Assembly: GCA_963834895.1 (NCBI GenBank)
Contig: CAWIDM010000003.1
Location: 909,569-973,568, forward strand
Length of the DNA stretch: 64,000 nt
Source of the DNA: Vulcanimicrobiota bacterium
Lineage (GTDB): Bacteria; Vulcanimicrobiota; Vulcanimicrobiia; Vulcanimicrobiales; Vulcanimicrobiaceae
Direction: 5' to 3'
Shown: one piece after another, positions 1 to 64,000 of the stretch
Layout: every line of letters begins with the position of its first letter
Position numbering within the stretch: the stretch's first letter is position 1
The notes under the pieces: model-generated
The model's database searches: none
What the model was told of the DNA's origin: nothing
The model's input: only the letters and a program-made list of their open reading frames with translations
Made by a program: the position numbers and the translations under genes

Positions 1-13
1 CGACATCGAGGGG

Positions 14-1756
14 ATGCACCAGCGAACCTTTGCGCGCGTCGCTCCGATGCGCGCTCGGCTCTTCTTTTATGGGTGCCTGGCCGTCGCGTTCTTTCTCGCC
101 TGGCGACTCTTCGACGTGCAAGGGCTCAAAGGCGCACTCTACGCAAAAGAAGCGCTCGAGCAGCGTTCCGATACGATTGAGGTCTTTGCGCGGCGCGGCA
201 GCATCCTCGATCGCTACGGAGACGTGTTGGTGCGCTCGCTTCCCTCCGAGAGCGTCTATGCCGTGCCGCGCGAACTGGTCGATCCCGATGCAGCCGTAAC
301 GAAGCTCGAAAAGGTCTTCGGCAAACTCGATCCCGCGACGATCGCGGCGCTGCACGACCGGCACCGCTGGTTTCTCTGGATTGCGCGCAAAGTGCCGCAC
401 GAAACAGCCTCGCGCGTTCGCAGCCTCGGCCTGATCGGAGTCGATTTAAAGGAAGAGGAGAGCGGCCTGAGAGTCGATACGGCTGGACGGCTCGCCTCGA
501 CGGTGTTGGGCTTTGTCGGTACCGACGAAAACGGCCTCGACGGGATCGAATACACATTCGACGACGTGCTCCAGGGCCGATCGGGTCGCGTCACGCTCGA
601 GGCCGACGAGTTCGGGCGGCCGATTCCCTTCGGACGCGAACGCGTTATCACGCCCGCGCTGGGGGGGCTCGACGTCGAGTTGACGATCGATCCCTACCTT
701 CAATTTGTTGCCGAGCGAGCGCTGGCGAAGCAGGTCAGTGCCTTTCACGCACTCGACGGCACGGCGATCGTGATGGATCCCTGGACCGGCGAGATCCTTG
801 CGATGGCCAACATGCCCGATTTCGACCCAAACCGTTTTTGGAAGTACGGGGACGCACAGCGGCGCGACCGAGCCGTGATGGATGCATACGAGCCCGGCTC
901 GACCTACAAGCTCATCACGGCGGCGGCCGCGCTCGAATCGCGTAAGGTCACGCTCGCCAGCCGCTTCCCCGCCCACGACCGCCTCGAGGTAGGCGGTCAG
1001 ACGATTCACAACGCGGAAGACGGTTTCATGGCAGGAACGGGCGGCAGCGAGACGCTCGAGCAGATCGTCGAGTATTCGCACAATGTCGGCGCGGCCGAAG
1101 TCGGGCTCTGGATCGGCTCGAAGACGCTCTATACCATGGAACGCAGAGCAGGTTTCGGGTTGCCGTCCGGCGTCGGACTGCCCGGCGAGAACCCGGGAAT
1201 CGTTCCGCCGCCTTCGGAGTGGAGCGGCTCCTCGCTGGCCACGATGTCGTTCGGTCAAGGCGTTTCGGTTACGCCGCTAGCGATGGCACGTTACTATTGC
1301 GCGATTGCGAACGGCGGACTGCTGATGGAACCGCGAATCGTGCGCGCCGTCTACGACCCGCAAGGCACTCTCGTGCGGAGATATTCGCCGGCCGTCGTTC
1401 GGCGCGTCTTCTCGCAACGCACGGCCGCCGAGCTGCGGACGTTCTTGCGTGCGGTGGTTTTGCACGGCACCGGCGATCCCACCGCGCAGATTCCGGGATA
1501 CGCAACGGCCGGCAAGACGGGCACCGCGGAAATGGTCGTCGACGGCAGCTATCGCGCGGGCTATTACGCCGCGTCGTTCATCGGCATGGTGCCCTACCCG
1601 CGGGCGCGCTACGTGATCTACGTTAAAGTGGAACGGCCGCTCGGCTCGTACTACGGAAGCGTCGTCGCGGCGCCCGCATTTGCCGAGATCGCGCGCGCTG
1701 CGATGCTCCATGCAGGCATCCTGCCCAGCGCCGGCGTGGCGCGCCGTGAGCGCTGA
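14..1756 (+). CDS. ftsI: Class B penicillin-binding protein, peptidoglycan D,D-transpeptidase (FtsI/PBP2B-like)
   Basis: 580-aa ORF with an N-terminal TM helix (LFFYGCLAVAFFLAW). Transpeptidase motifs are present: SxxK (GSTYK), SxN (YSHNVG) and KTG (AGKTGTAE). It heads a dcw-type cluster. The frame is open to the window edge, so the start is uncertain. Confidence 0.9.
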   Translation: MHQRTFARVAPMRARLFFYGCLAVAFFLAWRLFDVQGLKGALYAKEALEQRSDTIEVFARRGSILDRYGDVLVRSLPSESVYAVPRELVDPDAAVTKLEKVFGKLDPATIAALHDRHRWFLWIARKVPHETASRVRSLGLIGVDLKEEESGLRVDTAGRLASTVLGFVGTDENGLDGIEYTFDDVLQGRSGRVTLEADEFGRPIPFGRERVITPALGGLDVELTIDPYLQFVAERALAKQVSAFHALDGTAIVMDPWTGEILAMANMPDFDPNRFWKYGDAQRRDRAVMDAYEPGSTYKLITAAAALESRKVTLASRFPAHDRLEVGGQTIHNAEDGFMAGTGGSETLEQIVEYSHNVGAAEVGLWIGSKTLYTMERRAGFGLPSGVGLPGENPGIVPPPSEWSGSSLATMSFGQGVSVTPLAMARYYCAIANGGLLMEPRIVRAVYDPQGTLVRRYSPAVVRRVFSQRTAAELRTFLRAVVLHGTGDPTAQIPGYATAGKTGTAEMVVDGSYRAGYYAASFIGMVPYPRARYVIYVKVERPLGSYYGSVVAAPAFAEIARAAMLHAGILPSAGVARRER

Positions 1757-3212
1757 ACGCAGCGTCGCGCTGGCGACGTTGCTCGGTCGCATTTCGTGGA
1801 TAGACGTCGCAGGGGATCGGCGGCGCGACGTGAGGGCACTCGAAATTGATTCGCGCGCGGTCGAGCCCGGCGCGCTCTTCGTCGCGCTGCGCGGCAGCCG
1901 GACGGACGGGCACACCTACCTCGCCGATGCAATTGCCAACGGCGCGAGCGCGGTGGTCGTGGAAGAGATGCCGGCTTGCGTTCCTCCAAACGTCACCGTC
2001 GTGCGCGTGGCGGATACGCGCCGGGCGCTCTCTGCGCTTGCGGCCGCGTTTTATGGCGACCCTTCGCTCGCTCTCGACGTCGTCGGGATCACGGGGACGA
2101 ACGGAAAGACGACGGCCACGCACATGGTCGCGGCGATTCTCAACGCGGCGCGCATACCGTGTGGGATCGCCGGCACGGTCGGCGCCGAGTTCGATGGACA
2201 CCGGTGGCCCCTCGAGAACACCACACCGTTGCCGCCGGTGCTGCACGAGTTGCTGTCGCAGATGCGCGACGAGGGCGCGAAGGCCGTCGCGATGGAGGTA
2301 AGCTCGCATGCGCTCGAGCTCGATCGCGTCGACGACGTGCGGTTTCGCGTTGCGGTCTTGACGAACGTGGCCCGCGATCACCTCGATTTTCACCGGACGC
2401 AGGAAGCGTATGCGCAAGCCAAGCGGCGGCTTTTCACGCTCGCAAGAGCGTGCGTGCTGAACGTCGACGATGCATACGGACGTCGCTGGGCGCTCGAGCG
2501 CAAGCTCGAAGGCCGCGAGGTGATCTCTTACGGCCTCCGTGACGGAGCGATGCTCGTTCCGGAAGGAATCGTGACCGAACCCGAAGGCAGCCGCTTTACC
2601 GTAAGCGGCCAGCGCTACGAGCTCCGTCTTTCCGGGCGTTTCAACGTCTGGAACGCGTTGGCCGCGATCGGCGTCGCGCGGCTCTTGGGGATCGACGATG
2701 CGACGAGCGCCGGCGGGCTGGCCGGTGTCGAGCGCGTTCCCGGGCGGATGGAACGGATTATCGCCAACGGAATTACGGTCGTCGTCGATTACGCCCATAC
2801 GCCCGACGCGCTCGAGAATGCGTTGCGTTCGCTGCGGGAAACGGCAGAGGGCGCACTGGCCGTCGTCTTCGGCTGCGGAGGTGACCGTGACCGCGGGAAA
2901 CGGCCCCAGATGGGAAGCGTCGCGGCGCAGCTCGCCGATCGCATCTACGTGACGAGCGACAATCCTCGAACCGAAGAGCCGCAGGCGATCGTCGATGCGA
3001 TCGTTGCCGGAATCGGCGACCGCGTGCGCGTCGTCGAACTCGATCGGCGGCGTGCGATCGAGCGCGCGATCGCCGAAGCGCATTCCGGCGACGTCGTTTT
3101 GATCGCCGGCAAGGGGCACGAGGCCTATCAGATCGTCGCCGATCGGGTCCTGCCCTTCGACGACTCGGCGGTTGCACGCGAGGCGCTCTCGTCGCGCGGC
3201 GCGCTGCGATGA
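1746..3212 (+). CDS. murE: UDP-N-acetylmuramoyl-L-alanyl-D-glutamate--2,6-diaminopimelate ligase
   Basis: Mur ligase P-loop GITGTNGKTT. The DNPR motif (VTSDNPRTEEP) is typical of meso-DAP-adding MurE. GTG 1746 is preferred over the track ATG 1680; it overlaps the ftsI stop by 11 nt. Confidence 0.9.
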   Translation: MSAERSVALATLLGRISWIDVAGDRRRDVRALEIDSRAVEPGALFVALRGSRTDGHTYLADAIANGASAVVVEEMPACVPPNVTVVRVADTRRALSALAAAFYGDPSLALDVVGITGTNGKTTATHMVAAILNAARIPCGIAGTVGAEFDGHRWPLENTTPLPPVLHELLSQMRDEGAKAVAMEVSSHALELDRVDDVRFRVAVLTNVARDHLDFHRTQEAYAQAKRRLFTLARACVLNVDDAYGRRWALERKLEGREVISYGLRDGAMLVPEGIVTEPEGSRFTVSGQRYELRLSGRFNVWNALAAIGVARLLGIDDATSAGGLAGVERVPGRMERIIANGITVVVDYAHTPDALENALRSLRETAEGALAVVFGCGGDRDRGKRPQMGSVAAQLADRIYVTSDNPRTEEPQAIVDAIVAGIGDRVRVVELDRRRAIERAIAEAHSGDVVLIAGKGHEAYQIVADRVLPFDDSAVAREALSSRGALR

Positions 3213-4588
3213 ACTTGCCGCTCGAGCTCGCAACGGCCGTGACGGGGGCGACTCTCTTCGACGCGGAACTGGCGCCCCCGGCGCTGCGCGTGAGCACCGA
3301 TACGCGAATCATCGAGCCGGGCGATGCGTTTCTCGCGCTGCGCGGCGATCGGTTCGACGGACACGATTTCACCGCGGAAGCCGTGCGCCGGGGCGCCGCG
3401 TTGCTCGTGATCGACCGGATCGAGGCACGCGTCGCGGGTGTTGCCGCGCTGCTCGTCGAGGATACGAAGGCCGCCTACATGGCGCTCGCCGGCGCGGCGC
3501 GCCGGCTCTTTGCCGGGCGCATCATCGGGATCACCGGAAGCGGCGGGAAGACGACCACGAAAGCGTTTCTCGCCGCGCTTCTCGCAGTGAAGTACGGCGA
3601 TCGGGTGCATGCCGCCCCGAATAACGAGAACAACGAGATCGGCGTCAGCAAGCTGCTCTTGGACGCGTCGAACGTCGCCCACGACGTCCTGGTTGCCGAG
3701 ATGGGCGCGCGCCATTACGGTGACGTCGCCGCGCTCGTCGAAATTGCGCGGCCGCAGCTCGGTATTCTCACCAACATCGGCGAGGCGCATCTCGAGATCA
3801 TGGGCTCGCGCGAACGACTCGAAGAGACGAAATGGGCGCTCTTCTCCAAAGGCGCCCGTGCGGTCCTGAACGCAAAGGATGAGGCTTCCCGACGTCGGGC
3901 TCCGGGACTCAAGCGTCGCCCTCACTGGTTCGCCGCCGAAGAAGCCTCGCTCGCGGCGCACGCGGCGCTCGAGCCGCTGACGGCCTTGATCGGCGATCGG
4001 CGCTTGGTTCACCGCTCCCGCGAAAGCACCGTTGAGTACGGCGTCGACGTGCGGGTGCCGGGTCTGCACAATCGCGCGAATCTCGCGGCGGCGATCGCCG
4101 GTGCGATCGAGCTCGACGTGCAGCCGGAGCAGATCGTGGGCGCGATTGCGGCCTTGCGGTTGCCGGCAGGACGGTACGATCGAATACCGGCGGCGGGCGG
4201 CGTTGGGCTCATCTACGATGCCTACAACGCGAACGCCAGCAGTATGATTGCCGCGCTCGATGCCTTTGCATCCGAGGCGGCCTCGCGGCGCATCGCGGTG
4301 CTCGCAAGCATGGCCGAGCTCGGCGAAGAGTCGAGGGCGTTGCACGAGCGCGTCGGCTCCCATGCGGCAGGACGAGTCGACGTGTTGCTCGTTAGTGGAG
4401 AGTATGCGGCCGATTTGGCGCGCGGCGCGAAACTCGGCGGTCTCGCCGAGCGGCAAATCGTACGGATCGGTACGAACGCCCAAGCCGCGCAGTGGCTGCG
4501 CGAGAACGCGCGGGCCGACGACGTCGTATTGCTGAAGGGCTCGCGCAAATACAAGCTGGAAGAGATCGTCGAAGAGCTGCGCACGTGA
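3209..4588 (+). CDS. murF: UDP-N-acetylmuramoyl-tripeptide--D-alanyl-D-alanine ligase
   Basis: 459 aa with P-loop GITGSGGKTTTK and Mur ligase middle and C-terminal domains. It has an ATGA overlap with the murE stop. Confidence 0.9.
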   Translation: MNLPLELATAVTGATLFDAELAPPALRVSTDTRIIEPGDAFLALRGDRFDGHDFTAEAVRRGAALLVIDRIEARVAGVAALLVEDTKAAYMALAGAARRLFAGRIIGITGSGGKTTTKAFLAALLAVKYGDRVHAAPNNENNEIGVSKLLLDASNVAHDVLVAEMGARHYGDVAALVEIARPQLGILTNIGEAHLEIMGSRERLEETKWALFSKGARAVLNAKDEASRRRAPGLKRRPHWFAAEEASLAAHAALEPLTALIGDRRLVHRSRESTVEYGVDVRVPGLHNRANLAAAIAGAIELDVQPEQIVGAIAALRLPAGRYDRIPAAGGVGLIYDAYNANASSMIAALDAFASEAASRRIAVLASMAELGEESRALHERVGSHAAGRVDVLLVSGEYAADLARGAKLGGLAERQIVRIGTNAQAAQWLRENARADDVVLLKGSRKYKLEEIVEELRT

Positions 4589-5301
4589 GCATCGCAACCC
4601 GCACGTTGCTCGTCACCCGTCCGGAAGCGCCGGCCGGGTTGATCGCCATCCCCGTTCGCACGCCGCTCGTCCGGCCGGGTGACGACCTGGTTGCGCTCGT
4701 CGCAAGCGCGGTACGAGGCATCGCGCGTCCGGGCGACGTCGTCGCCGTTTCGGAGAGCGCGGTCGCGATCGCGCAAGGCGAGCTCCTTGCCGCCGAGTTC
4801 GTGCGTCCGTCGAGGTTGGCTTTCGCGATCTCGCGCCGCGCCGATCCGATGGCGACGATCAGCCAACCGGAATCGATTCAGCTCGTCATCGACCACGTTG
4901 GTTCGTGGAAAGTCATCTACGCGACGCTGCTGCAGTTCGTCGCGCGGCTCTTCGGCCGGCGCGGAGCCTTCTACCGCGTGATGGGCGATGCGATCGCGGC
5001 GTTCGACGGGTATACGGGAACGATGCCGCCTTACGAGCGTGCAATCGTCTTCGCGCCGCGCGATCCCGACGGTTTTGCTCGATCCGTCGAGGAGCGAACC
5101 GGCGCCGGGTGCGCCGTCGTCGACGCCAACGATCTCGGAAAGGCGAAGGTGCTCGGGCGCTCGAGCGGCGTTCGCGGCGAGAGCGTCGAGGCGGCGCTGC
5201 TCGACAACCCGCACGGCAACAGCGACGAGCAGACGCCGGTCGTCGTGATCAAATGGCGCGGACGCGGAGCCAATCCGCTGGTGCGCGGCGACGCATCGTG
5301 A
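4585..5301 (+). CDS. CofE-fold (F420-0:gamma-glutamyl ligase-like) family protein of unknown role
   Basis: The N-terminus IAIPVRTPLVRPGDDLVALV...RPGDVVAVSESAVAIAQGE follows the CofE pattern (PGDDL ... gDvvvvs.k.vs.aeG). The later segment PRDPDGFARSVEERTGAGCAVVDANDLG matches the CofE dPd.sA..ir...g..v.v.i.D region. GTG 4585 overlaps the murF stop (GTGA), and its own stop overlaps the mraY GTG 5298 (GTGA). Confidence 0.6.
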   Translation: MSIATRTLLVTRPEAPAGLIAIPVRTPLVRPGDDLVALVASAVRGIARPGDVVAVSESAVAIAQGELLAAEFVRPSRLAFAISRRADPMATISQPESIQLVIDHVGSWKVIYATLLQFVARLFGRRGAFYRVMGDAIAAFDGYTGTMPPYERAIVFAPRDPDGFARSVEERTGAGCAVVDANDLGKAKVLGRSSGVRGESVEAALLDNPHGNSDEQTPVVVIKWRGRGANPLVRGDAS

Positions 5302-6269
5302 GCGATCCGTCGCTGCAGTCGCTCGGCTTTTGGGCGCTCTTCGGCTTCCTCGTTGCGGCGCTCGCCGCCGCAGCGCTTCTCGGGCTCTTCGGTCGTCTGC
5401 AGATACGGCAGCACGCCTACGAGGATGCGCCGCAGACGCATCGCGCAAAGACCGGCACGCCGACGATGGGCGGCGTGGTCTTCGTCGTCGTGCTGCTCGC
5501 CGCGTGTGCCGTCAGCCGGGCGCCGCTGCTGCCCGAGCTCGTCTTCTTCGTCGCGCTCTGTGCGGGAATCGGGGCGGTCGATGACGTCGTCAAGATTCGC
5601 CATGGCGCGAACCGGGGTTTGCGCGCCCGCACGAAGTTCTTGGCGACCGCACTCGCTGGGGTGATTTTTTTGCGCGAGATCGCCGCGTCGCCGGCCTTCT
5701 TTCCGCCGGACGTGCTCTTTCACGTGGGAAGCTATTCGCTCGGCGCCGCGCACTGGCTCTGGCTCGCGCTGGGCATCCTCGCGATCACCGGAACGACGCA
5801 TGCCGTCAATCTCACCGACGGTCTCGACGGGCTTGCGGCCGGCACGATGATTCCGCCGTTGATCGTGCTCGCGTTGGTCGCGGCCGCAATGCCGATGCCG
5901 GGCGCGGCGATCGGCGCGGCCGCCGGTGTCGGCGCCTGTGCCGGCTTCCTCATCTTTAACCTTCATCCGGCGAGGCTCTTTATGGGCGATACGGGTTCGC
6001 TCGCGCTCGGTGCGCTGCTGGCCGGCGTTGCAATACTCTGCGGTGAGATGCTGCTACTCGTCGTGATCGGCGGCGTCTTCGTCGCCGAGGCGCTCTCCGT
6101 GATCCTGCAAGTTTCCTACTTCAAGGCGACGCGCGGACGGCGCATTCTTCGGATGAGCCCGTTACACCATCACTTCGAGCTCGCCGGTTGGCCCGAAACG
6201 AGGGTGACGCTTCGCTTCTGGCTTGCATCGCTACTCTGTTCGCTGCTAGGATGGGCCATCGTGCGATGA
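5298..6269 (+). CDS. mraY: Phospho-N-acetylmuramoyl-pentapeptide transferase
   Basis: Polytopic membrane protein with motifs KTGTPTMGG, HAVNLTDGLDGLA and FMGDTGSLALG. GTG 5298 is preferred over the long track ORF that starts at 4905. Confidence 0.9.
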   Translation: MSDPSLQSLGFWALFGFLVAALAAAALLGLFGRLQIRQHAYEDAPQTHRAKTGTPTMGGVVFVVVLLAACAVSRAPLLPELVFFVALCAGIGAVDDVVKIRHGANRGLRARTKFLATALAGVIFLREIAASPAFFPPDVLFHVGSYSLGAAHWLWLALGILAITGTTHAVNLTDGLDGLAAGTMIPPLIVLALVAAAMPMPGAAIGAAAGVGACAGFLIFNLHPARLFMGDTGSLALGALLAGVAILCGEMLLLVVIGGVFVAEALSVILQVSYFKATRGRRILRMSPLHHHFELAGWPETRVTLRFWLASLLCSLLGWAIVR

Positions 6270-7666
6270 GCGATACCTTTCAATTCGGGATCGGCGAGAC
6301 GATACTGATCATCGGTCTCGGGCGCAGCGGATTGGCGAGCGCCGAAGTGCTCGGCGAGCACCGAGTCACTCTCTACGTCACCGACGAGAAACCGGTTACG
6401 GAGCTTGCGGAAGCGATCGCGGAGGCTCAATCGTTCGGAGCGCGCTTCGTCGGGCCCGGAGAGATCGCGAGCATTCTTCCCGAGCTCACCTGCGCCGTGC
6501 TTTCGCCCGGCGTACCGCCGACGTCTCCGGTCGTGCGGTGCCTGCATGCCGCGAACGTTCCGGTCTTCGGAGAGATCGAGCTCGCCTATCGCCTCTGCAA
6601 GGCGCCGATCGTTGCGGTAACCGGAACGAAGGGCAAGTCGACGACGACGGCATTGATCGGGCATCTGCTGCGCGGCTGCGGCCTGGAGGTTCGTGTCGGC
6701 GGCAACATCGGCAATCCGCTCATCGGCGAAGTTCGCGGTGCCGGCGCCGGCGATTGGGTCGTCGCGGAGGTCTCGTCGTTTCAGCTCGAAACGATTCGCT
6801 CGTTCAAGCCGCGGGTCGCCGTTCTGCTCAACATCCTGCCCGATCATCTCGACCGGTACCATTCGATGGAGGAGTACGCCGAAGCGAAGTACCGCATCTT
6901 TGCGAACCAGTCGATGATGGACTGGTTTGTCGGGAATCTCGACGATCCGCGAATTCGCGCGCTTCACTGGCGCCACGGCGGCGCGCGCGTGCAGGCCAGG
7001 CAACTTTGGTTCGCGCTGCAGAACCGCGATCAGGCGACGATCTACGTACGCGACGGAATGGTGATCTACGCTCCGGTCGCGGGCGATCCGCGCCCGGTTC
7101 CGATTCTGCCGCGCGACGAGATTCCGCTGGCAGGCGAGCATAACGTGCGTAACGCCATGGCGGCGCTGCTCGCGGCAATCGCCGTCGGCTGCTCGCCCGA
7201 AGCGCTGCGCGAGGCGATTCGAAGCTTCGAGCCGATGTCGCACCGCCTTCGCACGATTGCGGAGATCGACGGCGTCCGCTACGTGGACGATTCGAAGTCC
7301 ACGAACCCCGCATCGGTGATTGCCGCGCTGCGCACCTATGACTCGCCGATCGTTTTGATCGCCGGCGGCCGCTCGAAGGGGCTCGACTTTCGGGCAATGG
7401 GAGCGGAGATACGCGCACGCGCGAGCGCGCTCGTCACGATCGGCGAATCGGCGAGCGATATTCGCCGGGTTGCGACGGGAGTGCCCGCCGCCGCCGCCTC
7501 GTCGATGGACGAGGCGGTGCGCCGCGCGCGCGAATTCGCGGTTCCCGGCGGGATCGTCTTACTCTCTCCGGGTTGCGCATCGTTCGATATGTTTGCTTCG
7601 GCCGAAGATCGAGGCGAGCAGTTCGCAACCGCCGTCGAAGCGCTGCGAGAGCCGGCCGGTGCATAG
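6266..7666 (+). CDS. murD: UDP-N-acetylmuramoylalanine--D-glutamate ligase
   Basis: N-terminal Rossmann segment ILIIGLGRSGLASA and P-loop VTGTKGKSTT. It has an ATGA overlap with the mraY stop. Confidence 0.9.
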   Translation: MSDTFQFGIGETILIIGLGRSGLASAEVLGEHRVTLYVTDEKPVTELAEAIAEAQSFGARFVGPGEIASILPELTCAVLSPGVPPTSPVVRCLHAANVPVFGEIELAYRLCKAPIVAVTGTKGKSTTTALIGHLLRGCGLEVRVGGNIGNPLIGEVRGAGAGDWVVAEVSSFQLETIRSFKPRVAVLLNILPDHLDRYHSMEEYAEAKYRIFANQSMMDWFVGNLDDPRIRALHWRHGGARVQARQLWFALQNRDQATIYVRDGMVIYAPVAGDPRPVPILPRDEIPLAGEHNVRNAMAALLAAIAVGCSPEALREAIRSFEPMSHRLRTIAEIDGVRYVDDSKSTNPASVIAALRTYDSPIVLIAGGRSKGLDFRAMGAEIRARASALVTIGESASDIRRVATGVPAAAASSMDEAVRRAREFAVPGGIVLLSPGCASFDMFASAEDRGEQFATAVEALREPAGA

Positions 7667-7697
7667 CGCCGCCGCCTTGCGCTCGCAGCGAGAATCG

Positions 7698-8813
7698 ATG
7701 CGTTCATACGCCGCCGCGCCGCTCGATACGGTTCTCTTCACGACCGTCGCAGCGCTGACCGGCATCGGTCTCGTCATGGTCTTTTCGGCTTCGAGCGCAA
7801 CGGCATACGCGCAGCACGGCGACATCGCATACTATCTCAAGCGCCAGCTCGTCTGGCTCGCCGTCGGCTTGGCCGGTGCGTACGCATGCTATCGAATCGA
7901 TTATCAGCGATTGCGTCGCGTCGCGCCGTACCTCTTGGCCGCCGCGATCGCCGGCCTCGTGCTGGTCTTTTTTCCGCACGTCGGTCTGGGCGTCAACGGC
8001 GGGCGCCGCTGGATCGGCACGGCGAGCTTCAGCCTCGAGCCGTCGGAGTTTGCCAAGCTCGCGCTGGTGATCTATCTCTCTGCCGTGTTGGCTTCTCGGG
8101 GCGAGCGCATCACCTCGATCGTTCGCGGGCTCTTTCCGCTCTGCGTTCCCGTCGCCATCATGGCCGTGCTCGTGCTCAAGGAGCCCGATATGGGAACGGC
8201 AAGCCTGTTGCTCTTCATCGCGCTCGCGCTCTTCTTCGCTGCCGGAGCACGACTCGTTCATCTCGCGGCAATCGTGCTCGCGATGGTGCCGTTTGCCGCG
8301 CTCACCGTGCTCGCAAGCCCCTACCGTCGCGCGCGCATCTTCGCGTTCGTCGATCCGTGGAAGGATCCGCTGAACACGGGCTTCCATATCGTGCAGTCGC
8401 TCCTGGCGCTGGGGAGCGGTGGACTCTTCGGCGTCGGCTTGGGAGCGTCGCGCGCAAAGTTTTTCTATCTGCCCGAGCAGTACACCGACTTCATCTTCTC
8501 GGTGCTCGGTGAGGAGCTGGGCCTGGTGGGAACGCTGGCGGTCATCGCGCTCTTCGTCACGTTGGCCTACCGCTCGATCAGAATTGCGCTCGCGGCTCCC
8601 GACCGCTTCGGATTCTTTTTGGCGATTGGATGCGCCGCGATGATCACCATCCAAGCCTTCGTCAACATCGGCGTCGTCTCGTCGTCGTGGCCCGTCACGG
8701 GCGTTCCGCTCCCCTTCATCTCCTTCGGCGGCAGCTCGCTCGTCGTCAATCTCTTAGCCGTCGCACTCATCGCTAACGTAGGCAGACACCGTCGAATCAG
8801 CGGACGCGCGTGA
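7698..8813 (+). CDS. ftsW: SEDS-family peptidoglycan polymerase / lipid II flippase FtsW
   Basis: Multi-TM protein with the conserved C-terminal PVTGVPLPFISFGGSS. ATG 7698 (MRSYAAAPLD) was chosen; the upstream part of the track ORF is Arg/Pro-rich junk. Confidence 0.85.
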   Translation: MRSYAAAPLDTVLFTTVAALTGIGLVMVFSASSATAYAQHGDIAYYLKRQLVWLAVGLAGAYACYRIDYQRLRRVAPYLLAAAIAGLVLVFFPHVGLGVNGGRRWIGTASFSLEPSEFAKLALVIYLSAVLASRGERITSIVRGLFPLCVPVAIMAVLVLKEPDMGTASLLLFIALALFFAAGARLVHLAAIVLAMVPFAALTVLASPYRRARIFAFVDPWKDPLNTGFHIVQSLLALGSGGLFGVGLGASRAKFFYLPEQYTDFIFSVLGEELGLVGTLAVIALFVTLAYRSIRIALAAPDRFGFFLAIGCAAMITIQAFVNIGVVSSSWPVTGVPLPFISFGGSSLVVNLLAVALIANVGRHRRISGRA

Positions 8814-9904
8814 CCGTCGTCTTTGCGGGGGGCGGCACGGGCGGTCATCTCTATCCCGCAATCGCGATCGCCGACGCGCTGCGCGCGCGTCGTGCCAAGA
8901 TTGCCTTCGTCGGCACGGCCGACCGGCTCGAGGCGACGATCGTTCCCAAGGCGGGATACGATTTGCACCCTATTGCAAGCCGCTCGCTTCCTCGCTCGCC
9001 GTCGCTCGGAATTCTCGCCACGTTCGGGAGCAACGTGCGGGGAACGCTGCAGAGTCTGCGATTCTTGGCGATGCAGCGTCCCGACCTCGTCATCGCAACC
9101 GGCGGCTACGTCTGCTTTCCGGTTGCGCTTGCGGCCCGCATCCGCCGGATCATGAGACTCTCGACCGCACCCGTCGTCTTGCTCGAACCCAACGCCGAGC
9201 CGGGCTTGACGAACCGCCTGCTGACGCCGATCGTCGACGAAGTTTGGGGACCGGCGCTCGAACCCGATCCTCGTCTGCGCGCGAAATACAGAGCGACGGG
9301 CGTCCCAATTCGATCGACGCTGCGCTCGCTGCCGCGCCGTGAGGATGCGATCGCGCATCTGGGGCTCGATCCGTCGTTGCGAACGCTCCTGGCGATGGGA
9401 GGAAGTCAGGGCGCGCGATCGATCAACGACGCGCTGATGCGCTTGAGCGAGCGCGACGCCTTGCCGCCGGGGTGGCAGCTGCTCGCGCTGACCGGAGCGA
9501 GCGATTACGAGCGGGTGCGCGCGTCGCTGCCCCAAGCGCGGCCATATCTAGACGACATGGCCGATGCATATGCCGCCGCCGATCTGCTCTTGACTCGCGC
9601 GGGCGCCTCGACGCTCGGCGAGCTTGCGGCGCTCGGAAAGCCGTCGATTCTCGTACCGTATCCGTATGCCGCGCAAGGGCACCAGGCCGCGAACGCGCAG
9701 CGCTTCGCCGCCGCGGGCGCGGCGGTCGTGCTCTCCGATCGCGAGCTGCAGGCAGGCGGCTTGCCCGCCGCGCTCGCAGAGGCAACGCAGCCGGCACGCC
9801 TGCAAGAACTCGCCGCCGCCGCCGCGCGCCTTGCAGGAGGCGATCCGGTGGGCGCGATTCTTGCCCGGATCGATGCCTTACTCCCTCGAAAGAGCGAGCG
9901 GTGA
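8810..9904 (+). CDS. murG: UDP-GlcNAc--N-acetylmuramyl-(pentapeptide) pyrophosphoryl-undecaprenol GlcNAc transferase
   Basis: N-terminal FAGGGTGGHLYPAIA and C-terminal RAGASTLGELAALGKPSILVPYP. GTGA overlap with ftsW. Confidence 0.9.
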   Translation: MTVVFAGGGTGGHLYPAIAIADALRARRAKIAFVGTADRLEATIVPKAGYDLHPIASRSLPRSPSLGILATFGSNVRGTLQSLRFLAMQRPDLVIATGGYVCFPVALAARIRRIMRLSTAPVVLLEPNAEPGLTNRLLTPIVDEVWGPALEPDPRLRAKYRATGVPIRSTLRSLPRREDAIAHLGLDPSLRTLLAMGGSQGARSINDALMRLSERDALPPGWQLLALTGASDYERVRASLPQARPYLDDMADAYAAADLLLTRAGASTLGELAALGKPSILVPYPYAAQGHQAANAQRFAAAGAAVVLSDRELQAGGLPAALAEATQPARLQELAAAAARLAGGDPVGAILARIDALLPRKSER

Positions 9905-11292
9905 CGACCTACCACTTCGTCGGCGTCGGCGGCATCGGCATGAGCGCGATCGCGCGCATTCTGCGCGCGCGCGGCGAGCCGGTCTCGGGTTCGGATCTCA
10001 GCATGACGCCGCTCGTTGAGGAGCTGCGTGCCGAGGGGGTGCGGATCGCGATCGGCCACCACACGCGCAACGTGCGCGGCGCCGATGTCGTCGTCGTCAG
10101 CTCCGCTATCGACCGTCGCAATCCCGAATGCCTCGCGGCCGCGCGTCAGGGAGTTCCGGTACTGCATCGCGGCGAGATGCTCGCGCGGCTTCTTCGCGGA
10201 CGCCGCGGCATCGCGGTTTGCGGAACCCACGGAAAGACAACCACGACCGCGATGACGCATGCCGTCCTGCGTGGGGGCGGAATCGATGCGGGGCTCGTCC
10301 TCGGCGGCATCGATTCCACGCTGGGGAGCAACGCCTACGATGGCACCGCGCCGTGGTTCGTGACGGAGGCTGACGAATCCGACGGCTCCTTCGCTCTGCT
10401 CGAACCCTCGATGGCAGTCGTGACGAACATCGAAAACGACCATCTCACCAGCGACGACGAGCTTCCCGGGCTCGCGCGCGCTTTTGCCGAGTTTCTGGCA
10501 AAGCTTCCCGAGGAGGGCCTTGCCCTCATCGGCATCGACAACGCGCTGGCGGCGTCGCTGACTTCGCACGATCTACGCGCACCGATCGTCACCTTCGGGC
10601 TCGACGCTCGCGCGTGGTTGCACGCGGTGAATTTGGCGTTCGCCGATTCCGGCTGCCAATTCGAAGTGGTCGCGGGCGACCGGAGCGTAGGGCAAATCGA
10701 GCTCCGCGTTCCCGGAGCGATGAACGTGCAGAATGCCCTGGGCGCCATCGCCGTCGGCAACGCGCTCGGTCTGCCGTTCGCTTCGATGGCCGCGGCGTTG
10801 CGCGGCTTCCGGGGGGTACGCCGCCGGTTCGAGGTTTTGCTCTCGAACGACCGCGCGACCGTCGTGGACGATTACGCGCACCACCCCACGGCGGTGCGCG
10901 CGACGATTGCGGCGGCTCGCCAGTGCCATCGTGGCGAAATCGTCGTCGCCTTTCAACCGCATCGCTACACGCGAACCGCCTTTCTGGCGCGCGAGTTTGC
11001 GGAGGCGCTGCGCGGCGCGGATCGCGTCTACCTCGCGCCGGTCTACGCCGCATCGGAGCCGGCAATCCCCGGCGTGAGCGAACGTTCGATCGGCGAAGCG
11101 CTTGCGGCGATCGGCGTAACCGCGAGCTACGTGCGCAGCGTCGACGACCTTGAGAGCCGGCTCCTTGCCGAGCTGCCGCCGGGTGGGATGGTGCTGATGC
11201 TCGGCGCGGGCGACATTACCGACGTGGCAGGCCGGCTGGCGAATCGTCTCTCGGCACCCGTCGCACGGCGTGCTGCTTCGGCGGGCGCGTGA
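9901..11292 (+). CDS. murC: UDP-N-acetylmuramate--L-alanine ligase
   Basis: HFVGVGGIGMSAIA and P-loop CGTHGKTTT. GTG 9901 overlaps the murG stop (GTGA). The track ORF from 9472 carries a non-coding extension. Confidence 0.9.
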   Translation: MTTYHFVGVGGIGMSAIARILRARGEPVSGSDLSMTPLVEELRAEGVRIAIGHHTRNVRGADVVVVSSAIDRRNPECLAAARQGVPVLHRGEMLARLLRGRRGIAVCGTHGKTTTTAMTHAVLRGGGIDAGLVLGGIDSTLGSNAYDGTAPWFVTEADESDGSFALLEPSMAVVTNIENDHLTSDDELPGLARAFAEFLAKLPEEGLALIGIDNALAASLTSHDLRAPIVTFGLDARAWLHAVNLAFADSGCQFEVVAGDRSVGQIELRVPGAMNVQNALGAIAVGNALGLPFASMAAALRGFRGVRRRFEVLLSNDRATVVDDYAHHPTAVRATIAAARQCHRGEIVVAFQPHRYTRTAFLAREFAEALRGADRVYLAPVYAASEPAIPGVSERSIGEALAAIGVTASYVRSVDDLESRLLAELPPGGMVLMLGAGDITDVAGRLANRLSAPVARRAASAGA

Positions 11293-12245
11293 GCGTTACG
11301 ACGGCGCGAGCGTTGCGCACGCTCGTCGATGAATCCGACCGGCAGTCGCTGCGCGCAATCTTCGGCGCCCGCGTCGGCTTCGACGAGTCCCTCGCACGAT
11401 ATACGTCGTGGAAGATCGGCGGTCCGGCGGACGCATTCGTAACCGTGGAGAACGAGACCGAGCTCGCGGAGCTGATGCGTTTCTGCTTGCGGCGGCGGAT
11501 GGCGTGGTGGATCATCGGCTCAGGCAGCAACGTACTCGTCGGCGACGGCGGCATTCGCGGTGTCGTGGTGCGGCTCGCCGGCGAGTTTGCAGGCGCAAAT
11601 GTGAGCATCGAGGACGGACGCGTCGTCGTCGATGCGGGCGGATCGGCCGATATGGCGCTCGTGACGGCGAAGGCGGCTTCGGCGGGTGCGGAGGGGATCG
11701 GCTCGCTCGCGGGCATTCCCGGCACGATCGGCGGATCGTTGCGGATGAACGCCGGGACCGATCGGGAGATCGGCGAGTTCGTTCGTGAGGTGCGCGTGCA
11801 ATCGCCCAGCCGGCCCGAGCCGCATCCCGCGAGCGTTCGATACCTTTACCGGCAGTCGACGCTCGCCCGCGACGTCGTCGTCTCTCGCGTGACGCTCGAG
11901 TTTGCTCACTCGAGCGCACGCGACGTCCGCAGCGAGATGCAGACGCGGCTCGTCAGGCGCAAGAAGACGCAGCCGATCGCGCTGCCCAACGCGGGCTCGT
12001 GCTTCCGCAATCCTCCCGGCGACAAGGCGGCGCGCCTGATCGAGGCCGCCGGCGCTAAGGGATGGCGGGAAGGGCACGCTGAAGTCTCCGCGCTGCACGC
12101 AAACTTCATCAATAACCTTGGCGGAGCGACTGCAAAAGACGTTGCCGCGCTCCTCGCGCGCGTGCGCCGCGCGGTGCGCGATCGCTCGAACGTCGAGCTT
12201 GCGCTCGAAGTGCACTTGGTCGGAGTATTCATCGATGCAACCTAA
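11289..12245 (+). CDS. murB: UDP-N-acetylenolpyruvoylglucosamine reductase
   Basis: FAD-binding region YTSWKIGGPADAF and GSGSNVLV, plus the catalytic region NAGSCFRNP. GTGA overlap with murC. Confidence 0.9.
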   Translation: MSVTTARALRTLVDESDRQSLRAIFGARVGFDESLARYTSWKIGGPADAFVTVENETELAELMRFCLRRRMAWWIIGSGSNVLVGDGGIRGVVVRLAGEFAGANVSIEDGRVVVDAGGSADMALVTAKAASAGAEGIGSLAGIPGTIGGSLRMNAGTDREIGEFVREVRVQSPSRPEPHPASVRYLYRQSTLARDVVVSRVTLEFAHSSARDVRSEMQTRLVRRKKTQPIALPNAGSCFRNPPGDKAARLIEAAGAKGWREGHAEVSALHANFINNLGGATAKDVAALLARVRRAVRDRSNVELALEVHLVGVFIDAT

Positions 12246-13188
12246 GTCCGGGGCCAAAGACCGAATCGCCGTCGTGATGGGCGGCAACAGCGCCGAGCGC
12301 GAGATCTCGATTCGATCGGGATCGGAGGTCGTGCGCGCGTTGCATTCGCTCGGCTACGAAGCGCAGTCGCTCGATTACGACGAGCGCTTTTTGGACGCGC
12401 TACGCCAGCTCAAGCCCGACCTCGTCTTCATCGCGCTTCACGGACCCGGAGGCGAGGACGGGCACGTACAGGCGCTCCTCGAATATCTCGCAATCCCGTA
12501 TACGGGCAGCGGGCTCGAAGCCGCCGCGCTCTCGATGGATAAGCATCTCACCAAGAAGCTGCTCGCGGCCGAAGGCTTACCGACGCCGGTTTGGGATCTC
12601 TTCGATCTCACGGGCGGCACTTTGCCGCTGCTCCCGGGATCGCTCGATCTTCCGCTGGTGATCAAGCCGCGGTTTCAGGGATCGGCGGTCGGCGTCGCGA
12701 TCGTGCACACGCACGAAGAGTGGACGAGCGCGATGCTGGGGGCATCGAAGACCTACGCGCAAATCCTCGCCGAAGAATACCTCGAGGGACGAGAGTTCAC
12801 GTGCGCGGTGCTCGGCGAAGAGGCGTTGCCGATCGTGGAGATCGTTGCAAATCGCGATGGTTTCTATAGTTACGGCGCCAAGTACGAGCCCGGCGGCAGC
12901 ACGCACGTCGTCCCCGCGCCGATCGACGAAGATCTGGCGGCTCGCTTGCAGATGCTGGCCCTCTCGGCCCACCGCCTGCTGGGCCTTCGCGACTATTCGC
13001 GCAGCGACTTCATCGTCAGGCCGGATCAGCGCCCGTATCTCTTGGAGATCAATTCGCTCCCTGGGCTGACGCCGGTGAGCCTCTTTCCGGACGCGTGCGC
13101 CGCCGTCGGAATCTCGTTCGAAGCGTTGATCGACCGGCTCGTCGGCTACGCGCGCGCTCGCGCCGATCTGCGCGATGCGGTCGCCTGA
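12235..13188 (+). CDS. ddl: D-alanine--D-alanine ligase
   Basis: ATP-grasp protein with VVMGGNSAEREISIRSG, HGPGGEDG and EINSLPGLT. ATG 12235 overlaps the murB end by 11 nt. Confidence 0.9.
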   Translation: MQPKSGAKDRIAVVMGGNSAEREISIRSGSEVVRALHSLGYEAQSLDYDERFLDALRQLKPDLVFIALHGPGGEDGHVQALLEYLAIPYTGSGLEAAALSMDKHLTKKLLAAEGLPTPVWDLFDLTGGTLPLLPGSLDLPLVIKPRFQGSAVGVAIVHTHEEWTSAMLGASKTYAQILAEEYLEGREFTCAVLGEEALPIVEIVANRDGFYSYGAKYEPGGSTHVVPAPIDEDLAARLQMLALSAHRLLGLRDYSRSDFIVRPDQRPYLLEINSLPGLTPVSLFPDACAAVGISFEALIDRLVGYARARADLRDAVA

Positions 13189-13203
13189 TTCTTTCTGCGA
13201 AAG

Positions 13204-13632
13204 CTACTTCGAGAACATCTCCGCGTCGTCGGTGGCCAAATGGTCGAGTCGGGATGTTTGCGGTGGTAGATCTCGCGCACTCGGATAGCGACGCAAGAAT
13301 TCCGGATCGTTCAAGCGCTCGCCGACGGTCCGCCCTTCCAGCTTTGCGTTGATCTCGGAAAAGCGTTCCGGATTGCTGTGCTCGCGAATCCAGGTTGCGA
13401 TCTCGGCGTCGGATTTCGCCTCTGCGATGACCTTGCGCAGGACGGCTTCCGAGATTCCAAGCGCGTTGAGCAGGCTCGAGCTGAAGCCGGTGATTTGATA
13501 CTCCCCGAGGTTACCGCCCGGAAGCGTAGCGCGCAGTTTGTCGACCGTCCTGGCCGCCATCAGGAGACTCAAGCCGGGCAAAAGTTCCCGCGGAGTGCGC
13601 GGCGGCCGCTTCGTAAGGTCCAAAGGCTCCAT
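13204..13632 (-). CDS. DUF5069-family protein
   Basis: 142 aa. The pattern KRPPRTPRELLPGLSLLMAARTVDKLRATLPGGNLGEY resembles DUF5069 proteins. It is convergent with ddl. Confidence 0.6.
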   Translation of the reverse strand: MEPLDLTKRPPRTPRELLPGLSLLMAARTVDKLRATLPGGNLGEYQITGFSSSLLNALGISEAVLRKVIAEAKSDAEIATWIREHSNPERFSEINAKLEGRTVGERLNDPEFLRRYPSARDLPPQTSRLDHLATDDAEMFSK

Positions 13633-13810
13633 GTTCTCGCTTTCGACAAAGGTCGAGCCAATTCAACCAAAGCAACGAGCCATTTCAACCAGGCGCCCTT
13701 CGGACTTCTTCAGAGGTTCCCCAACATACAGGCCGACTGCTAAACGAGTCGAAGCTTTGCGCCGGGGAAAACCCACTGGGTTGTAAACTCACCGTCTATG
13801 GAGGAAATCC

Positions 13811-14977
13811 TTGCCAACCGTTGTCGATCGTGGCCTCGAAGGCGTCGTCGTCGGGTCCACCGAGCTCAGTAATGTCGAGGGGGCGATCGGGCGCCTCACG
13901 TATCGCGGGTACGACATCGACGATCTCGCGCCGAACGCGACGTTCGAAGAGATCGTTCACCTCTTGCTCTACGGTCATCTCCCGAACCACGATCAGCTCG
14001 AAGCCCTCAAGCGCGAGCTCGGCGCAAGCCGCGCGCTTCCGGAACCGCTCGTCAACGCGATGCAGAACGTTCCCAAGACGGCGTGGCCGATGGACGTGCT
14101 GCGGACGGTCGTCAGCGGCCTCGGACTCTTCTCGCCGGTCGATGCGCAGGGCGAGCACGTCTCCGACGTGCACACCGCGATCGAGCTGATCGCAAAGGTT
14201 CCGACCATCGTCGCTGCGTGGGATCGCATTCGGCGGGAACTCGAACCGGTCGCGCCGCGGTCTGATCTCTCGCAGGCCGGCAACTTCCTGTACATGCGGA
14301 CCGGTAAGGTTCCGCACGCGATCGAAGAGGACGCGCTCGACACGTACTTCGTGCTCCTCGCCGATCACTCGTTCAACGCATCGACGTTTGCGGCGCGCGT
14401 CGTCGCGTCGACGCGCGCCGACATTTACGCTTCGGTCACTGCGGCGCTCGCGACGCTCCAGGGCGATCTCCATGGCGGAGCTGCCAGCGCGGCCTATCGA
14501 ACGCTGACCGAAGTGAAGTCACCTGAGAATGCTGAGCCGTACGTTCGCGGCATCCTCGAGCGCGGAAAGCGAATCATGGGCATGGGTCATCGCGAGTACA
14601 AAGTCCGCGATCCGCGCGCGCGCCATCTCGACGCGATGGCGAAGGAGCTCGCGGGACACGTCGGCGGGGATCGCTGGTACGAAACCGCGCATGCGATCGA
14701 AGCGGCGAGCCGCAAGGTTCTTCAAGAGAAGAAACCGGGCAATACGATCTACGCGAACGTCGACTTCTATACCGCGCCGGTGCTCGCCGATCTGGGCATC
14801 CCCGGCGATGAGTTCACCTGCCTCTTCGCGTGCGGGCGGATCGCCGGCTGGACGGCTCATATCCTCGAGCAACTCGCCGACAACCGGCTCATTCGGCCGC
14901 AAGCGACCTACGACGGACCGGCTCCGGGGCCGTACGTTCCGATCGAACAACGTTCCACAAACGGCGCGCGAGGATAG
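13811..14977 (+). CDS. gltA: Citrate synthase (short, roughly 380-aa type)
   Basis: Motifs GYDIDDLA, GHREYKVRDPRA and NVDFYTA. TTG start at 13811 lies 6 nt after GGAGG (13800-13804). Confidence 0.85.
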   Translation: MPTVVDRGLEGVVVGSTELSNVEGAIGRLTYRGYDIDDLAPNATFEEIVHLLLYGHLPNHDQLEALKRELGASRALPEPLVNAMQNVPKTAWPMDVLRTVVSGLGLFSPVDAQGEHVSDVHTAIELIAKVPTIVAAWDRIRRELEPVAPRSDLSQAGNFLYMRTGKVPHAIEEDALDTYFVLLADHSFNASTFAARVVASTRADIYASVTAALATLQGDLHGGAASAAYRTLTEVKSPENAEPYVRGILERGKRIMGMGHREYKVRDPRARHLDAMAKELAGHVGGDRWYETAHAIEAASRKVLQEKKPGNTIYANVDFYTAPVLADLGIPGDEFTCLFACGRIAGWTAHILEQLADNRLIRPQATYDGPAPGPYVPIEQRSTNGARG

Positions 14978-14985
14978 CGCGTAGC

Positions 14986-15705
14986 GTGTTGGTCGTGCCC
15001 GCGATCGACCTTCGCAGCGGCAAATGCGTCCGTATGCGACAAGGCGATCCGACGACCGAGGTAGAGTACGGCGGCGATCCGGTGGAACGCGCAAAGGCCT
15101 TCGTCGATGCGGGTGCTCAGCGATTACACGTGATCGATCTGGATGCGGCCTTCGGATCCGGCGAGAATCTCGCCGCGGTCGCGCGCATCTGCGAGGCGGT
15201 CGGCGTTCCGGTACAGACCGGCGGCGGCGTGCGTGCCGTCAAGCACGCCGAAGACGCGTTCGCGGCCGGAGCCTCGGAGATAATTCTCGGCACGCTCATC
15301 GTCGAGGACGAGCGGCTCTCCCGGAACATCATCAACCGCTTCGCCGGTAAGATTATCGCCGCCATCGACGCGCGTGGCTCGCAGGTCGCGATTCACGGCT
15401 GGCAAGAGCGCACTCCGGTCGATCGCGATGCGCTCGTTCGCCGCGTCGCGCAGTGGGGCGTCTCGCGCATCATCTTTACGGAGATTCGGCGCGACGGCAT
15501 GGGCGAGGGGTACGACATCGAGGCGCTCAACGCGGTGGCAAATGCCGCCGAAGTCAAGGTCACGGCGAGCGGCGGCGCGCGCAATCTCGACGATCTGCGC
15601 GAGCTCAAGCGCTCGGTTCCTGTCACGGTCGATTCGTGCATCGTCGGCAGCGCGCTCTACAACGGCACGATCGACCTCAAAGAGGCCATCGCCGCCGTCG
15701 CTTAA
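14986..15705 (+). CDS. hisA: ProFAR isomerase (HisA family; could be HisA/PriA type)
   Basis: VVPAIDLRSGKCVRMRQGD at the N-terminus, with GGGVR and IVGSALY in a TIM-barrel pattern. GTG 14986. No other his genes are nearby. Confidence 0.8.
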   Translation: MLVVPAIDLRSGKCVRMRQGDPTTEVEYGGDPVERAKAFVDAGAQRLHVIDLDAAFGSGENLAAVARICEAVGVPVQTGGGVRAVKHAEDAFAAGASEIILGTLIVEDERLSRNIINRFAGKIIAAIDARGSQVAIHGWQERTPVDRDALVRRVAQWGVSRIIFTEIRRDGMGEGYDIEALNAVANAAEVKVTASGGARNLDDLRELKRSVPVTVDSCIVGSALYNGTIDLKEAIAAVA

Positions 15706-16847
15706 CTCGCGGCGTCCTCGTCGACGTATTCGCGGCGCAGCTCGCTCGGAAGACGCGTCACGATCTCGTAGTTGATCGTCTCAGTCCAGACGGCCCAGTC
15801 GTCGGCAGAAATCGTTGCGTCGCCGTCCGTGCCGACGAGCGTGACGGGCGAAGCGACGCGCGCATTCGGCGCGGGGGTGAGATCGATTTCCGTCATGTTC
15901 ATCGCGACGCGTCCGACGATCGGACAGAGCGCGCCGTCCACGAGGAAGGCGCCGCGGTTGGAGAGAGCGCGTGGCACGCCGTCGGCGTAGCCGGCCGGAA
16001 CGACGCCGATGCGCATGTCGCGCGGCGCGTGGAAGCTTCCACCGTAGCCGACGGAGGCACCCGCCGAGATGGCGCGCGTCACGACGATCTGCGAATGGTA
16101 GGAGAGCGCGGGCCGCAGATCGAGCGGCCTTTCCCCCATCGCTTCGCGGGTCTGCGGCGACGGCATCAGCCCGTAGAGCGCGATGCCGAAGCGCGCCATA
16201 TCGAGGCGAGTCTGCGGCCAGAGGATCGCCGCCGCCGATGCGGCGATGTGGCGGAGCGGATCGAGACCGCTCCGGTCAAGCAGCGGCTTCGCCTGCGCGA
16301 GGGCGCGCTCGAAGGCCGCGAGCTGATGCATCGTGTACGGCGAGTCGAGCTCTTCGGCGGAGGCCAGGTGCGAGAAGATGCCGGTAAGCGCGACCTCGGG
16401 CAGGCGCAGCAACTCTTCGAGCGCGTCGACCAGCTCGTGCGGCTCGAAGCCGAGGCGGTTCAGATCGGTATTGATCTTGACGTGCACCGCGGCGGTTCTC
16501 CCGCGTTTACGCGCCGAGGCGCGGAGACGCCGGACGAACGCTCCGGTCGTCCAGATGGCGAGCTCGACGCCGGCGGCGAGCGCGTCGTCGAGCGCCTCGG
16601 GCGGGGTCGGTCCTAAAACCAGAATGGGGCCTGCGATGCCGCCGGAGCGCAGCGCCAGGGCCTCGTCGATGGTGTAGACGCAGAGGCGCGCCGCGAGCGG
16701 TTCGACCGCCCGCGCCACCGGAAGAAGCCCGTGACCGTAGCCGTTTCCCTTGACGACGAAGGCCGCCCGGCTCGGCCCCACGAGATCACAAAGCAAGCGA
16801 GCATTGTGCCGCAGGTTGCTTAGCGAGATTCGCAGGCCGCCGATCAC
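15702..16847 (-). CDS. alr: Alanine racemase
   Basis: 381 aa with the PLP-lysine motif FVVKGNGYGHG and a C-terminal beta domain carrying GYADG. Confidence 0.85.
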   Translation of the reverse strand: MIGGLRISLSNLRHNARLLCDLVGPSRAAFVVKGNGYGHGLLPVARAVEPLAARLCVYTIDEALALRSGGIAGPILVLGPTPPEALDDALAAGVELAIWTTGAFVRRLRASARKRGRTAAVHVKINTDLNRLGFEPHELVDALEELLRLPEVALTGIFSHLASAEELDSPYTMHQLAAFERALAQAKPLLDRSGLDPLRHIAASAAAILWPQTRLDMARFGIALYGLMPSPQTREAMGERPLDLRPALSYHSQIVVTRAISAGASVGYGGSFHAPRDMRIGVVPAGYADGVPRALSNRGAFLVDGALCPIVGRVAMNMTEIDLTPAPNARVASPVTLVGTDGDATISADDWAVWTETINYEIVTRLPSELRREYVDEDAAS

Positions 16848-16868
16848 AGGCGAGCCTTTCGCGCGGGG

Positions 16869-16897
16869 TTGCAGCCGCGCCTCGACTCTGCTAGTAT
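16869..16897 (+). promoter_or_regulatory. Sigma-A-type promoter for groESL (TTGCAG-17-TAGTAT)
   Basis: TTGCAG at 16869-16874, an exact 17-nt spacer, and TAGTAT at 16892-16897. It lies 7 nt upstream of the CIRCE operator, the classical arrangement. Confidence 0.55.
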
Positions 16898-16904
16898 GGC
16901 ACTG

Positions 16905-16931
16905 CTAGCGCTCTTGCGCTGAGAGTGCTAA
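16905..16931 (+). promoter_or_regulatory. CIRCE operator (HrcA binding site)
   Basis: CTAGCGCTC-N9-GAGTGCTAA compared with consensus TTAGCACTC-N9-GAGTGCTAA. The left arm matches 7/9 and the right arm 9/9. It lies 44 nt upstream of the groES GTG. Confidence 0.85.
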
Positions 16932-16944
16932 TATGTGGGTCTAG

Positions 16945-18960
<2,016 letters not shown>

Positions 18961-18992
18961 CCCTCGCTCGCTGCGTCCTGATGACAAAGCGG

Positions 18993-19020
18993 AAAGGCCC
19001 GGCGTGCGCGCCGGGCCTTT
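18993..19020. terminator. GC-rich hairpin between convergent groEL and a minus-strand ORF (probable bidirectional terminator)
   Basis: AAAGGCCCGGCG (18993-19004), loop TGCG, then CGCCGGGCCTTT (19009-19020). This is a perfect 12-bp stem with T/A tracts on either side. Confidence 0.7.
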
Positions 19021-19023
19021 CGT

Positions 19024-19734
19024 TTATCCGGCCGAGGTCTCCCACAGCTTCGGGCAGAGGAGCGCGTTGACGGGATCGGTCGCGAGCGAGTCGACCATCT
19101 CTTCGGTTACATTGAATTGGATACTGGTGGGCCAGCCGATCCAGGGCGTTGGAAACGGTATCGGAATGCGAACGTAGTGGTACTGATGCGTCGGAGTGCG
19201 CAGCCGCAACGCGAGCTGTTGCGAGCCCCGAACTGCCGAGAGGTCGGGGTAGAGCCACGCATAGTAGGAATCTTGATCGTTTTCAACGACGATCTGTTCG
19301 GGAAGCGGTTGCGGAAGCGGCTTATTGCACGCGATTTGGCTCTTGTCGAAGAGCACAAACGTCGGCTGCACGTAGAGAAACGACTGAGGGGCGGTTCCCG
19401 AGAGCAACACCGGTTTAGGCGGTGGAGCCGCGGGAGCATCGGCTAGCTTCTCAGTGATGCTGCGGTCGTGTCCTGCGATAAAAAAAAGATAGTCCAACGC
19501 GGAGCAACCGTAGTGCGGGGCTTCGACGTCGAGCGAGTAGATGCCGAAGGCGCTGTCGAATTCGACGACGGCCTCGCCTTCGTCGCCGCGCTCGACGCGA
19601 TAGACGCGGTCGACCTGCAGCCGGCCGATGCGATCGGCGAGACGGACGCGCAGCGCGATCGTGGTTTGCGGAGCCGTGCGGGCGATTGCATTGCAAAACC
19701 CGAGGTGGAGAATGACGTGAGCGAGGGGCAGCAT
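19024..19734 (-). CDS. Hypothetical protein (no recognisable family)
   Basis: 236-aa ORF in a locally lower-GC stretch. The composition is aromatic and Pro rich and looks like real protein. The start lies only 14 nt from the divergent korA start, so it is uncertain. Confidence 0.5.
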   Translation of the reverse strand: MLPLAHVILHLGFCNAIARTAPQTTIALRVRLADRIGRLQVDRVYRVERGDEGEAVVEFDSAFGIYSLDVEAPHYGCSALDYLFFIAGHDRSITEKLADAPAAPPPKPVLLSGTAPQSFLYVQPTFVLFDKSQIACNKPLPQPLPEQIVVENDQDSYYAWLYPDLSAVRGSQQLALRLRTPTHQYHYVRIPIPFPTPWIGWPTSIQFNVTEEMVDSLATDPVNALLCPKLWETSAG

Positions 19735-19748
19735 ACGCCGGAGGTTCG

Positions 19749-21596
19749 ATGTCCCAGAAGGCGAATACCCTCTCTTCCATGCCGGCGCGCGTCGTCAACG
19801 ATTTCACTATACGCGTGGCCACGGTCAACGGCTCGGGTAGCCAATCCTCGAACCTCGTCCTGACCAACGCCATCGCGCGTTTGGGCATTCCGGTCGCCCC
19901 GAAGAACGTCTTTCCGTCGAACATCGAAGGCTTGCCGACGTGGTTCGACGTCCGCGTGAGCTCGCGCGGGTACCAATGCCGCACGCGCGAGGTCGACGTC
20001 CTGCTCGCGCTCAACGCCGCCACGTGGGCGCTCGACGTCGCCGGCGTGAAAGTGGGCGGCGCGGTCGTGCACGAGGCGGCTTACCCGCTCAATGCGCAGA
20101 CGCAGCGCGAAGACTTGACGTATTACGCGGTGCCGTTTGGGGCGCTCGCAAAGGAACACTTTGCCGATAAAGGCGATTTGCGGAAGTATCTCACGAATAT
20201 GATTTACGTCGGGGTGCTCGCGCAGGTACTCGGTATTCCCGCGGAAACCGTCGAAGAGGGCCTTCGCGCGCAGTTCAGCACCAAGCCCAAGGCCGTCGAG
20301 CTGAACATGAAGGCCGTTCGCATCGGCTTCGATTACGCAGCGGAGCATCTCCAAAAGCAAGATCCGTACCGGCTCGAGCCGATGAAAGGCGCGGACGGGC
20401 TGCTCTTCATGGAGGGCAACCGCGCCGCGGCGCTGGGATGCGTGATGGGCGGCTGCACGGTCGCGGCTTGGTACCCGATCACGCCGTCCTCATCGCTCTG
20501 CGAATATTTAATTTCGTACTGCGACCGGTATCGCGTCGATCCGCAGACCGGCGAGCGCAACGTTGCGATCGTACAGGCTGAAGACGAGCTCGCTGCGGCC
20601 GGCATCGTCTTCGGCGCTGGTTGGGCCGGGGCGCGAGCGATGACGTCGACGTCGGGGCCGGGCATCTCGTTGATGGCCGAATATGCGGGTTACGGATATT
20701 TCGCGGAAGTACCCGGTGTGATCTTCGACGTGCAGCGTGCAGGGCCATCGACCGGTCTGCCGACGCGAACGATGCAGGGCGACGTGGCGTTTGCGTACAC
20801 GCTCTCCCACGGCGATACCAAACATCTCGTGCTGCTGCCGGCGACGGTGCGCGAGGCCTACGAGTTTGCGATGGAGGCCTTCAATCTCGCCGACCGTTTC
20901 CAAACGCCGGTCTTCGTCTTGAGCGATCTCGATCTCGGCATGAACTCGTGGCTGACGCCGCCGCTGCCCTATCCCGAGAAACCCTTCGACCGCGGAAAAG
21001 TGCTCGGCGCCGACGACCTCAACTCGATGAAGTCGTGGGGACGCTATCGCGACGTCGACAAGGACGGCATCGCTTATCGCACGCTTCCGGGAACGAAACA
21101 TCCTGGTGCGGGATTCTTCACCCGCGGCACTGGTCACGACGAAGAGGCGCGCTACTCCGAGATGCCGGAAGTCTGGCAGCGCAATCTCGACCGCCTGAGC
21201 CGCAAACACGAAACCGCGCGCACCGTTGTGCCGGCGCCCGCAGTCGAAGAGAAAGGGCGCAAGCTCGCGATCCTTGCGTACGGCACGACGCACCACGCCG
21301 TCGTCGAGGCGCTCGACCGGCTGCGAGAATCGGGTATCGAGGCCGACTATATGCGCGTGCGGGCGCTCCCGCTCTCGCCCGAAGTCGCCACCTTCGTTAA
21401 GCGCCACGAGCGCGTCTACGTCGTCGAGCAGAACCGCGATGGGCAGCTCTACGGCATCCTCCGCGCGGAGCTGCCGACCTATCTCATCGGGCGGCTCGAG
21501 TCGATACGGCACTACAACGGCGTGCCGATCGACGCTCACGCGATCATCGATCCCTTGCTCGAGGCCGAGCGCGAGCCGGCCGTCGTTGCGGAATAA
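19749..21596 (+). CDS. korA: 2-oxoacid:ferredoxin oxidoreductase, alpha subunit (fused gamma-alpha, KorA type)
   Basis: 615 aa. The N-terminal gamma-like region is VATVNGSGSQSSNLVL, followed by the alpha domain (AAWYPITPSS). GGAGG lies 4 nt upstream of the ATG. Confidence 0.85.
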   Translation: MSQKANTLSSMPARVVNDFTIRVATVNGSGSQSSNLVLTNAIARLGIPVAPKNVFPSNIEGLPTWFDVRVSSRGYQCRTREVDVLLALNAATWALDVAGVKVGGAVVHEAAYPLNAQTQREDLTYYAVPFGALAKEHFADKGDLRKYLTNMIYVGVLAQVLGIPAETVEEGLRAQFSTKPKAVELNMKAVRIGFDYAAEHLQKQDPYRLEPMKGADGLLFMEGNRAAALGCVMGGCTVAAWYPITPSSSLCEYLISYCDRYRVDPQTGERNVAIVQAEDELAAAGIVFGAGWAGARAMTSTSGPGISLMAEYAGYGYFAEVPGVIFDVQRAGPSTGLPTRTMQGDVAFAYTLSHGDTKHLVLLPATVREAYEFAMEAFNLADRFQTPVFVLSDLDLGMNSWLTPPLPYPEKPFDRGKVLGADDLNSMKSWGRYRDVDKDGIAYRTLPGTKHPGAGFFTRGTGHDEEARYSEMPEVWQRNLDRLSRKHETARTVVPAPAVEEKGRKLAILAYGTTHHAVVEALDRLRESGIEADYMRVRALPLSPEVATFVKRHERVYVVEQNRDGQLYGILRAELPTYLIGRLESIRHYNGVPIDAHAIIDPLLEAEREPAVVAE

Positions 21597-21600
21597 CACT

Positions 21601-22617
21601 ATGACAGCAAATCTCAACATCATCGGCCTCACACGCGAAGTCTACAAGGGGCTTCCGACGACGCTCTGCGCCGGTTGCGGCCATAACTCGATCACCAACC
21701 ATCTCATCAAGGCGCTTTACGATTATGGCGTCGAGCCGCACAAACTCGCGAAGATGAGCGGCATCGGATGCTCGTCGAAGACTCCGGCTTACTTCGTCGA
21801 GCAGGCCCATGGTTTCAACGGCCTGCACGGGCGCATGCCTTCGGCCGCGACCGGCGCGAAGCTCGCCAATCGCGAGCTGCTCGTGCTGGGGATCAGCGGC
21901 GACGGCGACACCGCGAGCATCGGCCTCGGACAGTACTGCCACATGATCCGCAGGAATCTCGATTGCACCTACATCATCGAGAACAACGGCTGCTACGGCC
22001 TCACGAAAGGGCAGTTCTCCGCGACGGCCGACGTCGGCTCGACCCAAAAGGGCGGTAAGGTCAACGAGTACGCGACGATCGACGTCTGCAGCCTCGCGAT
22101 CGAGCTCGGGGCAACGTTCGTCGCGCGCTCCTTCTCCGGCGACGGCAAGCAGCTCGTGCCGCTTCTGCAGGCCGGCTTTTCACATCGTGGCACGGCGATT
22201 CTCGATGTTATCAGCCCGTGCGTGACCTTCAACGACCACGAGGGATCGACGAAGAGCTACGCCTACGTCAAAGAGCACGACATCGTACTCCACACCGCCG
22301 ACTACATCGCGACGGGCCACGAGATCTCCGTCGACTACGAGCCCGGAACCGTTCGCGACGTCGAGCTCGAAGACGGCTCGCACGTGCTGCTGCGCAAGCT
22401 CGGCGAGGACTACGATCCGACCGACGCGCTGGCCGCGATCGAGACGATTCACGACTCGCGCGAGCGCGGCGAATTCGTTACGGGTCTGCTCTACGTCGAC
22501 ACGAAAGAGCAAGATCTTTGCGAGCGTGAGCGCCTTGCGCGCACGCCGCTCGCGCAACTGAACGAGGAGGCGCTGCGCATCGGCCGCGACGATTGGGAGC
22601 GAATGATGCAGCCGTGA
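21601..22617 (+). CDS. korB: 2-oxoacid:ferredoxin oxidoreductase, beta (TPP-binding) subunit
   Basis: CAGCGHNSI and the TPP motif GISGDGDTASIG..NNGCYGLTKGQ. ATG 21601 lies 4 nt after the korA stop. Confidence 0.85.
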   Translation: MTANLNIIGLTREVYKGLPTTLCAGCGHNSITNHLIKALYDYGVEPHKLAKMSGIGCSSKTPAYFVEQAHGFNGLHGRMPSAATGAKLANRELLVLGISGDGDTASIGLGQYCHMIRRNLDCTYIIENNGCYGLTKGQFSATADVGSTQKGGKVNEYATIDVCSLAIELGATFVARSFSGDGKQLVPLLQAGFSHRGTAILDVISPCVTFNDHEGSTKSYAYVKEHDIVLHTADYIATGHEISVDYEPGTVRDVELEDGSHVLLRKLGEDYDPTDALAAIETIHDSRERGEFVTGLLYVDTKEQDLCERERLARTPLAQLNEEALRIGRDDWERMMQP

Positions 22618-22628
22618 AAAGAGTCTCC

Positions 22629-23039
22629 ATGAAGCGTTCTCGCCTCGTGGCGCTGATCGCGTCGCTGGCGTTCCTTCAGACGATGCCGGCGCGCGCCGCC
22701 GTCCTGCACGGACACGTCTGGGAAGCGACCTACGTCGCGGCGTACCAGCCGACGTTCGGTCCTTCGAAAGTGCCCAATTCGGGCATCCTGAAACTGAAAT
22801 TCAACAACGGGATCATCAGCGGAACCTACGTCTCCACATCGATCCGCCCGGATCCGCTCTACGGCCGTACGATCCCGGTCAGCGGCAACGTTAGCGGCGG
22901 CCAGATCACTCTTAATTTCTCGACCTTCGGGGGCTTCACCGTACGTGGCACGATGGCCGGTGACGGCGAGATCTCCGGCACCGCAACGATCAAGGGCAGC
23001 TTCTACAGCTTCCTCGCCAAAGTCAAATCATCACCGTAA
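22629..23039 (+). CDS. Small secreted hypothetical protein
   Basis: Signal peptide MKRSRLVALIASLAFLQTMPARA, followed by a Gly/Ser/Thr-rich beta-type sequence. Confidence 0.5.
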   Translation: MKRSRLVALIASLAFLQTMPARAAVLHGHVWEATYVAAYQPTFGPSKVPNSGILKLKFNNGIISGTYVSTSIRPDPLYGRTIPVSGNVSGGQITLNFSTFGGFTVRGTMAGDGEISGTATIKGSFYSFLAKVKSSP

Positions 23040-23073
23040 CTGGACGTCCTTCGTCGGTCAGGATGACAAAGCG

Positions 23074-23814
23074 GTGACTTTTCCCGACGAATTCATCGTC
23101 GCGCTGAGCAGTGCCAAATCGGTTTTCGTGCTGACCGGCTCCGGAATCTCCGCGGAGAGCGGTCTGCCGACGTTTCGCGGCGTCGGGGGCCTGTGGCGCT
23201 CGCATCGTGTCGAAGAGCTCGCATCACCGGAAGGCTTCGCACGCGATTCCGTGCTCGTCTGGACCTGGTACAACGAGCGCAAAACGGCGCACCAGCTGGC
23301 GGAGCCCAATGCCGGTCACATCGCACTCGCGCAGCTCGAGCGGCTCTTCTCCGACTTTACGCTCGCGACCCAGAACGTCGATTCGCTCCATCTGCGCGCA
23401 GGGTCGCGCAACGTGCTCGAGCTGCACGGCAACCTGCGCGAGGCTCGCTGCACGCGATGCGACGCGCCACGTCGCCTTGACGCTTCGGGCCTGCCGCTCG
23501 AGGAGATCGAGCACGTCTGCGGCGGACGCTTTCGTCCCGACATCGTCTGGTTCGGCGAGCCGGTTCCTCCCGCCGTCTGGCAAGAGGCGCAAGTTGCGGC
23601 GGCGCGCGCCGACGTCATTCTCGTCGTCGGCACGAGCGCGGTCGTCTATCCGGCCGCGGCGCTGGCCACACGCTACAACGCTCGCGCCTGCGTCGCGGAG
23701 ATCAATCCCGAGACGACTGCAATCAGCGATGGCGTGGATTACGTCGCGCGCGGGACCGCGGCCGCCCTATTGCCGCAAATCCTCGACGACCTGCGGCGCA
23801 CGCGCAAGCGCTGA
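23074..23814 (+). CDS. cobB: NAD-dependent protein deacylase (Sir2/CobB family)
   Basis: LTGSGISAESGLPTFRG, QNVDSLH, the zinc-ribbon region CTRC...VCGGRFRPDIVWFGE, and GTSAVVYPAA. The GTG 23074 start is tentative. Confidence 0.8.
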   Translation: MTFPDEFIVALSSAKSVFVLTGSGISAESGLPTFRGVGGLWRSHRVEELASPEGFARDSVLVWTWYNERKTAHQLAEPNAGHIALAQLERLFSDFTLATQNVDSLHLRAGSRNVLELHGNLREARCTRCDAPRRLDASGLPLEEIEHVCGGRFRPDIVWFGEPVPPAVWQEAQVAAARADVILVVGTSAVVYPAAALATRYNARACVAEINPETTAISDGVDYVARGTAAALLPQILDDLRRTRKR

Positions 23815-25158
23815 CGAGTTGCGCCAGGCGAAGAGCCAATAGACCGGCAGGCCCGAGAGCAGAATGCCGATGCCGATCGCCGTTTCGCGCGGCGATTTTA
23901 CGACGGTGTCGCCGACGATGTACCACGCGGCGACGAGAAAGAGTAGGGTCGTCACGGGATGACCGGGCATGCGAAAGAACGGTTGAGGCGCCTGCGAGTC
24001 GCGCGAATCGCGAATCCGAAAGATGACGAGCGCGATCGCCGAAAGGCCGAAGAAAATGTAATCGTTGCAGGTGACGTAGGTCAAAATTTGATCGTAACTC
24101 CCGGAAAGCGCAATGGCGATGGCGATCGCGCCCTGCAGAACGATCGCGAGAACCGGGACGTGCGTGCGTGGATTCACCCAGGCCAGCTGCTTGAAGAACG
24201 TGCCGTCGGCTGCCATCTGAAAGTAGACCCGCGGGGACGTTAAGATCTGGTTGCTCAAGAAGCCGAGGGTCGAGAGCGCGATCACTGCGGCCATGATCTT
24301 CAATCCGCTCAATCCGAAGGCGAGCCGCGCGATCTCCGACGCGGGCGTGCTCGTCGCTGCCAACCCGGCGATGCCGAGCGCACGAAGGCACGCGGCGTTG
24401 ACCGCAAGATAGAGGACCACGACGGTAACGACTCCGACGATCAATCCGCGCGGCAGCGTCCTCTGCGGCTGTTTGAGCTCGGCCGTCATGAAGCTCGACG
24501 TTTGCCAGCCGCTGTAAGCGAAGAGCACCGGAACCATTGCGAGTCCGATTATCCCGAGGCCGCCGGTGGCGCGCGCCGCCGCGTGCGCCGGCTCAACGGC
24601 GTGGACGGCAAAAAGGCCGATCGCGGCAAAGGCCACGATGGCGAGAACCTTCAACACCATGAATGCGTTCTGCGTCGAAGTGCCCGTTCTCACCCCGAGC
24701 GCGTTGATCGCCGTAAAGGCGGCAATCGCAACGACGGCGACTCCAGCGGTCGACGCATGCCAGCCCGTAAGCGGCGAAAAATAGCTCGCAAACGTGACCG
24801 CCGCCGCCGCCATTCCTCCGCTCTGCGAGACGAGCAGGAGCGTCCAACCAAAGATAAACGCCAGCGCGGGGTGAAAAGCGTCGCGCAGATACGCATAGAG
24901 ACCGCCGTCTTGGGGCCGGCGAGCTGCAAGCTCTGCGAAGATCCCGGCTCCGAGCAGCGCAATCGCTCCGCCGGCCGCCCACACGAGCATCACGAGCAGC
25001 CCGCTCCCGACGAACCGCGCGACGACCGACGGATTCATGAAGATGCCCGAGCCGATGATGCCGCCCATCACGATGAGCGCGGCGTCGCGGGTTCCTAGGC
25101 GGCGCAGAAGCTTAGGCACCGAAGACCTTTCGCGCGAACTCTTCGACGATCGATGCAA
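23767..25158 (-). CDS. APC-superfamily amino acid permease
   Basis: 463 aa with about 12 TM segments. The N-terminal GIIGSGIF motif is typical of amino acid permeases. Confidence 0.8.
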   Translation of the reverse strand: MHRSSKSSRERSSVPKLLRRLGTRDAALIVMGGIIGSGIFMNPSVVARFVGSGLLVMLVWAAGGAIALLGAGIFAELAARRPQDGGLYAYLRDAFHPALAFIFGWTLLLVSQSGGMAAAAVTFASYFSPLTGWHASTAGVAVVAIAAFTAINALGVRTGTSTQNAFMVLKVLAIVAFAAIGLFAVHAVEPAHAAARATGGLGIIGLAMVPVLFAYSGWQTSSFMTAELKQPQRTLPRGLIVGVVTVVVLYLAVNAACLRALGIAGLAATSTPASEIARLAFGLSGLKIMAAVIALSTLGFLSNQILTSPRVYFQMAADGTFFKQLAWVNPRTHVPVLAIVLQGAIAIAIALSGSYDQILTYVTCNDYIFFGLSAIALVIFRIRDSRDSQAPQPFFRMPGHPVTTLLFLVAAWYIVGDTVVKSPRETAIGIGILLSGLPVYWLFAWRNSSALARAPQVVEDLRQ

Positions 25159-25193
25159 ATGATGACGGGGCTTGCGTTGCGAAGAGTGCGATC

Positions 25194-25742
25194 ATGCTTG
25201 CATTAGCGACGCTCGTCCTCACCGCTCTTTTCAACGCCGTGGCGCAACAGCCGCCGCCCGTAGGGCCGCCGCAGGGACCGCCACTCGGATATCCGGCACC
25301 TGCAGGCGCGACGCAGCCGCTCGAGAACGGCCCGTGCCTCGATTCATTGCGCGCCGTACCCAAGGTGGTCCAGCCACCGGTTTCGCGCGCGATGCAGATC
25401 GTGCGGATCGACGAAGTGCTGTCGACGGCGACGCTGACGCCGGGAGAGATCATCGGATTTCTCTACACAACCCAAGACGGCTCGACCTGGCTCGGCCAGC
25501 GAACCTCCGATTATCAATCGGCCGCCGACGCGACCGCCATCAACCAGGTACTTGCAGCGACGCACGTCCCAGGCTACAACGTCACCGGGTTTCCGCCGAC
25601 GAGCCGGTATGGGGTTCCGACGAAGCAACCGCAGCTTTTCCGAGTTCAGCTACCCTCGGGCGCTTTCGTCCCCTTGCGCATTGCCCTGGCCGCGTGCGTC
25701 GTGTGGCCGTCCGAGCGCCCGCTTCCCGACCCAACCATGTAG
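25194..25742 (+). CDS. Secreted Pro-rich hypothetical protein
   Basis: Signal peptide MLALATLVLTALFNAVAQ, followed by a PPPVGPPQGPPLGYPAP linker and a globular domain. Confidence 0.5.
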   Translation: MLALATLVLTALFNAVAQQPPPVGPPQGPPLGYPAPAGATQPLENGPCLDSLRAVPKVVQPPVSRAMQIVRIDEVLSTATLTPGEIIGFLYTTQDGSTWLGQRTSDYQSAADATAINQVLAATHVPGYNVTGFPPTSRYGVPTKQPQLFRVQLPSGAFVPLRIALAACVVWPSERPLPDPTM

Positions 25743-25743
25743 A

Positions 25744-25770
25744 TTAGCAGCCATCGCATCTGAGTGCCAA
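25744..25770 (+). promoter_or_regulatory. CIRCE-like inverted repeat upstream of hsp20-lon
   Basis: TTAGCAGCC-N9-GAGTGCCAA compared with TTAGCACTC-N9-GAGTGCTAA. The left arm matches 7/9, the right arm 8/9, and the spacer is exactly 9 nt. It lies 21 nt upstream of the hsp20 ATG. Confidence 0.6.
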
Positions 25771-25791
25771 ACTGACGGGTTGTAAAGGCTA

Positions 25792-26175
25792 ATGGAGTTC
25801 GTCCTGCGCACCGGCCTAGGGACCTTCCAACCCAATGCCGACGTTTTCGTCGACGAGGAAGCGCGGCGCGTCGTCGTCGTGCTCGAGGTCGCAGGCGCGG
25901 AGCCGGAGTCGCTGCGCGTCGCGTTCGACGATGGCTGCTTGGTCGCCGCGGGGCGCCGTCGCGAGTCACGGCTTCGACGCGGCTCCTTCATCCGAAAGGA
26001 GATCGTGCACGGCGAGTTCGTGAAGCGAATTCCTTTGCCCATCGCGATTGATTACGAGGCCGTTGCGGCAAGCTATGAGGACGGATTGCTCGTCGTCGTC
26101 GCGCCGATTGCGGCAACCGCCTACATCCCGACGTCGCGAACGCTCCACATCATGGTAAAAAGGACGCACTCCTAG
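25792..26175 (+). CDS. Hsp20/alpha-crystallin family small heat-shock protein
   Basis: 127 aa with an alpha-crystallin domain pattern: [27 protein letters not shown] ... [10 protein letters not shown] ... [11 protein letters not shown]. Confidence 0.8.
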
Positions 26176-26180
26176 ACAAA

Positions 26181-28628
26181 ATGCCCCAGAAAGCCGCCGA
26201 CAATATCGTGCCCGCCAGCCTGATCGGCATCTTGCCGCTGCAGGAAGCGGTGCTCTTTCCGCACACCGTCATTCCGCTCGCCGTCGTTAAGAAGCCCGGG
26301 ATTCAGCTCGTCGAAGAGGCGCTGCGCGAAGGGAAGCCGATCGGTCTCGTCGTGTTGCGTGATCGCGAGATCGAGGACCCTGGTCCGGACGACGTGCAAC
26401 GCGTCGGGACGATCGGCGTGATCCAGAAGATGCTGAAGGTGCCGGATGGAACGCTGCGCTGCATCGTCGCGGGACAACAGGTCTTCAAGATCGAGCAATT
26501 CACTCAAGTTTCGCCCTATATGGTCGCGGCCTACACCGAGCTTCCCGATACGACCGTCGAGAACGAGGAGCTCGTCGCGATGCAGCGCAACCTCGCGGCC
26601 CTCTTCCAGAAGCTGCTCTCCTATTTGCCGCAGGCGCCCCGCGAGATGGAGATGGAGGTTGCGAACATCACCGATCCGGTGGTGCTGACCTACTTCGTCG
26701 CTTCGACGATGCGATTGGAGACCGCGGATCGCCAGGCGCTGCTCGAGGAGCGCGACACCGCCAAGCGGATGCGGAAGCTGACGCTGCTTCTCACCAAGGA
26801 GCTCGAAGTCGTCGAGCTCGGTCACAAGATCCAAAGCGACATCCAACGCGAGATGGAGAAGAACCAGCGCGAATTCTATCTCCGTCAGCAGCTGCGCGCG
26901 ATTCAGGAGGAGCTCGGCGAGATCGATCCTCAGCAGGCCGAGACGAACGAGCTACGTGCGAAGATCGACGCGGCCGCAATGCCGGAAGAGGTCAAGAAGG
27001 CTGCGGATCGCGAGCTCGAGCGGCTCTCGCGCGTCCCGCAGGCGAGTCCCGAGTACGGCGTCATTCGAACCTATCTTGATTGGATCGTCACCCTGCCGTG
27101 GAACGCCGAGACGGCGGACCTCATCGATATCAAGGCGGCGCGCACGATCCTCGACGAGGACCATTACGACCTCGAGAAGATCAAAGACCGCATCATCGAG
27201 TATCTCGCGGTCGGAAAGCTCAAGAAGAGACTGACCGGCCCGATTCTTTGCTTCGTCGGTCCACCCGGGGTGGGCAAGACCTCCCTCGGACAATCGATCG
27301 CGCGCGCGATGGGCCGCAAGTTCGTGCGTCTATCGGTGGGCGGCGTCCACGACGAGGCCGAGATCCGCGGTCATCGCCGTACCTACATCGGCGCGATGCC
27401 CGGCACGATCGTGCGAGCGATTCGCGATGCCGGAACGCGCAATCCCGTCATGATGATCGACGAGATCGACAAGGTCGGCTCCGATTTCCGCGGTGACCCG
27501 CAATCGGCGCTGCTCGAAGTGCTCGACCCCGAACAGAACGTGCATTTTCGCGATCACTACCTCGATCTGCCGTTCGACCTTTCGCAAGTGCTCTTCATCT
27601 GCACCGCCAACGCGCTCGACACGATCTCGCCGCCGCTGCGCGATCGCATGGAGATTATACCGCTCGCGGGCTACACGGAGCTGGAGAAGCTGCAGATCGC
27701 CAAGCGCTATCTCTTGAAGAAACAGCGCGAGAACAACGGCCTGCGCGAGTCGCAGGCGCAGATCAGCGATCAGGCGATTCGGGCGATCATCAACGATTAC
27801 ACGCGCGAGGCGGGCGTCCGCAACTTGGAACGTGAGATCGGCACGGTCTTCCGCAAGATTGCTCGCAAGATCGCGGAGAACTCGCGCTTCAAGGCGCGCG
27901 TAAAGCCGGAGAACCTCGCCGAGTATCTCAGCAAGCCACGCTTTTTCAACGAAGTGCGCAAGCGCGTCGCCTCAGTGGGAGTCGCGACTGGCATGGCGTT
28001 TACGCCGGTCGGTGGCGACATTCTTTTTATCGAGACGCAGGGCATGCCGGGAACGGGGAAGCTCGTGCTAACGGGTCAGCTCGGCGACGTCATGAAAGAG
28101 AGCGCACAAGCCGCCGTCTCGTTCCTGCGCTCGCGGTCGAGCGAGCTCGGCTTGACGGAGGATTACTTCTCGAAGCACGACATCCACATTCACGTCCCCG
28201 CCGGCGCGACGCCGAAGGACGGCCCTTCGGCCGGCATCGCGCTCGCGACCTCGATCGCTTCGATGCTCACGGGAATCAAAGTCGATCCGAACCTGGCGAT
28301 GACCGGCGAGATCACGCTCACCGGCCAGGTTTTGCCGATCGGCGGTCTCAAGGAGAAAGTGCTCGGCGCAAAGCGCGCCGGCATCTCGAAGATCCTGCTG
28401 CCGCGCCGCAACGAGATGGACCTCGACGACATTCCCAAAGAAGTCCGCGAGAGCATGACCTTCGTTCCCGTCGACGAGCTCTCCGAGGTGCTCCATCATG
28501 CGCTCGGCAAGCGGATAATCTCTCCGGTACCGCTCGGGGATCATGCGAAGTCCAGCAACGTCGTCCCGATGCGCCGCAACGGCGTCGTCAAGCGCTCTCC
28601 CGTGCGCAAGACCCGTATCAAGCGCTGA
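26181..28628 (+). CDS. lon: ATP-dependent Lon protease
   Basis: 815 aa with a LON N-domain, Walker [10 protein letters not shown] and the catalytic serine motif PKDGPSAG. It starts 5 nt after the hsp20 stop. Confidence 0.95.
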
Positions 28629-28630
28629 AA

Positions 28631-29665
28631 TCAGCGTACCGCGATGCCGGCGCCTTCGTAAACTCTGCCGATGACGGCGGCGAGGGTGCCCGATGCTTTG
28701 AGTTCGCGCGAAAGCCCTTGCGTCGCATCTGGTGCGATGGCGATCAATAGCCCGCCGGAAGTCTGAGCGTCGGAGAGACCGATGCGCACGCTCTCCGGAA
28801 CGGAGCTCGCGAAATCGGTGAACGCCGCGTGCGTCTCCGCATTGTGACGCGTGCCGCCCGGCACGACGCCCGCTTCGATCAGCTCGAGCACGCGATCCAT
28901 AAACGGCACGGCTTTCGCATCGATGACGAAGCGGACGCCCGAAGCGCGCGCCATTCCCCCTCCGTGGCCGAGAAGCCCGAAGCCGGTGATGTCGGTTGCC
29001 GCGTGCGCGCCGGCCGCAAGCATCGCGCGCGCGGCGCCGTCGTTGAGCGTCGTCATCGCGCGAACCGCCTCGCCGAGATCCTCAGGCAGAATTGCGCCGC
29101 GCTTGAGCGCCGTCGTGAGGATGCCGGTGCCGAGCGGCTTGGTCAACACGAGCACGTCGCCGGGACGCGCCGCCGCGTTCGTCACGATGCGCTTCGGATC
29201 GACCACGCCGGTTACCGCCATGCCATACTTCGGCTCGGCGTCCTTGATCGTGTGCCCCCCGACGACCGCGACGCCGGCGGCGCGCGCGACGCTCGCGCCC
29301 CCTTCGAGAATGCGCGCTAAGATGCCGAGGTCGAGGTCCTCCGGAAAGGCGACGATATTCAGCGCGCTGATAGGTCGTCCACCCATTGCGTAGACGTCTG
29401 AGAGCGCGTTCGTTGCCGCGATGCGGCCGAAGTCGTACGGATCGTCGACGATCGGCGTAAAGAAATCGACCGTCGAGACCAGCGCCAGATCGTCGCGTAG
29501 GAGATAGACACCCGCGTCGTCGCTGCTCCCGTAACCGACGAGCACGCGGTCGTCGGTTGCGGGCGAGACGCGCTCCATCACGCTCTGCAGCTCGGCCGCG
29601 CCGAGCTTCGCCGCACAGCCCGCGCAACTCGCAAGCTCGGTCAAGCGGATGCCTGCAACGTCCAT
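28631..29665 (-). CDS. selD: Selenide, water dikinase (Cys-type SelD)
   Basis: N-terminal IRLTELASCAGCAAKLG (Cys/Lys motif) and a PurM-like fold (DFFTPIVDDP, GGHT). Confidence 0.85.
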   Translation of the reverse strand: MDVAGIRLTELASCAGCAAKLGAAELQSVMERVSPATDDRVLVGYGSSDDAGVYLLRDDLALVSTVDFFTPIVDDPYDFGRIAATNALSDVYAMGGRPISALNIVAFPEDLDLGILARILEGGASVARAAGVAVVGGHTIKDAEPKYGMAVTGVVDPKRIVTNAAARPGDVLVLTKPLGTGILTTALKRGAILPEDLGEAVRAMTTLNDGAARAMLAAGAHAATDITGFGLLGHGGGMARASGVRFVIDAKAVPFMDRVLELIEAGVVPGGTRHNAETHAAFTDFASSVPESVRIGLSDAQTSGGLLIAIAPDATQGLSRELKASGTLAAVIGRVYEGAGIAVR

Positions 29666-29682
29666 CGAAGATCGCTATCTTG

Positions 29683-30783
29683 ATGTCGAGGGAGCTTCTA
29701 TTCCTGCCCGGGCCGGTGACCGTTGCGCAGCCGGTCCTCGAAGCGGCGGCACGCCCGCTGATCAACCATCGCGGCGAAGCGTTTGCACAACTGCTCGACC
29801 GCATCACGGGAGCGTTGCCTCCCGCGTTCGGCACGCATCAGGAAGTGCTGCTGCTCGGCAGTTCGGGTACGGGTGCGCTCGAAACGGTCGTCGCGAATCT
29901 CTTCTCGCGCGGCGACCGATTGCTCTCGTGCCCGGTCGGGGCCTTCGGCCGGCGCTTCGCCGCCATCGCGCAAGCGTACGGCTGCGTCGTCGAATCGCTC
30001 GACACTCCGCTCGGTGCGGCGCTCGATCCAGATGCGCTCGAGGCGCGTTTGGAGGCCGACGCGGAACATCAATTCGCCGGCGTGCTGCTGACGCACAACG
30101 AAACCTCGACCGGCGTCGCATGCGACATGGCGGCGTTGGCGCCGATCTTACGCTCGCACGGCGCCTTCACGCTCGTCGATTCGGTGAGCGGTCTGGGCGC
30201 GTGCGAGTTTCGCATGGACGAGTGGGGTTACGATGCAGTCGTCACCGCGTCGCAAAAAGGTTTTGCGGCGCCGCCCGGCGTTGCAATGGTGAGCTTGAGC
30301 GAGCGCGCCTGGGGGCGCGTGGCGAGCGCGCGATCCCCGCGCTACTACTTCGATCTGGTACGCGCGAGGGAGTTCGCGCGCTCAGGCGAGACCCCGTGGA
30401 CGCCTCCGATCTCGATTCTCTTTGCGCTTGACGTCGCGCTGCAGCGCTATCACGCCGAGGGCATGGAGGCGGTTTACGCGCGCCACGCGCGCTTTGCCGA
30501 ACTCGTTCGCACGGCCCTGACGCAATTCGGGTTTACGCTCGTCTCGCGGCCGGGCGCGCATTCGCCGACGGTCGTCGCCGCCTATCCGCCCCCGGGCGTC
30601 GATCCCAAGAGCCTGCTGCGTGCCTTGCGCGTGAATCACGGCCTCGTGCTCGCCGGCGGGCAAGAGGAGCTTGCCGGAAAGATCGTCCGGTTCGGGACGA
30701 TGGGCGACGTGACCGACGCCGACGTTCGCGGCGCGCTCGCGGCGATCGAGGGCGAGCTGCGCGTTATAAGTGGTGTCGCCTGA
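29683..30783 (+). CDS. Class V aminotransferase (AGXT / serine-pyruvate type)
   Basis: LFLPGPVTV at the N-terminus and the PLP-lysine motif SQKGFAAPPG. ATG 29683 lies 17 nt from the divergent selD start. Confidence 0.8.
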   Translation: MSRELLFLPGPVTVAQPVLEAAARPLINHRGEAFAQLLDRITGALPPAFGTHQEVLLLGSSGTGALETVVANLFSRGDRLLSCPVGAFGRRFAAIAQAYGCVVESLDTPLGAALDPDALEARLEADAEHQFAGVLLTHNETSTGVACDMAALAPILRSHGAFTLVDSVSGLGACEFRMDEWGYDAVVTASQKGFAAPPGVAMVSLSERAWGRVASARSPRYYFDLVRAREFARSGETPWTPPISILFALDVALQRYHAEGMEAVYARHARFAELVRTALTQFGFTLVSRPGAHSPTVVAAYPPPGVDPKSLLRALRVNHGLVLAGGQEELAGKIVRFGTMGDVTDADVRGALAAIEGELRVISGVA

Positions 30784-31306
30784 AGTACGGCAGCACGAAG
30801 GGGCGCGCGAACCACGGAATCGTCGAGAGTAACGCGTCGTCGATCGGTGCGTCGTAAGCGACGAGGTAGGGCGCTAGGCGCGATTGATGCAGACTCTGGC
30901 GGATGTCGGGTGAGAGCGGAAAGAAGAGCGCGATAAAGAGCATGAGCCATAGCAGAATAGCGCCCTTGGCAAACCCTATGACGGCGCCGCCGAGCGCGTT
31001 GCCGATGCCAAGCAGCGGAAGCTTGGCGATCCTGCCGAGCAGACGCGCCACGATCAAGATCGCGATATAGGTGGCCAAACCGGTCGCGAACATACCGACG
31101 ACGTGCGCCGATCCGGGGCCAAGATTGAGCAGCCGCTCGATCTGCGGGTCGAAGCTTCCGTTGTAGAACCACGGCGTCACCAGCGCCGCCGTCACCGCAA
31201 CGGCGCCCCCGAGCTCCGAAACGAAGCCGCGCGCGTAGCCTTTGAGCGTAGCGATGGCCAGCACGATGACGATGACGCAGTCCGGCCACGCGATCCCCGC
31301 GATCAC
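30764..31306 (-). CDS. cvpA: CvpA-family membrane protein
   Basis: 180 aa with 4 TM segments. The N-terminus DCVIVIVLAIATLKGYARGFVSE is typical of CvpA. Its GTG start overlaps the pheT stop (GTGA). Confidence 0.75.
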   Translation of the reverse strand: MIAGIAWPDCVIVIVLAIATLKGYARGFVSELGGAVAVTAALVTPWFYNGSFDPQIERLLNLGPGSAHVVGMFATGLATYIAILIVARLLGRIAKLPLLGIGNALGGAVIGFAKGAILLWLMLFIALFFPLSPDIRQSLHQSRLAPYLVAYDAPIDDALLSTIPWFARPFVLPYFRRHHL

Positions 31307-33633
31307 GTTCGAATCGTTGCTCCAAAGCGTACGCGCACCGCGTCGAGCACGCGCGCGATGGCCGCATCGGCTTCCTCATCGGTGATCGTCGCATCGAATC
31401 GTTGGAGCGTAATGCGTACGGCAAGGCTCTTGCGCCCCTCGCCCACCTGCGGCCCGCGATACTCGTCGAAGACCGTCACGCCGGCGCAGAGCGGACCGAG
31501 TACGGCGGCGGCCGCGCTTTCGATCGCCTTCGCGGGGACGCCGGTCTCGACCACGAGCGCGAGGTCGCGATAGGTCGAGGGAAAGCGGGAGGGTGGACCG
31601 TAACGCGGCGTGCGGTATGACGGAAGCGATCCGACGTCGAGCAGACAAAGATACGCGTTCGCTTTGAGATCGCCGGCTTTCGTCAAGCGCGGATCGACAG
31701 GGCCGATGACGCCGACTTCGACGCCGTCGAGCGAGACGAAACCCGTCTTGCCGGGATGAAAGCCGGGACGTGTAGCGGGCCCGGTCTCGGCGCGCCGTCC
31801 GGTGACTTCGCGCAGGAGAGCCTCACACTCGCCTTTGAGGCGCAGAAACGACGAGTCGCGCCACGGCGGCTCGCCCGTGCGAGCTTCGGAGAACGCGAAC
31901 GCGACTTCCGTCCGTTCCACGATGCGCTCGCCATCGGCGCGAAACACATCGCCGATCTCGAAGACGCGCGCCGGCACGGGAGCGCGGGCGAGGTACTCGA
32001 TCAACCCCGGGAGCAGCGAGTCCCGAAGAAAGCGATGCTCTTCGGAGAGCGGATTGCGAACCGCGACGGCAGAGGCTCCGGGGGTACCGCGCAGCGAGTG
32101 CGTGACGTTTTCGCGATAGCCGAGTCCGGAGAGCGCGCGCGCGATGTGGTTCTCAAAATCGAAGGATGCGCTCGAGATTTCGTGTGCAGGCACCGACGGA
32201 ACGACGGCCGGGATTCGTTCGTACCCCTCGACGCGCGCAACCTCTTCGATGAGGTCCGCCGCGATCGCGAGATCCCGCCGCCACGGTGGGGGCGTGACGG
32301 AGAGCGCGCCGTTTTGGCCGATCGTGACCGCGCAGCCGAGTGCGCCGAGGTGAGATGCTATTCGTTCGGGAAGGAGCGAGATGCCCAAGAGACGCTTCAC
32401 CTCGGAGGCCCGCAGCGCGATGGGTTGCGCGGGCACGATCTCTGCGCCGAAGGCATGCGGCCGATAGGCCGTCGCGCCGAGGTCCCGCAACAACTGGGCG
32501 GCGCGCGCCGCACCGATATCAGCTAGCGCCGGCGCTAAGGATTTCTCGTGTCGCGCCGACGCCTCGCTGCGCAAACCCTGTTCGGCACTCATACGCCGAA
32601 CGCGCGCGCCGTTGAAGTTCGCAGCCTCGAGCACGATCGCGCTCGTCATAGGCGTCACTTCGCTCGATGCCCCTCCCATCAGCCCGGCAAGGCCGAGCGC
32701 CCGCTCGTCGTCGGCGATGACGAGCGCTTGGGGTGTTAGCGTGCGCTCCACGCCGTCGAGCGTCACGATCTTCTCGCCCACATGAGCGCTGCGAACAGTC
32801 AATCTCATCGCAGCGATGGCATCCGCATCGTAGAAGTGCAGCGGTTGCCCCGTCTCGAGCATCACGTAGTTCGAAACGTCGACGAGATTATTGATCGGGC
32901 GCTGTCCCGCGAGCGCGAGGCGAATGCGCATCGCGGCCGGCGCGGCGCCGACCTTCACATCGTCGAAGCGCTGCGCCACGAAACGATGGCAATCGGGCGA
33001 TTCAATCGAGACTCGGGGTTCGGCGCCGGGCGGCTCCGGTGCCAGTCCGGGATTCGCGAACGACGGCAGCGCTAACGCAACGCCGTAGGATGCCGCAAGC
33101 TCGCGGGCCAGGCCGATGACGGACATCGAGTCGGGCCGGTTGGCTGTGATCTCGACGTCGAGCACGTCGGTCTCGAGCCCGAAGAACTCGACGACGTCGA
33201 GGCCCGGATCGATCGTACGATCGAGCTGCATGATGCCCTCTTCAAACCATTCGGGCGGCAAGGCCAGCTCTTGCGCGGAGATCATCATGCCCTCCGACGC
33301 GACGCCGCGCATCGTCTTGGCCTCGATCGTCAGCGAAGGAAGGTTCGCGCCGATCGTTGCGACGGCAATCGTCTGTCCTGCCGCGACGTTCGTCGCGGCC
33401 GTTGCAATCGTCAAGGGAGCGGAGCGCCCGACGTCGACGCGCGCGACCAGGAGACGGTCCGCATTCGGATGCTTTTCGACCCTCTCGATCCTGCCGGTAA
33501 CCACGCCGGTGATTCGTGGCCGCCGTTGGATTCCGGCGACGGGAAAGCCGAGCATTGCGAGCCGGTCGGCAATCGCTTGCGTATCGTTCGGCAGCGCGAC
33601 GAACTCGCGCAGCCAGCTTATCGGAACGTACAC
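31303..33633 (-). CDS. pheT: Phenylalanine--tRNA ligase beta subunit
   Basis: 776 aa. N-terminus MYVPISWLREFV, followed by B3/4, B5 and FDX-ACB C-terminal domains. Confidence 0.95.
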   Translation of the reverse strand: MYVPISWLREFVALPNDTQAIADRLAMLGFPVAGIQRRPRITGVVTGRIERVEKHPNADRLLVARVDVGRSAPLTIATAATNVAAGQTIAVATIGANLPSLTIEAKTMRGVASEGMMISAQELALPPEWFEEGIMQLDRTIDPGLDVVEFFGLETDVLDVEITANRPDSMSVIGLARELAASYGVALALPSFANPGLAPEPPGAEPRVSIESPDCHRFVAQRFDDVKVGAAPAAMRIRLALAGQRPINNLVDVSNYVMLETGQPLHFYDADAIAAMRLTVRSAHVGEKIVTLDGVERTLTPQALVIADDERALGLAGLMGGASSEVTPMTSAIVLEAANFNGARVRRMSAEQGLRSEASARHEKSLAPALADIGAARAAQLLRDLGATAYRPHAFGAEIVPAQPIALRASEVKRLLGISLLPERIASHLGALGCAVTIGQNGALSVTPPPWRRDLAIAADLIEEVARVEGYERIPAVVPSVPAHEISSASFDFENHIARALSGLGYRENVTHSLRGTPGASAVAVRNPLSEEHRFLRDSLLPGLIEYLARAPVPARVFEIGDVFRADGERIVERTEVAFAFSEARTGEPPWRDSSFLRLKGECEALLREVTGRRAETGPATRPGFHPGKTGFVSLDGVEVGVIGPVDPRLTKAGDLKANAYLCLLDVGSLPSYRTPRYGPPSRFPSTYRDLALVVETGVPAKAIESAAAAVLGPLCAGVTVFDEYRGPQVGEGRKSLAVRITLQRFDATITDEEADAAIARVLDAVRVRFGATIRT

Positions 33634-33643
33634 CGCTCTCTCG

Positions 33644-34699
33644 TCAAGCGAGTTGCGCGAGAAAATCGGGGTCGCTGTCGACGAATCGGCGAATGTCGTC
33701 GACTTCGTATCGCGTCAGCCCGAGCCGCTCGACGCCGAAACCGAAGGCCCATCCGGAATAGCGGTCGGGATCGTATCCAACCTCGCGCAGGACGTTCGGA
33801 TGCACCATCCCGGCGCCGCCGAGCTCTATCCATCCCGAACCGCCGCACATCGTACATGAGGAGACGCCGCGCGCGTCCCCCTCGTCGCGACCGCGGCACT
33901 TCGGGCACGTCGTGTCGACCTCGGCGCTCGGCTCGGTGAACGGAAAATATGACGGACGGAAGCGCACGTTCTGATCCGGGCCAAAGAGCTCGCGGCAGAG
34001 GCCGGTGAGCATCCCCTTCAAATGCCCGAAGTGAATACCTTCGGCGACGAGCAAGCCTTCGACTTGATGAAACTGAAAGAGATGGCGCGCATCGGCGGCA
34101 TCGCGCCGAAAGCACTTTCCGGGCGCGACGATCGCGATCGGCGGACGGTGCTCCTGCATCGTACGAATCTGCATCGGTGACGTGTGCGGCCGAAGCAGCA
34201 CGCTGTCGGTGAGCCAGAAGGAATCGAAGCTTTCGCGCGCCGGGTGGTCGCTCGGAATGTTGAGCGCGTCAAAGTTGTAGTAGTCGGGTTCGGCCTCCGG
34301 GCCAATGACGACCGCAAAGCCGTGCCGGGTGAAGTAGGCACAGCTATCGAGGATGATGCGCCGAACGGGATGGATCGAGCCGGCCGTCGCAGGGATCGCA
34401 GGAAACGTCACGTCGATCGATGCGGCCAGCTCGGACTCGAATGCACGCGATTCAATGCGCGAGCGCAGCTCGTTCAAACGCGTCTCCATCGCCTCGACGG
34501 CGTCGTTGATAAGCTTTCCGGAGTCTCGCCGCTCCGCAGGCGGCAGCGTACCGATGGTGCGCCGCACTTTCGTTACTTCGCCGTTCCGTCCGAGGTACGC
34601 AATGCGCACGCTCTCGAGCGCCCGTTCGTCGGCAGCGCCTTGCGCAGCGGCGTTAAAACGCAGTTGCAGCTCGCGAAGGTTCTCGGTCAGATCGGTCAT
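33644..34699 (-). CDS. pheS: Phenylalanine--tRNA ligase alpha subunit
   Basis: 351 aa with class II motifs (HPVRRI.., FRRDAADARHLFQFHQVEG, GSGWIELGGAGMVHP). Confidence 0.95.
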   Translation of the reverse strand: MTDLTENLRELQLRFNAAAQGAADERALESVRIAYLGRNGEVTKVRRTIGTLPPAERRDSGKLINDAVEAMETRLNELRSRIESRAFESELAASIDVTFPAIPATAGSIHPVRRIILDSCAYFTRHGFAVVIGPEAEPDYYNFDALNIPSDHPARESFDSFWLTDSVLLRPHTSPMQIRTMQEHRPPIAIVAPGKCFRRDAADARHLFQFHQVEGLLVAEGIHFGHLKGMLTGLCRELFGPDQNVRFRPSYFPFTEPSAEVDTTCPKCRGRDEGDARGVSSCTMCGGSGWIELGGAGMVHPNVLREVGYDPDRYSGWAFGFGVERLGLTRYEVDDIRRFVDSDPDFLAQLA

Positions 34700-34716
34700 C
34701 GCTCTACCAAAGCAAA

Positions 34717-34746
34717 GCGCCCGGTTCGTTCTACGTTACCGGGCGC
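34717..34746 (-). terminator. Terminator-like hairpin plus U-tract 17 nt upstream of the pheS start (possible attenuator)
   Basis: On the minus strand: GCGCCCGGU, a 12-nt loop, ACCGGGCGC (perfect 9 bp), then UUUGCUUUGG. It lies between the YqzL-like ORF stop and the pheS ATG. Confidence 0.5.
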
Positions 34747-34789
34747 CTCCAAAACCGCTGTTGACTCGTGCTGCGCGGCCGGGACGGTC

Positions 34790-34891
34790 TTAGCTCGGCA
34801 ATGGAGCCGCGTGCAGCCTTCGATACGCGAGATAGGCGTCGATCGAACCCGTTTGGGCGAAAAGCCTCCAGAAGAGATTGGACGTTGCCAT
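34790..34891 (-). CDS. YqzL-like small protein (33 aa)
   Basis: MATSNLFWRLFAQTGSIDAYLAYRRLHAAPLPS fits the YqzL family pattern (W..F..TG.I..YL.Y+) as I recall it. AAGGAG lies about 10 nt upstream of the ATG. Confidence 0.55.
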   Translation of the reverse strand: MATSNLFWRLFAQTGSIDAYLAYRRLHAAPLPS

Positions 34892-34947
34892 GCGCTTGCA
34901 GTCTCCTTCTGAGCCGTCGGCTCCGGGGCGGCCCATTACGTCGCCTG

Positions 34948-34953
34948 AGTATA
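34948..34953 (-). promoter_or_regulatory. Candidate -10 box (TGGTATACT) for the yqzL-like/pheST unit
   Basis: The minus strand reads GTGGTATACTC. This AT-rich hexamer TATACT lies about 55 nt upstream of the small ORF. No convincing -35 box. Confidence 0.25.
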
Positions 34954-35019
34954 CCACGCGACTTTTAACACCGGTAGTCTTGACTTTTTGAGGCCAAAGC
35001 ACTCTCTTGACAAACCACT

Positions 35020-35808
35020 TTAGAGGCCCGTATTGCGCTGCCCCCGCGTCGCCTCGTAGAGGGCAATCGAGCCGGCGACCGCCGCGCTGAGGCTCTCCGC
35101 GGCGCCTGGCATGGGAATCGCGAGCACCCGGCTGCAGAGGCTCTCCCACCGCCCGAGGCCATGGCGTTCGTGCCCGACGACGAGCGCCAGGGGTGGTTCC
35201 CAGCCCTCCGCAGTCAGCGGGCTCCCGTCCGCGGCCAATCCCAGGATCCGCACCCCGGCGGAGGCCGCCGCGCCCCCCGCCTGCGTCGGATCCGCGACGC
35301 TGAGAGCGAGCCGAAAGATCGCTCCCATCGAGCCTCGGACGACCTTCGGGTGGTACGGGTCGACGCCGAGCCGGCCGAAGAGGACTCCCCCGCAACCGAA
35401 GGCGTCGGCAGAGCGCAGCAAGGTGCCGGCGTTGGCCGGGTCGTTGAGGTCGGCGAGGACCAAGATCGGCGTTCCGCTCCGGAAGAGCTCGTCGACGCTT
35501 CGCAACCGTAGTTCCGCAACGGCGACGATGCCGCCGGGCGTCTCGAGGTCGGAGATCCGCGCAGCGGCCGCCTCGTCGAGCAGGAACACGGGAGTCCCCG
35601 CAGCCTCGAGCAGGCGCAGCAGTGGGGCGTCGGCGTACGCCTCGCGCGTCGCGTAGAGCTCCATAATCGAGATGTCGGCCCGCACCGCTTCGGCGAGCAT
35701 CGTTTCGCCTTCGAAGGCAAAGCGCTGCTGCTCGCGACGTCCTTTTACCGAGCGCAGAGCACGCACCGCGCGCAACCGCTCCGATCGGATTCCTAGTTGC
35801 GTCGCCAT
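35020..35808 (-). CDS. TrmH/SpoU-family RNA 2'-O-methyltransferase (YsgA-like)
   Basis: Motifs LVVGHERHGL and IPMPGAAESLSAAVAGSIALYE. ATG 35808 (MATQLGIRSERL). Its position upstream of pheST matches B. subtilis ysgA. Confidence 0.8.
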   Translation of the reverse strand: MATQLGIRSERLRAVRALRSVKGRREQQRFAFEGETMLAEAVRADISIMELYATREAYADAPLLRLLEAAGTPVFLLDEAAAARISDLETPGGIVAVAELRLRSVDELFRSGTPILVLADLNDPANAGTLLRSADAFGCGGVLFGRLGVDPYHPKVVRGSMGAIFRLALSVADPTQAGGAAASAGVRILGLAADGSPLTAEGWEPPLALVVGHERHGLGRWESLCSRVLAIPMPGAAESLSAAVAGSIALYEATRGQRNTGL

Positions 35809-36002
35809 CGTCCGCTCAGCCAGCCGCGCGTGCCGATCATAATAAGGCCGGCGAAGATCGCCGCCAGCGCGATCGCAATCTTGTCGTTGAAGTGGTGCGG
35901 CACGAGCGTTCGCACGAGCAGGAAGACCGCCGCGACGAAGACCAGCAGGAAATACGCGAGCCAGGCGATTTCGACGCGGACCGAGGAGCGTGATTGCCGC
36001 AT
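35793..36002 (-). CDS. Small two-TM membrane protein (69 aa), hypothetical
   Basis: Two hydrophobic helices (IAWLAYFLLVFVAAVFLLV and IAIALAAIFAGLIMIG) and high third-position GC. The 3' end overlaps the trmH-family start by 16 nt. Confidence 0.45.
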   Translation of the reverse strand: MRQSRSSVRVEIAWLAYFLLVFVAAVFLLVRTLVPHHFNDKIAIALAAIFAGLIMIGTRGWLSGRWRRN

Positions 36003-36049
36003 TTTCGATGCTACGAGGCGCGGCCAGGACGTTCCGCCAAGCCCGGCTG

Positions 36050-36604
36050 ATGGAAGAGCAACCCGAGGTCATCGAGTCGCGCCGTATCTTTGAGGGACGC
36101 GTCTTCAACGTACGCAGCGACCGGCTGCGCTATCCCGACGGCAGCGAGCATCGCGTCGACGTCGTCGAGCACGGCACTTCGCTTGCGATCGTCGCGAGCC
36201 CGGCCCCAAACGAGCTCGTGCTGGTGCGTCAGTATCGCCATCCGGCCCGCTCGATGCTCTGGGAGATTCCAGCCGGAACCGCCGAAGCCGGCGAAGCGCC
36301 TCGTGACGGCGCAAGACGGGAGCTGCGCGAGGAGACCGGATACGCGGCAGGGCGTATTCGGCAGATTGGCTCTCTCTGGATGACGCCGGGCTTCTGCTCG
36401 GAGGTCATGCATTTTTTCTACGCGGACGAGCTGGTCGCGGGAGAGCCGGCCTTCGACGACGACGAGCGCATCGAAGTTTCGACCTTTAGCTATCAGGCGG
36501 CACGGCGGTTGGTCGCTAAGGGAACGGCCGACGCAAAAACCGTCCTGGCCCTGTTTTGGCTGCAGGGCGGAGAAGATGAAATTGGAAGTCAGTTCCGTCG
36601 ATAA
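36050..36604 (+). CDS. NUDIX hydrolase (ADP-ribose pyrophosphatase-like)
   Basis: Nudix box GTAEAGEAPRDGARRELREETGY. The N-terminus EVIESRRIFEGRVFNV is typical of NudF. Confidence 0.8.
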   Translation: MEEQPEVIESRRIFEGRVFNVRSDRLRYPDGSEHRVDVVEHGTSLAIVASPAPNELVLVRQYRHPARSMLWEIPAGTAEAGEAPRDGARRELREETGYAAGRIRQIGSLWMTPGFCSEVMHFFYADELVAGEPAFDDDERIEVSTFSYQAARRLVAKGTADAKTVLALFWLQGGEDEIGSQFRR

Positions 36605-36695
36605 GTTACTGTAGGCATGCCCCGAGCATGTCGAAGGTAACGCTCGCGTCGCCGTTGCTACCGGCGTGGCGGAGATCGGTCTTGGAGGTAAGGTC

Positions 36696-36971
36696 GTGGA
36701 AATTCCTAGCGATATCGACGCCGTCTTGAAGCGATTGCTGGAGCGCAACCGCGACGGCGCCGAACAATCGGTGCTGGCCCCCGAGGACGAAACGTACTTG
36801 AACTCACTGATCGCCTCGGTTCGCGGCGGACGCCGCGCCGTCTTGATCGTCGAAGACGCCGACGAACATCTCCGTTACATGTTCAGCAACGCGACTCGTG
36901 CCGAAGCGGTCACGATGTTGGGCAAAGTCGTCGAGGCTACGGGGCGCCGCCTCGCCGACGGCGACGATTAA
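36696..36971 (+). CDS. Hypothetical protein (about 91 aa)
   Basis: GTG 36696 lies 7 nt after GGAGG (36684-36688). Codon bias is consistent with coding. No family recognised. Confidence 0.45.
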   Translation: MEIPSDIDAVLKRLLERNRDGAEQSVLAPEDETYLNSLIASVRGGRRAVLIVEDADEHLRYMFSNATRAEAVTMLGKVVEATGRRLADGDD

Positions 36972-36989
36972 TCCGCCGATTGAGGTTTC

Positions 36990-38402
36990 CTAGGCGAAGA
37001 GGGTAATCCCGTCGATCTTTCCGTCGGGCGCAAGCTCGAAGTCGTAGTGGTATTGGGCGCGCGGATAGCGCACTAAGAATTCATAGAGCGTGTCGCCGTT
37101 CGATTCGGTTTTGCTCGAAAGCGGGACGATGACTTGGAGCCGCCCCAGCGCAGCAAAATTCTCCCGAGCAACGAGATCGTCGGTGAGAATCGCGCTGAAT
37201 GCCGGCGTCAGCTCGGCGCGGTCGATACGTCCCGACGCGAGCAGCGCGAGCCAGTCCCTCGCCTTCGTCACGATCGCGTTGTCGAGCTGCACGGTGGCCG
37301 GCGCAACGAGGACGTCGAGAACGCGCGCGGCCACTTCCTCGGGAATCGTGACGCTGCCGTGGAGCGAATCGGCGTTCGAGAGAACGATGACGCCGAGGTG
37401 TTGGTCGGGTAAGACGGCATTGGTCGCGCGGTAACCCGAAATCTCGCCGTTCGTCCAGTCGAAGGGCTTGCCGCCCCGCCGATCGATGACCCATCCCATG
37501 CCGTAATGCGTCGCACCGTCGGTCACGCCCGGCGTAAAGATCGTGCGCACGGCGTCAACCCGAAGCAAGACCGGCATCTCGATGTCCCATTTGGCCAAAT
37601 CGTCGATCGTCGAGACCAGGCCCGCATCGCCGCCGAGCCAGGACGGATCCCAACCCGGGGCCGCGGCGAATGCAGTGCCGTTTCGAGTGTAGCCCGTCGC
37701 GTGCGCCGGCGAGATGCCGCTATCGCCCGCCAGAAACGTGCTGTTCATGATCAAGGGTAGGAAGATGTGCTGCTCGAGATAATCGGAGAGCGTCACACCG
37801 CTGGCTCGTTCGACCACCAGACCCGCAAGCAGATAATTGAGCGGGTTGTTCTGGTAGACCGTTCCCGCGGGCGCTGCCGGCTTTCCCTTGTCGACTGCCG
37901 CAAAGATATCGGCATCTCTGACCGGGTGGGTGAAGTCGGTCGACGAGCCGTGCGGCGGAACGTACTGCGCCAGGCCGGAGGTTTGCGTGAGGAGTTGAGC
38001 GATCGTGACGCCGTTCGCCGACTGAAACTCGGGCACGTACTTCGAAACCGGATCGTCGAGCTTGAGCTTGCCGTCCTGTGCAAGCAGCAGAATCGCCGCG
38101 GCGGTGAACTCCATCGTAAGGCCGCCGACGTAAAACTCGGTATCCGCCGTCATGCCGGCGTGTGGGGCGATGGTCGAGAATCCAAACCCGCGCGCGTAGA
38201 CGAGCCGGCCGTCGTAGACGATGCCGATGGCAATCCCCGGCGTGCGCCCGGAATGCACCTCGTCGATCGCGATCCGGTCGATTTGGCCGGCGATCGCCGG
38301 CGACCAGGCCAGCGAGTTTTGCGGGTCCGCCGGCGCCGGCCCGCTCTGCGTAAAGAAACCGAGGATCAGAGCCGTCGCAAAGGCGGCGCCCAGACGAATC
38401 AT
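36990..38402 (-). CDS. Secreted beta-lactamase/PBP4*-fold protein lacking the SxxK catalytic motif
   Basis: Signal peptide present. The segment ADTEFYVGGLTMEFTAAAILLLAQDGKLKLDDPVSKYVPEF aligns to the family pattern dTlfriaSvtKtftaaailqLveeGkldLddpvskylPef. At the catalytic positions, G replaces the Ser and M replaces the Lys. Confidence 0.75.
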   Translation of the reverse strand: MIRLGAAFATALILGFFTQSGPAPADPQNSLAWSPAIAGQIDRIAIDEVHSGRTPGIAIGIVYDGRLVYARGFGFSTIAPHAGMTADTEFYVGGLTMEFTAAAILLLAQDGKLKLDDPVSKYVPEFQSANGVTIAQLLTQTSGLAQYVPPHGSSTDFTHPVRDADIFAAVDKGKPAAPAGTVYQNNPLNYLLAGLVVERASGVTLSDYLEQHIFLPLIMNSTFLAGDSGISPAHATGYTRNGTAFAAAPGWDPSWLGGDAGLVSTIDDLAKWDIEMPVLLRVDAVRTIFTPGVTDGATHYGMGWVIDRRGGKPFDWTNGEISGYRATNAVLPDQHLGVIVLSNADSLHGSVTIPEEVAARVLDVLVAPATVQLDNAIVTKARDWLALLASGRIDRAELTPAFSAILTDDLVARENFAALGRLQVIVPLSSKTESNGDTLYEFLVRYPRAQYHYDFELAPDGKIDGITLFA

Positions 38403-38409
38403 GCCGAAG

Positions 38410-38415
38410 ATTATA
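38410..38415 (-). promoter_or_regulatory. Consensus -10 box TATAAT 7 nt upstream of an ATG (leaderless-type promoter)
   Basis: The minus strand reads AGGTATATAATCTTCGGCATG. There is no SD between the box and ATG 38402. Confidence 0.45.
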
Positions 38416-38459
38416 TACCTTCACGCCGCTCCGCGGCTAGGCGTTATGCGGCTGCCGCG

Positions 38460-38819
38460 TTACTTTTGAGCCGCTTTTTTCGCCAAATTCAGCAGAACGC
38501 CGAATGCCTTTGCGTCCGAAACGGCAAGGTCGGCGAGCGCCTTCCGATTGAGCGAGACCCCCGACTTCTTCAAGCCGTGCATGAAGAGCGAGTAGGAGAG
38601 GCCTTCCCTTCGTGCTGCGGCGTTGATCCGGCTGATCCAGAGCGAGCGGAAGTCGCGCTTGCGGACCCTGCGATCGCGAAACGCGTACGCCAGCGATTTA
38701 AGGAGGGCTTCGTTTGCGACGCGATAGTTGCGCCGCCGCGCTGCGCGAAATCCTTTGACGAGCTTCATGACCTTGCGGCGATGCTTGAGGCCTCCAACGC
38801 CGCGTTTGATGCGTGCCAT
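38460..38819 (-). CDS. rplT: 50S ribosomal protein L20
   Basis: MARIKRGVGGLKHRRKVMKLVKGFRAARRRNYRVA. Confidence 0.97.
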   Translation of the reverse strand: MARIKRGVGGLKHRRKVMKLVKGFRAARRRNYRVANEALLKSLAYAFRDRRVRKRDFRSLWISRINAAARREGLSYSLFMHGLKKSGVSLNRKALADLAVSDAKAFGVLLNLAKKAAQK

Positions 38820-38834
38820 TACGTCAGCCCCCCG

Positions 38835-39041
38835 CTACACCAAATACGGGATGGTCGGCGCGAGACGCTTGAGGTCGCCCTTAAACGTCGGCTGATCCTT
38901 GCGGAACTTGCGCTTGCGTTTGCGCGGCTTCTTGCTGAGAATGTGACCGCAGCCGTCGAACTGGTGACGGTGCAGTACTTTGCCGCTCGCGGTAACCTTC
39001 ACGCGCTTGGCGGTTCCTCGATGCGTTCGAATTTTAGGCAC
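38835..39041 (-). CDS. rpmI: 50S ribosomal protein L35
   Basis: MPKIRTHRGTAKRVKVTASGKV... Confidence 0.95.
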   Translation of the reverse strand: MPKIRTHRGTAKRVKVTASGKVLHRHQFDGCGHILSKKPRKRKRKFRKDQPTFKGDLKRLAPTIPYLV

Positions 39042-39597
39042 TGGTTCGCTCCTTCGTCTGAACTGAAAATTTCGGCGGACCGGTCGGCGTGGCGCGCGGC
39101 GCCAAGATCATGAACATGTTTTTTCCTTCCAATCGCGCCTCGCGTTCCACCGTGGCCAGCGGCGTCATGTCCTCGGCCATTCGGTCGAGCAGTCTACGTC
39201 CGAACGACGTATACGTGATCTCTCGCCCGCGGAACATGATCGTCACCTTTATCTTGCTCCCGTCGAGCAGAAGCCGTTCGGCCATTCGCGCCTTCGTCTC
39301 GTAATCGTGCGTCTCGATCTTCGGCCGCAGCTTCACTTCCTTCAGCTCGAAGTGGCGCTGCTTCTTTCGAGCGTCCTTGTCTTTTTTCGACTGCTCGTAT
39401 TTCAGCCGGCCGTAGTCGGCGATCTTGCAGACCGGCGGCTGGGCGTTGGGCGAGACCTCGATTAGATCGAGCCCGGCAACTCGTGCGCGCGCCAGCGCAT
39501 CTTCGGTCGGCAGAATCCCGAGTTGGTTTCCGTTCTCGTCGATCACCCGAACCGCACGAATGCGAATTTGATCGTTGACGCGCAGGAGTTTTGCTAT
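39034..39597 (-). CDS. infC: Translation initiation factor IF-3 (proposed ATA start)
   Basis: The track ORF starts at GTG 39546 (MIDENGNQLGI). The in-frame upstream sequence encodes IAKLLRVNDQIRIRAVRV, which is the conserved IF-3 N-terminus. ATA at 39597 lies 8 nt after GGAG. No ATG, GTG or TTG occurs in frame before the stop at 39664-39666. Confidence 0.85.
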   Translation of the reverse strand: MAKLLRVNDQIRIRAVRVIDENGNQLGILPTEDALARARVAGLDLIEVSPNAQPPVCKIADYGRLKYEQSKKDKDARKKQRHFELKEVKLRPKIETHDYETKARMAERLLLDGSKIKVTIMFRGREITYTSFGRRLLDRMAEDMTPLATVEREARLEGKNMFMILAPRATPTGPPKFSVQTKERTSA

Positions 39598-39614
39598 GTG
39601 TTCATCTCCAAATG

Positions 39615-39639
39615 AAAAAGGCGCCGCCGGAGCAGCCCC
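39615..39639 (-). terminator. Small hairpin plus U5 in the infC leader (possible attenuator)
   Basis: The minus strand reads GGGGCUGC-UCCG-GCGGCGCC followed by UUUUU. The stem is 8 bp with one mismatch and one G-U pair. It ends just before the infC SD. Confidence 0.25.
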
Positions 39640-39732
39640 ACTGCGGAACCGGCCGAGAGTTCCCTAAGTGAAGACCGGATCGCCCGCAAGCATCCGGTGA
39701 GCGGAGTAAAGCCGCTGCTTCGGCCCGACAAC

Positions 39733-39761
39733 GATATCACGCCCGGGCGGGGGAGTGTCAA
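39733..39761 (-). promoter_or_regulatory. Candidate promoter of the infC-rpmI-rplT operon
   Basis: The minus strand carries a perfect -35 TTGACA (39761-39756, overlapping the rocD stop). A weak -10 (TGATAT or GATATC) follows after a 16-17 nt spacer. Confidence 0.3.
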
Positions 39762-40978
39762 GGGCGCGGGGTGACCGCTTCGAGTGCGTCCGCAAAGCGC
39801 TCGAGGAAGTACCCGACGGCCTCGTCGTCGATCACGAGGGGCGGAGCGACCCGTAGGACGTCGCGGCGCGTATCCTTGGCCGCCACGCCGCGTTCGAGCA
39901 ACGCCTCGGAGAGCCGGTGAGCCGGAAATCGAAGCGCGACGCCGATGAGCAGGCCGCGACCTCGAATCTGCGCGATCGAGGGCGACGCGATGGCCTTCAA
40001 CCCGGCGACGATGGAGGCGCCCGCGCGACGCGCTCGCGAGGGGAGCTCCTCGGAAACGACGACGTCGAGGGCCGCGTCCGCCACCGCCGAAGCGAGCGGA
40101 TTCCCGCCGAACGTGCTGCCATGATCGCCGGGCGCGAAGAGAGCCATCAAGTCGTCGTTCGCCAGGGCCGCGGAGACGGGGTAGTAGCCCCCGCCGAGCG
40201 CCTTCCCGACGATCAGCACGTCCGGCTTTACGCCTTCGTAGTCGCAGGCGAACATCTCGCCGGTTCGGCCGAATCCGGTCTGCACTTCGTCGGCGAGCAA
40301 GAGCACTCGGCGCTCGCTGCAGAGCGCGCGAACGCGTCGCAAGTAGCCGTCGGGCGGGACGTTCACTCCCCCTTCGCCTTGAATCGGTTCGATCAGAATC
40401 GCGCAGGTGTTTGGAGCGATCGCCCCTTCGAGCGCATCGAAGTCGCCGAAGGGAACGCAAACGAAGCCCGGCAGAAACGGACCGAAGCCCGCGCGATACT
40501 CCGGCGTCGTGCTGGCGCTGACGGCGGCGATCGTGCGCCCGTGAAAGTTGTTCTCGAAGACGACGATCTCGGCGCGATCTTCTACGATTCCCTTGGCTGC
40601 GTAACCCCACCGGCGAGCAAGCTTGATCGCGGTCTCGACTGCCTCGACGCCGGTGTTCATCGGCACGGCTTTGTCGTAACCGCAGAGACGCGTCAGCTTC
40701 GCGAGGAACCCGGGCATCCGATCGTTATGCAGCGCGCGCGACGTGAGCGTGAGCCGCCGTGCCTGTTCGACGAGCGCGGCGTGGACACGAGGATGACAAT
40801 GTCCGACGTTGAGGGCCGAGTAGGCGCTGATGCAGTCGAGATACCGTTTGCCGGCGAGGTCCCAAAGCCAGACGCCCTCGCCTCGCTCGGCGACGAGATC
40901 GAGCGGCGCGTAGTTGCGGGCCCCGTACCGCTCCTCTTCGGAGATCAATTCTCTCGCACGGTCCGACAGGAGATACAC
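39758..40978 (-). CDS. rocD: Ornithine aminotransferase (class III)
   Basis: EERYGARNYAPLDLV, LLADEVQTGFGRTGEMFA and the PLP-lysine motif VGKALGGGYYPVSA. GTG 40978 gives the expected length of about 406 aa. The track start at 41227 is probably an over-extension. Confidence 0.8.
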   Translation of the reverse strand: MYLLSDRARELISEEERYGARNYAPLDLVAERGEGVWLWDLAGKRYLDCISAYSALNVGHCHPRVHAALVEQARRLTLTSRALHNDRMPGFLAKLTRLCGYDKAVPMNTGVEAVETAIKLARRWGYAAKGIVEDRAEIVVFENNFHGRTIAAVSASTTPEYRAGFGPFLPGFVCVPFGDFDALEGAIAPNTCAILIEPIQGEGGVNVPPDGYLRRVRALCSERRVLLLADEVQTGFGRTGEMFACDYEGVKPDVLIVGKALGGGYYPVSAALANDDLMALFAPGDHGSTFGGNPLASAVADAALDVVVSEELPSRARRAGASIVAGLKAIASPSIAQIRGRGLLIGVALRFPAHRLSEALLERGVAAKDTRRDVLRVAPPLVIDDEAVGYFLERFADALEAVTPRP

Positions 40979-41086
40979 GGCGTGGCTGTTAAGGAATTTT
41001 CCTTGGCTACCTGCTTTGACCGTCTCGAGCGGCTTATCGCTCGCGACCACCCCGGCGTCGCCGCCGGCGGACGCACGATTGCCTGC

Positions 41087-41872
41087 GTGCATTCGTCGCG
41101 GCGGGAGCGTGCGGTCGTTCTTCTCCACGGCATGAGCGCGAGCCCGATGCAATTCGAGCGCGTGGCAAACGATCTGCACCGCCGCGGGCACAACGTGCTC
41201 GTTCCCCGTCTCCCTCACCACGGTCACGCCAATCCGCTCTCAACCGCGCTCGCGCGACTTCAGGCCGAAGAGCTTTACGACGCGGTGGCCGAGTACGTTG
41301 CGATCGCGCAGGAGCTCGGCGAGCGCGTGACGGTTGCGGGATTCTCGCTCGGCGGTCTGCTCGCGGCTTGGGCCGCACAGCACCATGAGATCGAGCGCGC
41401 CGTTCCGATCGCGCCCTTCTTCGGAGTCTCCTGGATTCCGAACCGGTTGATGGGCCCCGTTGCCGAGCGGTTGCTGCGCGTGCCGAATCGCTTTCACTGG
41501 TGGAATCCGATCCTTCGCGAACGGCAATACCTCGCGACGAGCGGTTATCCGCGTTATGCGACGCACGCGATCGCGCATTCGTACCGCATCGCACGCTCGC
41601 TGCTCGACGAAGCTCGCGCGAATCGTCCGGTCGCCGAACACGTTACTATCGTCGCCAACGCAACCGAACTCGCGGTCAACAACTACGCGATTCGGCGCCT
41701 CTACGAAACGTGGCGCCGGCATCGTCCCGAGGGCGTCGAGCTGGCCATACTCACCGGGCTGCCGCTCTCGCACGACATCGTCTCACCGCTGCGCCGCCGG
41801 CGCCTCGCCGATCGCGTGCATCCGCATCTCCTGCGTGCGATCGATCCGGTCGCGGCGGTCCAAACGGCCTAA
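41087..41872 (+). CDS. Alpha/beta-fold hydrolase
   Basis: Only the C-terminal third of the 651-aa track ORF looks like real protein. It carries VVLLHGMSASP (oxyanion HG) and the nucleophile elbow GFSLGG. The GTG 41087 start is tentative. Confidence 0.65.
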   Translation: MHSSRRERAVVLLHGMSASPMQFERVANDLHRRGHNVLVPRLPHHGHANPLSTALARLQAEELYDAVAEYVAIAQELGERVTVAGFSLGGLLAAWAAQHHEIERAVPIAPFFGVSWIPNRLMGPVAERLLRVPNRFHWWNPILRERQYLATSGYPRYATHAIAHSYRIARSLLDEARANRPVAEHVTIVANATELAVNNYAIRRLYETWRRHRPEGVELAILTGLPLSHDIVSPLRRRRLADRVHPHLLRAIDPVAAVQTA

Positions 41873-43422
41873 TTGTAGTTGCGCAGCTTCGGCCAGACCG
41901 AAGCGAGCGGCGTCGTGATCCCCTCGCAAATCGAGATGGGGAATCCGTTCTCAAACGGGCGTCCCCACGGATTCGAAAATCGCGCCACGATGCGGTGAAC
42001 TCGGAAGAGGTGCGCATCCCGGTCGCATTCTCCGTGAACGTCGATCACGACGTTGCCGGTATAGCCGCGCGTCCCCCACATCCAATACTGATTGTGACCC
42101 GAGAGCACCGGCGGCAGGCCGTACTCCGCTCCGAAGAAATCGATCGCCGAAGCCTCACCGTAGTTGCTGGCAAGAATCGCCGCCTGGGCGCGCTTCGCGG
42201 GCGGCAACGAATAGTAGATTTGGGCGACGAGAGCCGCGAGCTCGCGCCATCCGTGCATGTCAGCCCAGTCGGGCGGCAGGTTGCCGATTCTGGTGCGTTC
42301 CGATTTTGCGAGCTTCACCTCGTGCGCCAACATCGTTTGCGCGACGCGGTCGTAGGCCGACATAGTTCGCTCCGGCAAGACCGGCATGAGCAGCGGGACG
42401 AGCAGGAGGCCCGCGCCCAGAACGTAGAGGGCGAGCGCCGGGCGCCAAACCATCTTCGTTTGAGTCCAGGCTTCGATCGTCACCGCGCCCGCGGCGATGA
42501 GGATCGGGTAGACGTCGCCGGGATAATAATCCTTTCCGTGGAGCAGAATCATCTGCGCGATCAGCGCGAGGTAGGCGATGCCGAGAAAGCGCGCGTCGCT
42601 GCGGCGCAGTAACGCGAACAATCCGATGACGGAAACCGGCGCGAACAGCGGGTGCACGATCATCACCTGCGTGACGATGTAATCGAGAGCGGAGAGCTGC
42701 GCGTTCTTATACTCGCCGGCGTTTCGGAGCAACGACCACATCGGGTACCCGTGGCTCGCCTGCCACAGGAAGCTCGGAAGAGCGATTGCCCCAGCCAGGA
42801 ATACGCCGCCGAAAAACCACGGCGTCAGCAGAACGCGCCGCTGGGGCACGAGCAGCAGTCCCGCAAGCATCGACACGGCGAAGAAGACGACGCTGTACTT
42901 GCTCTCCAACGCGACGCCGAGGACCGCGCCGACAGCGAGCCACCAGCGAGGGTCGCCACCCTTCACGATGCGCAACACGTAGAGCGCCGCAAGTGGCCAG
43001 AGCCACAAGCCGACGATATCGGTCGTGATCGTCGTCCCGAAGTGCATCAAAGCCGGAGTCAGCGCGGCAACGAGCGCGGCGAAGAACTCGGCGAAGGCGC
43101 CGCCGCCCAGCTCGATCGCGAGCAGGCAGGTCATGTAGACCGAGGCGGCCGCAAAGAACGCGGGAACCGCTCGCAGTAGAAAGAGCGAGTGTCCAAAAAG
43201 TTGCGAACCGGCGGCCAGAAGCGGCACGATCGGCGGCTGGTCGACGTAGCCCCAGGCCGGGCGGAAGCCGCAGATCACAAAGTACAGCTCGTCGCGAAAG
43301 AAGCCGTAGTGCGGGTTGGCGATCAGATGCACGATCAGCGTCGCGAGCGCCGCGGCCGCCGGGATGGCGCGGACCCGAAGCGCTGTGCTTGGGCGCGAAC
43401 GCCCGCTTCGATCGCCTACCAT
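41869..43422 (-). CDS. GT-C glycosyltransferase, family 39/PMT_2-like (copy A)
   Basis: Polytopic membrane protein. It has [11 protein letters not shown] in the first loop (DE-type motif) and a C-terminal soluble domain. It is a paralog of 47241-48755. ATG 43422 is needed to include TM1, which is conserved with copy B. Confidence 0.75.
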   Translation of the reverse strand: MVGDRSGRSRPSTALRVRAIPAAAALATLIVHLIANPHYGFFRDELYFVICGFRPAWGYVDQPPIVPLLAAGSQLFGHSLFLLRAVPAFFAAASVYMTCLLAIELGGGAFAEFFAALVAALTPALMHFGTTITTDIVGLWLWPLAALYVLRIVKGGDPRWWLAVGAVLGVALESKYSVVFFAVSMLAGLLLVPQRRVLLTPWFFGGVFLAGAIALPSFLWQASHGYPMWSLLRNAGEYKNAQLSALDYIVTQVMIVHPLFAPVSVIGLFALLRRSDARFLGIAYLALIAQMILLHGKDYYPGDVYPILIAAGAVTIEAWTQTKMVWRPALALYVLGAGLLLVPLLMPVLPERTMSAYDRVAQTMLAHEVKLAKSERTRIGNLPPDWADMHGWRELAALVAQIYYSLPPAKRAQAAILASNYGEASAIDFFGAEYGLPPVLSGHNQYWMWGTRGYTGNVVIDVHGECDRDAHLFRVHRIVARFSNPWGRPFENGFPISICEGITTPLASVWPKLRNYN

Positions 43423-43947
43423 GATGAAGAGTGGGGTGTGCCGCTCCACGGCGACTCTTCCCTTTTCGAGTTGCTCGTACTCGAAGGGGCGCAGGCCGGT
43501 CTCTCGTGGGAGACGGTGCTGCGCAAGCGCTCTCGTTACCGCGAGCAATTTGCGGGCTTCGATCCGGCACGAGTCGCGCGGTTCACGCCGGCGCGGATCG
43601 AGCGGCTCCTGCGAGATCCGGGCATCATTCGAAACCGCGCCAAGATCGAATCGGCGATCGACAACGCGCGAGCCGTGCTGCGCGTGCAAAAGGAGTTTGG
43701 AAGCTTCGACGCGTTCCTGTGGGGCTTGGTCGGCGGAGCGCCGATCGTCAACCGGCGCCGGCGCATCGAGCAGCTTCCCGCTGCAACCGACGAATCGCGT
43801 GCGTTGAGCGCCGAGCTGCGGCGACGCGGGTTCCGCTTCGTGGGCCCGACGATTTGTTATTCGTTCATGCAGGCGGCCGGAATGGTGAACGACCACCTCG
43901 TCGACTGCGCGTGGTACCGCTCCGCCCGATCGTTCGAGAAGGAGTAA
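43327..43947 (+). CDS. tag: DNA-3-methyladenine glycosylase I
   Basis: KRCAWA...IAYHDEEWGVP, LEGAQAGLSW, GPTICYSFMQAAGMVNDHLVDC. The Zn ligands (Cys, His, His, Cys) are all present. ATG 43327 is the only canonical start upstream of the essential Cys codon at 43384. Confidence 0.85.
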   Translation: MHDQRRERRGRRDGADPKRCAWARTPASIAYHDEEWGVPLHGDSSLFELLVLEGAQAGLSWETVLRKRSRYREQFAGFDPARVARFTPARIERLLRDPGIIRNRAKIESAIDNARAVLRVQKEFGSFDAFLWGLVGGAPIVNRRRRIEQLPAATDESRALSAELRRRGFRFVGPTICYSFMQAAGMVNDHLVDCAWYRSARSFEKE

Positions 43948-43982
43948 GGCAGCGCTCTTGGGCATGCAGCGGCGTGAAGAGC

Positions 43983-45338
43983 ATGATCGTTCGAAAAAGC
44001 AAGACGCCGGTTGCCATTGGTCTCATCCTCGCGATTTTTGGGCTGGCTGCGTGCCACGGCTACGGGCTCCCGTTCGGCGCTCCGATCGAGAGCGCGGGCG
44101 ATCGCGGCGCGGGGCGTCACGCGGCGACGCCGATCCAGCACGTGGTCGTAATCGTTCAGGAGAATCGGACGCCGGATTATCTCTTCCAAGGCATACCGGG
44201 CGCCGACATCGCGAAATACGCTATTGACTCGCAGGGCGAGCGCGTGCCGCTGCGCCAGATTTCGCTGCGCACGCAGTGGGACCTCAAACACTCCCATGCC
44301 GCGTTCCTCAGAGATTACGACCATGGCAAGATGGACGGTTTCGATGCGGGATTACCGGAACAGTTCCACCTTCGGCCCTTCGGCTATGCACCCGAATCCG
44401 AGGTTGCGCCCTATCACGAGATGGCGAAAGAGTACGCGTTCGCCGACCATATGTTTCAGAGCAATCAAGGGCCGAGCTTTCCCGCGCACTTGTACATCGT
44501 GAGCGGCACGGGCGGCGATCCCGCCATCGCTCCGTATAAGGCCGCGAGCAATCCGCACGACCGGATCAACGGAAGGCCCGCGCCCGGCGGTTGCGACGCG
44601 CGCCGGTCGGTCTACGTCGAGACGATCGATCCGCGCGATGGGGATCCCGGCCCCAAACCCTTCCCATGCTTCAATCGCGCGGTGCTTTCCGATCTTCTGC
44701 ACGCCGAGCACGTGACGTGGCACTACTACCAGCCGCATCGCGGGGCGGGCCGCTGGGAGGCGATGGACGCGTATCGCCACGTTCGCTACAGCCGGCAGTA
44801 CCAGAACGTGATCTGGCCGTCGCAGACGATTCTCACCGACATCAAGCAGGGCCGTCTGGCGAACGTATCGTGGGTGATCCCCGCCGGCGCTTGGTCGGAC
44901 CACGCGGGGCGTCTCGGCTCCACGAAAGGGCCTTCGTGGGTCGCGGCGATCGTCAATGCCGTGGGCGAGAGCAAGTATTGGAGGAGCACGGCGATCTTCA
45001 TCACGTGGGACGATTGGGGCGGCTGGTACGACCACGTCCCGCCGACCATTTACAATTCGTACGAGCTTGGTTTTCGCGTCCCGCTCGTCGTCGTTTCGCC
45101 CTACGCCAAGCGAGGCTACGTCTCGAAAGTCCATCACGAGTTCGGGAGCATCCTGGCCTTTACCGAAGAGACGTTCGGCATTCCGAAAGGCGCACTTGGC
45201 TCGACGGATCGCCGCGCCGACGACCTCATGGACCTCTTCGATTTTAAGCAGAATCCGCGGGAGTTTCACCGCATCGACGCTCCGCCGTTTCATCCGGGAA
45301 ACGACGCCGAGCAGACCGTCGAGGATGAGGACCCCTAG
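43983..45338 (+). CDS. Phosphoesterase-family lipoprotein (phospholipase C / AcpA acid phosphatase type)
   Basis: Lipobox LAAC after a signal peptide. IQHVVVIVQENRTPDYLF is typical of the phosphoesterase family. The C-terminal region has ITWDDWGGWYDHVPP. Confidence 0.75.
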   Translation: MIVRKSKTPVAIGLILAIFGLAACHGYGLPFGAPIESAGDRGAGRHAATPIQHVVVIVQENRTPDYLFQGIPGADIAKYAIDSQGERVPLRQISLRTQWDLKHSHAAFLRDYDHGKMDGFDAGLPEQFHLRPFGYAPESEVAPYHEMAKEYAFADHMFQSNQGPSFPAHLYIVSGTGGDPAIAPYKAASNPHDRINGRPAPGGCDARRSVYVETIDPRDGDPGPKPFPCFNRAVLSDLLHAEHVTWHYYQPHRGAGRWEAMDAYRHVRYSRQYQNVIWPSQTILTDIKQGRLANVSWVIPAGAWSDHAGRLGSTKGPSWVAAIVNAVGESKYWRSTAIFITWDDWGGWYDHVPPTIYNSYELGFRVPLVVVSPYAKRGYVSKVHHEFGSILAFTEETFGIPKGALGSTDRRADDLMDLFDFKQNPREFHRIDAPPFHPGNDAEQTVEDEDP

Positions 45339-45607
45339 TGTGCTGTCCCAGAAGTTCGGTGCATAAAGTCGCGAGCGCCGGAGCGCACTGGCGAGGCGCG
45401 AGGAGGGAGCGTAGCCGTAGCTCTGTGACCGACGAGCAACAAAGCCAGTGCGCATCCGCCGCCGCGACCCTTCGGGCTGGCCGTTTGACGGTCGCGGGCT
45501 GCGTCACTCTTCGCTCGCAAAGCGCTGCTTTTGTCGCTCATCGTTCCTTGCCCGCACTCCACCAAACGGCCAGCTTTATACATCGAACTCCTGGGACAGC
45601 ACACTAG
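45335..45607. mobile_element. MITE-like element E1 (273 bp, 34-bp TIRs, non-autonomous)
   Basis: CTAGTGTGCTGTCCCAGAAGTTCGGTGCATAAAG at 45335-45368 pairs with its inverted partner at 45574-45607, with 3 mismatches in 34. A near-identical copy lies at 56216-56488 in inverted orientation. Confidence 0.8.
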
Positions 45608-45615
45608 GGAACCTC

Positions 45616-47241
45616 CTAGGAACCGAAGAGCTCGCGCAGTTTAAACTTCTGAATCTTGCCGGTGACGGTCATCGGAAAGGAATCGGTAAAGCGGACGTAG
45701 TGCGGAATCTTGAAGTGCGCGATCCGGCCGCGGCAGAACTCGCGCAGATCTTCTTGCGTCAACGCCGCTCCATCGTGCAGGATGACCCAAGCGCAGAGCT
45801 GTTCGCCGAACGTTTCGTCGGGAACGCCGACGACGCTGACGTCCCGGATCGCGGGGTGGCCGAAAAGAAACTCTTCGATCTCTCGCGGATAGATATTCTC
45901 GCCGCCGCGAATGACCATATCCTTGACACGGCCGCAGACGCTAACGTACCCATCGTCGTCCATGATCCCGATGTCGCCCGTATGCATGTAGCGTGCGGGA
46001 TCGATCGCAGCCGCGGTGCTCTCGGGGTCGTTCCAGTAGCCGAGCATCACGAGGTAACCGCGCGCACAGATTTCGCCCGGCGTGCCGCGCGCAACGGTTT
46101 CGCCGCGCTCGTCGACGATTTTCGCCTCTACGTGCGGATGCACGCGGCCGACCGTCGCGACCCGCTTCTCGACCGGATCGTCGGTCGCGGTTTGAAACGA
46201 GCACGGCGAGGTTTCGGTCATGCCGTACGCGATCGTTACTTCTTCCATGTGCATCTCGCCGCGCACGCGCTTCATCACCTCGATCGGGCAGGGCGCTCCC
46301 GCCATGACCCCCGTCCGAAGCGAAGTAACGTCGTAGGATGAAAAATCCGGTAGCGCCAGCTCGGCGATGAACATCGTCGGCACGCCGTAGAGCGAGGTGC
46401 AACGCTCGGATTCCACGGCCGCCAGCGTGGCTTGCGGGTCGAAAGCCGGAGCGGGAATCACGATCGTGGCGCCGTGCGTAACGCAGCCGAGCGTGCCGAG
46501 CACCGATCCGAAGCAGTGGTAGAACGGAACCGGAACGCAGACGCGATCCTCGGCCCTATAGTGCAAAACTTCACCGATGAAGAAGGCGTTGTTCACGATG
46601 TTGTGGTGCGATAGCGTGGCTCCCTTGGGAAAGCCGGTCGTTCCCGACGTGTACTGGATGTTTACGGGCCGGTCGCACTGCGTCGCGCGCTGCCGGTCGC
46701 GCAGCGCGGCGGGGTCGACGCGCTGTGATATCGCCGTGAGGTCGCTCCAGTGCAGATCGCCGGCCCGGCGCGGCTCGCGGTCGCCGATTGCGACCGCGCA
46801 TCGCAACGCGGGCAATCCGTCGCGCACTTCTTCGAGCATTGCCAGATAGTCGCTCGTCTTGGAGTGGGTCTGCAGCAGGAGCACCGAGACCCCGCTCTGG
46901 CTCAGCGCGTAAGCGAGCTCCGCAGTACGATAAGCGGGATTGACGTTGACCAGAATCGCACCGATCTTTGCAACCGCAAACTGTGCGAGGGCCCACTCCG
47001 TGCAGTTCGTCGCCCAAATGCCGACGCGCTCGCCCTGCTCGACGGGCAACGCGATGAGAGCCTGCGCGATCTGATCGCTCGCGCGCTGCAGGTCGCGATA
47101 GGTTAGGCGAATCCCTTGGCTGCAGGAGACCAGCGCGTCCCGTTGTGGGTATATCGCGGCAATCCGATCGAGAAGATCGCCGATGGTGTCGCCTGTCAGC
47201 GGCGTGGCGCTTGCGCCCTGTGCGTAGCTCGGCGCAGGCAT
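45616..47241 (-). CDS. AMP-forming acyl-CoA synthetase
   Basis: 541 aa with AMP-binding motif [12 protein letters not shown], plus GYWNDPE and TGDIG...[16 protein letters not shown]. Its ATG shares one base with the GT39-B stop (TAATG). Confidence 0.9.
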
Positions 47242-48755
47242 TAGATATAGACGCGAAGCTGGGGCCAGAGGGCGGCGAGCGGCTTGGTGATGCCGGTGCA
47301 GATCGAGATCGGTATGTCCTGCTCGTACGAGATCACCCAGGGCGGATTAAATCGGGTGACCAACCGCGCGGCGCGAAAAAGTCCGGGAAAATCGTGGCGC
47401 CCGCAGTCGCCGTCGACGTCGATGACGACGTTGCCGGTATATCCGTGAATTCCCCAAAGCCAGTAATTGTTATGTCCGGAGAGCGCCGGCGGCAGGCCGT
47501 ACTTCGCCCCAAAGAAGTCGATCGCGGCCGCCTCGCCGTAGTTGCTCGCAACGATTGCCGCTTGATCTCGCTGCGCCGCCGGAAGTGCATAGTAGATGCC
47601 CGATACCGTTGCGGCGAGCTCCGGCCAGCCATGCATATCGGCCCAGTCCTCGGGCAGGGCTGCGGTGCGGTGCCGTTCGGTCGCGAGCGCGGATCGCGGG
47701 ATGTGGAGCGCGCGCGCGGCGAAGGAAGTGTAACGCAGCATTGCCGTTTCGGAGAGCACCGGCAGCGCGAATGGTGCGAAGAAAGCGCCCGCCGCAATCG
47801 TCGCCGCCACGACGGCGCCGCGCACCACGTACGCCCGCTGCGTCCAGCCCTCAATTGCGGCGCCGCCGGCCGCGATCAGGATCGGATAGACGTCGGCGGG
47901 ATAGTAGTACTTCGCGTGCAGCGCGACCATTATCGCAATGAGGATGAGATAGGCATACCCGAGGAAGCGCGTCACCCGTCCGCGGAGCAGCCAAATCAGT
48001 CCGATTATCCAGATGGGCCACGTAAAAAGATTTGTAACGAGCAGTTGCTGGAAAAGAAAGAGTCCGGGGGCGGCGACGACGTTCTTTCGGTTGGCGCCGT
48101 TGCGCAGCAGCTCCCACATCGGAAAACCATGGAATGCTTGCCAGAGGAAGTCGGGCAGCGCGATGAGCGCGGCGACGGCGGCGCCGGCTAAGAACCAACG
48201 CGATGCGAGCACGCGCCGCTGCGGAGTGAGCGCCAAACCCGCGAGCAGCGCCACGGCAAAGAAGAGCACGCTGTACTTGCTCTCAAGCGCGATCCCGACC
48301 GCTGTGCCGGCGGCGATCCACCAGCGCGGATCGGCTCCCTTGACGATGCGCAGCACGCAGAGCGCCGTAAGCGGCCAGAGCCAGAGGCCGACCATATCCG
48401 GTCCGACCTTGGCGCCGAAGCTCTCGAGAACCGGCGCCCCGAGGTACGCGAGGGTTGCAAGCGAGGCGGCAAAGACTCCGCCTCCGAGCTCGTATGCAAG
48501 CAAGCACGTCACGTACGCGCCGCCTGCCGCAAAGAGCGCCGCAACCGCGCGCAGCGCGAAGAGCGAATGGCCGAAAAGCTGGGAGCCGGCGGCGAGAAGC
48601 GGCACGACCGGCGGTTGATCGACGTAGCCCCACGCCGGATGGAAGCCGCAAATGATGAAGTAGAGCTCGTCGCGGAAGAAGCCGTAGTGCGGATTGGCCG
48701 CGAGGTGAATGCCGAGCGTGACGAGCGCGGCGATCGCCGCGACCCTCGTTCGCAC
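47241..48755 (-). CDS. GT-C glycosyltransferase, family 39/PMT_2-like (copy B)
   Basis: 504 aa. It has the same architecture and motifs as copy A ([18 protein letters not shown], the C-terminal [12 protein letters not shown]...GHNNYW...ISIC). GTG start at 48755. Confidence 0.8.
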
Positions 48756-48764
48756 CTGAGGTTC

Positions 48765-49061
48765 CTAAGTGGGGTCGAAGGCGTCGCTGCGAATCATCGC
48801 CTCGGAGATCTCGCGTGCCCGGCGATAACGGCCGCGCGCCGCATCGTTCACTTCGGCCGGAAGCTCTGCGAGAATCCGTTCGAGCTCTTCGCCGAACGTC
48901 GTGCCGATCGAGTCGGGGGTGTAGCCCTCCCGGTAACGGAGCCGCTGCGCGATCATCAGCCGGTAGATTCGGTCGGTCGCGAGATCTTCCATGTACCCGT
49001 CGAGCAGGCTCGCTCCGCGCCCCTCAAGGATGCCGTTGCGATAGCGAATCACGCTGCGCAC
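48765..49061 (-). pseudogene. Malate synthase C-terminal-domain relic (98 codons, possibly still translated)
   Basis: VRSVIRYRNGILEGRGASLLDGYMEDLATDRIYRLMIAQRLRY aligns to the malate synthase A segment [44 protein letters not shown]. The tail GRYRRAREISEAMIRSDAFDPT aligns to GRFDDAARLMEQITTSDELIDFLT. About 430 N-terminal residues are missing. Confidence 0.5.
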
Positions 49062-49084
49062 CGCCGCGCGCGTCCCCTCGATCG

Positions 49085-50548
49085 TCAGGGCGTCACTTCG
49101 TAAAGCTCGTGGTACGGGTCGAGCGTAGCGTAATCGCGCGAGCCCGGGACGCCGTCGACGTCGTGCGGGTTGACGAGGACGAAGATCCGCCGGCCTTTCG
49201 CCCATAGCCGGTAGATCGGAGTTCGCAGCCGGTCGTCGGAGACGATGACGCGCCCTGGGAGCGAATCGTCGACGTAGGCGCCGTAAGCCAGTGAGGTGGC
49301 GTCGAGCCAATCGGTGACGATCACGCTGCCGGGCGGCACGTACGGACGGACTGCGTCGATCACCCATCGCCCGCCCTCGGCCGGCCGATGATAGAAGAAC
49401 CCGCGCTGTTGCGAGAACGCCACGCCTACGCCAATCGCCAAGAAGGTAACGAGTGCGCCGTGCAACAGCGGGTCCGTGCCGCGGCCGGAGCGCGGCGTCA
49501 GCGCGCCCAGCATCGGAACCGCGAGCCAGGATACGAGCAACCGGTATCGTCCGACGTCGCTCTCATTGGGATAGACGACCGAGAAGAGCAGTCCCGCGAG
49601 GCAGGCGAAGCTCAGCACGAGCGCCGCGCGCCAATCGTGCCGCCACGCCGCCACCAGACCGCCGAAGATCAGCAACAGCGCGAAGGTGCCGTATTGAGCG
49701 TGCATCGTCGTTATGAACGTCCAGAGCGCCGCTCCCAGGTGCACCGGGTTCAGCGAGGCGAGAAAATACGCCGGCGTCTCCGTTTCGCTTCCCGTGAGCT
49801 CCAACTCGAGGCCATGCAGCGTTCGCGGGTCGTTGTAATTCCAAAAGATGCCGCCACCGGCGCCCGGCAGCACCGCCGCCGGATCGAGGTGATGTGACGC
49901 GACGTACTGCGAGCGCAGCGGGAGATAGGAGTAGATCAGCAGCCCCGCGACGACGATGGCGAGCGAGGCTGCGACGACGCGCACCCGCGGGCGAGGCTTT
50001 GCAATCGCCGCGCCGATCAAGAACGCCGGCAGAATCCAAAGCGCGTTCGGATGTGCGGCCATCCCCAAGCCGCAGAGGCCGAAGGCCGCGAGCATCCATG
50101 TGCCGCCGCCGCCGCGCATCCAGCGCAGAAACGCGTAGATCGCGACGGCCGAGCACGCCACGGCAAGATCCTGCGCCTCGGCGCGAATCGCGTGCGACCA
50201 GGCATTCTGCGAGAACGCAAACCAGAGGGTCGCGAGCAGCGCGACGGGGATGCTCGCTCCAAACTCGAGCGCAACGCCGTATGCCGCGGCGGCCGCGACG
50301 GCCATTGCGACCCCGCTCATCGCGTTCATGCGCCACGCGACCGAGCCGAACCAAATTGCGTGCGACCACACGTATCCGGCGAGCACGTAGAACGGAAAGC
50401 CGGTCGGGTGCGAGATGCCGAGAATGTACGGAACGCCTTGCAGTTCTGCGGTGTCCCACGATCCCGGTTCCGGCGAGACGCTCGCAACGTAAACCGCCGC
50501 CGGAACGGCGAAGGCCGCCAGCAGAGCGAGGAGGCGCGCCGCCTTCAC
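49085..50548 (-). CDS. DUF2723/TMEM260-like GT-C membrane protein
   Basis: Polytopic membrane protein. GSWDTAELQGVPYILGISHPTGFPFY matches the DUF2723 signature. Its GTG 50548 overlaps the tricorn stop (GTGA). Confidence 0.7.
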   Translation of the reverse strand: MKAARLLALLAAFAVPAAVYVASVSPEPGSWDTAELQGVPYILGISHPTGFPFYVLAGYVWSHAIWFGSVAWRMNAMSGVAMAVAAAAAYGVALEFGASIPVALLATLWFAFSQNAWSHAIRAEAQDLAVACSAVAIYAFLRWMRGGGGTWMLAAFGLCGLGMAAHPNALWILPAFLIGAAIAKPRPRVRVVAASLAIVVAGLLIYSYLPLRSQYVASHHLDPAAVLPGAGGGIFWNYNDPRTLHGLELELTGSETETPAYFLASLNPVHLGAALWTFITTMHAQYGTFALLLIFGGLVAAWRHDWRAALVLSFACLAGLLFSVVYPNESDVGRYRLLVSWLAVPMLGALTPRSGRGTDPLLHGALVTFLAIGVGVAFSQQRGFFYHRPAEGGRWVIDAVRPYVPPGSVIVTDWLDATSLAYGAYVDDSLPGRVIVSDDRLRTPIYRLWAKGRRIFVLVNPHDVDGVPGSRDYATLDPYHELYEVTP

Positions 50549-53500
50549 GCCAGCGTGGGCAGTGGCAGCGATGGACGCGTGGAGAGATCGGGGCGCAGCT
50601 CGACGTATCCTTCGAGCGCGCGATCCATCAGCTGCAGCGCGAGCTCGAGCTGTGGATCTTTTCCGTCGCGGTAATCGTGTGGGGCGATGTCGACGTCGTA
50701 ATCGGGATCGGTCCCGTGGTTCTCCACGCCCCACCCGACGTCGACGAACCAGAAAGAGAACTCCGGCTGCGTCGTCAGCGTCCCGTCGACGAGATGATGG
50801 TACGGCTCGATGCCGATGACCCCGCCCCAGGTACGCTTACCGACGAGCGGGCCGAGCTTGTAGAGCTTGAAGCCGTGACTGAAGATGTCGCCGTCGGAGC
50901 CCGCGAATTGATTCGTAAGCGCCACGATCGGGCCGCCGACAGACTCCGGCGGATAGGGAACCGGCGCCCCGTAGCGCGGCGCGTCGTATCCGATTCGCTT
51001 GCGCGCGAGCTTTTCGAGGAGCAGCGGCGAAACGTGCCCGCCGCGGTTGTAGCGAACGTCGACGATCAGGCCCTTGCGGTCGAATTCGCTCAGATAACCG
51101 CGATGGAACTCCGAGAAACCCCACGGGCCCATGTCGGGAATGTGCAGGTAGCCGATGCGCTCGCCGGTTCGCTCGTGCACGGCGCGTCGGTTCGTTTCGA
51201 CCCAGTCGCGATAGCGCAGCGCCGCTTCGTTCGCGAGGGCCCTAACGATTACCGTGCGCTCGTGGCCTTTCTTCTCGCGCAGCGTCACCGAGATGTTCTT
51301 TCCCGACGCGTTCACCAGCAGCTGGTCCGGCGTGACGTCGCGCGATAACCGCTTGCCGCCGATCGCGACGACGCAGTCGCCCTCGGAAACGTTGAGCCCC
51401 GGCTCGGCGAGCGGTGAATCGTGATCGCGATTCCACGAGTCGCCGCGATAGACGCGCTCGATGCAATAGCCTCCGCGTTCTTCGTCCCAGCGAAGGTCGG
51501 CGCCGAGAAAGCCGCGCTGATACTGGGGCGGCTCGCGATAGTCACCGCCGTACTCGTAGGCGTGCGACGTGCCGAGTTCGCCCTGCATCTCCCAGATGAG
51601 GTCGGAGAGCTCGCCGCGCGTACGCACCCGCGGGAGCAGCGCGGCGTAGCGGTCGTAGACGCGATCCCAGTCGATGTCGCTCATGTCCTCGACCCAGAAG
51701 TTTTCGGCCTGCAAGCGCCACGCTTCCCGATACATCTGCGCCCACTCGTCGCGCGGAACGATCTCCACGCTTGCACGATCGAGTTCGATCCATCCGCTCT
51801 TGCGCCCCGGCTCGGGCAGCGGCTTCTGCTCCTCACCCTCCTCGGGAAGATCGTTGAGCGCGTCGATCGCGCGAAGGCGCTCGCGCGAGCGGTAGATCAG
51901 TGTTCTGCCGTCGCCCCCGAGCCGAATCTCGTCGCACTCCGGAGCGATCGTCGCGAGCCGCTGCTGATCGAAATCGTACGCCAACAGCGTTCCGTGCTCG
52001 TCGTTCTCGACGTCCTCGCGGCGGCTCGGCTTGATGCCCTTGACGGGAAAGCGCGTGAAGAGCACTCGCTCGCGTACCGCGACGATCTGATCGTACTCGC
52101 CCTCGTCGACGGGAAAGCCGAGCACCCGCCCGGTGATTCCGTCGAAGTCGATATCGATGTCGGCGGGTTTGCTCGGCTTGTTGTTCGACCGCTCGTTCTC
52201 GTGACGGTCGTGATGGATCGGCTTTGGCTTGGGCACGAACGGCGACGGCACGTCGCCGCGCAGCGTCACGACGAACGGCCGGCTCGCCTGCGGAAAGCTT
52301 AGATCGAACTGCAACGCGTCGTAGACCGGATTGAAGTCCCGAGTCGAGATGAAGTAGAGGTACTTTCCGTCGGGATCCCATGCCGGCGACTTATCGGTAC
52401 GCAGCGGCGAGCTCACGTCGTGGACTTTACCCGAGCGCACCTTGACGACGCGAATGATCGAGCTGCCGTGCGCCGGCCACCAGACGTAAGCGACGAAACG
52501 GCCGTCGGGTGAAAATGCGAGATCCTGGATTCGATACGACGGGCAGGTATCGACGACGCGCACGCTGCCGTCATCGAGGTCGAGGAGGCAGAGATCGTGC
52601 CGGTGATTCGCAAAGGCGACCACGCTGCTCGTCGGCGAACAGACCATATCGGTGACGCGACCGATGTCGCCGTCGGTAACGAGCTTGGGATCTTCGGAGG
52701 CGTCCGCGCGCCGGACGGTGATCTGCTCGTACCCGTTGACGTCGGTGACGGAAACCAGGCGCTCGCCGTCGTGCAGCCATTGTGTGAGCCGCGTGCGAGC
52801 GCGGCTGCCCGTGCCGTAGCGGACTGCCGCTCCCTCGAAGAGCGGCATCGTAAATTCCTGTCCGCGCGCAACGAAGGCGATCTGCGTGCCATCGGGGCTC
52901 GGAACGAAATGTTCGAGCGATTCTGAAGCCTTTTCAAATCGTCGCGCCGTCTGCGGCATCGGTGAGTTCGTTGCGATCGCGATTCGGCGGACGCTCTCGC
53001 CGGCGACGGCGTAGCAGCCGATCTCCGCGCCGGCCGAGTAGACGATTCGCTTGCCGTCTGTCGAAGGAAAGCGTACGTAATACTCGCTCTCGTGCGTGTG
53101 GCGCGTGATGCCGCTCCCGTCGAGCGCGCACGAATAGATGTTGCCGATGCCTTCATGGTCGGCCAAGAAGAAGATACGATCGCCGATCCACATCGGCCAG
53201 GTTGGATTTCCGTCGGGAAGCGGAAGCCGCGAGAACGCTCCCGTCCCGTGCGCGTCGATCCAAATCTCTCCCGCGGTGCCGCCGCGGTACCGCTTCCAGC
53301 GTGCCGGATCGGCCGCGTTGCGTCCGATTGCGAGCCGTCCCTGCGGCCCGAACGAGAGCGCTCGCGCGTGGCCCAGCTTGAGCTCGCGAGGAGTGCCGCC
53401 TTCACGCGAGATTGCGAACAGGCGCGTTTCGCCCTCGTACCACGTCGTGGGATTGGCGACGAAGTAGATCTCGCTGCCGTCGGCGCTCCATCCGCTCGCC

Positions 53501-53769
53501 CAGAGGATCGTCGCCCCGAGATAGGTGAGGCGCTTCGGCTCGCCCCCGCGCGCGGGCATCACGTAGAGCTCCGGATTTCCCTCGTCGGTCGAGACGAACG
53601 CGATCCACGCGCCGTCGGGTGAGAATCGAGGAAACGAGCACGTGCCGAAACTGACCGTGAGACGCGTCGCGTCGCCGCCCTCGGCCGGTACGGTCCAGAG
53701 ATCGTCTTCGCAGACGTAGAGAATGCGGTCGCCTGCTATCGATGGATAGCGATAGTATCCTAGATCCAT
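50545..53769 (-). CDS. tri: Tricorn protease homolog (beta-propellers + PDZ + S41 peptidase)
   Basis: 1074 aa. N-terminus YYRYPSIAGDRILYVCEDDLWTV with repeated propeller blades. The C-terminal S41 region has GSDGDIF...GKRTWGG. Confidence 0.85.
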   Translation of the reverse strand: MDLGYYRYPSIAGDRILYVCEDDLWTVPAEGGDATRLTVSFGTCSFPRFSPDGAWIAFVSTDEGNPELYVMPARGGEPKRLTYLGATILWASGWSADGSEIYFVANPTTWYEGETRLFAISREGGTPRELKLGHARALSFGPQGRLAIGRNAADPARWKRYRGGTAGEIWIDAHGTGAFSRLPLPDGNPTWPMWIGDRIFFLADHEGIGNIYSCALDGSGITRHTHESEYYVRFPSTDGKRIVYSAGAEIGCYAVAGESVRRIAIATNSPMPQTARRFEKASESLEHFVPSPDGTQIAFVARGQEFTMPLFEGAAVRYGTGSRARTRLTQWLHDGERLVSVTDVNGYEQITVRRADASEDPKLVTDGDIGRVTDMVCSPTSSVVAFANHRHDLCLLDLDDGSVRVVDTCPSYRIQDLAFSPDGRFVAYVWWPAHGSSIIRVVKVRSGKVHDVSSPLRTDKSPAWDPDGKYLYFISTRDFNPVYDALQFDLSFPQASRPFVVTLRGDVPSPFVPKPKPIHHDRHENERSNNKPSKPADIDIDFDGITGRVLGFPVDEGEYDQIVAVRERVLFTRFPVKGIKPSRREDVENDEHGTLLAYDFDQQRLATIAPECDEIRLGGDGRTLIYRSRERLRAIDALNDLPEEGEEQKPLPEPGRKSGWIELDRASVEIVPRDEWAQMYREAWRLQAENFWVEDMSDIDWDRVYDRYAALLPRVRTRGELSDLIWEMQGELGTSHAYEYGGDYREPPQYQRGFLGADLRWDEERGGYCIERVYRGDSWNRDHDSPLAEPGLNVSEGDCVVAIGGKRLSRDVTPDQLLVNASGKNISVTLREKKGHERTVIVRALANEAALRYRDWVETNRRAVHERTGERIGYLHIPDMGPWGFSEFHRGYLSEFDRKGLIVDVRYNRGGHVSPLLLEKLARKRIGYDAPRYGAPVPYPPESVGGPIVALTNQFAGSDGDIFSHGFKLYKLGPLVGKRTWGGVIGIEPYHHLVDGTLTTQPEFSFWFVDVGWGVENHGTDPDYDVDIAPHDYRDGKDPQLELALQLMDRALEGYVELRPDLSTRPSLPLPTLA

Positions 53770-53825
53770 GACGCCTCAAACTTGGCGACCCGGCATGCGA
53801 GGTCCCGCGTTTGGGCCGCCATGAA

Positions 53826-55229
53826 TTACTGATGCGGCATGGCGCCGCCGGTCGAGTGAAGGAGCCGTCCAAGGGTCATTTCGATCTCGGCTGTATTCTG
53901 GACTTGCGTGAAGTAGGGTACGAGCGTGGGGGTGCGCGAGCGCTGCTCGAATGGCAGCATCGGGCCGCCCCAGGCGAATTGCGTCGCCGCTTGGCCCGCG
54001 AGACTGCGAAAGAAGAGTTCGGCCCCGAGCGCGTTCGCCCAGCCGAACTCGGGACGGGTGTACCGCCAGTAGCCGTCGGGATAAAAGCTCTCGTGGATGA
54101 GCCCGCTCTCCCCATCGGTCTCGGCAAGCGTCGTGATTGCGGTTGCGACTTCGATCGACGACGTCGCGGTCAGGGCGCGCCCGATGATGCCGAGCGGCCA
54201 AACGTAACCATACGGAGTATGCGGGCTGCCCAGCCCCTGCGCGTATCGCCCCGAGAAGTAGAACGGGTTGTCCATGCTGAGCGCAAAGGCGCGAGTTGCC
54301 AGATAGGTCGGATCGAAGGACGAGCACCAATCGATATACGGCAGCGTCGTGAGGTTCGGAATGTTTGCGTCGTCCATCAGGTCGTATTTGCCGAAGCCGT
54401 CGGTTTCGTAGGCGTACATCCAGACGCGGCGGCTCGCGTCGTAAAACCTTCCGTACTGCAGAATTCCCGCTTCGACGCGCTCCTCGAGCGCCTGCGCTCG
54501 ATCGGCGAGCGCGCGATCGCGGTAACCGTCGATGGCGAGCTGCACGATGTCGCGCAGCGCTACGCACGCGGCGGCGTTCTGCGGAATATTGAAGCGGTAG
54601 GCTGCCGCATCGTCGGACGGGCGGAACGCACCCCAGATCATACCGGTCGCCTCGTTGTATTCGTCGTCGGTATAGACCGTGACGGGGTACGCGTACCGAC
54701 TGCACGTGCGATGATGCTCCTCGCATGCATACGTGCGGACGACCGTCGCCAGCGCGCGGTGCAGGTCCGTCGTAAAGACCGTCGCGTCGTGGGTCGATCG
54801 CCAGTAGACCGATGCCAGGATCACCGGCCATGCGAGCGAGTCGACCTCCCACTTGCGCTCCCAAATCGTGTAATCCGATTGCAGCGCGTTCGCATACGGA
54901 TCGGTGAGAATATTTCTGGCGTTGCGTTCGATCACGCCGGCGAAGCGAGCCCGCAAGACCGGATAGGATCGTTGGAATCGAATGTACGGTATCGTCTGCG
55001 CCGAGGAATCGCGCAGCCACATCGCCGGAATGTCGCCCGATTGCACGTACGTGGTGACGTCGTCTTCGAGAAAGAAATCGTGGAAGAGGGTATGGAAGAG
55101 CGTCGCGGTTTGGATGTCGCGAACGCGCTTGCCGGTGAGCGGAACGACCAGCGTTTCGGCCGCCGCGGGCGCCGCACTTTGGTACGCGATCATGAGGACG
55201 AGCGCGAAGCTCGCGCAACGCGCAAGCAC
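53826..55229 (-). CDS. Secreted GH125-family exo-alpha-1,6-mannosidase
   Basis: Signal peptide (LARCASFALVLMIAYQSAAPAAA). GDIPAMWLRDSSAQ and GLIHESF are typical of GH125. GTG start lies 7 nt after GGAG. Confidence 0.8.
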   Translation of the reverse strand: MLARCASFALVLMIAYQSAAPAAAETLVVPLTGKRVRDIQTATLFHTLFHDFFLEDDVTTYVQSGDIPAMWLRDSSAQTIPYIRFQRSYPVLRARFAGVIERNARNILTDPYANALQSDYTIWERKWEVDSLAWPVILASVYWRSTHDATVFTTDLHRALATVVRTYACEEHHRTCSRYAYPVTVYTDDEYNEATGMIWGAFRPSDDAAAYRFNIPQNAAACVALRDIVQLAIDGYRDRALADRAQALEERVEAGILQYGRFYDASRRVWMYAYETDGFGKYDLMDDANIPNLTTLPYIDWCSSFDPTYLATRAFALSMDNPFYFSGRYAQGLGSPHTPYGYVWPLGIIGRALTATSSIEVATAITTLAETDGESGLIHESFYPDGYWRYTRPEFGWANALGAELFFRSLAGQAATQFAWGGPMLPFEQRSRTPTLVPYFTQVQNTAEIEMTLGRLLHSTGGAMPHQ

Positions 55230-55298
55230 TATGAGGCTCCTTCTTTCGCTCTAGACGTACGGGAGGTCCGCTCTCGCCGCGAGCCGCAAAGAACGCGG

Positions 55299-56219
55299 AT
55301 GGACCTTCTGCGCGAGTTCGAGCTGCGCAATCCCCGCGCGCTTGCGCGGGCGATCTCGCTTGCCGAGGCGGGCCGAGGCGGCGACCTCGTTCGCGCGCTC
55401 TATCCGAAGACCGGACGTGCGACGACGGTCGGCCTTACCGGACCGCCCGGCGTCGGCAAATCGACGCTGGCTTCCGGCCTGGTGCGCAGCGCGCGCTCGC
55501 GCGGCCAGCGCGTGGGCGTCGTATCGGTCGACCCCTCCTCGCCGTTCTCGCACGGCGCACTGCTCGGCGACCGCATCCGTCTTGCGGAGCATTTCACCGA
55601 CGAAGCCGTCTTCATTCGATCGATGGCCAGCCACGGGCATCTCGGCGGCCTCGCCGGCGCGACCGCCGATGCCGTGCTGTTGATGGATGCCTTCGGCTTC
55701 GATCTCGTGCTGATCGAAACCGTCGGCGTCGGACAGAGCGAGGTGGCGATCGCCGAGCTCGCGGAGACGACGATCGTGGCGTTGCAGCCCGGGAGCGGCG
55801 ATTCGATCCAAGTGCTCAAAGCAGGCATCATGGAGATCGCCGACATCTTCGTCGTCAACAAGAGCGACCACCCAATGGCCGATCAGTTGCGCCGAGAGAT
55901 TCGATCGATGATGGAGATGCAGCACTGGCCTCGATGGGTACCCGAACTCATCGCGACGCAAGCATTGGAGGGAAAAGGAATCGACGAGCTGGTGAGCGCG
56001 ATCGAACGCCACACGGCGTACTTGAACGAAACGGGCGAGATCGAAGGGCGGCGCCGCGACGCATTCACCCATCAAGTCCGCCAGCTCGCGCTGGGGCGCC
56101 TGGAGCAACGGCTCGATCGCGCGTTGAAAGCGCAACCGCGCGACGACCTCGACCCATACGAAGCGGCCGATCGCGTTCTCTCCGAGCTCGGTCTCTCGTC
56201 TCCGCGGACGGCACACTAG
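55299..56219 (+). CDS. meaB: Methylmalonyl-CoA mutase accessory GTPase (MeaB/ArgK)
   Basis: GPPGVGKST and VVNKSDH. Only the last 306 codons of the 802-aa track ORF are used; the remainder is antisense to the GH125 gene. Confidence 0.9.
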   Translation: MDLLREFELRNPRALARAISLAEAGRGGDLVRALYPKTGRATTVGLTGPPGVGKSTLASGLVRSARSRGQRVGVVSVDPSSPFSHGALLGDRIRLAEHFTDEAVFIRSMASHGHLGGLAGATADAVLLMDAFGFDLVLIETVGVGQSEVAIAELAETTIVALQPGSGDSIQVLKAGIMEIADIFVVNKSDHPMADQLRREIRSMMEMQHWPRWVPELIATQALEGKGIDELVSAIERHTAYLNETGEIEGRRRDAFTHQVRQLALGRLEQRLDRALKAQPRDDLDPYEAADRVLSELGLSSPRTAH

Positions 56220-56488
56220 TGTGCTGTCCCAGGAGTTCAGTGTATAAAGCTGGCCGTTTGGCGGAATGCGGGCAAGGAACGATGAGCGACAAAAGCAGCG
56301 CTTTGCGAGCGAAGAGTGACGCAGCCCGCGACCGTCAAGCGGCCAGCCCAAAGGGTCGCGGCGGCGGATGCGTACTGGCTTTGTTGCTCGTCGGTCACAG
56401 AGCTACGGCTATGCTCCCTCCTCGCGCCGCGCCAGTGCGCTCCGGCGCTCGCGACTTTATGCACCGAACTCCTGGGACGGCACACTAG
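56216..56488. mobile_element. MITE-like element E2 (273 bp, inverted relative to E1)
   Basis: CTAGTGTGCTGTCCCAGGAGTTCAGTGTATAAAG ... CTTTATGCACCGAACTCCTGGGACGGCACACTAG. It is collinear with the reverse complement of E1 throughout. Confidence 0.8.
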
Positions 56489-56537
56489 GCGCGTCTTTGG
56501 GGAGAATCTCGGGCCCGCGTCGAAAAGCTCGCCCGCT

Positions 56538-58196
56538 ATGGCCCTTCGACAGGCTCAGAACAGGCTGAAAATCATCGAGCCCCCCGCCGGCCGCTGGGCT
56601 CGCAAGGGTCCCGGCTCCGGCGCGGTGGACCGCACGATCTCCGACGTTCCTCTGCGAACGGTCTACGGACCCGACGACGTTGCGGAGCTCGATCTCCCGT
56701 GGCCCGGTGAATATCCCTACATGCGCGGGATTCATCCCAACGGCTATCGCGACCGCCTCTGGACGATGCGCCAGTTCGCCGGCTTCGGCACCGCGGCACA
56801 GACGAACGAGCGCTACCATTTTCTGCTCGAGCACGGGCAGCACGGCCTCTCCGTCGCCTTCGATATGCCGACGCTGATGGGATACGACTCCGACGCGCCC
56901 CAAGCGCGCGGTGAAGTCGGCAAGTGCGGTGTTGCGATCGACTCGCTCGCCGACATGGAGCTGCTCTTCGCCGGCATCGACATGGGCGAGATCACGACGT
57001 CGATGACGATCAACGGCCCCGCCTGCATCGCGCTCGCTCAGTACATCGCGACGGCGGAGAAAAAAGGCATTCCGCGCGCCAAGCTTGGCGGAACGATTCA
57101 GGCCGACATCCTCAAGGAGTACATCGCGCAGAAGGAGTGGATATTCCCGCCGCGTCCGCACATGCGCATCATCGTCGACATGATCCGGTTCTGCACACGC
57201 GAGATGCCGAAGTGGAATACGATCTCGATCTCCGGCTACCACATTCGCGAGGCTGGCTCGACCGCAGCCCAAGAACTCGCCTTCACGCTCGCCGACGGCT
57301 TCGCGTACGTCGAGGCCTGCATGGCGGCCGGGATGGACGTCGACGAGTTTGCCCCGCGCCTCTCGTTCTTCTTCAATTCACATATCGACTTCTTCGAGGA
57401 GATCGCTAAGTTTCGCGCGGCACGTCGAATCTACGCGCGCCATATGCGCGAGAAGTACGGCGCGCGCAATCCGCGCTCGTGGCAGCTCCGCTTCCATACG
57501 CAAACGGCGGGGTGCAGCGCGACGGCACAGCAACCCGAAAACAATATCGTGCGCGTTGCTTACGAGGCAATGGCCGCGGTGCTCGGCGGAACGCAGTCGC
57601 TGCACACCAACTCCATGGACGAAGTCCTGGCCCTGCCGACGGAGAAATCCGTCGAGATCGCATTGCGTACCCAACAGGTCCTGGCGTACGAGACGAACGT
57701 CACGAACGTCGTCGATCCGCTCGGCGGCTCCTATTTCGTCGAGGCGCTCACCGCTGAGATGGAACGCCAAGCCGAGGCCTACTTCGCGCAGATCGCCGAG
57801 TACGGCGGCGTCATCGAAGCGATCGAGTCGGGCTTCTTTCAACGCGAGATCGCGGAGGCGAGCTATCGCTACCAGCGCTCGATCGAGACGCGCGATCGCA
57901 TCATCGTGGGCGTCAACGCCTTCGCGCACGACGAGGACGAAGAGGCGATCGACCTGCTGAAGATCACCGAGGCGATGGCGCGCGAGCAGGCCGGCGCGGT
58001 GCAGAAGCTCCGCACGAACCGCGACGCGGATGCGGTCGCACGGACGCTCGAGCGGCTGCAAGCAGCTTGTCGCGATCCGAAGGATAACCTTATGCCGCAT
58101 CTGATCGATTGCGTGAATGCGTACTGCACCGAGGGCGAGATCGTCGAGGCGATGGCGGCGGTCTACGGACGGTATACGGAACGAGCGGTCCTCTGA
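56538..58196 (+). CDS. B12-dependent acyl-CoA mutase, large (catalytic) subunit, methylmalonyl-CoA mutase family
   Basis: [26 protein letters not shown] and [17 protein letters not shown]. The ATG 56538 start is tentative. Substrate specificity was not assigned. Confidence 0.85.
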
Positions 58197-58343
58197 TGCG
58201 TCATCGACGCGGCATTCGCTGCCGCAGCGACATCGAGCTCTACCGCATGCGCCGTATCCTCAAACGCGTCGTCCGCAAGCTGGAAGAAGCGTTGCATTTA
58301 AGCCGTCGCCGGGATGGGCAGCGACTTCCTCAGGAGTTCCGTG

Positions 58344-58760
58344 ATGAACGATCGGCCGCTGCGCATCGTCATCGCTAAGGCCGGCCTCGACGGACACGAC
58401 CGCGGGGCAAAGGTCATCGCGCGCGCTCTGCGCGATGCCGGCATGGAAGTGATCTATACCGGGCTCTTCCAAACGCCCGAGCAGATCGTGCAGACCGCGA
58501 TCCAGGAGGACGCAGACGGCATCGGCCTCTCGATTCTCTCGGGAGCGCACATGACGCTCTTTCCGCTCGTCGTGGAGCAGCTGAAAAGTCAGGACGCTGG
58601 CGACATCGTCTTTTTCGGCGGCGGCACGATTCCGGCCGAAGACGCAAAGCGCCTCAAAGAGCTCGGCGTGCGCGAGATATTCACGCCGGGCGCACCGCTG
58701 CAGGAGATCATCGACTTCGTCGAGCGCGAATGCGGTAAACGGCGCGCGCTGGTAGGTTAG
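58344..58760 (+). CDS. Acyl-CoA mutase small subunit (B12-binding domain)
   Basis: DxHxxG motif GLDGHDRGAKV, and GIGLSILSGAH. AGGAG lies 8 nt upstream of ATG 58344. Confidence 0.9.
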   Translation: MNDRPLRIVIAKAGLDGHDRGAKVIARALRDAGMEVIYTGLFQTPEQIVQTAIQEDADGIGLSILSGAHMTLFPLVVEQLKSQDAGDIVFFGGGTIPAEDAKRLKELGVREIFTPGAPLQEIIDFVERECGKRRALVG

Positions 58761-59031
58761 GAGCCTGCCGGACTATGCTCGTGTGCGATGCTGAGGTCGA
58801 TTTCGGATGAGCTTTAGGAGCGAGGGAGGGAGCATAGCAGCGCTCTGCAACCGACCGAGCGACGACAAGATCGCCGAAATCGACCTCAGCCCTTGGGGTT
58901 GGTCGCGGCGCCAATCGCCGACTGCGTCTCTCCTCGCTCAAATGGCGCTGTCATTCCACGCTCGTCGATCCTTGTCGGCGAATGGCGGCGCGAACAACAG
59001 CGCGCACGACCATAGTCCGGCAGGCTCCTAA
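58757..59031. mobile_element. MITE-like element E3 (275 bp, different TIR family, core homologous to E1/E2)
   Basis: TTAGGAGCCTGCCGGACTATGCTCGTGTGCGATG at 58757-58790 pairs with an inverted partner ending at 59031. The first 21 nt match perfectly and 31 of 34 match overall. There is an internal perfect 17-bp inverted repeat, 58790-58806 with 58874-58890. Confidence 0.75.
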
Positions 59032-60482
59032 TGTCCCGGGTTCGAACGCGCGTCGCGCCGTCGCCCACCGGCGATCCGCACGTAGGGACGGCGTACGTCG
59101 CGCTGGTCAACTACTGCTTCGCGCGCAAGCACGGCGGTGAGTTCGTCCTGCGCATCGAGGACACCGATCAAGCGCGCAGCACCGCCGAGAGCGAGCGCGC
59201 AATCCTCCAGACCCTGCACTGGTGCGGCCTCGATTGGGACGAAGGCCCCGACGTCGGCGGCCCGCACGGCCCTTACCGCCAGAGCGAACGCACCGAGATC
59301 TATCACGAGTACGCGCAGAAGCTGCTGGCCGGCGGCCACGCCTTCAAGTGTTTCTGCGCGCCGCAGCGCCTCGAGGAGATGCGGGTCGCACAGCGCGCCG
59401 CGGGTCAGCCCTCGCGCTACGACGGGCTCTGCCGCGCCTGTTCGCCCGAAGAGGTCGCGCGCCGCGAGGCTGCCGGCGAGCCGTACGTCGTGCGGATGGT
59501 CGTTCCAGACGAAGGAGTTTGCGTCGTCGAAGATCTTCGCCGCGGACCAATCGAGTTCGACTACAAGAGCGTCGACATGCAGGTGCTCGTGAAATCGGAC
59601 GGCATGCCGACCTATCACCTCGCCAACGTCGTCGACGATCACCTCATGGCGATCACGCACGTTTTCCGCGGCGAAGAGTGGGTCTCGAGCGCTCCCAAGC
59701 ACCTCTTGCTCTACTCGTACTTCGGCTGGCAGCCGCCGAAGCTGATGCACCTTCCGCTGCTGCGCAATCCCGACAAGAGCAAGCTGAGCAAACGCAAGAA
59801 CCCCACCGGCATCCTCTTCTACCGCGCGATGGGCTATCTGCCGGAGGCGCTGATCAACTTCTTGGCGTTGCTGGCCAACGCACCGCGCGAGGGCGAGGAC
59901 GAGCTGATGGATCTCGCTGCGATCGTGCGGCGGTTCGAGGTCGAGCACGTGCCGGTCGGCGGCCCCGTCTTCGACGTCGCGAAGCTCGACTGGTTGAACG
60001 CGCGCTACATTCGCGAGCGGCTCGACGCGGCGTCGTTCGTCGAACGCGTCAAGGAGTGGGCGATCTCGCCGCAGCGCGTGACCCGCATTGCCGAGCTCGC
60101 GGCGCCGCGAATCGAGCGCTTGAGCGACTTGGGACCGCTGCTCGCCTTTCTCTTCTCGGGACGCATCGCGCCGCGCGCGCAAGACTTTCAGAGCAAGAAG
60201 CTCGACGAAGACGAGACGAAGCGAGCTCTGACCCTCGCGCTCGCCGAGTTCGACGCGCTGCCCGCCTGGAATGCATTTTCGATCGAGACGGCCATCAAGG
60301 CAGTCGCGGAATCCCTCGACAAGAAGGTGCGCGACGTGGCGCGTCCGTTCTACGTCGCAATCACCGGCAGCCCCACTTCGATTCCGCTCTACGACTCGAT
60401 GGAGCTGCTCGGACGCGACATCGTGCGGGAGCGCCTGCGCAATGCCCTCGATTGCCTGGCGCGCGAATCGGTGCCGGCATGA
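59031..60482 (+). CDS. gltX: Glutamate--tRNA ligase
   Basis: HIGH-type motif PTGDPHVGTA and KMSKS-type motif KLSKRK. 483 aa. Confidence 0.95.
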   Translation: MSRVRTRVAPSPTGDPHVGTAYVALVNYCFARKHGGEFVLRIEDTDQARSTAESERAILQTLHWCGLDWDEGPDVGGPHGPYRQSERTEIYHEYAQKLLAGGHAFKCFCAPQRLEEMRVAQRAAGQPSRYDGLCRACSPEEVARREAAGEPYVVRMVVPDEGVCVVEDLRRGPIEFDYKSVDMQVLVKSDGMPTYHLANVVDDHLMAITHVFRGEEWVSSAPKHLLLYSYFGWQPPKLMHLPLLRNPDKSKLSKRKNPTGILFYRAMGYLPEALINFLALLANAPREGEDELMDLAAIVRRFEVEHVPVGGPVFDVAKLDWLNARYIRERLDAASFVERVKEWAISPQRVTRIAELAAPRIERLSDLGPLLAFLFSGRIAPRAQDFQSKKLDEDETKRALTLALAEFDALPAWNAFSIETAIKAVAESLDKKVRDVARPFYVAITGSPTSIPLYDSMELLGRDIVRERLRNALDCLARESVPA

Positions 60483-61828
60483 CGCGCGCGATCGTTCTCG
60501 CCGCGGGCAAAGGCACGCGCATGAAGAGCGCGCGCTCGAAAGTGCTCCACGAGCTCTGCGGGCGCCCGATGCTCTGGTACGTCGTGACGGCGCTGCGCGG
60601 CGCTGGCATCGACGAAATCCTCGTCGTCGTGAATCGCGAGCTCGAAGAGCATATCCACCGCTTCGACGTCGACGGCGTCCTGCAGGCCGAGCAGCGCGGG
60701 ACCGGTCATGCGGTGCGCGTCGCGCTCGAACGGCTCGAGCCGTGTCCGAGCGGCCGAATCGTCGTCGCCTGCGGCGACATGCCCCTCGTTACCGAAGAGA
60801 TCTTCCGCGGCATGGTCGGCTCGCTCGACGCGGCCGAGAGAGACGGCGCGGTCATGTCGCTCGTTACCGTCAAGATGCCCTTGCCGTCCTATTTTGGTCG
60901 CGTCGTACGGCGCGGACCCGTCGTCGAGCGCATCGTCGAGGTGAGCGACGCTACGCCCGACGAGCTCGCGATCGACGAGATGAACGCCGGCATCTACGCC
61001 TTCGACGAGGCGGCGCTTCGCGAGGCCGTGACGCATCTGCGCGACGACAACGCGCAATCGGAGTACTACCTCACCGATACGGTTCGCTACTTCGTCGATG
61101 CCGGCCGGCACGTGCGGCCGGTGCTGGCCACCGACCATCTCCACGTATTGGGCATCAACGACCGGCTCGAGCTTGCGCAAGCCCGCCGCGAGATGAACGC
61201 GCGCCTCTGTGCTCAGCACATGCGCGACGGCGTAACGATCGTCGACCCGGAGACGACCTACCTCGAGCCGGAGCTCGAGATCGGGAGCGATACGGTCCTA
61301 TATCCCAATACGACTATCGCGCGGCTTTCAAAGATCGGTAAGAGCTGCGTGATCGGCCCCAACACGCGCCTCTCCCACGCCGTTCTCGGCGAACGCGTCA
61401 CGGCGCGCGAGAGTATCCTGATCAACGTGACGCTCGACAACGACGTCTCGGTGGGACCGTTCGCGCACCTTCGCGACGAAACGAGCCTCGCGCAGCGCGT
61501 CCACGTCGGGAATTTCGTGGAGATCAAGAAATCCAGGCTCGCTCGCGGCGTCAAGGTGAGCCACCTCTCCTATCTCGGCGATGCGGAGATCGGCGAGGAG
61601 ACGAACCTCGGCGCCGGCACGATCACCTGCAACTTCGACGGGACCCAGAAGCACCCGACCGTCATCGGGCGCGACGTTTCGATCGGCTCGAATACCTCGC
61701 TCGTCGCGCCCGTCAGCATCGGCGACGGCGCGCTGACCGGCGCAGGATCGGTCGTAACCAGAGACGTCCCCAGCGGCGAACGCGTCGCAGGCAATCCCGC
61801 GCGACCCTTGCCGAAAAAATGCGATTGA
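60479..61828 (+). CDS. glmU: Bifunctional GlcNAc-1-P uridyltransferase / GlcN-1-P acetyltransferase
   Basis: LAAGKGTRMKS and C-terminal left-handed beta-helix hexapeptide repeats. ATGA overlap with the gltX stop. Confidence 0.9.
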   Translation: MTRAIVLAAGKGTRMKSARSKVLHELCGRPMLWYVVTALRGAGIDEILVVVNRELEEHIHRFDVDGVLQAEQRGTGHAVRVALERLEPCPSGRIVVACGDMPLVTEEIFRGMVGSLDAAERDGAVMSLVTVKMPLPSYFGRVVRRGPVVERIVEVSDATPDELAIDEMNAGIYAFDEAALREAVTHLRDDNAQSEYYLTDTVRYFVDAGRHVRPVLATDHLHVLGINDRLELAQARREMNARLCAQHMRDGVTIVDPETTYLEPELEIGSDTVLYPNTTIARLSKIGKSCVIGPNTRLSHAVLGERVTARESILINVTLDNDVSVGPFAHLRDETSLAQRVHVGNFVEIKKSRLARGVKVSHLSYLGDAEIGEETNLGAGTITCNFDGTQKHPTVIGRDVSIGSNTSLVAPVSIGDGALTGAGSVVTRDVPSGERVAGNPARPLPKKCD

Positions 61829-62934
61829 CGCTCGGCGTGCTCTTTGCGCTGGTACTCGCCGCCCTTGCGGCGTCGGCGGCCGCCCAGCGCCCCGACGCGC
61901 TCGACCTGCGGATCGACTCGCTCAGCCGGAGCGCGCTCTTGAGCGAGCCCGCAACGCTGCTCGTCGATCCCGCGCGCCAGGCCGCTGCAATTCGGCGCGC
62001 CCATTGGACGGTTTACGGATTCGTGCTGACGCAGCTCTTCGAGGCCGCAGCGCTTTACTATCTCTGGAGCTCGGGCATGGCGGCGGCGCTGCGTGACGCG
62101 CTTCGGCGGCGGCTGCGCAGCGAGTGGGCGGTGCGCTTCGCCTTTGGCGCGGCGCTCGCGCTAGTCGCGCGGGTCGCCGCGTTCGTTCCGGCCTTCTATC
62201 TCTATCGCGTCGACCGCACTCTCGATCTCACCTACGAGTTGACGCGGATCTGGGGCCTTTACTGGATCTTGCATACGCTGCTGGCGATGGTCATCGCGGG
62301 CTTCATCGCGGCGATGGTTCTCTGGCTGGTATCGCGCACGCACCAATGGTACGTCTATGCGATCTTGGGTATTCTTGCCGCGAGCGTCGCATGGTCCTAC
62401 GTCAGCCTCTATTTTCCGTCGTCGGATTCGCGGCTCGTGCGCGCTCCCGGGGGCGTCACGGCCCGAGTTCCGAGCGAGCTGATCCCCGGCAGGACGCGCG
62501 CCGAGCTCGAGTACGAGGCTGCCGTGACCGCATACGTGGCTCGCTACGATCAGCTCTCGATCGCGCTCATCGAGGGCGGCATCGTCATCATCTTCGCAGC
62601 GATCGCGGTGGTGATTGCCGATCGCATCCGGTTCCGGCGCGACGACGATCCGCTCTCGCGTCTCGCGATCGTCGGAGCGCTGCTCGCGCTCGTGTACCTC
62701 TCCGCGGTACCGGTTCGCAATGCGGTGTTGCAATCGTACGATTTCTCCGCCGACTCCTACGCGGTCGCGCTGACCGGGGCGCCCTCGGCTGCGGTGCGCG
62801 CGCTGGTGCGAGTTGGGGATCAGCGTATGGTCGAGGTCTGTCCCGAGCGCAGCGCGCTGCTCTTTCTCTACACGACGCCCGGTATCGGCGCGCGCATCGC
62901 GGCGATCAACCACGTTCCGAGCTCGTGTCCGTAG
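61819..62934 (+). CDS. Membrane protein, degenerate M48 (Ste24/HtpX-like) fold lacking HExxH
   Basis: Signal/TM N-terminus and several TM helices. The C-terminus FSADSYAVALTGAPSAAVRALVRV...TTPGIGARIAAIN resembles the M48 tail (E.eADr.A..lg.p..l..AL.kl...sHPp..eRi). At the expected HExxH position the sequence reads AVTAYVARYD. Confidence 0.4.
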   Translation: MRLTLGVLFALVLAALAASAAAQRPDALDLRIDSLSRSALLSEPATLLVDPARQAAAIRRAHWTVYGFVLTQLFEAAALYYLWSSGMAAALRDALRRRLRSEWAVRFAFGAALALVARVAAFVPAFYLYRVDRTLDLTYELTRIWGLYWILHTLLAMVIAGFIAAMVLWLVSRTHQWYVYAILGILAASVAWSYVSLYFPSSDSRLVRAPGGVTARVPSELIPGRTRAELEYEAAVTAYVARYDQLSIALIEGGIVIIFAAIAVVIADRIRFRRDDDPLSRLAIVGALLALVYLSAVPVRNAVLQSYDFSADSYAVALTGAPSAAVRALVRVGDQRMVEVCPERSALLFLYTTPGIGARIAAINHVPSSCP

Positions 62935-63508
62935 GCTCCCACGTATTCACGAAGCGCATCGCCGCTTCGACACCGTCGTCGAGCCACCGCTCGACGCCGT
63001 CGGCCGCGGCTGCGATAATCGCCGGCAATGCGCGGCGCTCCTCGTCGTGAAAGGGGCTTAGGACGTGATCGACGCTGTCGTACTCGGGACGGCCGAGGCC
63101 GATGCGAAGACGCGGGAACTCTTCGCCGATCGTCGCGATGACCGAGCGCAATCCGTTGTGTCCGCCATGTCCGCCGGCCGGGCGCATGCGCAGCTTCCCG
63201 AACGGCAGATCCATGTCGTCGCTGACCACGAGCACGCCCTCGGCCGACGTGCGATACCACGATGAGATCAGGCGAACCGGTGTGCCGGAGAGATTCATGA
63301 AGGTTAGCGGCTTAACGAAGACGACGTTGTGCGCCGCGTCGTCAGCCTGGTTCGCGCCGTCGTGTTTCTTCCACTTGGCAATCCCGTAGCGCCGCGCGAC
63401 TTCGTCGATTACCATGAAGCCGACGTTGTGACGCGTCGCGGCGTACTCTGCGCCGGGATTGCCGAGACCGACCACGAGCCGTCGATGCGCCCTTCGACTT
63501 TGCTCCAC
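62906..63508 (-). CDS. pth: Peptidyl-tRNA hydrolase
   Basis: LVVGLGNPGAEYAATRHNVGF and HGGHNGLRS. The start is GTG 63508 or GTG 63475. Confidence 0.9.
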   Translation of the reverse strand: MEQSRRAHRRLVVGLGNPGAEYAATRHNVGFMVIDEVARRYGIAKWKKHDGANQADDAAHNVVFVKPLTFMNLSGTPVRLISSWYRTSAEGVLVVSDDMDLPFGKLRMRPAGGHGGHNGLRSVIATIGEEFPRLRIGLGRPEYDSVDHVLSPFHDEERRALPAIIAAAADGVERWLDDGVEAAMRFVNTWEPTDTSSERG

Positions 63509-63562
63509 TTCGACTCGCTGCGCTCGCTCAGTCTCGCTTCGCTCAGGATAACAGGAGCCGAG

Positions 63563-64000
63563 TCACTGCTCCTCGGCGGGAGCGGCGGCCGGTTCGACGG
63601 CGCCGATGACTTCGGGCTCGGCGACCTCTTCGACCGGAGCCGCGGCCTCTTCGAGCTCGCGCGCGGTGCGCGACGCTTCGATCGCAACGACGATCGTCTC
63701 CGGCGAGGTGAGCAATCGAAAACCGGCCGGCAGTTTTACTTCACCGGCGGTGACGTGCTCGTGAATACCGAGCTCGGTCACGTCGACCTCGAGATGCTCG
63801 GGAATCTTGTCCGCGGGTCCGGCGATCTCGAGCTCGTGCGTGATCACATCCATAACGGCGCCGGCGTTACGCACGCCCTCCGCGACGCCGACGGTCACGA
63901 TCGCGAGCCGCGCGTCGATCGTTTCGTCCGCGGAGACGCGCTGAAGATCGGCGTGAACGGCGCGGCGTGAAACGGGATGGCGCTGGATCTCGCGCACGAG
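63563..64000 (-). CDS. ctc: 50S ribosomal protein L25 / general stress protein Ctc (partial, 5' end outside the window)
   Basis: HPVSRRAVHADLQRV...VTVGVAEGVRNAGAVMDVITHELE followed by an acidic Ala/Glu/Pro tail. It runs off the window edge. Confidence 0.85.
   Translation of the reverse strand, partial: LVREIQRHPVSRRAVHADLQRVSADETIDARLAIVTVGVAEGVRNAGAVMDVITHELEIAGPADKIPEHLEVDVTELGIHEHVTAGEVKLPAGFRLLTSPETIVVAIEASRTARELEEAAAPVEEVAEPEVIGAVEPAAAPAEEQ

Follow-up and report, generated by a model that had tools for sequence, protein, structure and literature searches.

Peptidoglycan synthesis is considered to be fully catalogued as far as its cytoplasmic steps are concerned, and murF–mraY is among the most constant gene pairs in bacteria. 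The Mur ligases MurC–F and Mpl form amide bonds on UDP-MurNAc substrates through an acyl-phosphate intermediate, and MurT/GatD and AsnB1/LtsA amidate D-iGlu or meso-DAP of peptidoglycan precursors. An extra cytoplasmic peptidoglycan enzyme, MurL, was found recently and is proposed to activate the Glu α-carboxylate with ATP (PMC8788868). Coenzyme F420-0:L-glutamate ligase (CofE, also present as FbiB's N-terminal domain; PF01996, TIGR01916; PDB 2PHN, 2G9I and 7ULD) is the described enzyme closest to the protein studied here, with which it has fold, Pfam family and a full-length alignment in common. CofE joins L-glutamate to F420-0 in a reaction that depends on GTP and Mn2+. Its first natural substrate ends in a lactyl carboxylate, like UDP-MurNAc, and a functional shift in this fold has a precedent in CT611 of Chlamydia trachomatis, which belongs to the CofE family and works as a FolC (PMC1971073).

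Here we describe a gene, X, which lies between murF and mraY in a stretch of 64,000 nucleotides from a Vulcanimicrobiota bacterium (the window). X encodes a ligase-like protein of 238 amino acids with a predicted CofE fold (PF01996; 4585–5301, + strand), and by ORF, Pfam, NCBIfam, AF2, Foldseek and hhalign analysis it appears to belong to a divergent, non-F420 subfamily.

Gene X in the murF–mraY junction

The reading frame of X runs on the + strand from 4585 to 5301 and has 238 codons plus the stop. An in-frame start further upstream, at 4492, would be possible; we took 4585 as the start because the homologues begin with 'MS(L/I)AT', which corresponds to that position. The GTG of X (4585–4587) shares bases with the TGA of murF (4586–4588), giving a GTGA overlap at 4585–4588 (+), and the TGA of X (5299–5301) likewise shares bases with the GTG of mraY (5298–5300) in a second GTGA at 5298–5301 (+). 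The initial annotation, which had placed a 238-codon gene between murF and mraY with GTGA overlaps on both sides, thus agrees with the ORF and the junction sequences. Such overlapping stop and start codons would lead to production of X in fixed proportion with MurF and MraY.

The upstream gene (3209–4588, + strand) has the Pfam domains Mur_ligase, Mur_ligase_M and Mur_ligase_C, and was named murF (UDP-MurNAc-tripeptide:D-Ala-D-Ala ligase) from its position after murE and from the order conserved in 80 loci. The downstream gene is mraY (phospho-MurNAc-pentapeptide translocase; 5298–6269, + strand), matched by Glycos_transf_4 at 110.7 bits. By junction sequences and Pfam, both belong to a run murE–murF–X–mraY–murD (1680–7666, + strand) in which all genes are joined by 4-nt start/stop overlaps, i.e. 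ATGA at 3209, GTGA at 4585, GTGA at 5298 and ATGA at 6266. The gene order at the locus is ftsI–murE–murF–X–mraY–murD–ftsW–murG–murC–murB–ddl according to Pfam. Mur_ligase domains are present in the neighbours murE, murF, murD and murC, and the Pfam search found no Mur_ligase, Mur_ligase_M, Mur_ligase_C or Asn_synthase domain in X.

The order murF–X–mraY was found in 80/80 species-level Eremiobacterota loci examined, so the gene is in the dcw cluster of every relative covered and does not look like a recent random insertion. Since all 80 loci have it, the arrangement in Eremiobacterota is not due to chance. The 4-nt overlap was kept in 71 of the 79 scored related loci at the murF/X junction and in 63 of 79 at the X/mraY junction. 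Mean identity across these Eremiobacterota loci was 74.6% for X, 73.3% for MraY, 73.4% for MurD and 66.0% for MurF, so the conservation of X equals that of MraY. More distant members, with 53–55% identity to X, likewise lie in the dcw cluster as murF–X–mraY. Shared synteny within Eremiobacterota, or within the Negativicutes described below, can be explained in part by inheritance.

Fold and conserved residues of X

To place X among known families, profile and structure searches were compared. Pfam PF01996 matched X at 54 bits against a gathering threshold of 25, over residues 24–170 and profile positions 2–132 of 218. The AF2 model (pLDDT 90.9) gave as its Foldseek matches in the PDB the CofE structures 2PHN, 2G9I and 7ULD (the last with bound GTP and Mn), with E values of 1e-10 to 8e-10, probability 1.0 and TM scores of 0.56–0.59; beyond CofE the next match had an E value above 1, and no Mur ligase was among the matches. 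A search of the PDB with a profile of close homologues (A1) yielded a short N-terminal match only, and the segment around D180 was gained with a more diverse profile (A2) in hmmsearch against PDB chains. Mapping over the full length relied on true CofE sequences taken from plasmids, from which a Natrinema copy with an apparent frameshift was left out: hhalign of the X family against these CofE proteins from F420 operons gave 98% probability and an E value of 1.4e-13 over X residues 27–228. On the model, X adopts the 'butterfly' fold of CofE, with an extra helix at about residues 107–123 that has no counterpart in CofE. The earlier description of X as a CofE-fold, ligase-like protein is borne out by these searches, which place it in this family and fold and nowhere else. 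X and the Mur ligases, with which it is co-translated, therefore show no sequence or fold kinship by Pfam and Foldseek. We also considered MurL and rejected it as an identity for X, as MurL was reported without known conserved domains and X is a PF01996 member (PMC8788868).

Several of the conserved positions of CofE can be followed into X. D51, in a 'GD' motif (codon 4735–4737, + strand), reaches at least 90% conservation across the X family (alignments A2 and A5) and aligns with the invariant Asp of CofE 'DGD' (A3, hhalign). The segment D141-G-Y-T144 (5005–5016, + strand) carries the family motif (I/F)D(G/D)xxGT, and hhalign pairs D141, which is at least 90% conserved in the family alignments, with the Asp of CofE NAGIDxSN; in agreement with the earlier remark, the profile–profile alignment thereby puts AFDGYTG at the place of NAGIDxSN. 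Residues D180-A-N182-D183-L-G185, in 'VVDANDLG' (5122–5139, + strand), align with CofE (T/N)D(T/S)xGR in both hmmsearch against PDB chains and hhalign, with registers at D180/N182 that disagree by two residues; across 93 multidomain relatives D180 does not vary. Finally, N208-P-H-G-N-S-D-E215-Q-T-P218 (5206–5238, + strand) aligns in hhalign with CofE 'MGQxxEGxP', E215 falling on the conserved CofE Glu. In the A2 alignment N208, P209 and P218 do not vary, and conservation is at least 90% at G211 and T217.

These residues match conserved Asp/Glu positions of CofE and may form a metal site in X. D51, D141 and D180/N182/D183 range from 90% conserved to invariant in the X family; E215 is mostly conserved. 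We call the site putative because the Negativicutes subfamily has Gln instead of E215 and because the D180/N182 register can be read in two ways. The Mn ligands of AfCofE we take to be D109, D150, T151 and E208, as cross-checked only with the numbering offset of the PDB chain and a mention of G153–C155 in PMC10861534. As wholes, the CofE motifs NAGIDxSN, (T/N)D(T/S)xGRPWR, SKAEGR and MGQxxExxP are not present in X by hhalign. What is kept is the Asp of NAGID (D141), the D/N/D cluster at 180–183, G185, G211, E215 and P218, and in the X family NAGIDxSN has become (I/F)D(G/D)xxGT and SKAEGR has become A(I/V)xQG(R/E).

NCBI and JGI name many X homologues 'coenzyme F420-0:L-glutamate ligase'. A genuine CofE would share this name, the fold and a PF01996 score above the gathering threshold, but we consider this identity extremely improbable for X. 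Against the NCBIfam CofE equivalogs TIGR01916, NF009809 and NF009810, X scored 38.1, 33.0 and 23.2 bits, with cutoffs of 180.65, 274 and 304, and the matches were confined to its N-terminal ~80 residues (46 for the weakest model); the Pfam match, too, ends at position 132 of the profile. By hhalign, X also has nothing that corresponds to a stretch of about 28 residues which CofE carries between GRPWR and ADExAAAA, in addition to the replaced NAGIDxSN and SKAEGR motifs. In CofE, a domain-swapped β-hairpin, a C-terminal Arg (R234 in AfCofE) and F92 bind the F420 head group (PMC10861534). The segment missing from X would correspond to this F420-contacting hairpin, and most X-family proteins stop right past the last strand, so that they are without the C-terminal tail which bears R234 in AfCofE.

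The gene context points the same way. Among the ~40 largest ORFs of the window we found no cofC/D/G/H, fbiC or npdG, nor were F420 genes found in the related loci whose gene content was seen; as a control, true cofE on plasmids adjoins cofH and npdG. A 2021 review does not include Eremiobacterota among the listed phyla that encode F420 synthesis. Overall identity of X to CofE is ~23%, and X lies in a cell-wall operon where CofE lies with F420 genes. Judged from its sequence, X is not a CofE equivalog, in keeping with the initial annotation, which had thought it probably not an F420 enzyme on the strength of its divergent central region. The F420-ligase label on the X family in the databases is probably wrong. 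With ~1,600 matches per database search, many of them under this name, such mis-annotation would skew surveys of F420 distribution.

Relatives of X and their gene contexts

More distant homologues are often multidomain proteins, and 57 of 93 such relatives match PF01996 at an E value below 1e-5. Fusions among the distant homologue clusters comprise six with Amidase_3 (MurNAc-L-Ala amidase), five with an AsnB-type amidotransferase, one with MurF and one with a PgdA-type deacetylase, the sole MurF–X fusion coming from a single 2.9-kb contig. Apparent X–MraY fusions (P0129, P0177 and P0221; two representative clusters matched Glycos_transf_4) contain out-of-frame stretches and were rejected as probable assembly frameshifts. 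Many relatives have an N-terminal membrane helix and an Ig-like domain, and some carry TPR interaction domains; structural matches of the Ig-like N-domain in a class of ~400-aa proteins were generic β-sandwiches only and uninformative on function. The stand-alone members have no signal peptide, which suggests that they are cytoplasmic.

In Negativicutes the helix and Ig-like part form a separate gene (orf180) directly upstream of X in 75/75 loci, and murI lies upstream on the same strand as X in 47 of 60. No such membrane-anchor partner was found in the 64-kb window. The X family is 71–88% identical across Negativicutes genera, and the Negativicutes type is found at 574 loci in metagenomes, of which many come from the human gut. 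The block murI-...-rph-rdgB-ysnB is an old arrangement of Firmicutes, into which orf180–X may simply have been inserted. Members also occur in Limnochordales, Armatimonadota and Thermodesulfobium, and in two MAGs, one of Oscillospiraceae and one of Actinomycetota, from taxa that presumably have a single membrane.

The MurF–X fusion, together with the tight translational coupling of X to both murF and mraY, would suit a non-catalytic adaptor linking MurF with MraY at the membrane, which might for instance channel UDP-MurNAc-pentapeptide, or else a protein that regulates this step. The Ig-like and TPR interaction domains and the membrane anchors of relatives would fit as well, as would the degraded state of the classical CofE motifs in X. 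However, the polar or acidic residues D51, D141, D180, N182, D183, N208 and T217 stay invariant across relatives of 25–30% identity, and they map to conserved acidic active-site positions of CofE rather than to surface patches, a pattern typical of retained catalysis. As neither MurF nor MraY is close by in many of the contexts in which relatives are found, we regard an adaptor or regulator as very unlikely.

A FolC2-type enzyme, which would add glutamate to dihydropteroate or folates and so replace or supplement FolC, has a precedent in CT611, a COG1478 CofE homologue able to replace FolC in an E. coli folC mutant (PMC1971073). Within the 400-aa class there is a lineage (L084, L085) whose X-like gene has folD beginning at its stop, and the high conservation of X would suit an essential housekeeping role. 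In gene context FolC2 (CT611) and X differ: the gene of Chlamydia has folate genes around it, and X lies with murF and mraY in 80/80 loci and with murI in Negativicutes. Neither the window nor the dcw loci with visible gene content had folate genes in the vicinity of X. A soluble folate enzyme would also be hard to square with membrane tethering and with fusion partners such as MurNAc-L-Ala amidase, the AsnB-type amidotransferase and the PgdA-type deacetylase. Overall, a folate function for X appears very unlikely to us.

Several distant members are without cell-wall genes nearby, and about half of the distant-relative contexts have no recognisable ones. This could mean that X is a ligase for another small molecule (a cofactor, compatible solute or peptide metabolite, for example) without a link to the cell wall, and that its place in the dcw cluster, where unrelated passengers are sometimes found, serves constitutive expression only. 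Such a role is unlikely in our view, as three cell-wall associations are seen in separate lineages, namely the dcw insertion, the murI linkage and the fusions to amidase, amidotransferase and deacetylase domains; moreover, a passenger would not be expected inside a chain of essential genes joined by 4-nt overlaps and kept in 80/80 loci.

A possible step in peptidoglycan precursor modification

On balance we lean slightly towards X being an NTP-dependent amide ligase of the CofE superfamily that was recruited to peptidoglycan synthesis and acts on a peptidoglycan precursor. From synteny and domain fusions we infer an uncharacterised step, as the initial annotation had suggested in proposing a modification of the peptide stem or the nucleotide precursor, and this is the best-supported reading of the locus. 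Catalysis by X, its NTP dependence and the identity of both substrates are put forward here as proposed features, the substrate being drawn from gene context only. By analogy with CofE, X would bind a nucleoside triphosphate and a divalent metal and phosphorylate the carboxylate of its substrate to an acyl-phosphate, which an amine would then attack to form the amide; NTP-dependent acyl-phosphate formation followed by amide formation is likely to be the chemistry common to both proteins. The proposed substrate is UDP-MurNAc-pentapeptide, the product of MurF and substrate of MraY, or lipid I/II, and the likeliest site would be a free stem-peptide carboxyl, i.e. the α-carboxyl of D-Glu or the carboxyl of the diamino acid. 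Since the gene order of dcw clusters departs from the pathway order, the position of X alone cannot define its step.

Such an activity would follow the logic of MurT/GatD and AsnB1/LtsA, with a cytoplasmic, NTP-dependent modification that targets a late precursor at a free carboxyl of its stem peptide, although their folds (Mur-ligase-like plus glutaminase, or asparagine-synthetase type) are unrelated to that of X. The five clusters in which AsnB-type domains are fused to X-like domains provide a tie to the AsnB1/LtsA-type systems. MurL, which occurs in other taxa than X, shows that steps are still being added to a supposedly 'complete' Mur pathway. With a conserved extra enzyme encoded between murF and mraY, there are signs of a step in cell-wall precursor synthesis, or of a precursor modification, that has yet to be described in Eremiobacterota, which are widespread in soils and little studied.

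A more specific proposal is that the X family is the long-missing enzyme for linking a polyamine, cadaverine or putrescine, to the D-glutamate α-carboxyl of peptidoglycan precursors. In Negativicutes, the outer membrane is tethered through OmpM/Mep45, whose SLH domain holds on to peptidoglycan with polyaminated D-Glu. Such polyaminated peptidoglycan has been demonstrated in Veillonella, Selenomonas and Anaerovibrio. Kamio's papers reportedly describe a lipid intermediate:diamine transferase from Negativicutes that is particulate and acts on the D-Glu α-carboxyl of lipid-linked precursors, and we know of no sequence for this activity. An amide-forming ligase fold, a membrane-tethered partner that would suit a particulate activity on lipid intermediates, and conservation across Negativicutes next to murI are consistent with the proposal, as are the members in Limnochordales, Armatimonadota, Thermodesulfobium and Eremiobacterota. 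In one gut locus a gene of the SAM-decarboxylase family lies three genes downstream. A literature search on CofE with peptidoglycan, dcw with Eremiobacterota, polyaminated peptidoglycan and PF01996 returned no publication on gene X and no paper naming the transferase. On the other side, no polyamine-synthesis gene is consistently linked to the family, and the members in presumably single-membrane taxa do not fit a role in outer-membrane tethering; we therefore consider polyamine attachment quite unlikely. If it were true, polyaminated peptidoglycan or a related D-Glu amide would be widespread in outer-membrane-bearing Terrabacteria. More broadly, the X family is a candidate for orphan peptidoglycan chemistries, e.g. 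polyamine or amino-acid amides on D-Glu, which bear on outer-membrane tethering in the diderm Firmicutes of the human gut and mouth.

A member of the X family is expected in Vulcanimicrobium alpinus, whose published description gives no peptidoglycan chemistry. The Sporomusa-type protein had no match on plasmids, and a member of the family was confirmed in Sporomusa species. As cultured organisms are thus among the carriers of the X family, the cell-wall idea is directly testable.

X and its place in the dcw cluster

X, a 238-aa protein with the fold of coenzyme F420-0:gamma-glutamyl ligase (CofE), is encoded at 4585–5301 (+) by 238 codons plus a stop, with a GTG start and a TGA stop. The initial annotation had placed this gene between murF and mraY with GTGA overlaps at 4585–4588 and 5298–5301, and the sequence agrees at both junctions: the GTG of X (4585) overlaps the TGA of the upstream gene (4586–4588), and the GTG of the downstream gene (5298) overlaps the TGA of X (5299–5301). 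Pfam assigns the upstream neighbour to the Mur ligases and the downstream one to the MraY-type glycosyltransferase family 4 proteins, which likewise agrees with this position. An alternative in-frame GTG at 4492, which gives a longer protein, was rejected because homologues begin with MS(L/I)AT, corresponding to the 4585 start.

Pfam searches of the window ORFs gave the block order ftsI–murE–murF–X–mraY–murD–ftsW–murG–murC–murB–ddl for this cell-division/cell-wall (dcw) cluster. The murE/murF (ATGA), murF/X (GTGA), X/mraY (GTGA) and mraY/murD (ATGA) junctions are all 4-nt overlaps, so that the chain of translationally coupled essential genes runs through X without a break. Further 4-nt overlaps are found at ftsW/murG, murG/murC and murC/murB; 7 of the 10 dcw junctions examined are ATGA or GTGA overlaps (3209, 4585, 5298, 6266, 8810, 9901 and 11289), and coupling on either side of X is the general style of the operon, not peculiar to X. 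The last gene of the block is ddl (12118–13188), followed by citrate synthase (13811–14977), and an alanine racemase gene lies nearby on the opposite strand to the block (15702–16847). None of ftsQ, ftsA and ftsZ was found among the larger ORFs of the window.

The closest 120 homologues listed (73–94% identity) bear names from Eremiobacterota (Candidatus Cybelea, Baltobacteraceae and others). Scanning two family motifs over one genome per species yielded 318 loci, and the best 80 of these 318, almost all labelled Eremiobacterota or Vulcanimicrobiota, were analysed. All 80 show the order murF–X–mraY; the insertion, which the initial annotation had allowed might be absent from close relatives, is therefore shared by them. 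Within the same best 80, the 4-nt overlap is kept at murF/X in 71 of 79 scored loci and at X/mraY in 63 of 79, and mean identity to the window protein is 74.6% for X, 73.3% for MraY, 73.4% for MurD, 66.0% for MurF and 66.2% for MurE. More remote members, of 53–55% identity, also sit between murF and mraY, and one 736-aa protein from a single short contig joins MurF to X through a ~30-residue linker. Synteny inside one phylum or class owes partly to inheritance, and gene order in dcw clusters does not track pathway order.

Relationship of X to CofE

The proposed CofE-type identity was upheld by profile and structure-prediction checks. X scores 54 bits against PF01996 (F420_ligase; gathering score 25), with only profile positions 2–132 of 218 covered, and in a sequence search of the PDB its only relatives were Archaeoglobus fulgidus CofE entries, over the first ~80 residues (E = 2e-5). 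From 38 aligned sequences (27–84% identity), AlphaFold2 gave a confident model (pLDDT 90.9, pTM 0.86), which Foldseek matched in the PDB to CofE alone (2PHN, 2G9I and 7ULD; E = 1e-10 to 8e-10, probability 1.0, TM 0.56–0.59), the next match having E >1.

A true cofE set was taken from plasmids, comprising the Sinorhizobium meliloti pSymA and Agrobacterium rubi genes, which adjoin npdG and cofH, plus a divergent Streptomyces copy. On the Natrinema gelatinilyticum plasmid NZ_CP100757.1, a cofE-like ORF (locus L096, 1392–2139) is canonical in its N-terminal half (NAGIDRSN) and out of frame beyond it, a possible pseudogene or sequencing error. In profile–profile comparison the X family matches true CofE with 98% probability (E = 1.4e-13) across residues 27–228 of X. 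There D51 of X falls on the invariant Asp of the CofE DGD motif, D141 on the Asp of NAGIDxSN, D180-A-N182-D183-L-G185 on (T/N)D(T/S)xGR, where the HMMER and hhalign registers differ by two residues, and G211...E215...P218 on MGQxxExxP. Residues D51, D141, D180, N182, D183, N208 and T217 are 90% conserved to invariant, including in relatives of only 25–30% identity, while the E215 position is Gln in the Negativicutes subfamily. In CofE itself, D109, D150, T151 and E208 were reportedly named as Mn ligands by Nocek et al. in 2007. A non-catalytic role for X as an adaptor between MurF and MraY, the products of its neighbouring genes, sits poorly with conserved residues that look like those of an active site, and we regard it as quite improbable.

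X differs from CofE in that ~28 CofE residues between GRPWR and ADExAAAA are absent, a helix is added at about residues 107–123, CofE SKAEGR is replaced by A-I-A-Q-G-E, and most X-family proteins stop just past the last strand. From the alignment, we infer that these absent parts correspond to the F420-binding elements of CofE described in PMC10861534, a domain-swapped hairpin and a C-terminal tail with R234 in the A. fulgidus enzyme. X scores 38, 33 and 23 bits against the three curated NCBIfam CofE equivalog models, whose cutoffs are 181, 274 and 304; within the 64-kb window, no F420 biosynthesis or F420-dependent genes were found among the ~40 largest ORFs; and a 2021 F420 review does not include Eremiobacterota among the phyla listed with the pathway. 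Together with the changed parts of CofE, these observations suggest that public names of X homologues such as 'coenzyme F420-0:L-glutamate ligase' are probably over-annotations from the Pfam domain. The earlier view that X is probably not an F420 enzyme is thus strengthened, and that X is a true CofE seems extremely unlikely. Given its fold, the acidic residues that it keeps and the F420-specific parts that it has lost, X is predicted to be an active NTP-dependent carboxylate–amine ligase with a new substrate. MurL was rejected as the identity of X, as it belongs to a different family without known domains. No publication on X or on any CofE-family member in dcw clusters was found, including in a Mur-chimera survey (PMC10214165) and in the paper describing the first Eremiobacterota brought into culture, and we regard X as a functionally new member of a known enzyme superfamily.

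Fusions, membrane-anchored forms and the Negativicutes module

When representatives at 50% identity were searched exhaustively, 719 clusters were found at E <1e-3, 404 of them at E <1e-10; many of the clusters are multidomain. Pfam scanning of 93 multidomain representatives found TPR repeats in 11, Amidase_3 (N-acetylmuramoyl-L-alanine amidase) in 6, and AsnB-type glutamine amidotransferase plus asparagine synthetase in 5, with single cases of MurF, PgdA-type polysaccharide deacetylase, M20 peptidase, GNAT and adenylate kinase. Three apparent X–MraY fusions (representatives P0129, P0177 and P0221) were discarded, since their long out-of-frame stretches look like frameshifted assemblies; in GC-rich genomes, few stop codons in the other reading frames allow frameshift errors to create such false fusions.

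The commonest architecture, of ~400 aa, places an N-terminal transmembrane helix and an Ig-like beta-sandwich before the X domain (model pLDDT 91.4; Foldseek matches to CofE and to generic sandwiches of the adaptin-ear or ApaG-like kind), and its source names are Armatimonadetes/Armatimonadota and some Eremiobacterota. The family also has named members in a Limnochordales MAG, Thermodesulfobium, Natranaerofaba, Oscillospiraceae MAGs and an Actinomycetota MAG. Members that stand alone lack a signal peptide, which places the X domain in the cytoplasm. In two different lineages (loci L083 and L084), a 521–557-aa protein with no Pfam match (6272–7837 (-) and 6161–7834 (-), respectively) is encoded divergently upstream of a 400-aa X-like gene and a STAS-domain protein downstream of it; both may be further conserved partners.

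In Sporomusa, the helix and sandwich are encoded on their own by a 180-aa gene immediately before the gene for a 223-aa X homologue, and the 180-aa product is homologous to the N-domain of the fused form (E about 1e-16). The 223-aa protein is 71–88% identical among Sporomusa, Pelosinus, Propionispora, Thermosinus, Methylomusa and Lucifera. A metagenome scan for the Sporomusa type found 574 loci, the best 80 of which span 34–64% GC and include many human-gut assemblies; within these 80, the 180-aa gene lies directly upstream of the X homologue in all 75 loci with enough flank; in 47 of 60, murI (glutamate racemase) lies upstream in the same orientation. Firmicutes have long had the gene block murI-...-rph-rdgB-ysnB, into which the two genes may simply have been inserted. 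The two-gene module (L086, 7447–8672, Sporomusa CP155574.1; metagenome loci L101–L180) has murI on one side and, on the other, either an HgdD-like/BcrAD-activase pair or Ham1–Metallophos genes, with a 4HBT thioesterase upstream; Ham1 and Metallophos genes follow X in Sporomusa and in the human-gut contig CDZT01019048.1 (L151).

Putative substrate and competing readings

Association with peptidoglycan takes three forms in separate lineages: the murF–mraY insertion in Eremiobacterota, the murI linkage in Negativicutes, and elsewhere domain fusions to MurNAc-L-Ala amidase, AsnB-type amidotransferase and PgdA-type deacetylase. Taken with the frequent anchoring of the domain at the cytoplasmic side of the membrane, these associations would make a late cytoplasmic precursor of peptidoglycan the putative substrate, and a putative peptidoglycan-precursor-modifying amide ligase is the reading towards which we lean. 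About half of the remaining contexts of X relatives are without cell-wall genes; that X is a ligase for an unrelated small molecule, carried in the operon, appears rather unlikely. Folate glutamylation has a precedent in Chlamydia trachomatis FolC2 (CT611), a CofE-family protein with FolC function (PMC1971073), and folD (methylene-THF dehydrogenase/cyclohydrolase; L084/L085, 9206–10060) starts at the stop of a 401-aa X-like gene, the only folate link seen. A FolC2-like enzyme is nevertheless a poor fit with the fusions, the membrane anchoring and the dcw and murI linkage, and is very doubtful.

A more speculative reading concerns polyamines. Negativicutes carry cadaverine or putrescine in amide linkage on the D-Glu alpha-carboxyl, a modification to which the OmpM/Mep45 SLH domain binds (PMC5020339, PMC10628300, PMC12826042), and the attaching enzyme was not named in the literature searched. 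As an amide-forming ligase with a membrane-anchored partner, kept across Negativicutes beside murI, the X family is a plausible candidate, albeit a speculative one that we think unlikely to be correct, and some members from presumably monoderm taxa speak against it. An S-adenosylmethionine decarboxylase family gene (PF02675, polyamine synthesis; 6767–7543 of L151) three genes downstream of the X homologue in L151 is a weak hint in its direction.

Elsewhere in the window, two PMT_2-family glycosyltransferase genes (41869–43965 and 47241–48755, both -) flank an AMP-binding, acyl-adenylate-forming enzyme (45616–47241, -), a group that may be an envelope glycosylation or lipid module. A 470-aa Beta-lactamase-family protein (PF00144; 36990–38402, -), from a family that takes in class C beta-lactamases, may be cell-wall related. 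A 1074-aa tricorn-type protease with PD40 beta-propeller, Tricorn C1/PDZ and Peptidase_S41 domains (50545–53769, -) is followed by a GH125 alpha-mannosidase (53826–55229).

Follow-up and report, generated by a model that had tools for sequence, protein, structure and literature searches.

Within the 64,000 nt analysed here (the window), a 273-bp unit bounded by terminal inverted repeats (TIRs) fills the gap between two convergent genes, which raises the questions whether it is a mobile element, what kind of machinery might move it, and what is conserved in it. Its flanking genes code for a PF04185 phosphoesterase and an AMP-binding acyl-CoA synthetase (stop codon at 45616–45618). Its 34-nt TIRs are complementary at 31 of 34 positions with 3 mismatches, as described in the initial annotation. 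The second copy reported there, which is inverted, matches the reverse complement of the first over its full length without gaps (262/273 identical, 11 substitutions). The claim that the element is present twice in the window had to be corrected, because a distant homologue, E2, was missed, so that three copies lie within 64 kb. We propose, at a probability of roughly three in four, that the two copies of E1 together with E2 represent one family of non-autonomous, TA-inserting MITEs in the genome of a member of the Eremiobacterota (Candidatus Cybelea / Baltobacteraceae-like); assignment of the host to this phylum is based on the flanking proteins. The coordinates of the elements and of their parts are compiled in Table 1.

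Table 1. Elements E1 and E2, their parts, and adjoining host features in the window
Feature	Position	Strand	Remarks
E1 copy 1	45335..45607	-	strand is that matching family alignment A6
E1 copy 1, element proper	45338-45604		G...C; TA at 45336-45337 and 45605-45606, within CTAG...CTAG
Left TIR, copy 1	45335..45368	.	pairs with 45574-45607, forming closing stem P1
Right TIR, copy 1	45574..45607	.	
Hairpin module A', copy 1	45366..45469	-	covarying stem
Apical core of module A', copy 1	45395-45446		nearly invariant; includes CUCCCUCCU
Hairpin module B', copy 1	45475..45576	-	inverted paralogue of A'
Apical core of module B', copy 1	45496-45553		nearly invariant; includes AAGGAACGAUGAGCGACAAAAGCAGCGC
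Phosphoesterase TAG stop codon	45336..45338	+	duplicated TA plus first G of E1 copy 1
Host flank of copy 2, GGACGGCACACTAG	56206..56219	+	14/14 identical to right end of E1 copy 2
E1 copy 2	56216..56488	+	between meaB and methylmalonyl-CoA mutase gene; inverted relative to copy 1
TIRs of E1 copy 2	56216-56249 and 56455-56488		
Modules of E1 copy 2	B' 56246-56349; A' 56354-56457		
meaB TAG stop codon	56217..56219	+	TA plus first G of E1 copy 2
E2	58757..59031	-	275 bp; TA 58758-58759, 269-bp element GGAGCC...GGCTCC 58760-59028, TA 59029-59030
TIR arms of E2 (37 nt)	58757-58793 and 58995-59031		
Modules of E2	A' 58788-58891; B' 58897-59000		

The common anatomy is that of a TIR of about 34 nt enclosing two inverted, paralogous hairpin modules of about 100 nt each, with a three-way junction as the predicted fold. 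E1 and E2 share this fold as well as the conserved inner segments (cores), but their TIRs are unrelated, the ends reading TAGTGTGCTGTCCCAGRAGTTCG and TAGGAGCCTGCCGGACTATG. A 27-nt TIR pattern, allowing up to 3 mismatches, matched exactly the 4 expected ends of E1, and 0 matches occurred in 100 dinucleotide-preserving shuffles. E1 has a GC content of about 68%. The locus of copy 1 is also present in an independent Logan assembly, the respective contig (L070, 1.8 kb) ending 77 nt into the repeat. Reads of SRR28061374 contain the source genome at 99.9% identity.

The window contains no transposase gene, as had been stated before: a Pfam scan of about 44 window ORFs and the synteny annotation of the region 34.8–60.5 kb yielded housekeeping genes only. 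The two ORFs beginning with MCCPRSS, which had been regarded as the TIRs read as protein, are indeed found one per strand with 89 aa each, and have no Pfam match. A small protein preceded by an SD-like AAGGA and starting with a stretch of 16 residues was considered but not accepted: the ATG is replaced by ACG in E2, the L082 sequence is frameshifted, and the downstream sequence is unconserved. The earlier remark that the sequence is not a recognisable named family also held, as no Rfam 15 family reached its gathering score anywhere in the window, E1 had no match at E<=10, and E2 had only chance-level matches. BLAST searches of plasmid and phage collections with the unit and with the 34-nt TIR returned no match, a pattern scan of viral contigs for the conserved core gave nothing, and TIR sub-strings in full-text literature produced PCR-primer coincidences only.

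Further copies, empty sites and a choice between TA and CTAG as the target duplication had been named in the initial annotation as points to check, and together with the missing match to a described RNA family they support it. Three diverged family members occur at unrelated loci on the Eremiobacterota contigs L076, L077, and L082; peat and soil samples are sources of such contigs. Three related contigs are devoid of the element at the meaB–mcm junction, and likewise at the mcmB–gltX junction; about 80 kb of syntenic DNA of relatives contain zero copies. At the locus of E1 copy 1 a clean empty site is absent because the relatives have an abhydrolase gene in place of the phosphoesterase gene. 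All three window copies have TA on either side. The filled site of E2, GGT-TA-[E2]-TA-ATG, corresponds to GG(C/G/T)TGATG in the relatives, and the empty contigs L073, L074, and L075 align with it precisely when 2 bp are taken as duplicated. The filled site in L082 reads C-TA-[E1-type]-TA-ATG, and those in L054, L065, and L068 read C-TA..TA-A; the insertions of E2 and in L082 used TAATG. Among ends of the E1 TIR class with intact TA, 26/29 have C and 22/26 have G as the outer base. The duplication thus comprises the 2 bp TA, with CTAG as a site preference. A 4-bp duplication of CTAG or YTAA was rejected because the two flanking tetranucleotides differ: the left one is TTAG in E2 and CTAG in L054, L065, L068, and L082, and the right one is CTAA in all of these. 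A 3-bp (TNA) duplication disagrees with the empty site of E2. Taken together, the units are shorter than about 400 bp with TIRs, duplicate their target site, have no coding capacity, and are multi-copy, with sites that are occupied in some genomes and empty in relatives, as is usual for bacterial MITEs.

In all three window copies, TA and the first G of the element constitute the TAG stop codon of the upstream gene, and a stop codon is found at the element junction also in L082 and L076. With G as its first base, an element that enters the TA of a TAA or TAG stop restores a TAG stop, so that insertions at gene ends are tolerable; to hit a stop codon and then rebuild it is a route by which a TA-inserting element can be harmless. 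E2 precisely separates the stop codon of the gene of the B12-binding mutase subunit (58758–58760) from the ATG of gltX (59031–59033). The gene pairs mcmB–gltX and trkA–trkA have overlapping stop and start codons (TGATG in relatives; TAATG inferred at two filled sites), and since the element splits this overlap, operon expression should be affected. At copy 2, identity of the 14-nt host flank to the right end of the element makes the junction palindromic.

Exact-pattern scans located the E1 TIR core at 69 public loci (36 genome and 33 metagenome loci) in several phyla, always in units of 90–270 bp, which are mostly flanked by CTAG and often abut one another. The E1 TIR is identical in 23/23 positions to the ends of MITEs from other phyla whose interiors are unrelated, and such an identical 23-nt end in several phyla points to a widespread transposase, yet to be identified. 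Both the spread of the TIR across phyla and the better conservation of the interior had escaped the initial annotation. A search for a full-length IS with the same ends, suggested there, was performed with exact 20-mer patterns in genome, metagenome and viral collections, the source genome being in neither DNA collection, and it recovered only short units from GTDB representative genomes, JGI metagenomes, and IMG/VR. Two TIR-bounded candidates for an autonomous element were discarded: L007 (1.3 kb) contains only an XRE-type HTH ORF, L014 (2.9 kb) consists of two separate MITEs around truA, clpS, and bioF-like genes, and neither has a transposase.

The element inserts at a TA dinucleotide that becomes duplicated, as the filled and empty sites show, with E1 strongly preferring CTAG. 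Judging from this TA/CTAG targeting, a DDE transposase acting in trans, most likely of the IS630/Tc1-mariner type, would be the mobiliser. The strict 2-bp TA duplication and the CTAG-type preference of the E1 TIR class are both consistent with an IS630/Tc1-mariner origin, IS630 being an element that targets CTAG and duplicates TA; the ends of the family may bear some resemblance to those of Tc1 or Tc3. The transposase family is not settled by this, because TA duplication has also been reported for some IS5-family (IS427-group) elements, and IS427-group elements can yield duplications of 2–4 bp. Mobilisation by an IS5-family (IS427-group or PIF/Harbinger-like) transposase, all else being as proposed, is the alternative to be taken most seriously, even if we consider it rather unlikely. 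E1 and E2 both start with G (GTGTGC and GGAGCC), and this initial G together with the G..TGT...CA.AAGT flavour of the ends is reminiscent of IS5-family ends such as those of ISPsy19 (GAGGGTGTAGACAAAAT) and MITEPsy1 (GGAAGGTCTGAAAAAGCC), the latter with CTAG or YTAA as targets (PMC3189936). The 4-bp duplication expected at such targets is nevertheless excluded by the E2 empty site and the C-TA..TA-A cases, a 3-bp TNA duplication is likewise a poor fit, strict duplication of TA combined with preference for CTAG is documented IS630 behaviour, and the scans for an autonomous partner did not reveal any IS5-type element with these ends.

The preferred reading of a TA-inserting MITE family has to accommodate an interior that is conserved in an uncommon manner. 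The predicted structure has a z-score of about -10, and 93.6% of the cells of the family alignment are paired. Double (compensatory) changes affect 45 of the 98 base pairs, as compared to 15.4±2.8 in shuffles and 6–11 in slid controls, in an alignment of six sequences from about five lineages. The two apical cores of about 50 nt are about 95–100% conserved between lineages whose stems differ by 20–35%. Going by these sequences, the folded shape and the two inner segments are better conserved than the ends, which is the reverse of a textbook MITE; the element belongs to a known kind, but its conservation pattern is unusual. As seen in the alignment, stems differ between lineages by compensatory substitutions, cores remain almost invariant, and the TIRs can be exchanged completely, as in E1 versus E2. 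From this pattern, selection is inferred to act on the folded body itself, either as co-transcribed RNA or as hairpin DNA. The module of about 100 nt is found in two inverted copies per element, singly in a 165-bp element of marine origin, and in one case as a hairpin on its own.

These features could also suggest that the main role of the unit is that of a functional structured RNA or of a hairpin-DNA device, the module being selected and the terminal stem being a mere closing helix, with mobility secondary or dependent on borrowed TIR/transposase systems. The covarying stems with near-invariant apical cores, the sharing of cores but not TIRs by E1 and E2, and the occurrence of a lone A'-type hairpin (L082:8567–8676) and of a single-module element in L067 would be in line with this. 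So would the excess of G·U over A·C cells (22 versus 10) on one strand, the same for which the structure was predicted, and the co-directional orientation of 4/5 informative copies with the flanking genes (opposite in 1), neither of which is significant. Identity of the E1 TIR to MITE ends with unrelated interiors in other phyla, however, indicates that the TIR sequence itself matters, and syntenic relatives without the element indicate that it is dispensable. Moreover, >90% Watson-Crick pairing with near-perfect 34-bp stems is typical of DNA palindromes and MITEs and not of ncRNA genes, a consensus scan detected no promoter- or terminator-like site within the elements, and an Rfam hit is lacking, so that we regard a primary role as RNA or device as decidedly unlikely. 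Even less probable, to the point of being hardly credible, is a hairpin-recognised single-strand transposition substrate of the REPIN or PATE-like type, served by an HUH Y1 transposase (RAYT or IS200/IS605 TnpA), in which the TA "duplication" would consist of the target TA plus a terminal TA of the element. Insertion 3' of TA looks identical to TA duplication by sequence alone, and conserved subterminal hairpins with covarying stems, as well as a conserved terminal TAG beside a palindrome, would suit such a substrate. Long TIRs and the symmetric G...C/TA layout are, in contrast, foreign to IS200/IS605-type ends, 270 bp far exceed REP or REPIN units, and abutting copies that share a single TA fit cut-and-paste into TA. 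Neither the window nor the annotated loci of the relatives contain a Y1 transposase gene. REP/REPIN elements are inverted pairs of palindromic units of 20–40 nt that are associated with a RAYT gene, and membership of this class was dismissed on these grounds, given a unit of 273 bp with 34-nt TIRs.

Duplication of TA is common to the Correia/NEMIS elements of Neisseria, the ERIC/YPAL elements of enterobacteria, and the plant Stowaway elements. Like the present TA-inserting family, RUP (repeat unit of pneumococcus) is a small non-coding TIR element that inserts at TA. It is found between genes in many copies, its mobilisation is presumed to occur in trans, and similar TIRs as well as the TA target link it to IS630-Spn1 (PMC2229807). 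RUP is, however, AT-rich, measures 107 bp, and has the TIRs of a resident IS that is known, whereas E1 is a GC-rich sequence of 273 bp that contains two hairpin modules and for which the searches yielded no partner IS. Correia/NEMIS and ERIC/YPAL are likewise TA-flanked MITEs, which are co-transcribed with their neighbours and form long RNA hairpins (PMC2229807, PMC3184786). They consist of one long hairpin defined by conserved TIRs and have no sequence similarity to the present family, which in contrast folds as a three-way junction, its apical cores being invariant and its TIRs exchangeable. A phylogenetically conserved loop motif in a two-armed element is known from Caulobacter CIR, and a cruciform-like RNA structure maintained by compensatory changes from Bacillus bcr1 (PMC2229807, PMC3184786); both differ in host, size, target duplication (5 bp for bcr1), and sequence, and the CIR loop motif GANTC is not the motif conserved here. 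MITEPsy1 and other IS5-family MITEs resemble E1 as short TIR elements at CTAG or YTAA sites (PMC3189936), but MITEPsy1 duplicates all 4 nt and the present family TA only. Stowaway and the cyanobacterial Nezha are comparable as deletion-type non-autonomous partners of DNA transposons, Nezha having been recognised from loci that are occupied in one genome and empty in a related one, and by TIRs in common with ISNpu3 (PMC3184786). These two are defined by TIR identity to a known autonomous element, and they are not known to possess a conserved interior with covariation.

Covarying stems, invariant loops and replaceable TIRs bear on a long-standing question, namely whether bacterial MITEs persist solely as substrates of transposases, or also owing to an action of their folded transcripts. 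An unlikely but conceivable extension of the MITE reading is that the module of about 100 nt is a functional device that at least two unrelated TIR systems (those of E1 and E2) have carried. It would serve either as an RNA acting in cis to maintain expression of the flanking genes once the element has inserted at a stop/start site, or as the part that the mobilising machinery actually recognises. If so, the family would represent a modular mobile element with a body and exchangeable ends, and not a decayed IS. The Eremiobacterota (WPS-2) are an uncultured phylum, and we know of no description of their mobile DNA. The family is a marker of recent genome change, as it distinguishes genomes with about 94% MeaB identity. 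The MeaB protein at copy 2 itself carries a tail of 7 aa, SSPRTAH, which is absent from its closest homologues.

The 273-bp unit E1 and its distantly related 275-bp counterpart E2 constitute a new MITE family with an unusual and testable conservation pattern. As stated in the initial annotation, the termini of E1 copy 1 are 34-bp terminal inverted repeats (TIRs) with 3 mismatches, and copy 2 is an inverted copy of the whole 273-nt unit; the two copies align without gaps and differ by 11 substitutions. A 27-nt TIR pattern, allowing up to 3 mismatches, matched exactly four sites in the window, i.e., the four ends of the two E1 units, and had no match in 100 dinucleotide-preserving shuffles. The presumed presence of two copies applies to E1, but a repeat survey of the window revealed E2 as a further unit with 37-nt TIRs. 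Although the ends of E2 (TTAGGAGCCTGCCGG...) bear no relation to the E1 ends, both units fold into a three-way junction of the same form, the alignment of E2 with E1 runs through both interior cores, and the family HMM matches E2 with E = 1.6e-54. Therefore, three members of one family are present in the window. The two ORFs starting with MCCPRSS exist (89 aa each), albeit without a Pfam match. No sequence match to a described element or RNA family was found, in agreement with the earlier failure to recognise a named repeat; in Rfam, the window had no match at the gathering score, and E1 had none at E ≤ 10.

Coordinates of the elements and associated features
Feature	Contig	Position (strand)	Context
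E1 copy 1	window	45335-45607 (-)	
TIRs of copy 1	window	45335-45368, 45574-45607	
E1 copy 2	window	56216-56488 (+)	
E2	window	58757-59031 (-)	
Stop codon of gene upstream of copy 1	window	45336-45338	TA + G
Stop codon of gene upstream of copy 2	window	56217-56219	TA + G
Stop codon of gene upstream of E2	window	58758-58760	TA + G
Paralogous stretches	window	42024-43364, 47402-48742	72-78% identity, 5378 bp apart
Synteny break	window	43915-45622	copy-1 locus
Host flank left of copy 2	window	56193-56219	CTCCGCGGACGGCACACTAG
MeaB C-terminus	window	56196-56219	...SELGLSSPRTAH
Full-length copy	L076		between rseP and ispG
Full-length copy	L077 (also L078-L081)		between genes of a glycosyltransferase and a class II aminoacyl-tRNA synthetase
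Full-length copy	L082		between two trkA genes
Lone hairpin	L082	8567-8676	3' end of a Vgb_lyase-domain gene
Fragmented kdp operon	L082	15436-19907	KdpA in pieces, unannotated ORFs between
Segment between E1-class ends	L007	6057-7382	1.3 kb

Empty sites were identified by comparison with three related contigs, whose MeaB proteins are 94% (L073, L074) or 91% (L075) identical to that of the window. Copy 2 is located between meaB and the gene of the methylmalonyl-CoA mutase large subunit, and its 273 bp are absent from this junction in all three relatives. Their mcmB-gltX junction reads GG(C/G/T)TGATG, the start codon overlapping the stop codon, whereas that of the window reads GGT-TA-[269 bp]-TA-ATG. 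When E2 and one TA are deleted, the sequence falls exactly into the relatives' register; duplications of 3 bp or 4 bp do not fit and were rejected. In the E1 TIR class (47 units), ends with intact TA have C as the outer base in 26/29 cases and G in 22/26 cases. Exceptions to the CTAG flanks, of the type C-TA...TA-A, occur in L054, L065, L068 and L082 (in the latter as C-TA-[element]-TA-ATG, the same kind of site as that of E2); they are predicted by TA duplication at CTAG-like sites, but not by CTAG duplication. The choice between TA and CTAG, which the initial annotation had left to be settled, thus falls on a 2-bp TA duplication, and the family consists of mobile insertions that duplicate TA and prefer CTAG sites. 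In all three window copies as well as in L082, the stop codon of the upstream gene consists of the duplicated TA and the first G of the element, while in L076 a TAA stop abuts the element end. In host DNA of ~68% GC, TA is presumably rare except in stop codons; since the element starts with G and rebuilds a TAG stop, insertions in stop codons would survive.

Protein searches with the two spurious E1 ORFs retrieved "hypothetical proteins" which are translated element copies, and their contigs contain three more full-length copies at unrelated loci. Two other matches, P0246 and P0247 (44 and 46 aa), appear to be translated from shorter copies in which one hairpin is missing. The copy-1 locus itself was recovered at 99.9% identity in a Logan contig from SRR28061374, which ends 77 nt into the element. 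The break falls in a stretch that is the same in both E1 copies, where a short-read assembly would be expected to stop at a repeat. The seemingly fragmented kdp operon of L082 may be due to insertions or to long-read frameshift errors.

The family has a conserved fold. The TIR arms match within each copy but differ between copies at 4-12 positions (for example, GCTGTCCC, GGTCTCCTTC, TCTTGTCGAG, GGTGCCTC), and the internal hairpin stems of both modules behave likewise, whereas two apical segments, GGAACGATGAGCGACAAAAGCAGCGCTTTGCGAGCGAAGAG and TTGTTGCTCGTCGGTCACAGAGCTA.GGCTATGCTCCCTCCTCGCG, are ~95-100% identical among all E1-type copies and can still be recognised in E2. In a six-sequence alignment, standard pairs account for 93.6% of the cells, compared to 82.5% after shuffling. 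Both-side changes affect 45/98 pairs, with 22 such pairs in the TIR stem and 10 and 9, respectively, in the two module stems. Shuffles yielded 15.4±2.8, none of 500 reaching 45, and sliding the partner by 1-3 columns yielded 6-11; as the sequences are few and related, the pattern is real, but the counts do not amount to a formal test. With a covariance model built on one hairpin, the other is detected in reverse orientation, hence the element consists of two inverted paralogous modules enclosed by a TIR stem. The same model matches the single hairpin of a 165-bp L067 element with E1 TIR (E = 0.07), and a lone hairpin in L082, an A'-type module (one of the two paralogous hairpin modules) which has a 17-bp stem of its own and a core resembling that of E2, but no surrounding TIRs.

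A conserved peptide (SD-like AAGGA plus ATG) encoded by the cores was rejected, because E2 has ACG and the ATG of L082 is out of frame with the second block; the cores match neither consensus sigma-70 promoters nor intrinsic terminators. The family lacks coding capacity. Its functional strand is not settled by the count of G·U versus A·C cells (22 versus 10), and its orientation relative to neighbouring genes is co-directional in four cases and opposite in one.

The 20-nt core GTGTGCYGTCCCAGRAGTTC of the E1-type ends occurs at 36 loci in GTDB representative genomes, ~25 of them in one Sumerlaeaceae MAG and the others in Acidoferrales and "Deltaproteobacteria" MAGs, and the T-only form GTGTGCTGTCCCAGRAGTTC at 33 loci in JGI metagenomes, both counts referring to loci outside the window's own genome. 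Wherever the partner end could be found, it bounds a unit of 90-270 bp, usually with CTAG flanks and mostly with an interior unrelated to E1. None of these TIR-bounded units contains a transposase, and two larger candidates were rejected as autonomous elements. Copies of this TIR class often adjoin each other, sharing a junction; ~94-bp elements in the Sumerlaeaceae MAG JBPCLP01 (L004, L005, L013, L027) form head-to-tail and abutting arrays with TA/CTAG junctions in common. The L007 segment lacks a transposase, and the ORF enclosed in it codes for a 124-aa XRE-type helix-turn-helix protein; the segment may consist of a gene flanked by two MITEs or represent a single element with cargo. An interior motif, GTCAYCCTGAGCGWAGCGAAGG, is common to MITEs of this class in L050, L057, L059 and L065, and reversed in L055; it appears to represent a distinct palindromic module that is repeated widely in soil bacteria.

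The TA-duplicating insertion, the empty sites and the lack of coding capacity uphold the reading of E1 as a non-autonomous MITE, which would move by cut-and-paste, catalyzed by a DDE transposase supplied in trans. IS630 is a documented precedent for TA duplication at CTAG; an enzyme of the IS5/IS427 group is a possible alternative. A duplication mode of the MITEPsy1 type (4 bp, CTAG/YTAA; PMC3189936) is excluded here. Among bacterial MITEs, RUP with IS630-Spn1 provides a precedent (PMC2229807). The E1 end shares 23 identical nt with the termini of MITEs from other phyla whose interiors are unrelated, which indicates that the TIR sequence is functionally read, and persistence of the body under different ends suggests separate selection on the body, which may relate to tolerance of operon insertion, RNA processing, or binding of transposase or host factors. 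The family works like RUP, Correia, ERIC, Nezha and Stowaway, while its conserved structure and loop motifs recall CIR and bcr1 (PMC2229807, PMC3184786).

Best named matches of the flanking proteins are from Eremiobacterota MAGs (Candidatus Aquilonibacter, Cybelea, Baltobacteraceae, Velthaea). Pfam scans of ~44 window ORFs and synteny with annotated related contigs indicated housekeeping genes only (mur/ddl cluster, groEL, lon, pheST, meaB-mcm, gltX, and the glyoxylate-shunt genes of isocitrate lyase and malate synthase), and no transposase, as had been claimed. The paralogous stretches represent two PMT_2-type glycosyltransferase genes, judged by synteny with relatives. Copy 1 indeed separates convergent genes, coding for a PF04185 phosphoesterase and an AMP-binding acyl-CoA synthetase. 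The latter gene is followed by an alpha/beta-hydrolase gene in L071 and L072, but by the phosphoesterase gene and copy 1 in the window; copy 1 therefore borders on a gene replacement.

To the left of copy 2, the host flank matches the element's own right end at 14/14 positions and, over a longer stretch, at 18/20, which makes the junction palindromic; in L073, the orthologous site (GGCGGGAGACTAAC) matches at 9/14 positions. This palindrome could be left over from an older copy that abutted here, or reflect a preference for targets resembling the element ends. The closest homologues of the window MeaB end in ...SELGL; in the window, TCG stands in place of the ancestral meaB TAG, and translation continues to the TAG at the element junction.

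Follow-up and report, generated by a model that had tools for sequence, protein, structure and literature searches.

Human TMEM260 is a proven protein O-mannosyltransferase, and its Asp52 has been proposed to be catalytic (PMC10214176). In bacteria, the DUF2723/TMEM260-like family of GT-C proteins comprises 6,148 clusters at 50% identity (E ≤ 0.001). To our knowledge, this bacterial family has no characterised member. Here, one such gene was analysed together with its neighbours in a window of 64,000 nucleotides (the whole stretch of DNA analysed, to which all positions refer) from a genome of the Eremiobacterota, in the soil-bacterial family Baltobacteraceae, near Candidatus Cybelea. A first-pass annotation had proposed that six ORFs at this locus act together as a mannosylation, trimming and turnover module. 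Our results speak against that proposal: unrelated genes lie inside the array in relatives, the links between its genes decay, and distant loci showed no linkage. We consider it probable (about 0.7) that the six ORFs are a compacted segment of conserved core-chromosome synteny and not a dedicated system, with each gene most likely doing the job of its own family. There is no evidence for a functional module; the locus displays ordinary synteny, with co-transcription likely.

The array (45616..55229, minus strand) consists of six co-directional ORFs separated by 56, -4, 23, 9 and -1 nt, and every junction, checked base by base, agreed with the first-pass annotation in strand, position and spacing. 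The GH125 stop (53826) and the tricorn ATG (53769) flank a 56-nt gap (53770..53825). The tricorn TGA (50545-50547) overlaps the DUF2723 GTG (50548-50546) within GTGA, a -4 junction. The DUF2723 TGA (49085) is followed after 23 nt by the GTG of a malate synthase (aceB) relic (49061), the relic's TAG (48765) lies 9 nt from the PMT_2 GTG (48755), and PMT_2 and the ligase gene meet in TAATG at 47241 (-1). For DUF2723 (487 aa) and PMT_2 (504 aa), the start codons taken here coincide exactly with those of public gene calls, whose products are 100% identical to the two proteins. The upstream limit of the array is set by meaB (MeaB/ArgK GTPase; 55299..56219, plus strand; Pfam PF03308, 1.2e-90), which is divergent from GH125 and 69 nt away. 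The downstream limit is a MITE-like element (45334..45607, no strand assigned; 274 nt, terminal inverted repeats of 34-42 nt) placed where the ligase gene and a phosphoesterase gene converge, between their 3′ ends; a pattern search found 4 MITE-like termini (0 expected), and the element's DNA fold was calculated at -94 kcal/mol (z = -10.5). The remainder of the window holds the dcw cluster, gltA, groEL, lon, pheST, infC-rpmI-rplT and mcm. Terminator-like sites numbered 12 in the region (8.3 ± 3.0 expected); none fell in any intergenic gap of the array (45616-55229), where those on the minus strand were all within coding sequence. The short gaps, the lack of intergenic terminator-like sites and the conserved GTGA junction suggest that the array genes are probably co-transcribed, and tricorn to DUF2723 and PMT_2 to ligase are probably translationally coupled. 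Such co-transcription and coupling probably reflect how closely the genes are packed in a chromosomal neighbourhood that has stayed stable.

With the exception of one family label, the gene identifications made at first pass held. The protein of family GH125, the metal-independent exo-alpha-1,6-mannosidases (467 aa; 53826..55229, minus strand; Pfam PF06824, 2.4e-97), scored 326.9 bits (cut-off 23.4) over profile positions 25-412 of 414, spanning the catalytic (alpha/alpha)6 domain, and matched the Clostridium perfringens alpha-1,6-mannosidase (PDB 2NVP/6RQK) at 8.5e-85 across residues 37-409. In alignment to that enzyme the RPSDDA and HE motifs are kept; we take the general acid to be the Asp of RPSDD and the general base to be the Glu of HE. 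The N-terminus is signal-peptide-like (MLARCASFALVLMIAYQSAAPAAA, with E after the putative cleavage point), in keeping with the secretion proposed earlier, which is a prediction from sequence. From its family and catalytic motifs, this protein is most likely an exo-alpha-1,6-mannosidase, with export and substrate both predicted.

The next gene encodes a tricorn protease orthologue (1074 aa; 50545..53769, minus strand), which is colinear with PDB 1K32 across query residues 8-1060 (E = 7.5e-182). Pfam matches to PDZ_Tricorn, Tricorn_C1 and Peptidase_S41 were each ~1e-24, and PD40 was also matched. Equivalents of His746 and Ser965 (chain index 720 and 939, offset +26) are kept in the motifs TSHAYE and AGSDGD when aligned to the Thermoplasma acidophilum enzyme, and no signal peptide was found in the protein. 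The original call of a full-length tricorn lacking a signal peptide is thus sound, and full-length homology with conserved Ser/His suggests that the orthologue is most likely a cytoplasmic giant peptidase.

Both GT-C proteins were modelled with AF2, as the first-pass annotation had suggested. The DUF2723/TMEM260-like protein (49085..50548, minus strand; Pfam PF11028, 1.1e-17) scored 64.9 bits (cut-off 24.2) and matched human TMEM260 (9rql) at 4.2e-11 over residues 10-213, with D32/E35 aligned to GDSGE; D32 and E35 were invariant in 20 orthologues and 22 distant homologues. Its model (pLDDT 83) has a GT-C fold, with ArnT, STT3, ALG12 and PglB as best matches, and carries a small alpha/beta domain at the C-terminus (residues 394-485); no TPR domain was matched by Pfam. 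The profile match, the 9rql match and the modelled fold together bear out its assignment as a DUF2723/TMEM260-like GT-C protein.

The PMT_2-superfamily protein (47241..48755, minus strand; Pfam PF13231, 4e-20) had been labelled GT39, and that label found no support. The protein reached 20.6 bits against PF02366 (PMT), under the 22.7 cut-off; it had no Pfam match to MIR or PMT_4TMC domains, no NCBIfam match (including the PMT equivalog NF058602) and no PDB sequence match; and no PMT structure ranked higher than 20th when its model (pLDDT 72) was used for a fold search. Residues R28-D29-E30 were invariant in 20 sequences, although the DE loop-1 motif is common to other GT-C families and does not discriminate between them. 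An assignment to ArnT (GT83) was likewise rejected: ArnT (5EZM) was the best fold match, but a weak one (E = 1.6e-5, TM 0.49, 16% identity), no NCBIfam ArnT match was obtained, and no arn operon genes were found nearby in the window. Orthologues carry the public names 'ArnT-like' or 'GT39' (glycosyltransferase family 39). The models place an acidic first-loop motif within a GT-C fold in both the DUF2723 and PMT_2 proteins, and each ends in a small extracytoplasmic C-terminal alpha/beta domain. Both GT-Cs would transfer a polyprenyl-phosphate-linked sugar to an acceptor at the outer face of the cytoplasmic membrane. A third GT-C (PMT_2) gene lies in the window at 41869-43965.

The last gene of the array encodes an AMP-forming fatty-acyl-CoA ligase family protein (541 aa; 45616..47241, minus strand), an identification upheld by Pfam AMP-binding (5e-99); against NCBIfam NF009233 it scored 809.5 bits (cut-off 832). 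It adjoins a PMT_2 orthologue in only two other contigs, L085 and L086 (metagenome), overlaps PMT_2 in the window and in L086, and was missing from all 80 species loci. In Aquilonibacter, the ligase is located elsewhere, after a cupin gene that itself comes after a non-orthologous PMT_2 gene. The ligase would be a sub-lineage-specific arrival.

Between the two GT-C genes lies the malate synthase (aceB) C-terminal remnant (48765..49087, minus strand; Pfam MS_C PF20659, 1.7e-6). Its intact ORF spans 98 codons (48765-49061) and the remnant corresponds to positions 402-498 of 511 in NCBIfam malate_syn_A; the stretch homologous to malate synthase begins with the stop codon of DUF2723, some 8 codons before the GTG chosen first. 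Intact isocitrate lyase and malate synthase genes occupy the same spot in relatives. By blastn, the window up to 49085 matched contig L004, from a related member of the Baltobacteraceae, up to 14688, and the match resumed at L004 position 17321. The missing 2,632 bp correspond to aceA and aceB codons 1 to ~394 (79% of aceB), and a base-level map placed the junction, a clean in-register join, at the DUF2723 stop codon (49085-49087). The earlier description of a malate-synthase relic is therefore confirmed at the nucleotide level as a deletion remnant, and this 2.6-kb loss has brought the genes of the array closer together here. With aceB codons 1 to ~394 deleted, malate synthase activity is out of the question for the remnant; its ORF is simply what the loss of aceA and most of aceB left behind.

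Gene order was compared across ~90 related genomes; the 80 species-representative loci were all from Eremiobacterota, with tricorn identities of 62-87%. The array, including the GTGA overlap, was kept in close relatives and is not unique to this genome. Of 65 species loci, 40 had DUF2723 directly after tricorn, and in each of these tricorn identity was at least 74%; the other 25 did not have it there. The GTGA overlap was kept in 48 of 56 adjacent pairs, including pairs with tricorn identity as low as 74%. GH125 was adjacent to tricorn in 43 of 68 loci and non-adjacent or absent in 25: a separation of at least 150 nt was seen in 19 loci, and 3 lacked GH125 and had meaB adjacent; the gap between the two genes was 16-85 nt in close relatives and ~800 nt in farther ones. 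In L049, the one farther relative in which the intervening gene was identified, it was an opposite-strand uppS. The divergent meaB-mcm pair was kept beside GH125 or tricorn in relatives. According to Pfam, aceA-aceB stands between the two GT-C genes in relatives, and PMT_2 is preceded there by a LytS-type kinase and LytTR regulator (often) or by a 210-aa hypothetical protein. The GTGA coupling had been called odd; however, -4 overlaps are frequent in the array whatever the genes on either side do, and in L086 they occurred at 4 of 7 junctions, three of them besides tricorn/DUF2723.

Around distant DUF2723 homologues, none of 69 loci contained tricorn, GH125, isocitrate lyase, malate synthase or ligase (57 of the 69 had at least 3 kb of flank; 595 kb of flanks in total). 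These flanks gave one weak PMT_2 match; PMT_2 neighbours that have diverged strongly could escape a tblastn search made with queries from the window. Four distant homologues examined individually agreed with this result. The array is conserved only in one lineage of Baltobacteraceae. A dedicated system would recur beyond close relatives without interruption; this array is confined to a single sub-lineage, where aceAB, a two-component system and uppS break into it. Given that aceA-aceB, LytS/LytTR, the 210-aa hypothetical protein and uppS sit inside the array in relatives, a dedicated system is unsupported. The module proposal is further weakened because each gene link decays within the family, because the 69 distant loci lack the partner genes, and because the PMT_2 protein fails as GT39, has ArnT as its best structural match and, like the DUF2723 protein, has mannose as no more than a putative sugar.

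The retention of GTGA in 48 of 56 pairs is a counter-point to this gene-order reading, and such stability could reflect selection for co-expression. The non-orthologous PMT_2 gene ahead of the cupin and ligase genes in Aquilonibacter is another. The presence of three GT-C genes within 9 kb of a mannosidase, together with uppS in L049, is compatible with an envelope-glycan theme. It is unlikely, however, that part of the array forms an envelope-glycan module in which DUF2723 and two PMT_2 GT-Cs build a mannose glycoconjugate (glycoprotein or lipoglycan) from polyprenyl-phosphate-sugar at the membrane outer face and GH125 trims its alpha-1,6 branches, with tricorn, aceAB and ligase as bystanders. 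The closeness of the GT-C genes (49085-50548, 47241-48755 and 41869-43965) to GH125, the first-loop motif and extracytoplasmic domain of both modelled proteins, the alignment of DUF2723 with the O-mannosyltransferase TMEM260 (PMC10214176), the uppS adjoining the block in L049 and the signal-peptide-like N-terminus of GH125 all fit such a scheme, but GT-C folds do not reveal sugar specificity and ArnT is the best match of both models. Moreover, the window ORFs that were scanned included no polyprenyl-phosphate-mannose synthase, no flippase and no other gene of a glycan pathway, GH125 and the GT-Cs part in farther relatives, GH125 was never beside distant DUF2723 homologues (69 loci), and its role may simply be to digest mannan from fungi or plants. 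Quite improbable, in our judgement, is an unrecognised Baltobacteraceae envelope mannoglycan pathway comprising the TMEM260-like and two PMT_2 GT-Cs, with GH125 remodelling alpha-1,6 linkages and the fixed tricorn coupling setting expression of the first GT-C. The donor in such a pathway would be polyprenyl-phosphate-mannose, and the acceptors periplasmic or surface molecules.

That all of the genes, including cytosolic tricorn and the acyl-CoA ligase, serve one mannosylation, trimming and turnover system is less probable still, and we give it very little credence. Tight spacing throughout the array, the conserved GTGA junction and the PMT_2/ligase overlap here and in L086 could be read in its favour, but the compartments disagree, tricorn being expected in the cytoplasm and both GH125 and the active sites of the GT-Cs outside it, aceAB and a two-component system lie within the array in relatives, the ligase is absent from 80 of 80 species loci, and the linkage was not found outside the lineage. 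Separate transcripts and independent gene distributions are both already suggested by the gene-order and distant-locus comparisons. An assembly or binning artefact can in practice be regarded as refuted: the contig is evidently of MAG type and repeated MITE-like elements flank the region, but the same order recurs in dozens of assemblies made independently, long contigs and closed chromosomes among them, and the deletion junction is a clean join. Inherited gene order compacted by deletion is the reading that we favour.

As it stands, the array matters little, except as a worked example of how inherited gene order and a deletion in a compact high-GC genome can mimic a novel system. The loss of aceA/aceB at the ancestral locus is relevant to metabolic reconstruction of Eremiobacterota MAGs, and in annotation the 98-codon ORF could be mistaken for a protein with a malate-synthase domain. 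Since most distant DUF2723 homologues examined were not beside any queried partner gene, the function of this family must come from biochemistry and not from neighbourhood.

When compared with described systems, the GH125 protein resembles the enzymes of C. perfringens and Streptococcus pneumoniae (2NVP, 3QT3, 3QPF) over the whole catalytic domain (E = 1e-71 to 1e-85) and in its acid/base motifs; unlike theirs, its context is not an N-glycan utilisation locus, and no GH38, GH92 or transporter genes were found near it in the window. The remnant is the 3′ end of an aceB orthologous to that of the glyoxylate-shunt pair aceA-aceB in related Baltobacteraceae (L004 14818-17642; 81% amino-acid identity), whereas the window is without aceA and the first ~394 codons of aceB. 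ArnT (GT83; 5EZM) is the best structural match of both GT-C models (E = 1.6e-5 and 1.4e-6, TM ~0.5), yet identity is only 14-16%, with neither an NCBIfam ArnT equivalog match nor neighbouring arn genes. The DUF2723 protein shares with human TMEM260 (PDB 9rql; PMC10214176) the N-terminal GT-C module, its first-loop WDTAE aligning with GDSGE. It is shorter (487 aa versus 707-729 aa), and a ~90-aa alpha/beta domain takes the place of the C-terminal TPR domain that selects IPT-domain acceptors; the donor here would be carried on a bacterial polyprenyl phosphate, with mannose and a protein acceptor both putative. Finally, the tricorn orthologue has the domain order of T. acidophilum tricorn (1K32), namely two beta-propellers (beta6/beta7), C1, PDZ and S41 (C2), and like it carries the His746/Ser965 equivalents and no signal peptide; it differs in being bacterial (Eremiobacterota) and in its putative translational coupling, in this lineage only, to a membrane GT-C gene.

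The six minus-strand open reading frames at 45616-55229 of the window (62-68% G+C) were found, when the junctions were read base by base, exactly as the first-pass annotation had given them. The GH125 gene (53826..55229) has its stop codon at 53826 and is followed, after a gap of 56 nt, by the ATG at 53769 of the tricorn gene (50545..53769). The latter ends in GCG TGA, and the GTG of the DUF2723 gene (49085..50548) takes the last G of the tricorn alanine codon, producing a GTGA overlap (-4 nt). A malate synthase (aceB) remnant (48765..49087) has its GTG at 49061 after a 23-nt gap, the PMT_2 gene (47241..48755) starts with the GTG at 48755 after a gap of 9 nt, and the AMP-forming acyl-CoA ligase gene (45616..47241) begins within TAATG at 47241 (-1 nt). 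Public gene calls on a 1.09-Mb contig were identical to the DUF2723 and PMT_2 proteins, with the same start codons. Upstream, 69 nt separate the GH125 start from the divergent meaB gene (55299-56219); downstream, a plus-strand phosphoesterase-family gene (~44133-45338; PF04185, 1.9e-50) is convergent with the ligase gene, and a 274-nt MITE-like element separates their 3' ends. A terminator scan returned no terminator-like site in any gap of the array; across the window, sigma-70 and terminator scans stayed at background level, and an Rfam search gave no match. A 367-aa minus-strand frame (44352-45455), which overlaps the phosphoesterase-family gene, starts inside the MITE-like element and is without a family match, is probably a shadow ORF.

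To examine gene order in relatives, the tricorn protein was run against a single genome of each species, which yielded 80 loci, all from Eremiobacterota/Vulcanimicrobiota (62-87% identity to the window tricorn) and mostly from Baltobacteraceae (Candidatus Cybelea, Tumulicola and Aquilonibacter). Stordalen palsa/bog and SPRUCE samples are the source of many of the related MAGs. All loci were searched by tblastn with the window proteins and relatives' reference proteins; loci of relatives and metagenome contigs are referred to by L-numbers. The ancestral order runs from the divergent meaB and mcm through GH125, tricorn, DUF2723 (in some loci), aceA (isocitrate lyase, ICL) and aceB (malate synthase, MS), then in some loci a LytS kinase and LytTR regulator, to PMT_2 and, farther on, a second PMT_2, an aminotransferase and infC-rpmI-rplT. 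Conservation of the neighbourhood, which the first-pass annotation had proposed as a check, gave these counts. Of 65 informative loci, 40 have DUF2723 directly 3' of tricorn (tricorn identity at least 74% in each) and 25 lack it there (62-75%). Of 68 loci, 43 have GH125 next to tricorn and 19 have the two at least 150 nt apart; in three loci meaB is directly adjacent in place of GH125. The meaB identity to relatives was 80-90%. By sequence comparison, the array is best explained as a gene order inherited within Baltobacteraceae. Glyoxylate-shunt and regulatory genes are interleaved with it in relatives; in the window a 2.6-kb deletion has drawn it together, and an acyl-CoA ligase specific to the sub-lineage has lengthened it.

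In farther relatives the GH125-tricorn gap is usually ~800 nt. In L049 it holds an undecaprenyl-diphosphate synthase gene (uppS; 9211-9927, minus; PF01255, 1e-73) on the opposite strand, so that GH125-tricorn co-transcription is broken there. A gap of matching size (~800 nt) was also seen at this site in L040-L051, L056, L058, L061 and L074. In L041 the interval from GH125 to tricorn encodes a 599-aa protein (7400-9199) that combines a retropepsin-like aspartyl protease domain with a PDZ domain; a similar Asp_protease gene lies near the ligase in L169. Two GH125 paralogues, one ~51-56% and the other 71-75% identical to the window GH125, are arranged in tandem at about positions 6-10 kb of loci L031, L033-L036, L039 and L057. 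Those in L033-L036 and L057 are spaced 1.1-1.3 kb, the L034 gap encoding a beta-lactamase-family serine hydrolase (7441-8547). Directly upstream of the PMT_2 orthologue, L086 (6647-8487), L041 (18158-20220), L031, L042, L049 and L074 have a histidine kinase of the LytS type (PF06580) with a LytTR response regulator; the window lacks this pair. The association spans more sequence divergence than the DUF2723-tricorn link, several of these loci having 72-75% tricorn identity and no DUF2723.

The fourth frame had been called a malate synthase relic, correctly so. It matches Pfam MS_C (1.7e-6), and in most relatives ICL and MS lie between the two GT-C genes (L004, 14818-16140 and 16137-17642; Pfam), with MS alone in L029, L054 and L070 and nothing in L017-L028. 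By blastn of the junction region, the window matches L004 as far as window position 49085, where the DUF2723 stop codon ends, and L004 position 14688; the match resumes at L004 17321, malate synthase codon ~395. The 2,632 bp lost cover the intergenic spacer, aceA in full and 79% of aceB, leaving the aceB 3' end; the breakpoints were the same against L005, L010, L037, L070 and L085. It is in part because of this deletion that the array looks compact and thematically "pure". The remnant is still open over 98 codons, and its dN/dS against intact orthologues (0.17, compared with 0.13 for intact pairs) is compatible with either recent deletion or retained constraint.

The ligase matches Pfam AMP-binding (5e-99) and scores 809.5 bits on NF009233 ("fatty acid CoA ligase family"), just under the cut-off of 832. 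No homologue was found by tblastn in the 80 species loci. In L085 and L086, both metagenome contigs, it stands after the PMT_2 orthologue, which excludes a gene unique to the window genome; the order there is GH125-tricorn-DUF2723-ICL-MS, a hypothetical gene or the kinase and regulator, then PMT_2-ligase. Aquilonibacter has its ligase orthologue (70-73% identity) in a different region, downstream of a cupin gene that it overlaps by 4 nt (L167/L168, 3939-7620; L169, 5525-7629). Two of the three Aquilonibacter contigs read DUF2277-PMT_2-cupin-ligase; the PMT/PMT_2 GT-C genes there are non-orthologous. A mobile PMT_2-ligase pair was rejected, the Aquilonibacter PMT_2 giving no tblastn match as an orthologue of the window PMT_2. 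Since PMT_2 genes are common in these genomes, their proximity to the ligase in Aquilonibacter was judged a coincidence.

The GTGA overlap between tricorn and DUF2723 was present in 48 of 56 adjacent loci, and a -1 overlap in two more. Because this overlap is conserved and the gaps are free of terminator-like sites, co-transcription and translational coupling of the two genes are likely to be real and stable in the clade. The overlap had been regarded as odd. It is not odd in itself, since -4 overlaps join other array genes in L086 (kinase-regulator, regulator-PMT_2 and PMT_2-ligase) and L085 (hypothetical-PMT_2), and among gene overlaps in prokaryotes those of 4 nt are the most frequent class. 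An operon is plausible as a predicted transcription unit. The proposed mannosylation, trimming and turnover system was not supported.

The DUF2723 family was also followed outside the lineage. An exhaustive HMMER search gave 6,148 clusters at 50% identity (E <=0.001), 152 of them at E <=1e-30. Homologous-protein searches for DUF2723, PMT_2 and the ligase returned orthologues of at least 65% identity only; distant relatives were drawn from a representative search and a profile-seeded metagenome scan. The neighbours of four distant members (36-43% identity) were unrelated; one of these members is flanked by a beta-lactamase-family gene and rplT, in a genome whose local housekeeping genes are the same. 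The metagenome scan yielded 80 loci, of which 11 were orthologous and repeated the array. The other 69 were distant (22-41% identity), with flanks of at least 3 kb in 57 and at least 8 kb in 39 (595 kb in total). Homologues of tricorn, GH125, ICL, MS or the ligase were found in none of these 69, and a weak PMT_2 match in one, so the linkage is a property of one lineage's chromosome and not of the protein families. Adjacent DUF2723 duplicates, 124-248 nt apart, were seen among the distant loci on the same strand (L114, L126, L129, L131) or opposite strands (L106).

The first-pass gene annotations were right except for the GT39 label on the PMT_2 protein. This protein matches Pfam PMT_2 (4e-20); its PF02366 score is below cut-off, no MIR or PMT_4TMC domain was found in Pfam, and neither an NCBIfam PMT or ArnT equivalog nor a PDB sequence was matched. 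Its top fold match is ArnT (E=1.6e-5, TM 0.49), with PMT structures 20th or lower. In public sources its orthologues go by GT39, ArnT-like and Dol-P-Man transferase without distinction. On the Pfam, NCBIfam, PDB and fold evidence, GT39 is a generic database label. By hhalign, the DUF2723 and PMT_2 families share weak core similarity and no C-terminal domain, and sugar specificity cannot be assigned to either GT-C protein. A weaker reading treats the region as an envelope-glycan neighbourhood; it is favoured by three GT-C genes and a putatively exported mannosidase within 13 kb and by a uppS gene close by in one or more farther relatives, and we consider it improbable beside inherited gene order. 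The third GT-C gene (41869-43965, minus; PMT_2, 1e-19) encodes 698 aa, including a ~200-aa N-terminal extension; it is a paralogue of the 47241-48755 gene (~60% identity over the core) and is kept downstream of the array in many relatives.

Outside the array, the window is core housekeeping: an almost complete dcw cell-wall/division cluster (14-13188; PBP transpeptidase, murE, murF, murD, ftsW, murG, murB, ddl), with an F420-ligase-like ORF listed between murF and murD, together with citrate synthase, hisF, alr, groEL, POR, lon, purM, pheST, infC-rpmI-rplT, a class-III aminotransferase, meaB-mcm and gltX. Two copies of the 274-nt MITE-like element (45334-45607 and 56216-56489; terminal inverted repeats of 34-42 nt, CTAGTGTGCTGTCCCAGGAGTTC...), 96% identical and inverted, bracket the entire ligase-to-meaB block; a weaker copy lies at 58817-58974, and the element also occurs in L002 (5034-5221). 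It folds strongly as DNA (z = -10.5), has no Rfam match, and has termini that would fit a TA target duplication. The second copy lies between meaB and the methylmalonyl-CoA mutase gene (56216-56500), the meaB TAG stop falling inside its terminal CTAG; in the close relatives L004, L037 and L070 the tblastn matches to meaB and the mutase gene nearly abut (~-4 nt).

Searches of the literature on DUF2723, GH125 with mannosyltransferases, bacterial TMEM260 and Eremiobacterota glycosyltransferases turned up no account of such a mannosylation, trimming and turnover system. The tricorn protein (Pfam Tricorn_C1, PDZ_Tricorn and Peptidase_S41) is colinear with Thermoplasma tricorn protease (1K32) over residues 8-1060 (E=7.5e-182), with equivalents of the catalytic His and Ser kept in the alignment; its N-terminus aligns without any leader, as expected from the earlier description of a protease lacking a signal peptide. 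GH125 (Pfam, 2.4e-97) aligns to characterized exo-alpha-1,6-mannosidases (2NVP/6RQK; 8.5e-85) with acid and base motifs kept, and its N-terminus resembles a Sec signal peptide, suggesting export. The DUF2723 protein (Pfam TMEM260-like/DUF2723, 1.1e-17) aligns to human TMEM260 (9rql; 4e-11), D32/E35 lying opposite the GDSGE motif, where the TMEM260 residue is Asp52 (PMC10214176). Its AF2 model (pLDDT 83) adopts a GT-C fold; at the C-terminus, where TMEM260 has TPR repeats, the model has a small alpha/beta domain. The array genes are new members of known families, and their novelty is low.

Follow-up and report, generated by a model that had tools for sequence, protein, structure and literature searches.

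Three short elements with terminal inverted repeats, named here E1, E2 and E3, lie within a 64,000-nucleotide stretch of bacterial DNA (the window, in whose numbering all positions are given). The question raised by this locus is what kind of element E3 is, and what it carries inside that it has in common with two elements whose ends differ from its own. MITEs are usually viewed as junk, left over from the ends of dead transposons, but in the present elements conservation is highest in the interior. E3 itself is a MITE and so belongs to a known kind; what sets it apart is a purine-zipper hairpin which is common to many MITE families and whose function is unproven. Since it is also carried by many unrelated mini-transposons in soil and sediment bacteria, this hairpin is probably under selection and represents a structured RNA or ssDNA module not described so far.

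Insertion of E3 between two genes

E3 is located between the B12-binding domain gene and gltX, and E2 between meaB and the methylmalonyl-CoA mutase gene (Table 1). An earlier note, made from the sequence alone, had credited E3 with terminal inverted repeats of its own, and these were found: the arms extend over 58757-58793 and 58995-59031 (37 nt, 89% complementary), and E3-type ends recur in six further loci (L004, L010, L011, L018, L026 and L028). The best GltX homologues carry the name Candidatus Cybelea sp., of the phylum Eremiobacterota. On contigs of relatives with GltX 95%, 90% and 88% identical, the B12-domain gene abuts gltX and E3 is absent, the empty-site junctions being GGC-TGATG, TAG-C-ATG and TAG-ACTCCTC-ATG. 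These orthologous sites without E3 are those of L089-L092. In the window the junction reads GGT-TA-[GGAGCC...GGCTCC]-TA-ATG, and taking E3 out of GGT-[TA]-element-[TA]-ATG rebuilds an exact TAATG overlap, to be compared with TGATG in the closest relative.

In summary, E3 has truly inserted itself into a TAATG stop/start overlap, at the TA, which was duplicated, and it is a non-autonomous mini-transposon (MITE) of the cut-and-paste type. Of the features that define MITEs, it has small size (below about 600 bp), lack of coding capacity, terminal inverted repeats, TA duplication, insertion polymorphism and dispersed copies. E3 has the TA dinucleotide duplication of IS630 / Tc1-mariner elements; it lacks the 3-bp TWA duplication of IS5 / PIF-Harbinger, as the triplets are TTA on the left and TAA on the right and only TA is exact. 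A TA duplication also fits E1 and E2, and E2 is missing from the orthologous 64-nt meaB-mutase spacer of one relative (L093). Upstream of E1 lies a phosphoesterase ORF, which ends in TAG at 45336-45338. The inverted repeats of E1 and E2 extend over 45334-45607 and 56216-56489.

No cognate transposase was recognized: the window and the collected loci, to which this search was confined, contain no IS-sized inverted repeats, no extra end copies at IS spacing and no transposase motifs. Plasmids gave no BLAST match for E3 or E1.

Table 1. Positions of the three elements, their parts and the neighbouring genes in the window
Feature	Position	Strand	Remarks and basis
E1	45338..45604	+	Ends GTGTGCTGTCCCAG...; TA at 45336-45337 and 45605-45606
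E1 hairpin A	45383-45456	+	Covariance model
E1 hairpin B	45487-45559	-	Covariance model
meaB	53811-56216		Pfam
E2	56219..56485	-	Inverted relative to E1; 96% identical to E1
E2 hairpin B	56264-56336	+	Covariance model
E2 hairpin A	56367-56440	-	Covariance model
Methylmalonyl-CoA mutase	56316-58193		ORF; Pfam match from residue 106
B12-binding domain gene	58314-58757		Pfam
Left target TA copy	58758..58759		With first E3 base G (58760) forms TAG stop of upstream B12-binding-domain gene; ORF end 58760, empty-site comparison
E3 element proper	58760-59028		269 bp; TA duplicated on each side
E3 left terminal inverted repeat	58760..58789	+	GGAGCCTGCCGGACTATGCTCGTGTGCGAT; inverted-repeat detection; recurs in other loci
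E3 hairpin A	58790..58890	+	RNA fold -56.0 kcal/mol, z -7.6; model R1 match 58805-58879 (+), 48 bits, E 8e-12
Hairpin A variable outer stem	58790-58816 with 58864-58890		
Hairpin A conserved purine-zipper core	58817-58863		47 nt
Central mini-hairpin CC-TTG-GG	58891..58897		Symmetry centre of E3; folds, listed copies
E3 hairpin B	58898..58998	-	Model R1 match 58910-58983 (-), 42 bits, E 7e-10
Hairpin B variable outer stem	58898-58922 with 58974-58998		
Hairpin B core	58923-58973		Purine zipper on minus strand
E3 right terminal inverted repeat	58999..59028	-	
Right target TA copy	59029..59030		gltX ATG (59031) directly after
gltX	59031-60479		Pfam

Homology between the interiors of E3 and E1

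The earlier note had claimed two homologous internal blocks in E3 and E1, a claim that would have fallen if the similarity vanished in a proper alignment. It persists: the local alignment of E1 with the plus strand of E3 is colinear over about 160 nt and scores 62, far above the 20.4 ± 2.8 (maximum 30) of 478 random window segments and the 18.5 ± 2.3 of shuffled E3. The matches occur at the same offsets in the two elements (274 and 275 bp), and both block patterns are found in the window only in E1, E2 and E3, with 0 expected by chance. The stems reported around the first block are exact, 58790-58806 (GCTGAGGTCGATTTCGG) pairing with 58874-58890 in E3 and 45383-45392 (GCGCACTGGC) with 45444-45453 in E1. 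As to the terminal repeats, which had been called unrelated, the ends of E1 and E3 are indeed only about 41% identical without gaps, but a tip of the form TA-G...(C/G)CTG is common to nearly all families.

Architecture of the hairpin module

The first block had been placed in the loop of its stem. In the minimum free energy structure from RNAfold, this 'loop' of hairpin A is instead a helix: the stem is continued through 2x2 internal loops, in which GA stands opposite GA, alternating with short Watson-Crick steps, and a small hairpin, its loop unpaired, closes the top. The core of hairpin A reads G GA GC GA GG GA GG GA GCA U AGC [AGC] GCU C UGC AA CC GA CC GA GC GA C in E3 and G GC GC GA G GA GG GA GCG U AGC [CGUA] GCU C UGU GA CC GA C GA GC AA C in E1. 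The one-base indels between the two are the two halves of one compensating pair, GG:CC in E3 and G:C in E1, so that the indels of lengths not divisible by three, taken earlier as an argument against a protein, represent a compensating G:C base pair. The second block, read on the minus strand, folds into the same pattern as the first.

E3 carries as its cargo two inverted copies of one conserved hairpin module, in which three layers can be distinguished. The outer stem of about 25 bp evolves fast and is constrained only to pair. Inside it lies the purine zipper, with three to four tandem G·A/A·G mismatches and 1-3 covarying Watson-Crick pairs between them; a sheared geometry of these G·A pairs is inferred and remains a prediction from sequence. 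The cap, GCA-U-[3-bp stem, free 3-4 nt loop]-C-UGY, contains a G·U pair that is conserved. Only one strand forms a given zipper, namely the one running 5' to 3' inward from whichever element end is nearer. For E3, the folding energies of hairpin A are -56.0 kcal/mol (plus strand) and -45.6 (minus strand), and those of hairpin B are -50.3 (minus) and -46.8 (plus). Since the copies are inverted, each strand of the element presents exactly one zipper hairpin. The mini-hairpin between them takes the form CCC-nnn-GGG, with a free 3-nt loop, in every family. Whole elements fold as a Y on either strand, made of an end-to-end stem and two long hairpins (z -9 to -11). Pairing of block 1 with block 2 across the element was also considered and rejected in favour of two local hairpins, because the outer arms of A cannot pair with those of B and the ensemble of each hairpin is dominated by that hairpin.

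Covariation and constraint

Alignment with MAFFT and RNAalifold misaligned the variable arms of the raw hairpins and recovered the structure only in part, and an alignment-free test, an ungapped seed and a covariance model were used instead. In the alignment-free test, 5' arms pair with their own 3' arms at -40.2 ± 6.3 kcal/mol and with the arms of dissimilar copies at -18.1 ± 5.4, the identity of arms between copies being only 36-45%; for stem B the values are -37.8 (cognate) and -19.6 kcal/mol (non-cognate). In the ungapped alignment of 35 hairpins, 89.5% of cells are paired, compared with 79.5% in shuffles (none of 500 reach the observed value) and 22-46% when the 3' partner is slid, and 9 of the 10 outer-stem pairs have double-sided changes.

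A covariance model (R1) was trained on hairpin A sequences only; it nevertheless recognises hairpin B, as an opposite-strand match, in each of the three elements of the window and in the other two-hairpin elements examined, with E values from 1e-6 to 1e-13. Over the 111 hairpins collected, 89.4% of cells are paired (67.6% shuffled, 26-41% slid) and the covariation score is 0.523 vs 0.156. The spacers of the zipper change pair type (e.g. GC 49 / UA 31 / CG 21 at one and GC 65 / CG 39 at another), while the tandem GA columns hold G or A in 97-111 of the 111 sequences in both arms, and the G·U pair at the top of the zipper is GU in 66 sequences and GC in 9. This alignment was fitted to the model and leans to its structure; the alignment-free and ungapped tests are without that bias. 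In an insertion shared by two species, 12 pairs are altered on both sides and 11 of the 12 still pair, and block 2 differs at 2 of 49 positions (hand count), with flanks 75-85% identical.

The view of the earlier note that the stems differ in sequence and stay complementary is borne out, and covariation is strong over the 111 hairpins. Its inference of a structured nucleic-acid module rather than a protein is supported by the covarying stems, the indels that form a compensating base pair, the apical loops of 3 or 4 nt and the lack of any Pfam match. The outer stems are free to change if they stay paired; the G·A steps are barred from turning into Watson-Crick pairs. These conserved G·A steps argue against simple palindrome maintenance and against a duplex protein site, and for a folded single strand, and we infer that the module is a selected single-stranded structure.

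Distribution of the module

An exact-pattern scan with one genome per species gave 35 loci, nearly all in metagenome-assembled genomes of Eremiobacterota (Aquilonibacter, Cybelea, Tumulicola) and a few in bins with the labels Methylomirabilota, Dormibacterota and Acidoferrum. The contig assigned to Acidoferrum (L030) may be mis-binned, as it holds a typical Eremiobacterota family and has a 300-nt flank identical to that of a metagenome locus (L055). All these loci follow a common plan (end, variable stem, block 1, stem, CCC-nnn-GGG, variable stem, block 2, stem, end) and, by their ends and stems, make up four or more families.

When metagenomes were scanned with a slightly relaxed pattern, 53 loci were found, about a dozen of which are chance matches in coding sequence. 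The remainder include new families with unrelated ends, which have the same cap and zipper in different stems and lie on contigs of 40-74% GC. One of them is a single-hairpin family of about 157 bp with 14 loci; others are L044/70/76, L077/85, L063/69/73, L042/65, L051, L088 and L043, and further families adjoin these metagenome elements. In some families the apical stem AGC:GCU is swapped for CCCC:GGGG or AUCC:GGAU, and the spacer steps vary in length among families with pairing kept. In total, the covariance model places the module in 111 hairpins from 62 sources. A scan of viral contigs gave 0 matches. The earlier note had seen the module in element families with different ends, which holds far beyond the two families it knew: ten or more MITE families whose ends are unrelated contain the same module, both within Eremiobacterota and in other lineages. 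Deletion derivatives with one hairpin (L026, L036, L050) and a nested insertion within a block (L022 and L027) also exist.

A TA duplication fits E1, E2 and E3, and several other carriers fit TAA/TAA (L004, L010, L067) or TTA/TTA (L039, L051, L081), so the elements carrying the module may be mobilised by transposases of more than one superfamily. At most GTG-type elements the flanks are TA or differ from it by a single transition.

Position relative to genes and possible modes of action

All three elements in the window supply the TAG stop of the upstream gene, made of the duplicated TA and the first element base G, and E2 and E3 lie inside meaB-mcm-B12-gltX. Of 23 clean elements, 19 have a terminal TAG at which an ORF of 60 codons or more ends, with the caveat that GC-rich genomes hold spurious long ORFs. 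TA is inferred to be rare in the carrier genomes of 62-66% GC and concentrated in stop codons, so TA-seeking elements would home to gene ends and rebuild the stop, and the present case illustrates this behaviour in GC-rich genomes. From their positions on stop codons and inside operons, and without expression data, the elements are probably transcribed.

These positions suggest a mechanism at the RNA level. Transcription of the adjacent gene would probably continue into elements on TA-containing stops and inside operons, and from whichever side the transcript came, the first structure in it would be a zipper hairpin. That hairpin would most probably serve as a specific protein-binding, processing or stabilising structure, the partner and exact effect being undetermined, and the insertion would thereby become tolerable or even useful independent of its orientation. 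That the module acts in RNA in one of these ways is our preferred, though tentative, reading, to which we give not quite an even chance; function is inferred here, in the absence of expression data. Several observations stand against it. On the strand predicted to form the structure, G·U does not outnumber A·C in the variable stems (16 vs 16 in stem A; 10 vs 20 in stem B, p = 0.13); single-hairpin elements have no clear orientation preference relative to the abutting gene, a mixed result with too few cases and noisy ORF calls; and no terminator-like U-tract or promoter consensus was seen inside the elements. Conservation over families with different ends could equally mean a DNA-level need in element propagation. 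Moreover, tandem G·A is stable in DNA too: under RNA parameters, 98 of 106 hairpins are more stable on the purine strand than on the complementary one, with a mean difference of -5.9 kcal/mol, and with DNA parameters 94 are more and 9 less stable.

The zipper hairpin could instead act in single-stranded DNA, extruded or exposed during replication or transposition, and aid the propagation of the element itself, possibly by recruiting a conserved host factor or by joining both ends in a folded Y-shaped intermediate; its conservation would then reflect selection among elements and not host benefit. Selection for element spread predicts just what is seen, a module kept over at least ten families with unrelated ends in lineages of 40-74% GC. 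The equal numbers of G·T and A·C in the variable stems of both strands, the hairpin arrangement that mirrors the terminal repeats, the Y fold with its ends paired on both strands (z -9 to -11) and the greater stability of the purine strand under DNA parameters fit as well. We regard this as the main rival explanation, although a rather unlikely one: the hairpin is common to families which presumably use different transposases, one-hairpin deletion derivatives exist, and the conserved G·U/T wobble is costlier in DNA. Moreover, the substrates of cut-and-paste transposases that duplicate TA or TWA are double-stranded ends, and no requirement of these enzymes for hairpins in the interior is known. 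An explanation without any function is that the elements are recent palindromes, their arms kept complementary by arm-to-arm templated repair or by master copying, and their blocks too young to have diverged. The terminal repeats co-vary like the stems, the outer stems have no strand asymmetry, and E1 and E2, at 96% identity, are recent copies, all of which would agree with it. However, arm-to-arm correction would erase the G·A mismatches, and those columns are the most conserved in the 111 hairpins; divergence is almost complete in the ends and in the outer stems (36-45% identical) but not in the core, which is differential constraint; block 2 of the two-species insertion differs at so few positions between flanks 75-85% identical; and the module persists in genomes from 40% to 74% GC. 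We consider the absence of function improbable.

Double-stranded sites for a transposase (subterminal) or for a host protein such as IHF would need no folding at all. The blocks are in fact subterminal, inverted and at fixed distances from the ends, a layout resembled by the inner binding sites of some Tc1-type elements. But each block is paired half to half, and both substitutions and an indel in it are compensated, the flanking stems covary, the blocks are common to families with differing ends, and at eight positions purine always stands opposite purine, an asymmetry which a dimeric site would not conserve, so such sites have very little to recommend them. Hardly any room is left for the core being a small protein or the remnant of a gene, for which only the overlap of E3 with mechanical ORFs of 74-77 aa can be cited. 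The internal ORFs of E3 have no Pfam match, one-base indels separate the families, the apical loops have 3 or 4 nt, the nested insertion in L022 and L027 falls inside a block, the elements occur in both orientations, and conservation tracks pairing, not codons.

Returning to the hairpin as a functional structure, we propose in broader terms, and at somewhat less than even confidence, that it is an unrecognised, widespread mobile structured motif (RNA, possibly ssDNA) recognised by a factor conserved across bacterial phyla; many unrelated MITE families would have captured or kept it as a selected cargo, and its presence as an inverted pair would give independence of orientation. If it is functional, then either transposition has distributed structured RNAs of a new class to gene ends and into operons, or cut-and-paste elements make use of a cis-acting DNA structure that is new. 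Among the carriers are phyla, Eremiobacterota for one, of which most is known through metagenome-assembled genomes. The core of about 47 nt is a compact target for structure probing and partner search, and the covariance model can be used for mapping the motif across genomes.

Comparison with known elements and motifs

Rfam 15 gave 0 matches in the window at the gathering threshold. At E <= 10, E3 has one noise match (10.8 bits vs a threshold of 50) and E1 none, and in ten further loci only a tRNA elsewhere in the locus was found. A full-text search of the papers available returned no description of the motif, the one match being an unrelated plant paper, and no paper joining Eremiobacterota and MITEs, which is consistent with the earlier suggestion of a possibly undescribed module.

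RUP of Streptococcus pneumoniae is linked to IS630-Spn1. Together with the Correia elements of Neisseria and Nezha of cyanobacteria, it resembles E3 in being small and non-coding, with terminal inverted repeats, TA duplication, many intergenic or operon copies and foldback potential. All three are MITEs of bacteria in which the target TA is duplicated and the element is transcribed along with adjacent genes (see the review PMC2229807). No sequence relation to E3 was seen, their phylum is different, and for E3 no cognate transposase was found; the resemblance to Correia elements, which are characterised by 26-bp ends and an IHF site, is by architecture only. In contrast to E3-type elements, they have not been described with a conserved inverted pair of internal hairpins common to families with unrelated ends.

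Among plant MITEs, Stowaway elements duplicate TA and belong to Tc1/mariner, and Tourist elements duplicate TWA and belong to PIF/Harbinger. Both duplication types, those of Stowaway (TA) and Tourist (TWA) or of IS630 and IS5, seem present among the carriers of the module. This assignment to superfamilies rests on duplications only, as no transposase gene or full-length element was recovered.

REP/BIME, REPIN and ERIC elements are co-transcribed and can stabilise upstream mRNA. REP and REPIN sequences begin with 5' GTAG, have neither terminal inverted repeats nor target duplication, and are moved by the RAYT (HUH) enzyme. Identity of E3 with REP or REPIN was rejected, given its terminal inverted repeats and TA duplication and with no GTAG-headed repeat seen; derivation from IS200/IS605, whose palindrome-associated elements have subterminal hairpins on a single strand and neither inverted ends nor a duplication, was rejected in view of hairpins on opposite strands in mirror symmetry, inverted ends and the duplication. 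REP/BIME, REPIN (PMC3116915) and ERIC are like E3 in being interspersed intergenic palindromes. None of them has a purine-zipper core.

Tandem G·A motifs are known from kink-turns, loop E, the hammerhead core, (GGA)n 'zipper' DNA and the GA/GAA bubble of parvoviral hairpin ends. A kink-turn was rejected for the module, whose G·A steps are symmetric 2x2 internal loops without a 3-nt bulge. Parvoviral ends, like the elements, are Y-shaped foldbacks, with no viral link in view of the 0 matches in viral contigs. With the tandem G·A motifs the module has in common conserved purine-purine oppositions flanked by covarying Watson-Crick pairs; it differs from them in its three to four tandem G·A steps placed every 3-5 nt along one helix.

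Paired variation of the terminal repeats

Between species, the terminal repeats are hypervariable at positions ~6-18, as seen between the loci L020 and L029 and in other end families (groups of elements that share terminal repeats). Despite this hypervariability, the left and right ends within each copy vary in concert. This applies even to a single insertion site common to two species: L020 and L029 carry an orthologous insertion in which 8-9 of 13 end positions differ, and the differences are mirrored at the other end.

In three loci (L026, L036 and L050), internal-deletion derivatives were found, which have lost hairpin B, one of the two inverted copies of the conserved purine-zipper hairpin, and retain hairpin A together with both ends. 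The full-length element L028 is the ortholog of L026.

Stop codons and sequences at the element boundaries

The upstream gene stops at TAG in all three MITEs of the window (3 of 3; E1, E2 and E3), and this TAG consists of the duplicated TA and the first base of the element, G. At the opposite end the three elements read CTA, which is read as TAG by a gene running on the other strand.

Coordinates of the boundary and neighboring features
Feature	Location
TAG at E1	window 45336-45338
TAG at E2	window 56217-56219
TAG at E3	window 58758-58760
End remnant adjoining E2	window 56190-56219
Direct repeats flanking E1	window 42024-43364, 47402-48742
Back-to-back elements	L003:2091-2116
Palindrome-bearing elements	L022:1-60, L027:3324-3436
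Clustered elements	L076:1-4740, L044:13000-14209

On its left, E2 adjoins a 13-nt right-end remnant (GGACGGCACAC), which forms with the left end of E2 a perfect palindrome spanning the TA. The upstream gene meaB stops at GGTCTC-TAG in a relative, and the meaB of the window is ~8 codons longer, running through the remnant and ending at the TAG on the E2 boundary.

Long minus-strand ORFs on both sides of E1 contain three colinear direct repeats with 72-78% identity and a constant offset of 5378; they look like paralogous genes.

Tandem, clustered and possibly nested elements

Two elements of different end families, in L022 and L027, have in common a ~46-bp perfect-stem palindrome, TGGGCAACCAAAAGTATGCGAT(T/C)GCGTACTTTTGGTTGCCCA, placed at the identical point within block 1 of hairpin A, after GCTCTGTG. 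Neither the window nor the other loci contain a further copy of this palindrome, which may represent a nested mini-element targeting the hairpin.

L076 and L044 belong to one genome (approximately 60% GC), which contains at least four hairpin-bearing elements in 5 kb, which together represent three distinct end families (GGGTCTGTGCAAAAATAA, GTGGTCCATTTCATAAATACG and AGAGCGTGTCCGAAAATTGCG). In L003, two elements lie back to back with one CTAG common to both (…CAGGCCACTAGTGGCCTG…), an arrangement produced by tandem insertion, with the TA of an element boundary as the target site.
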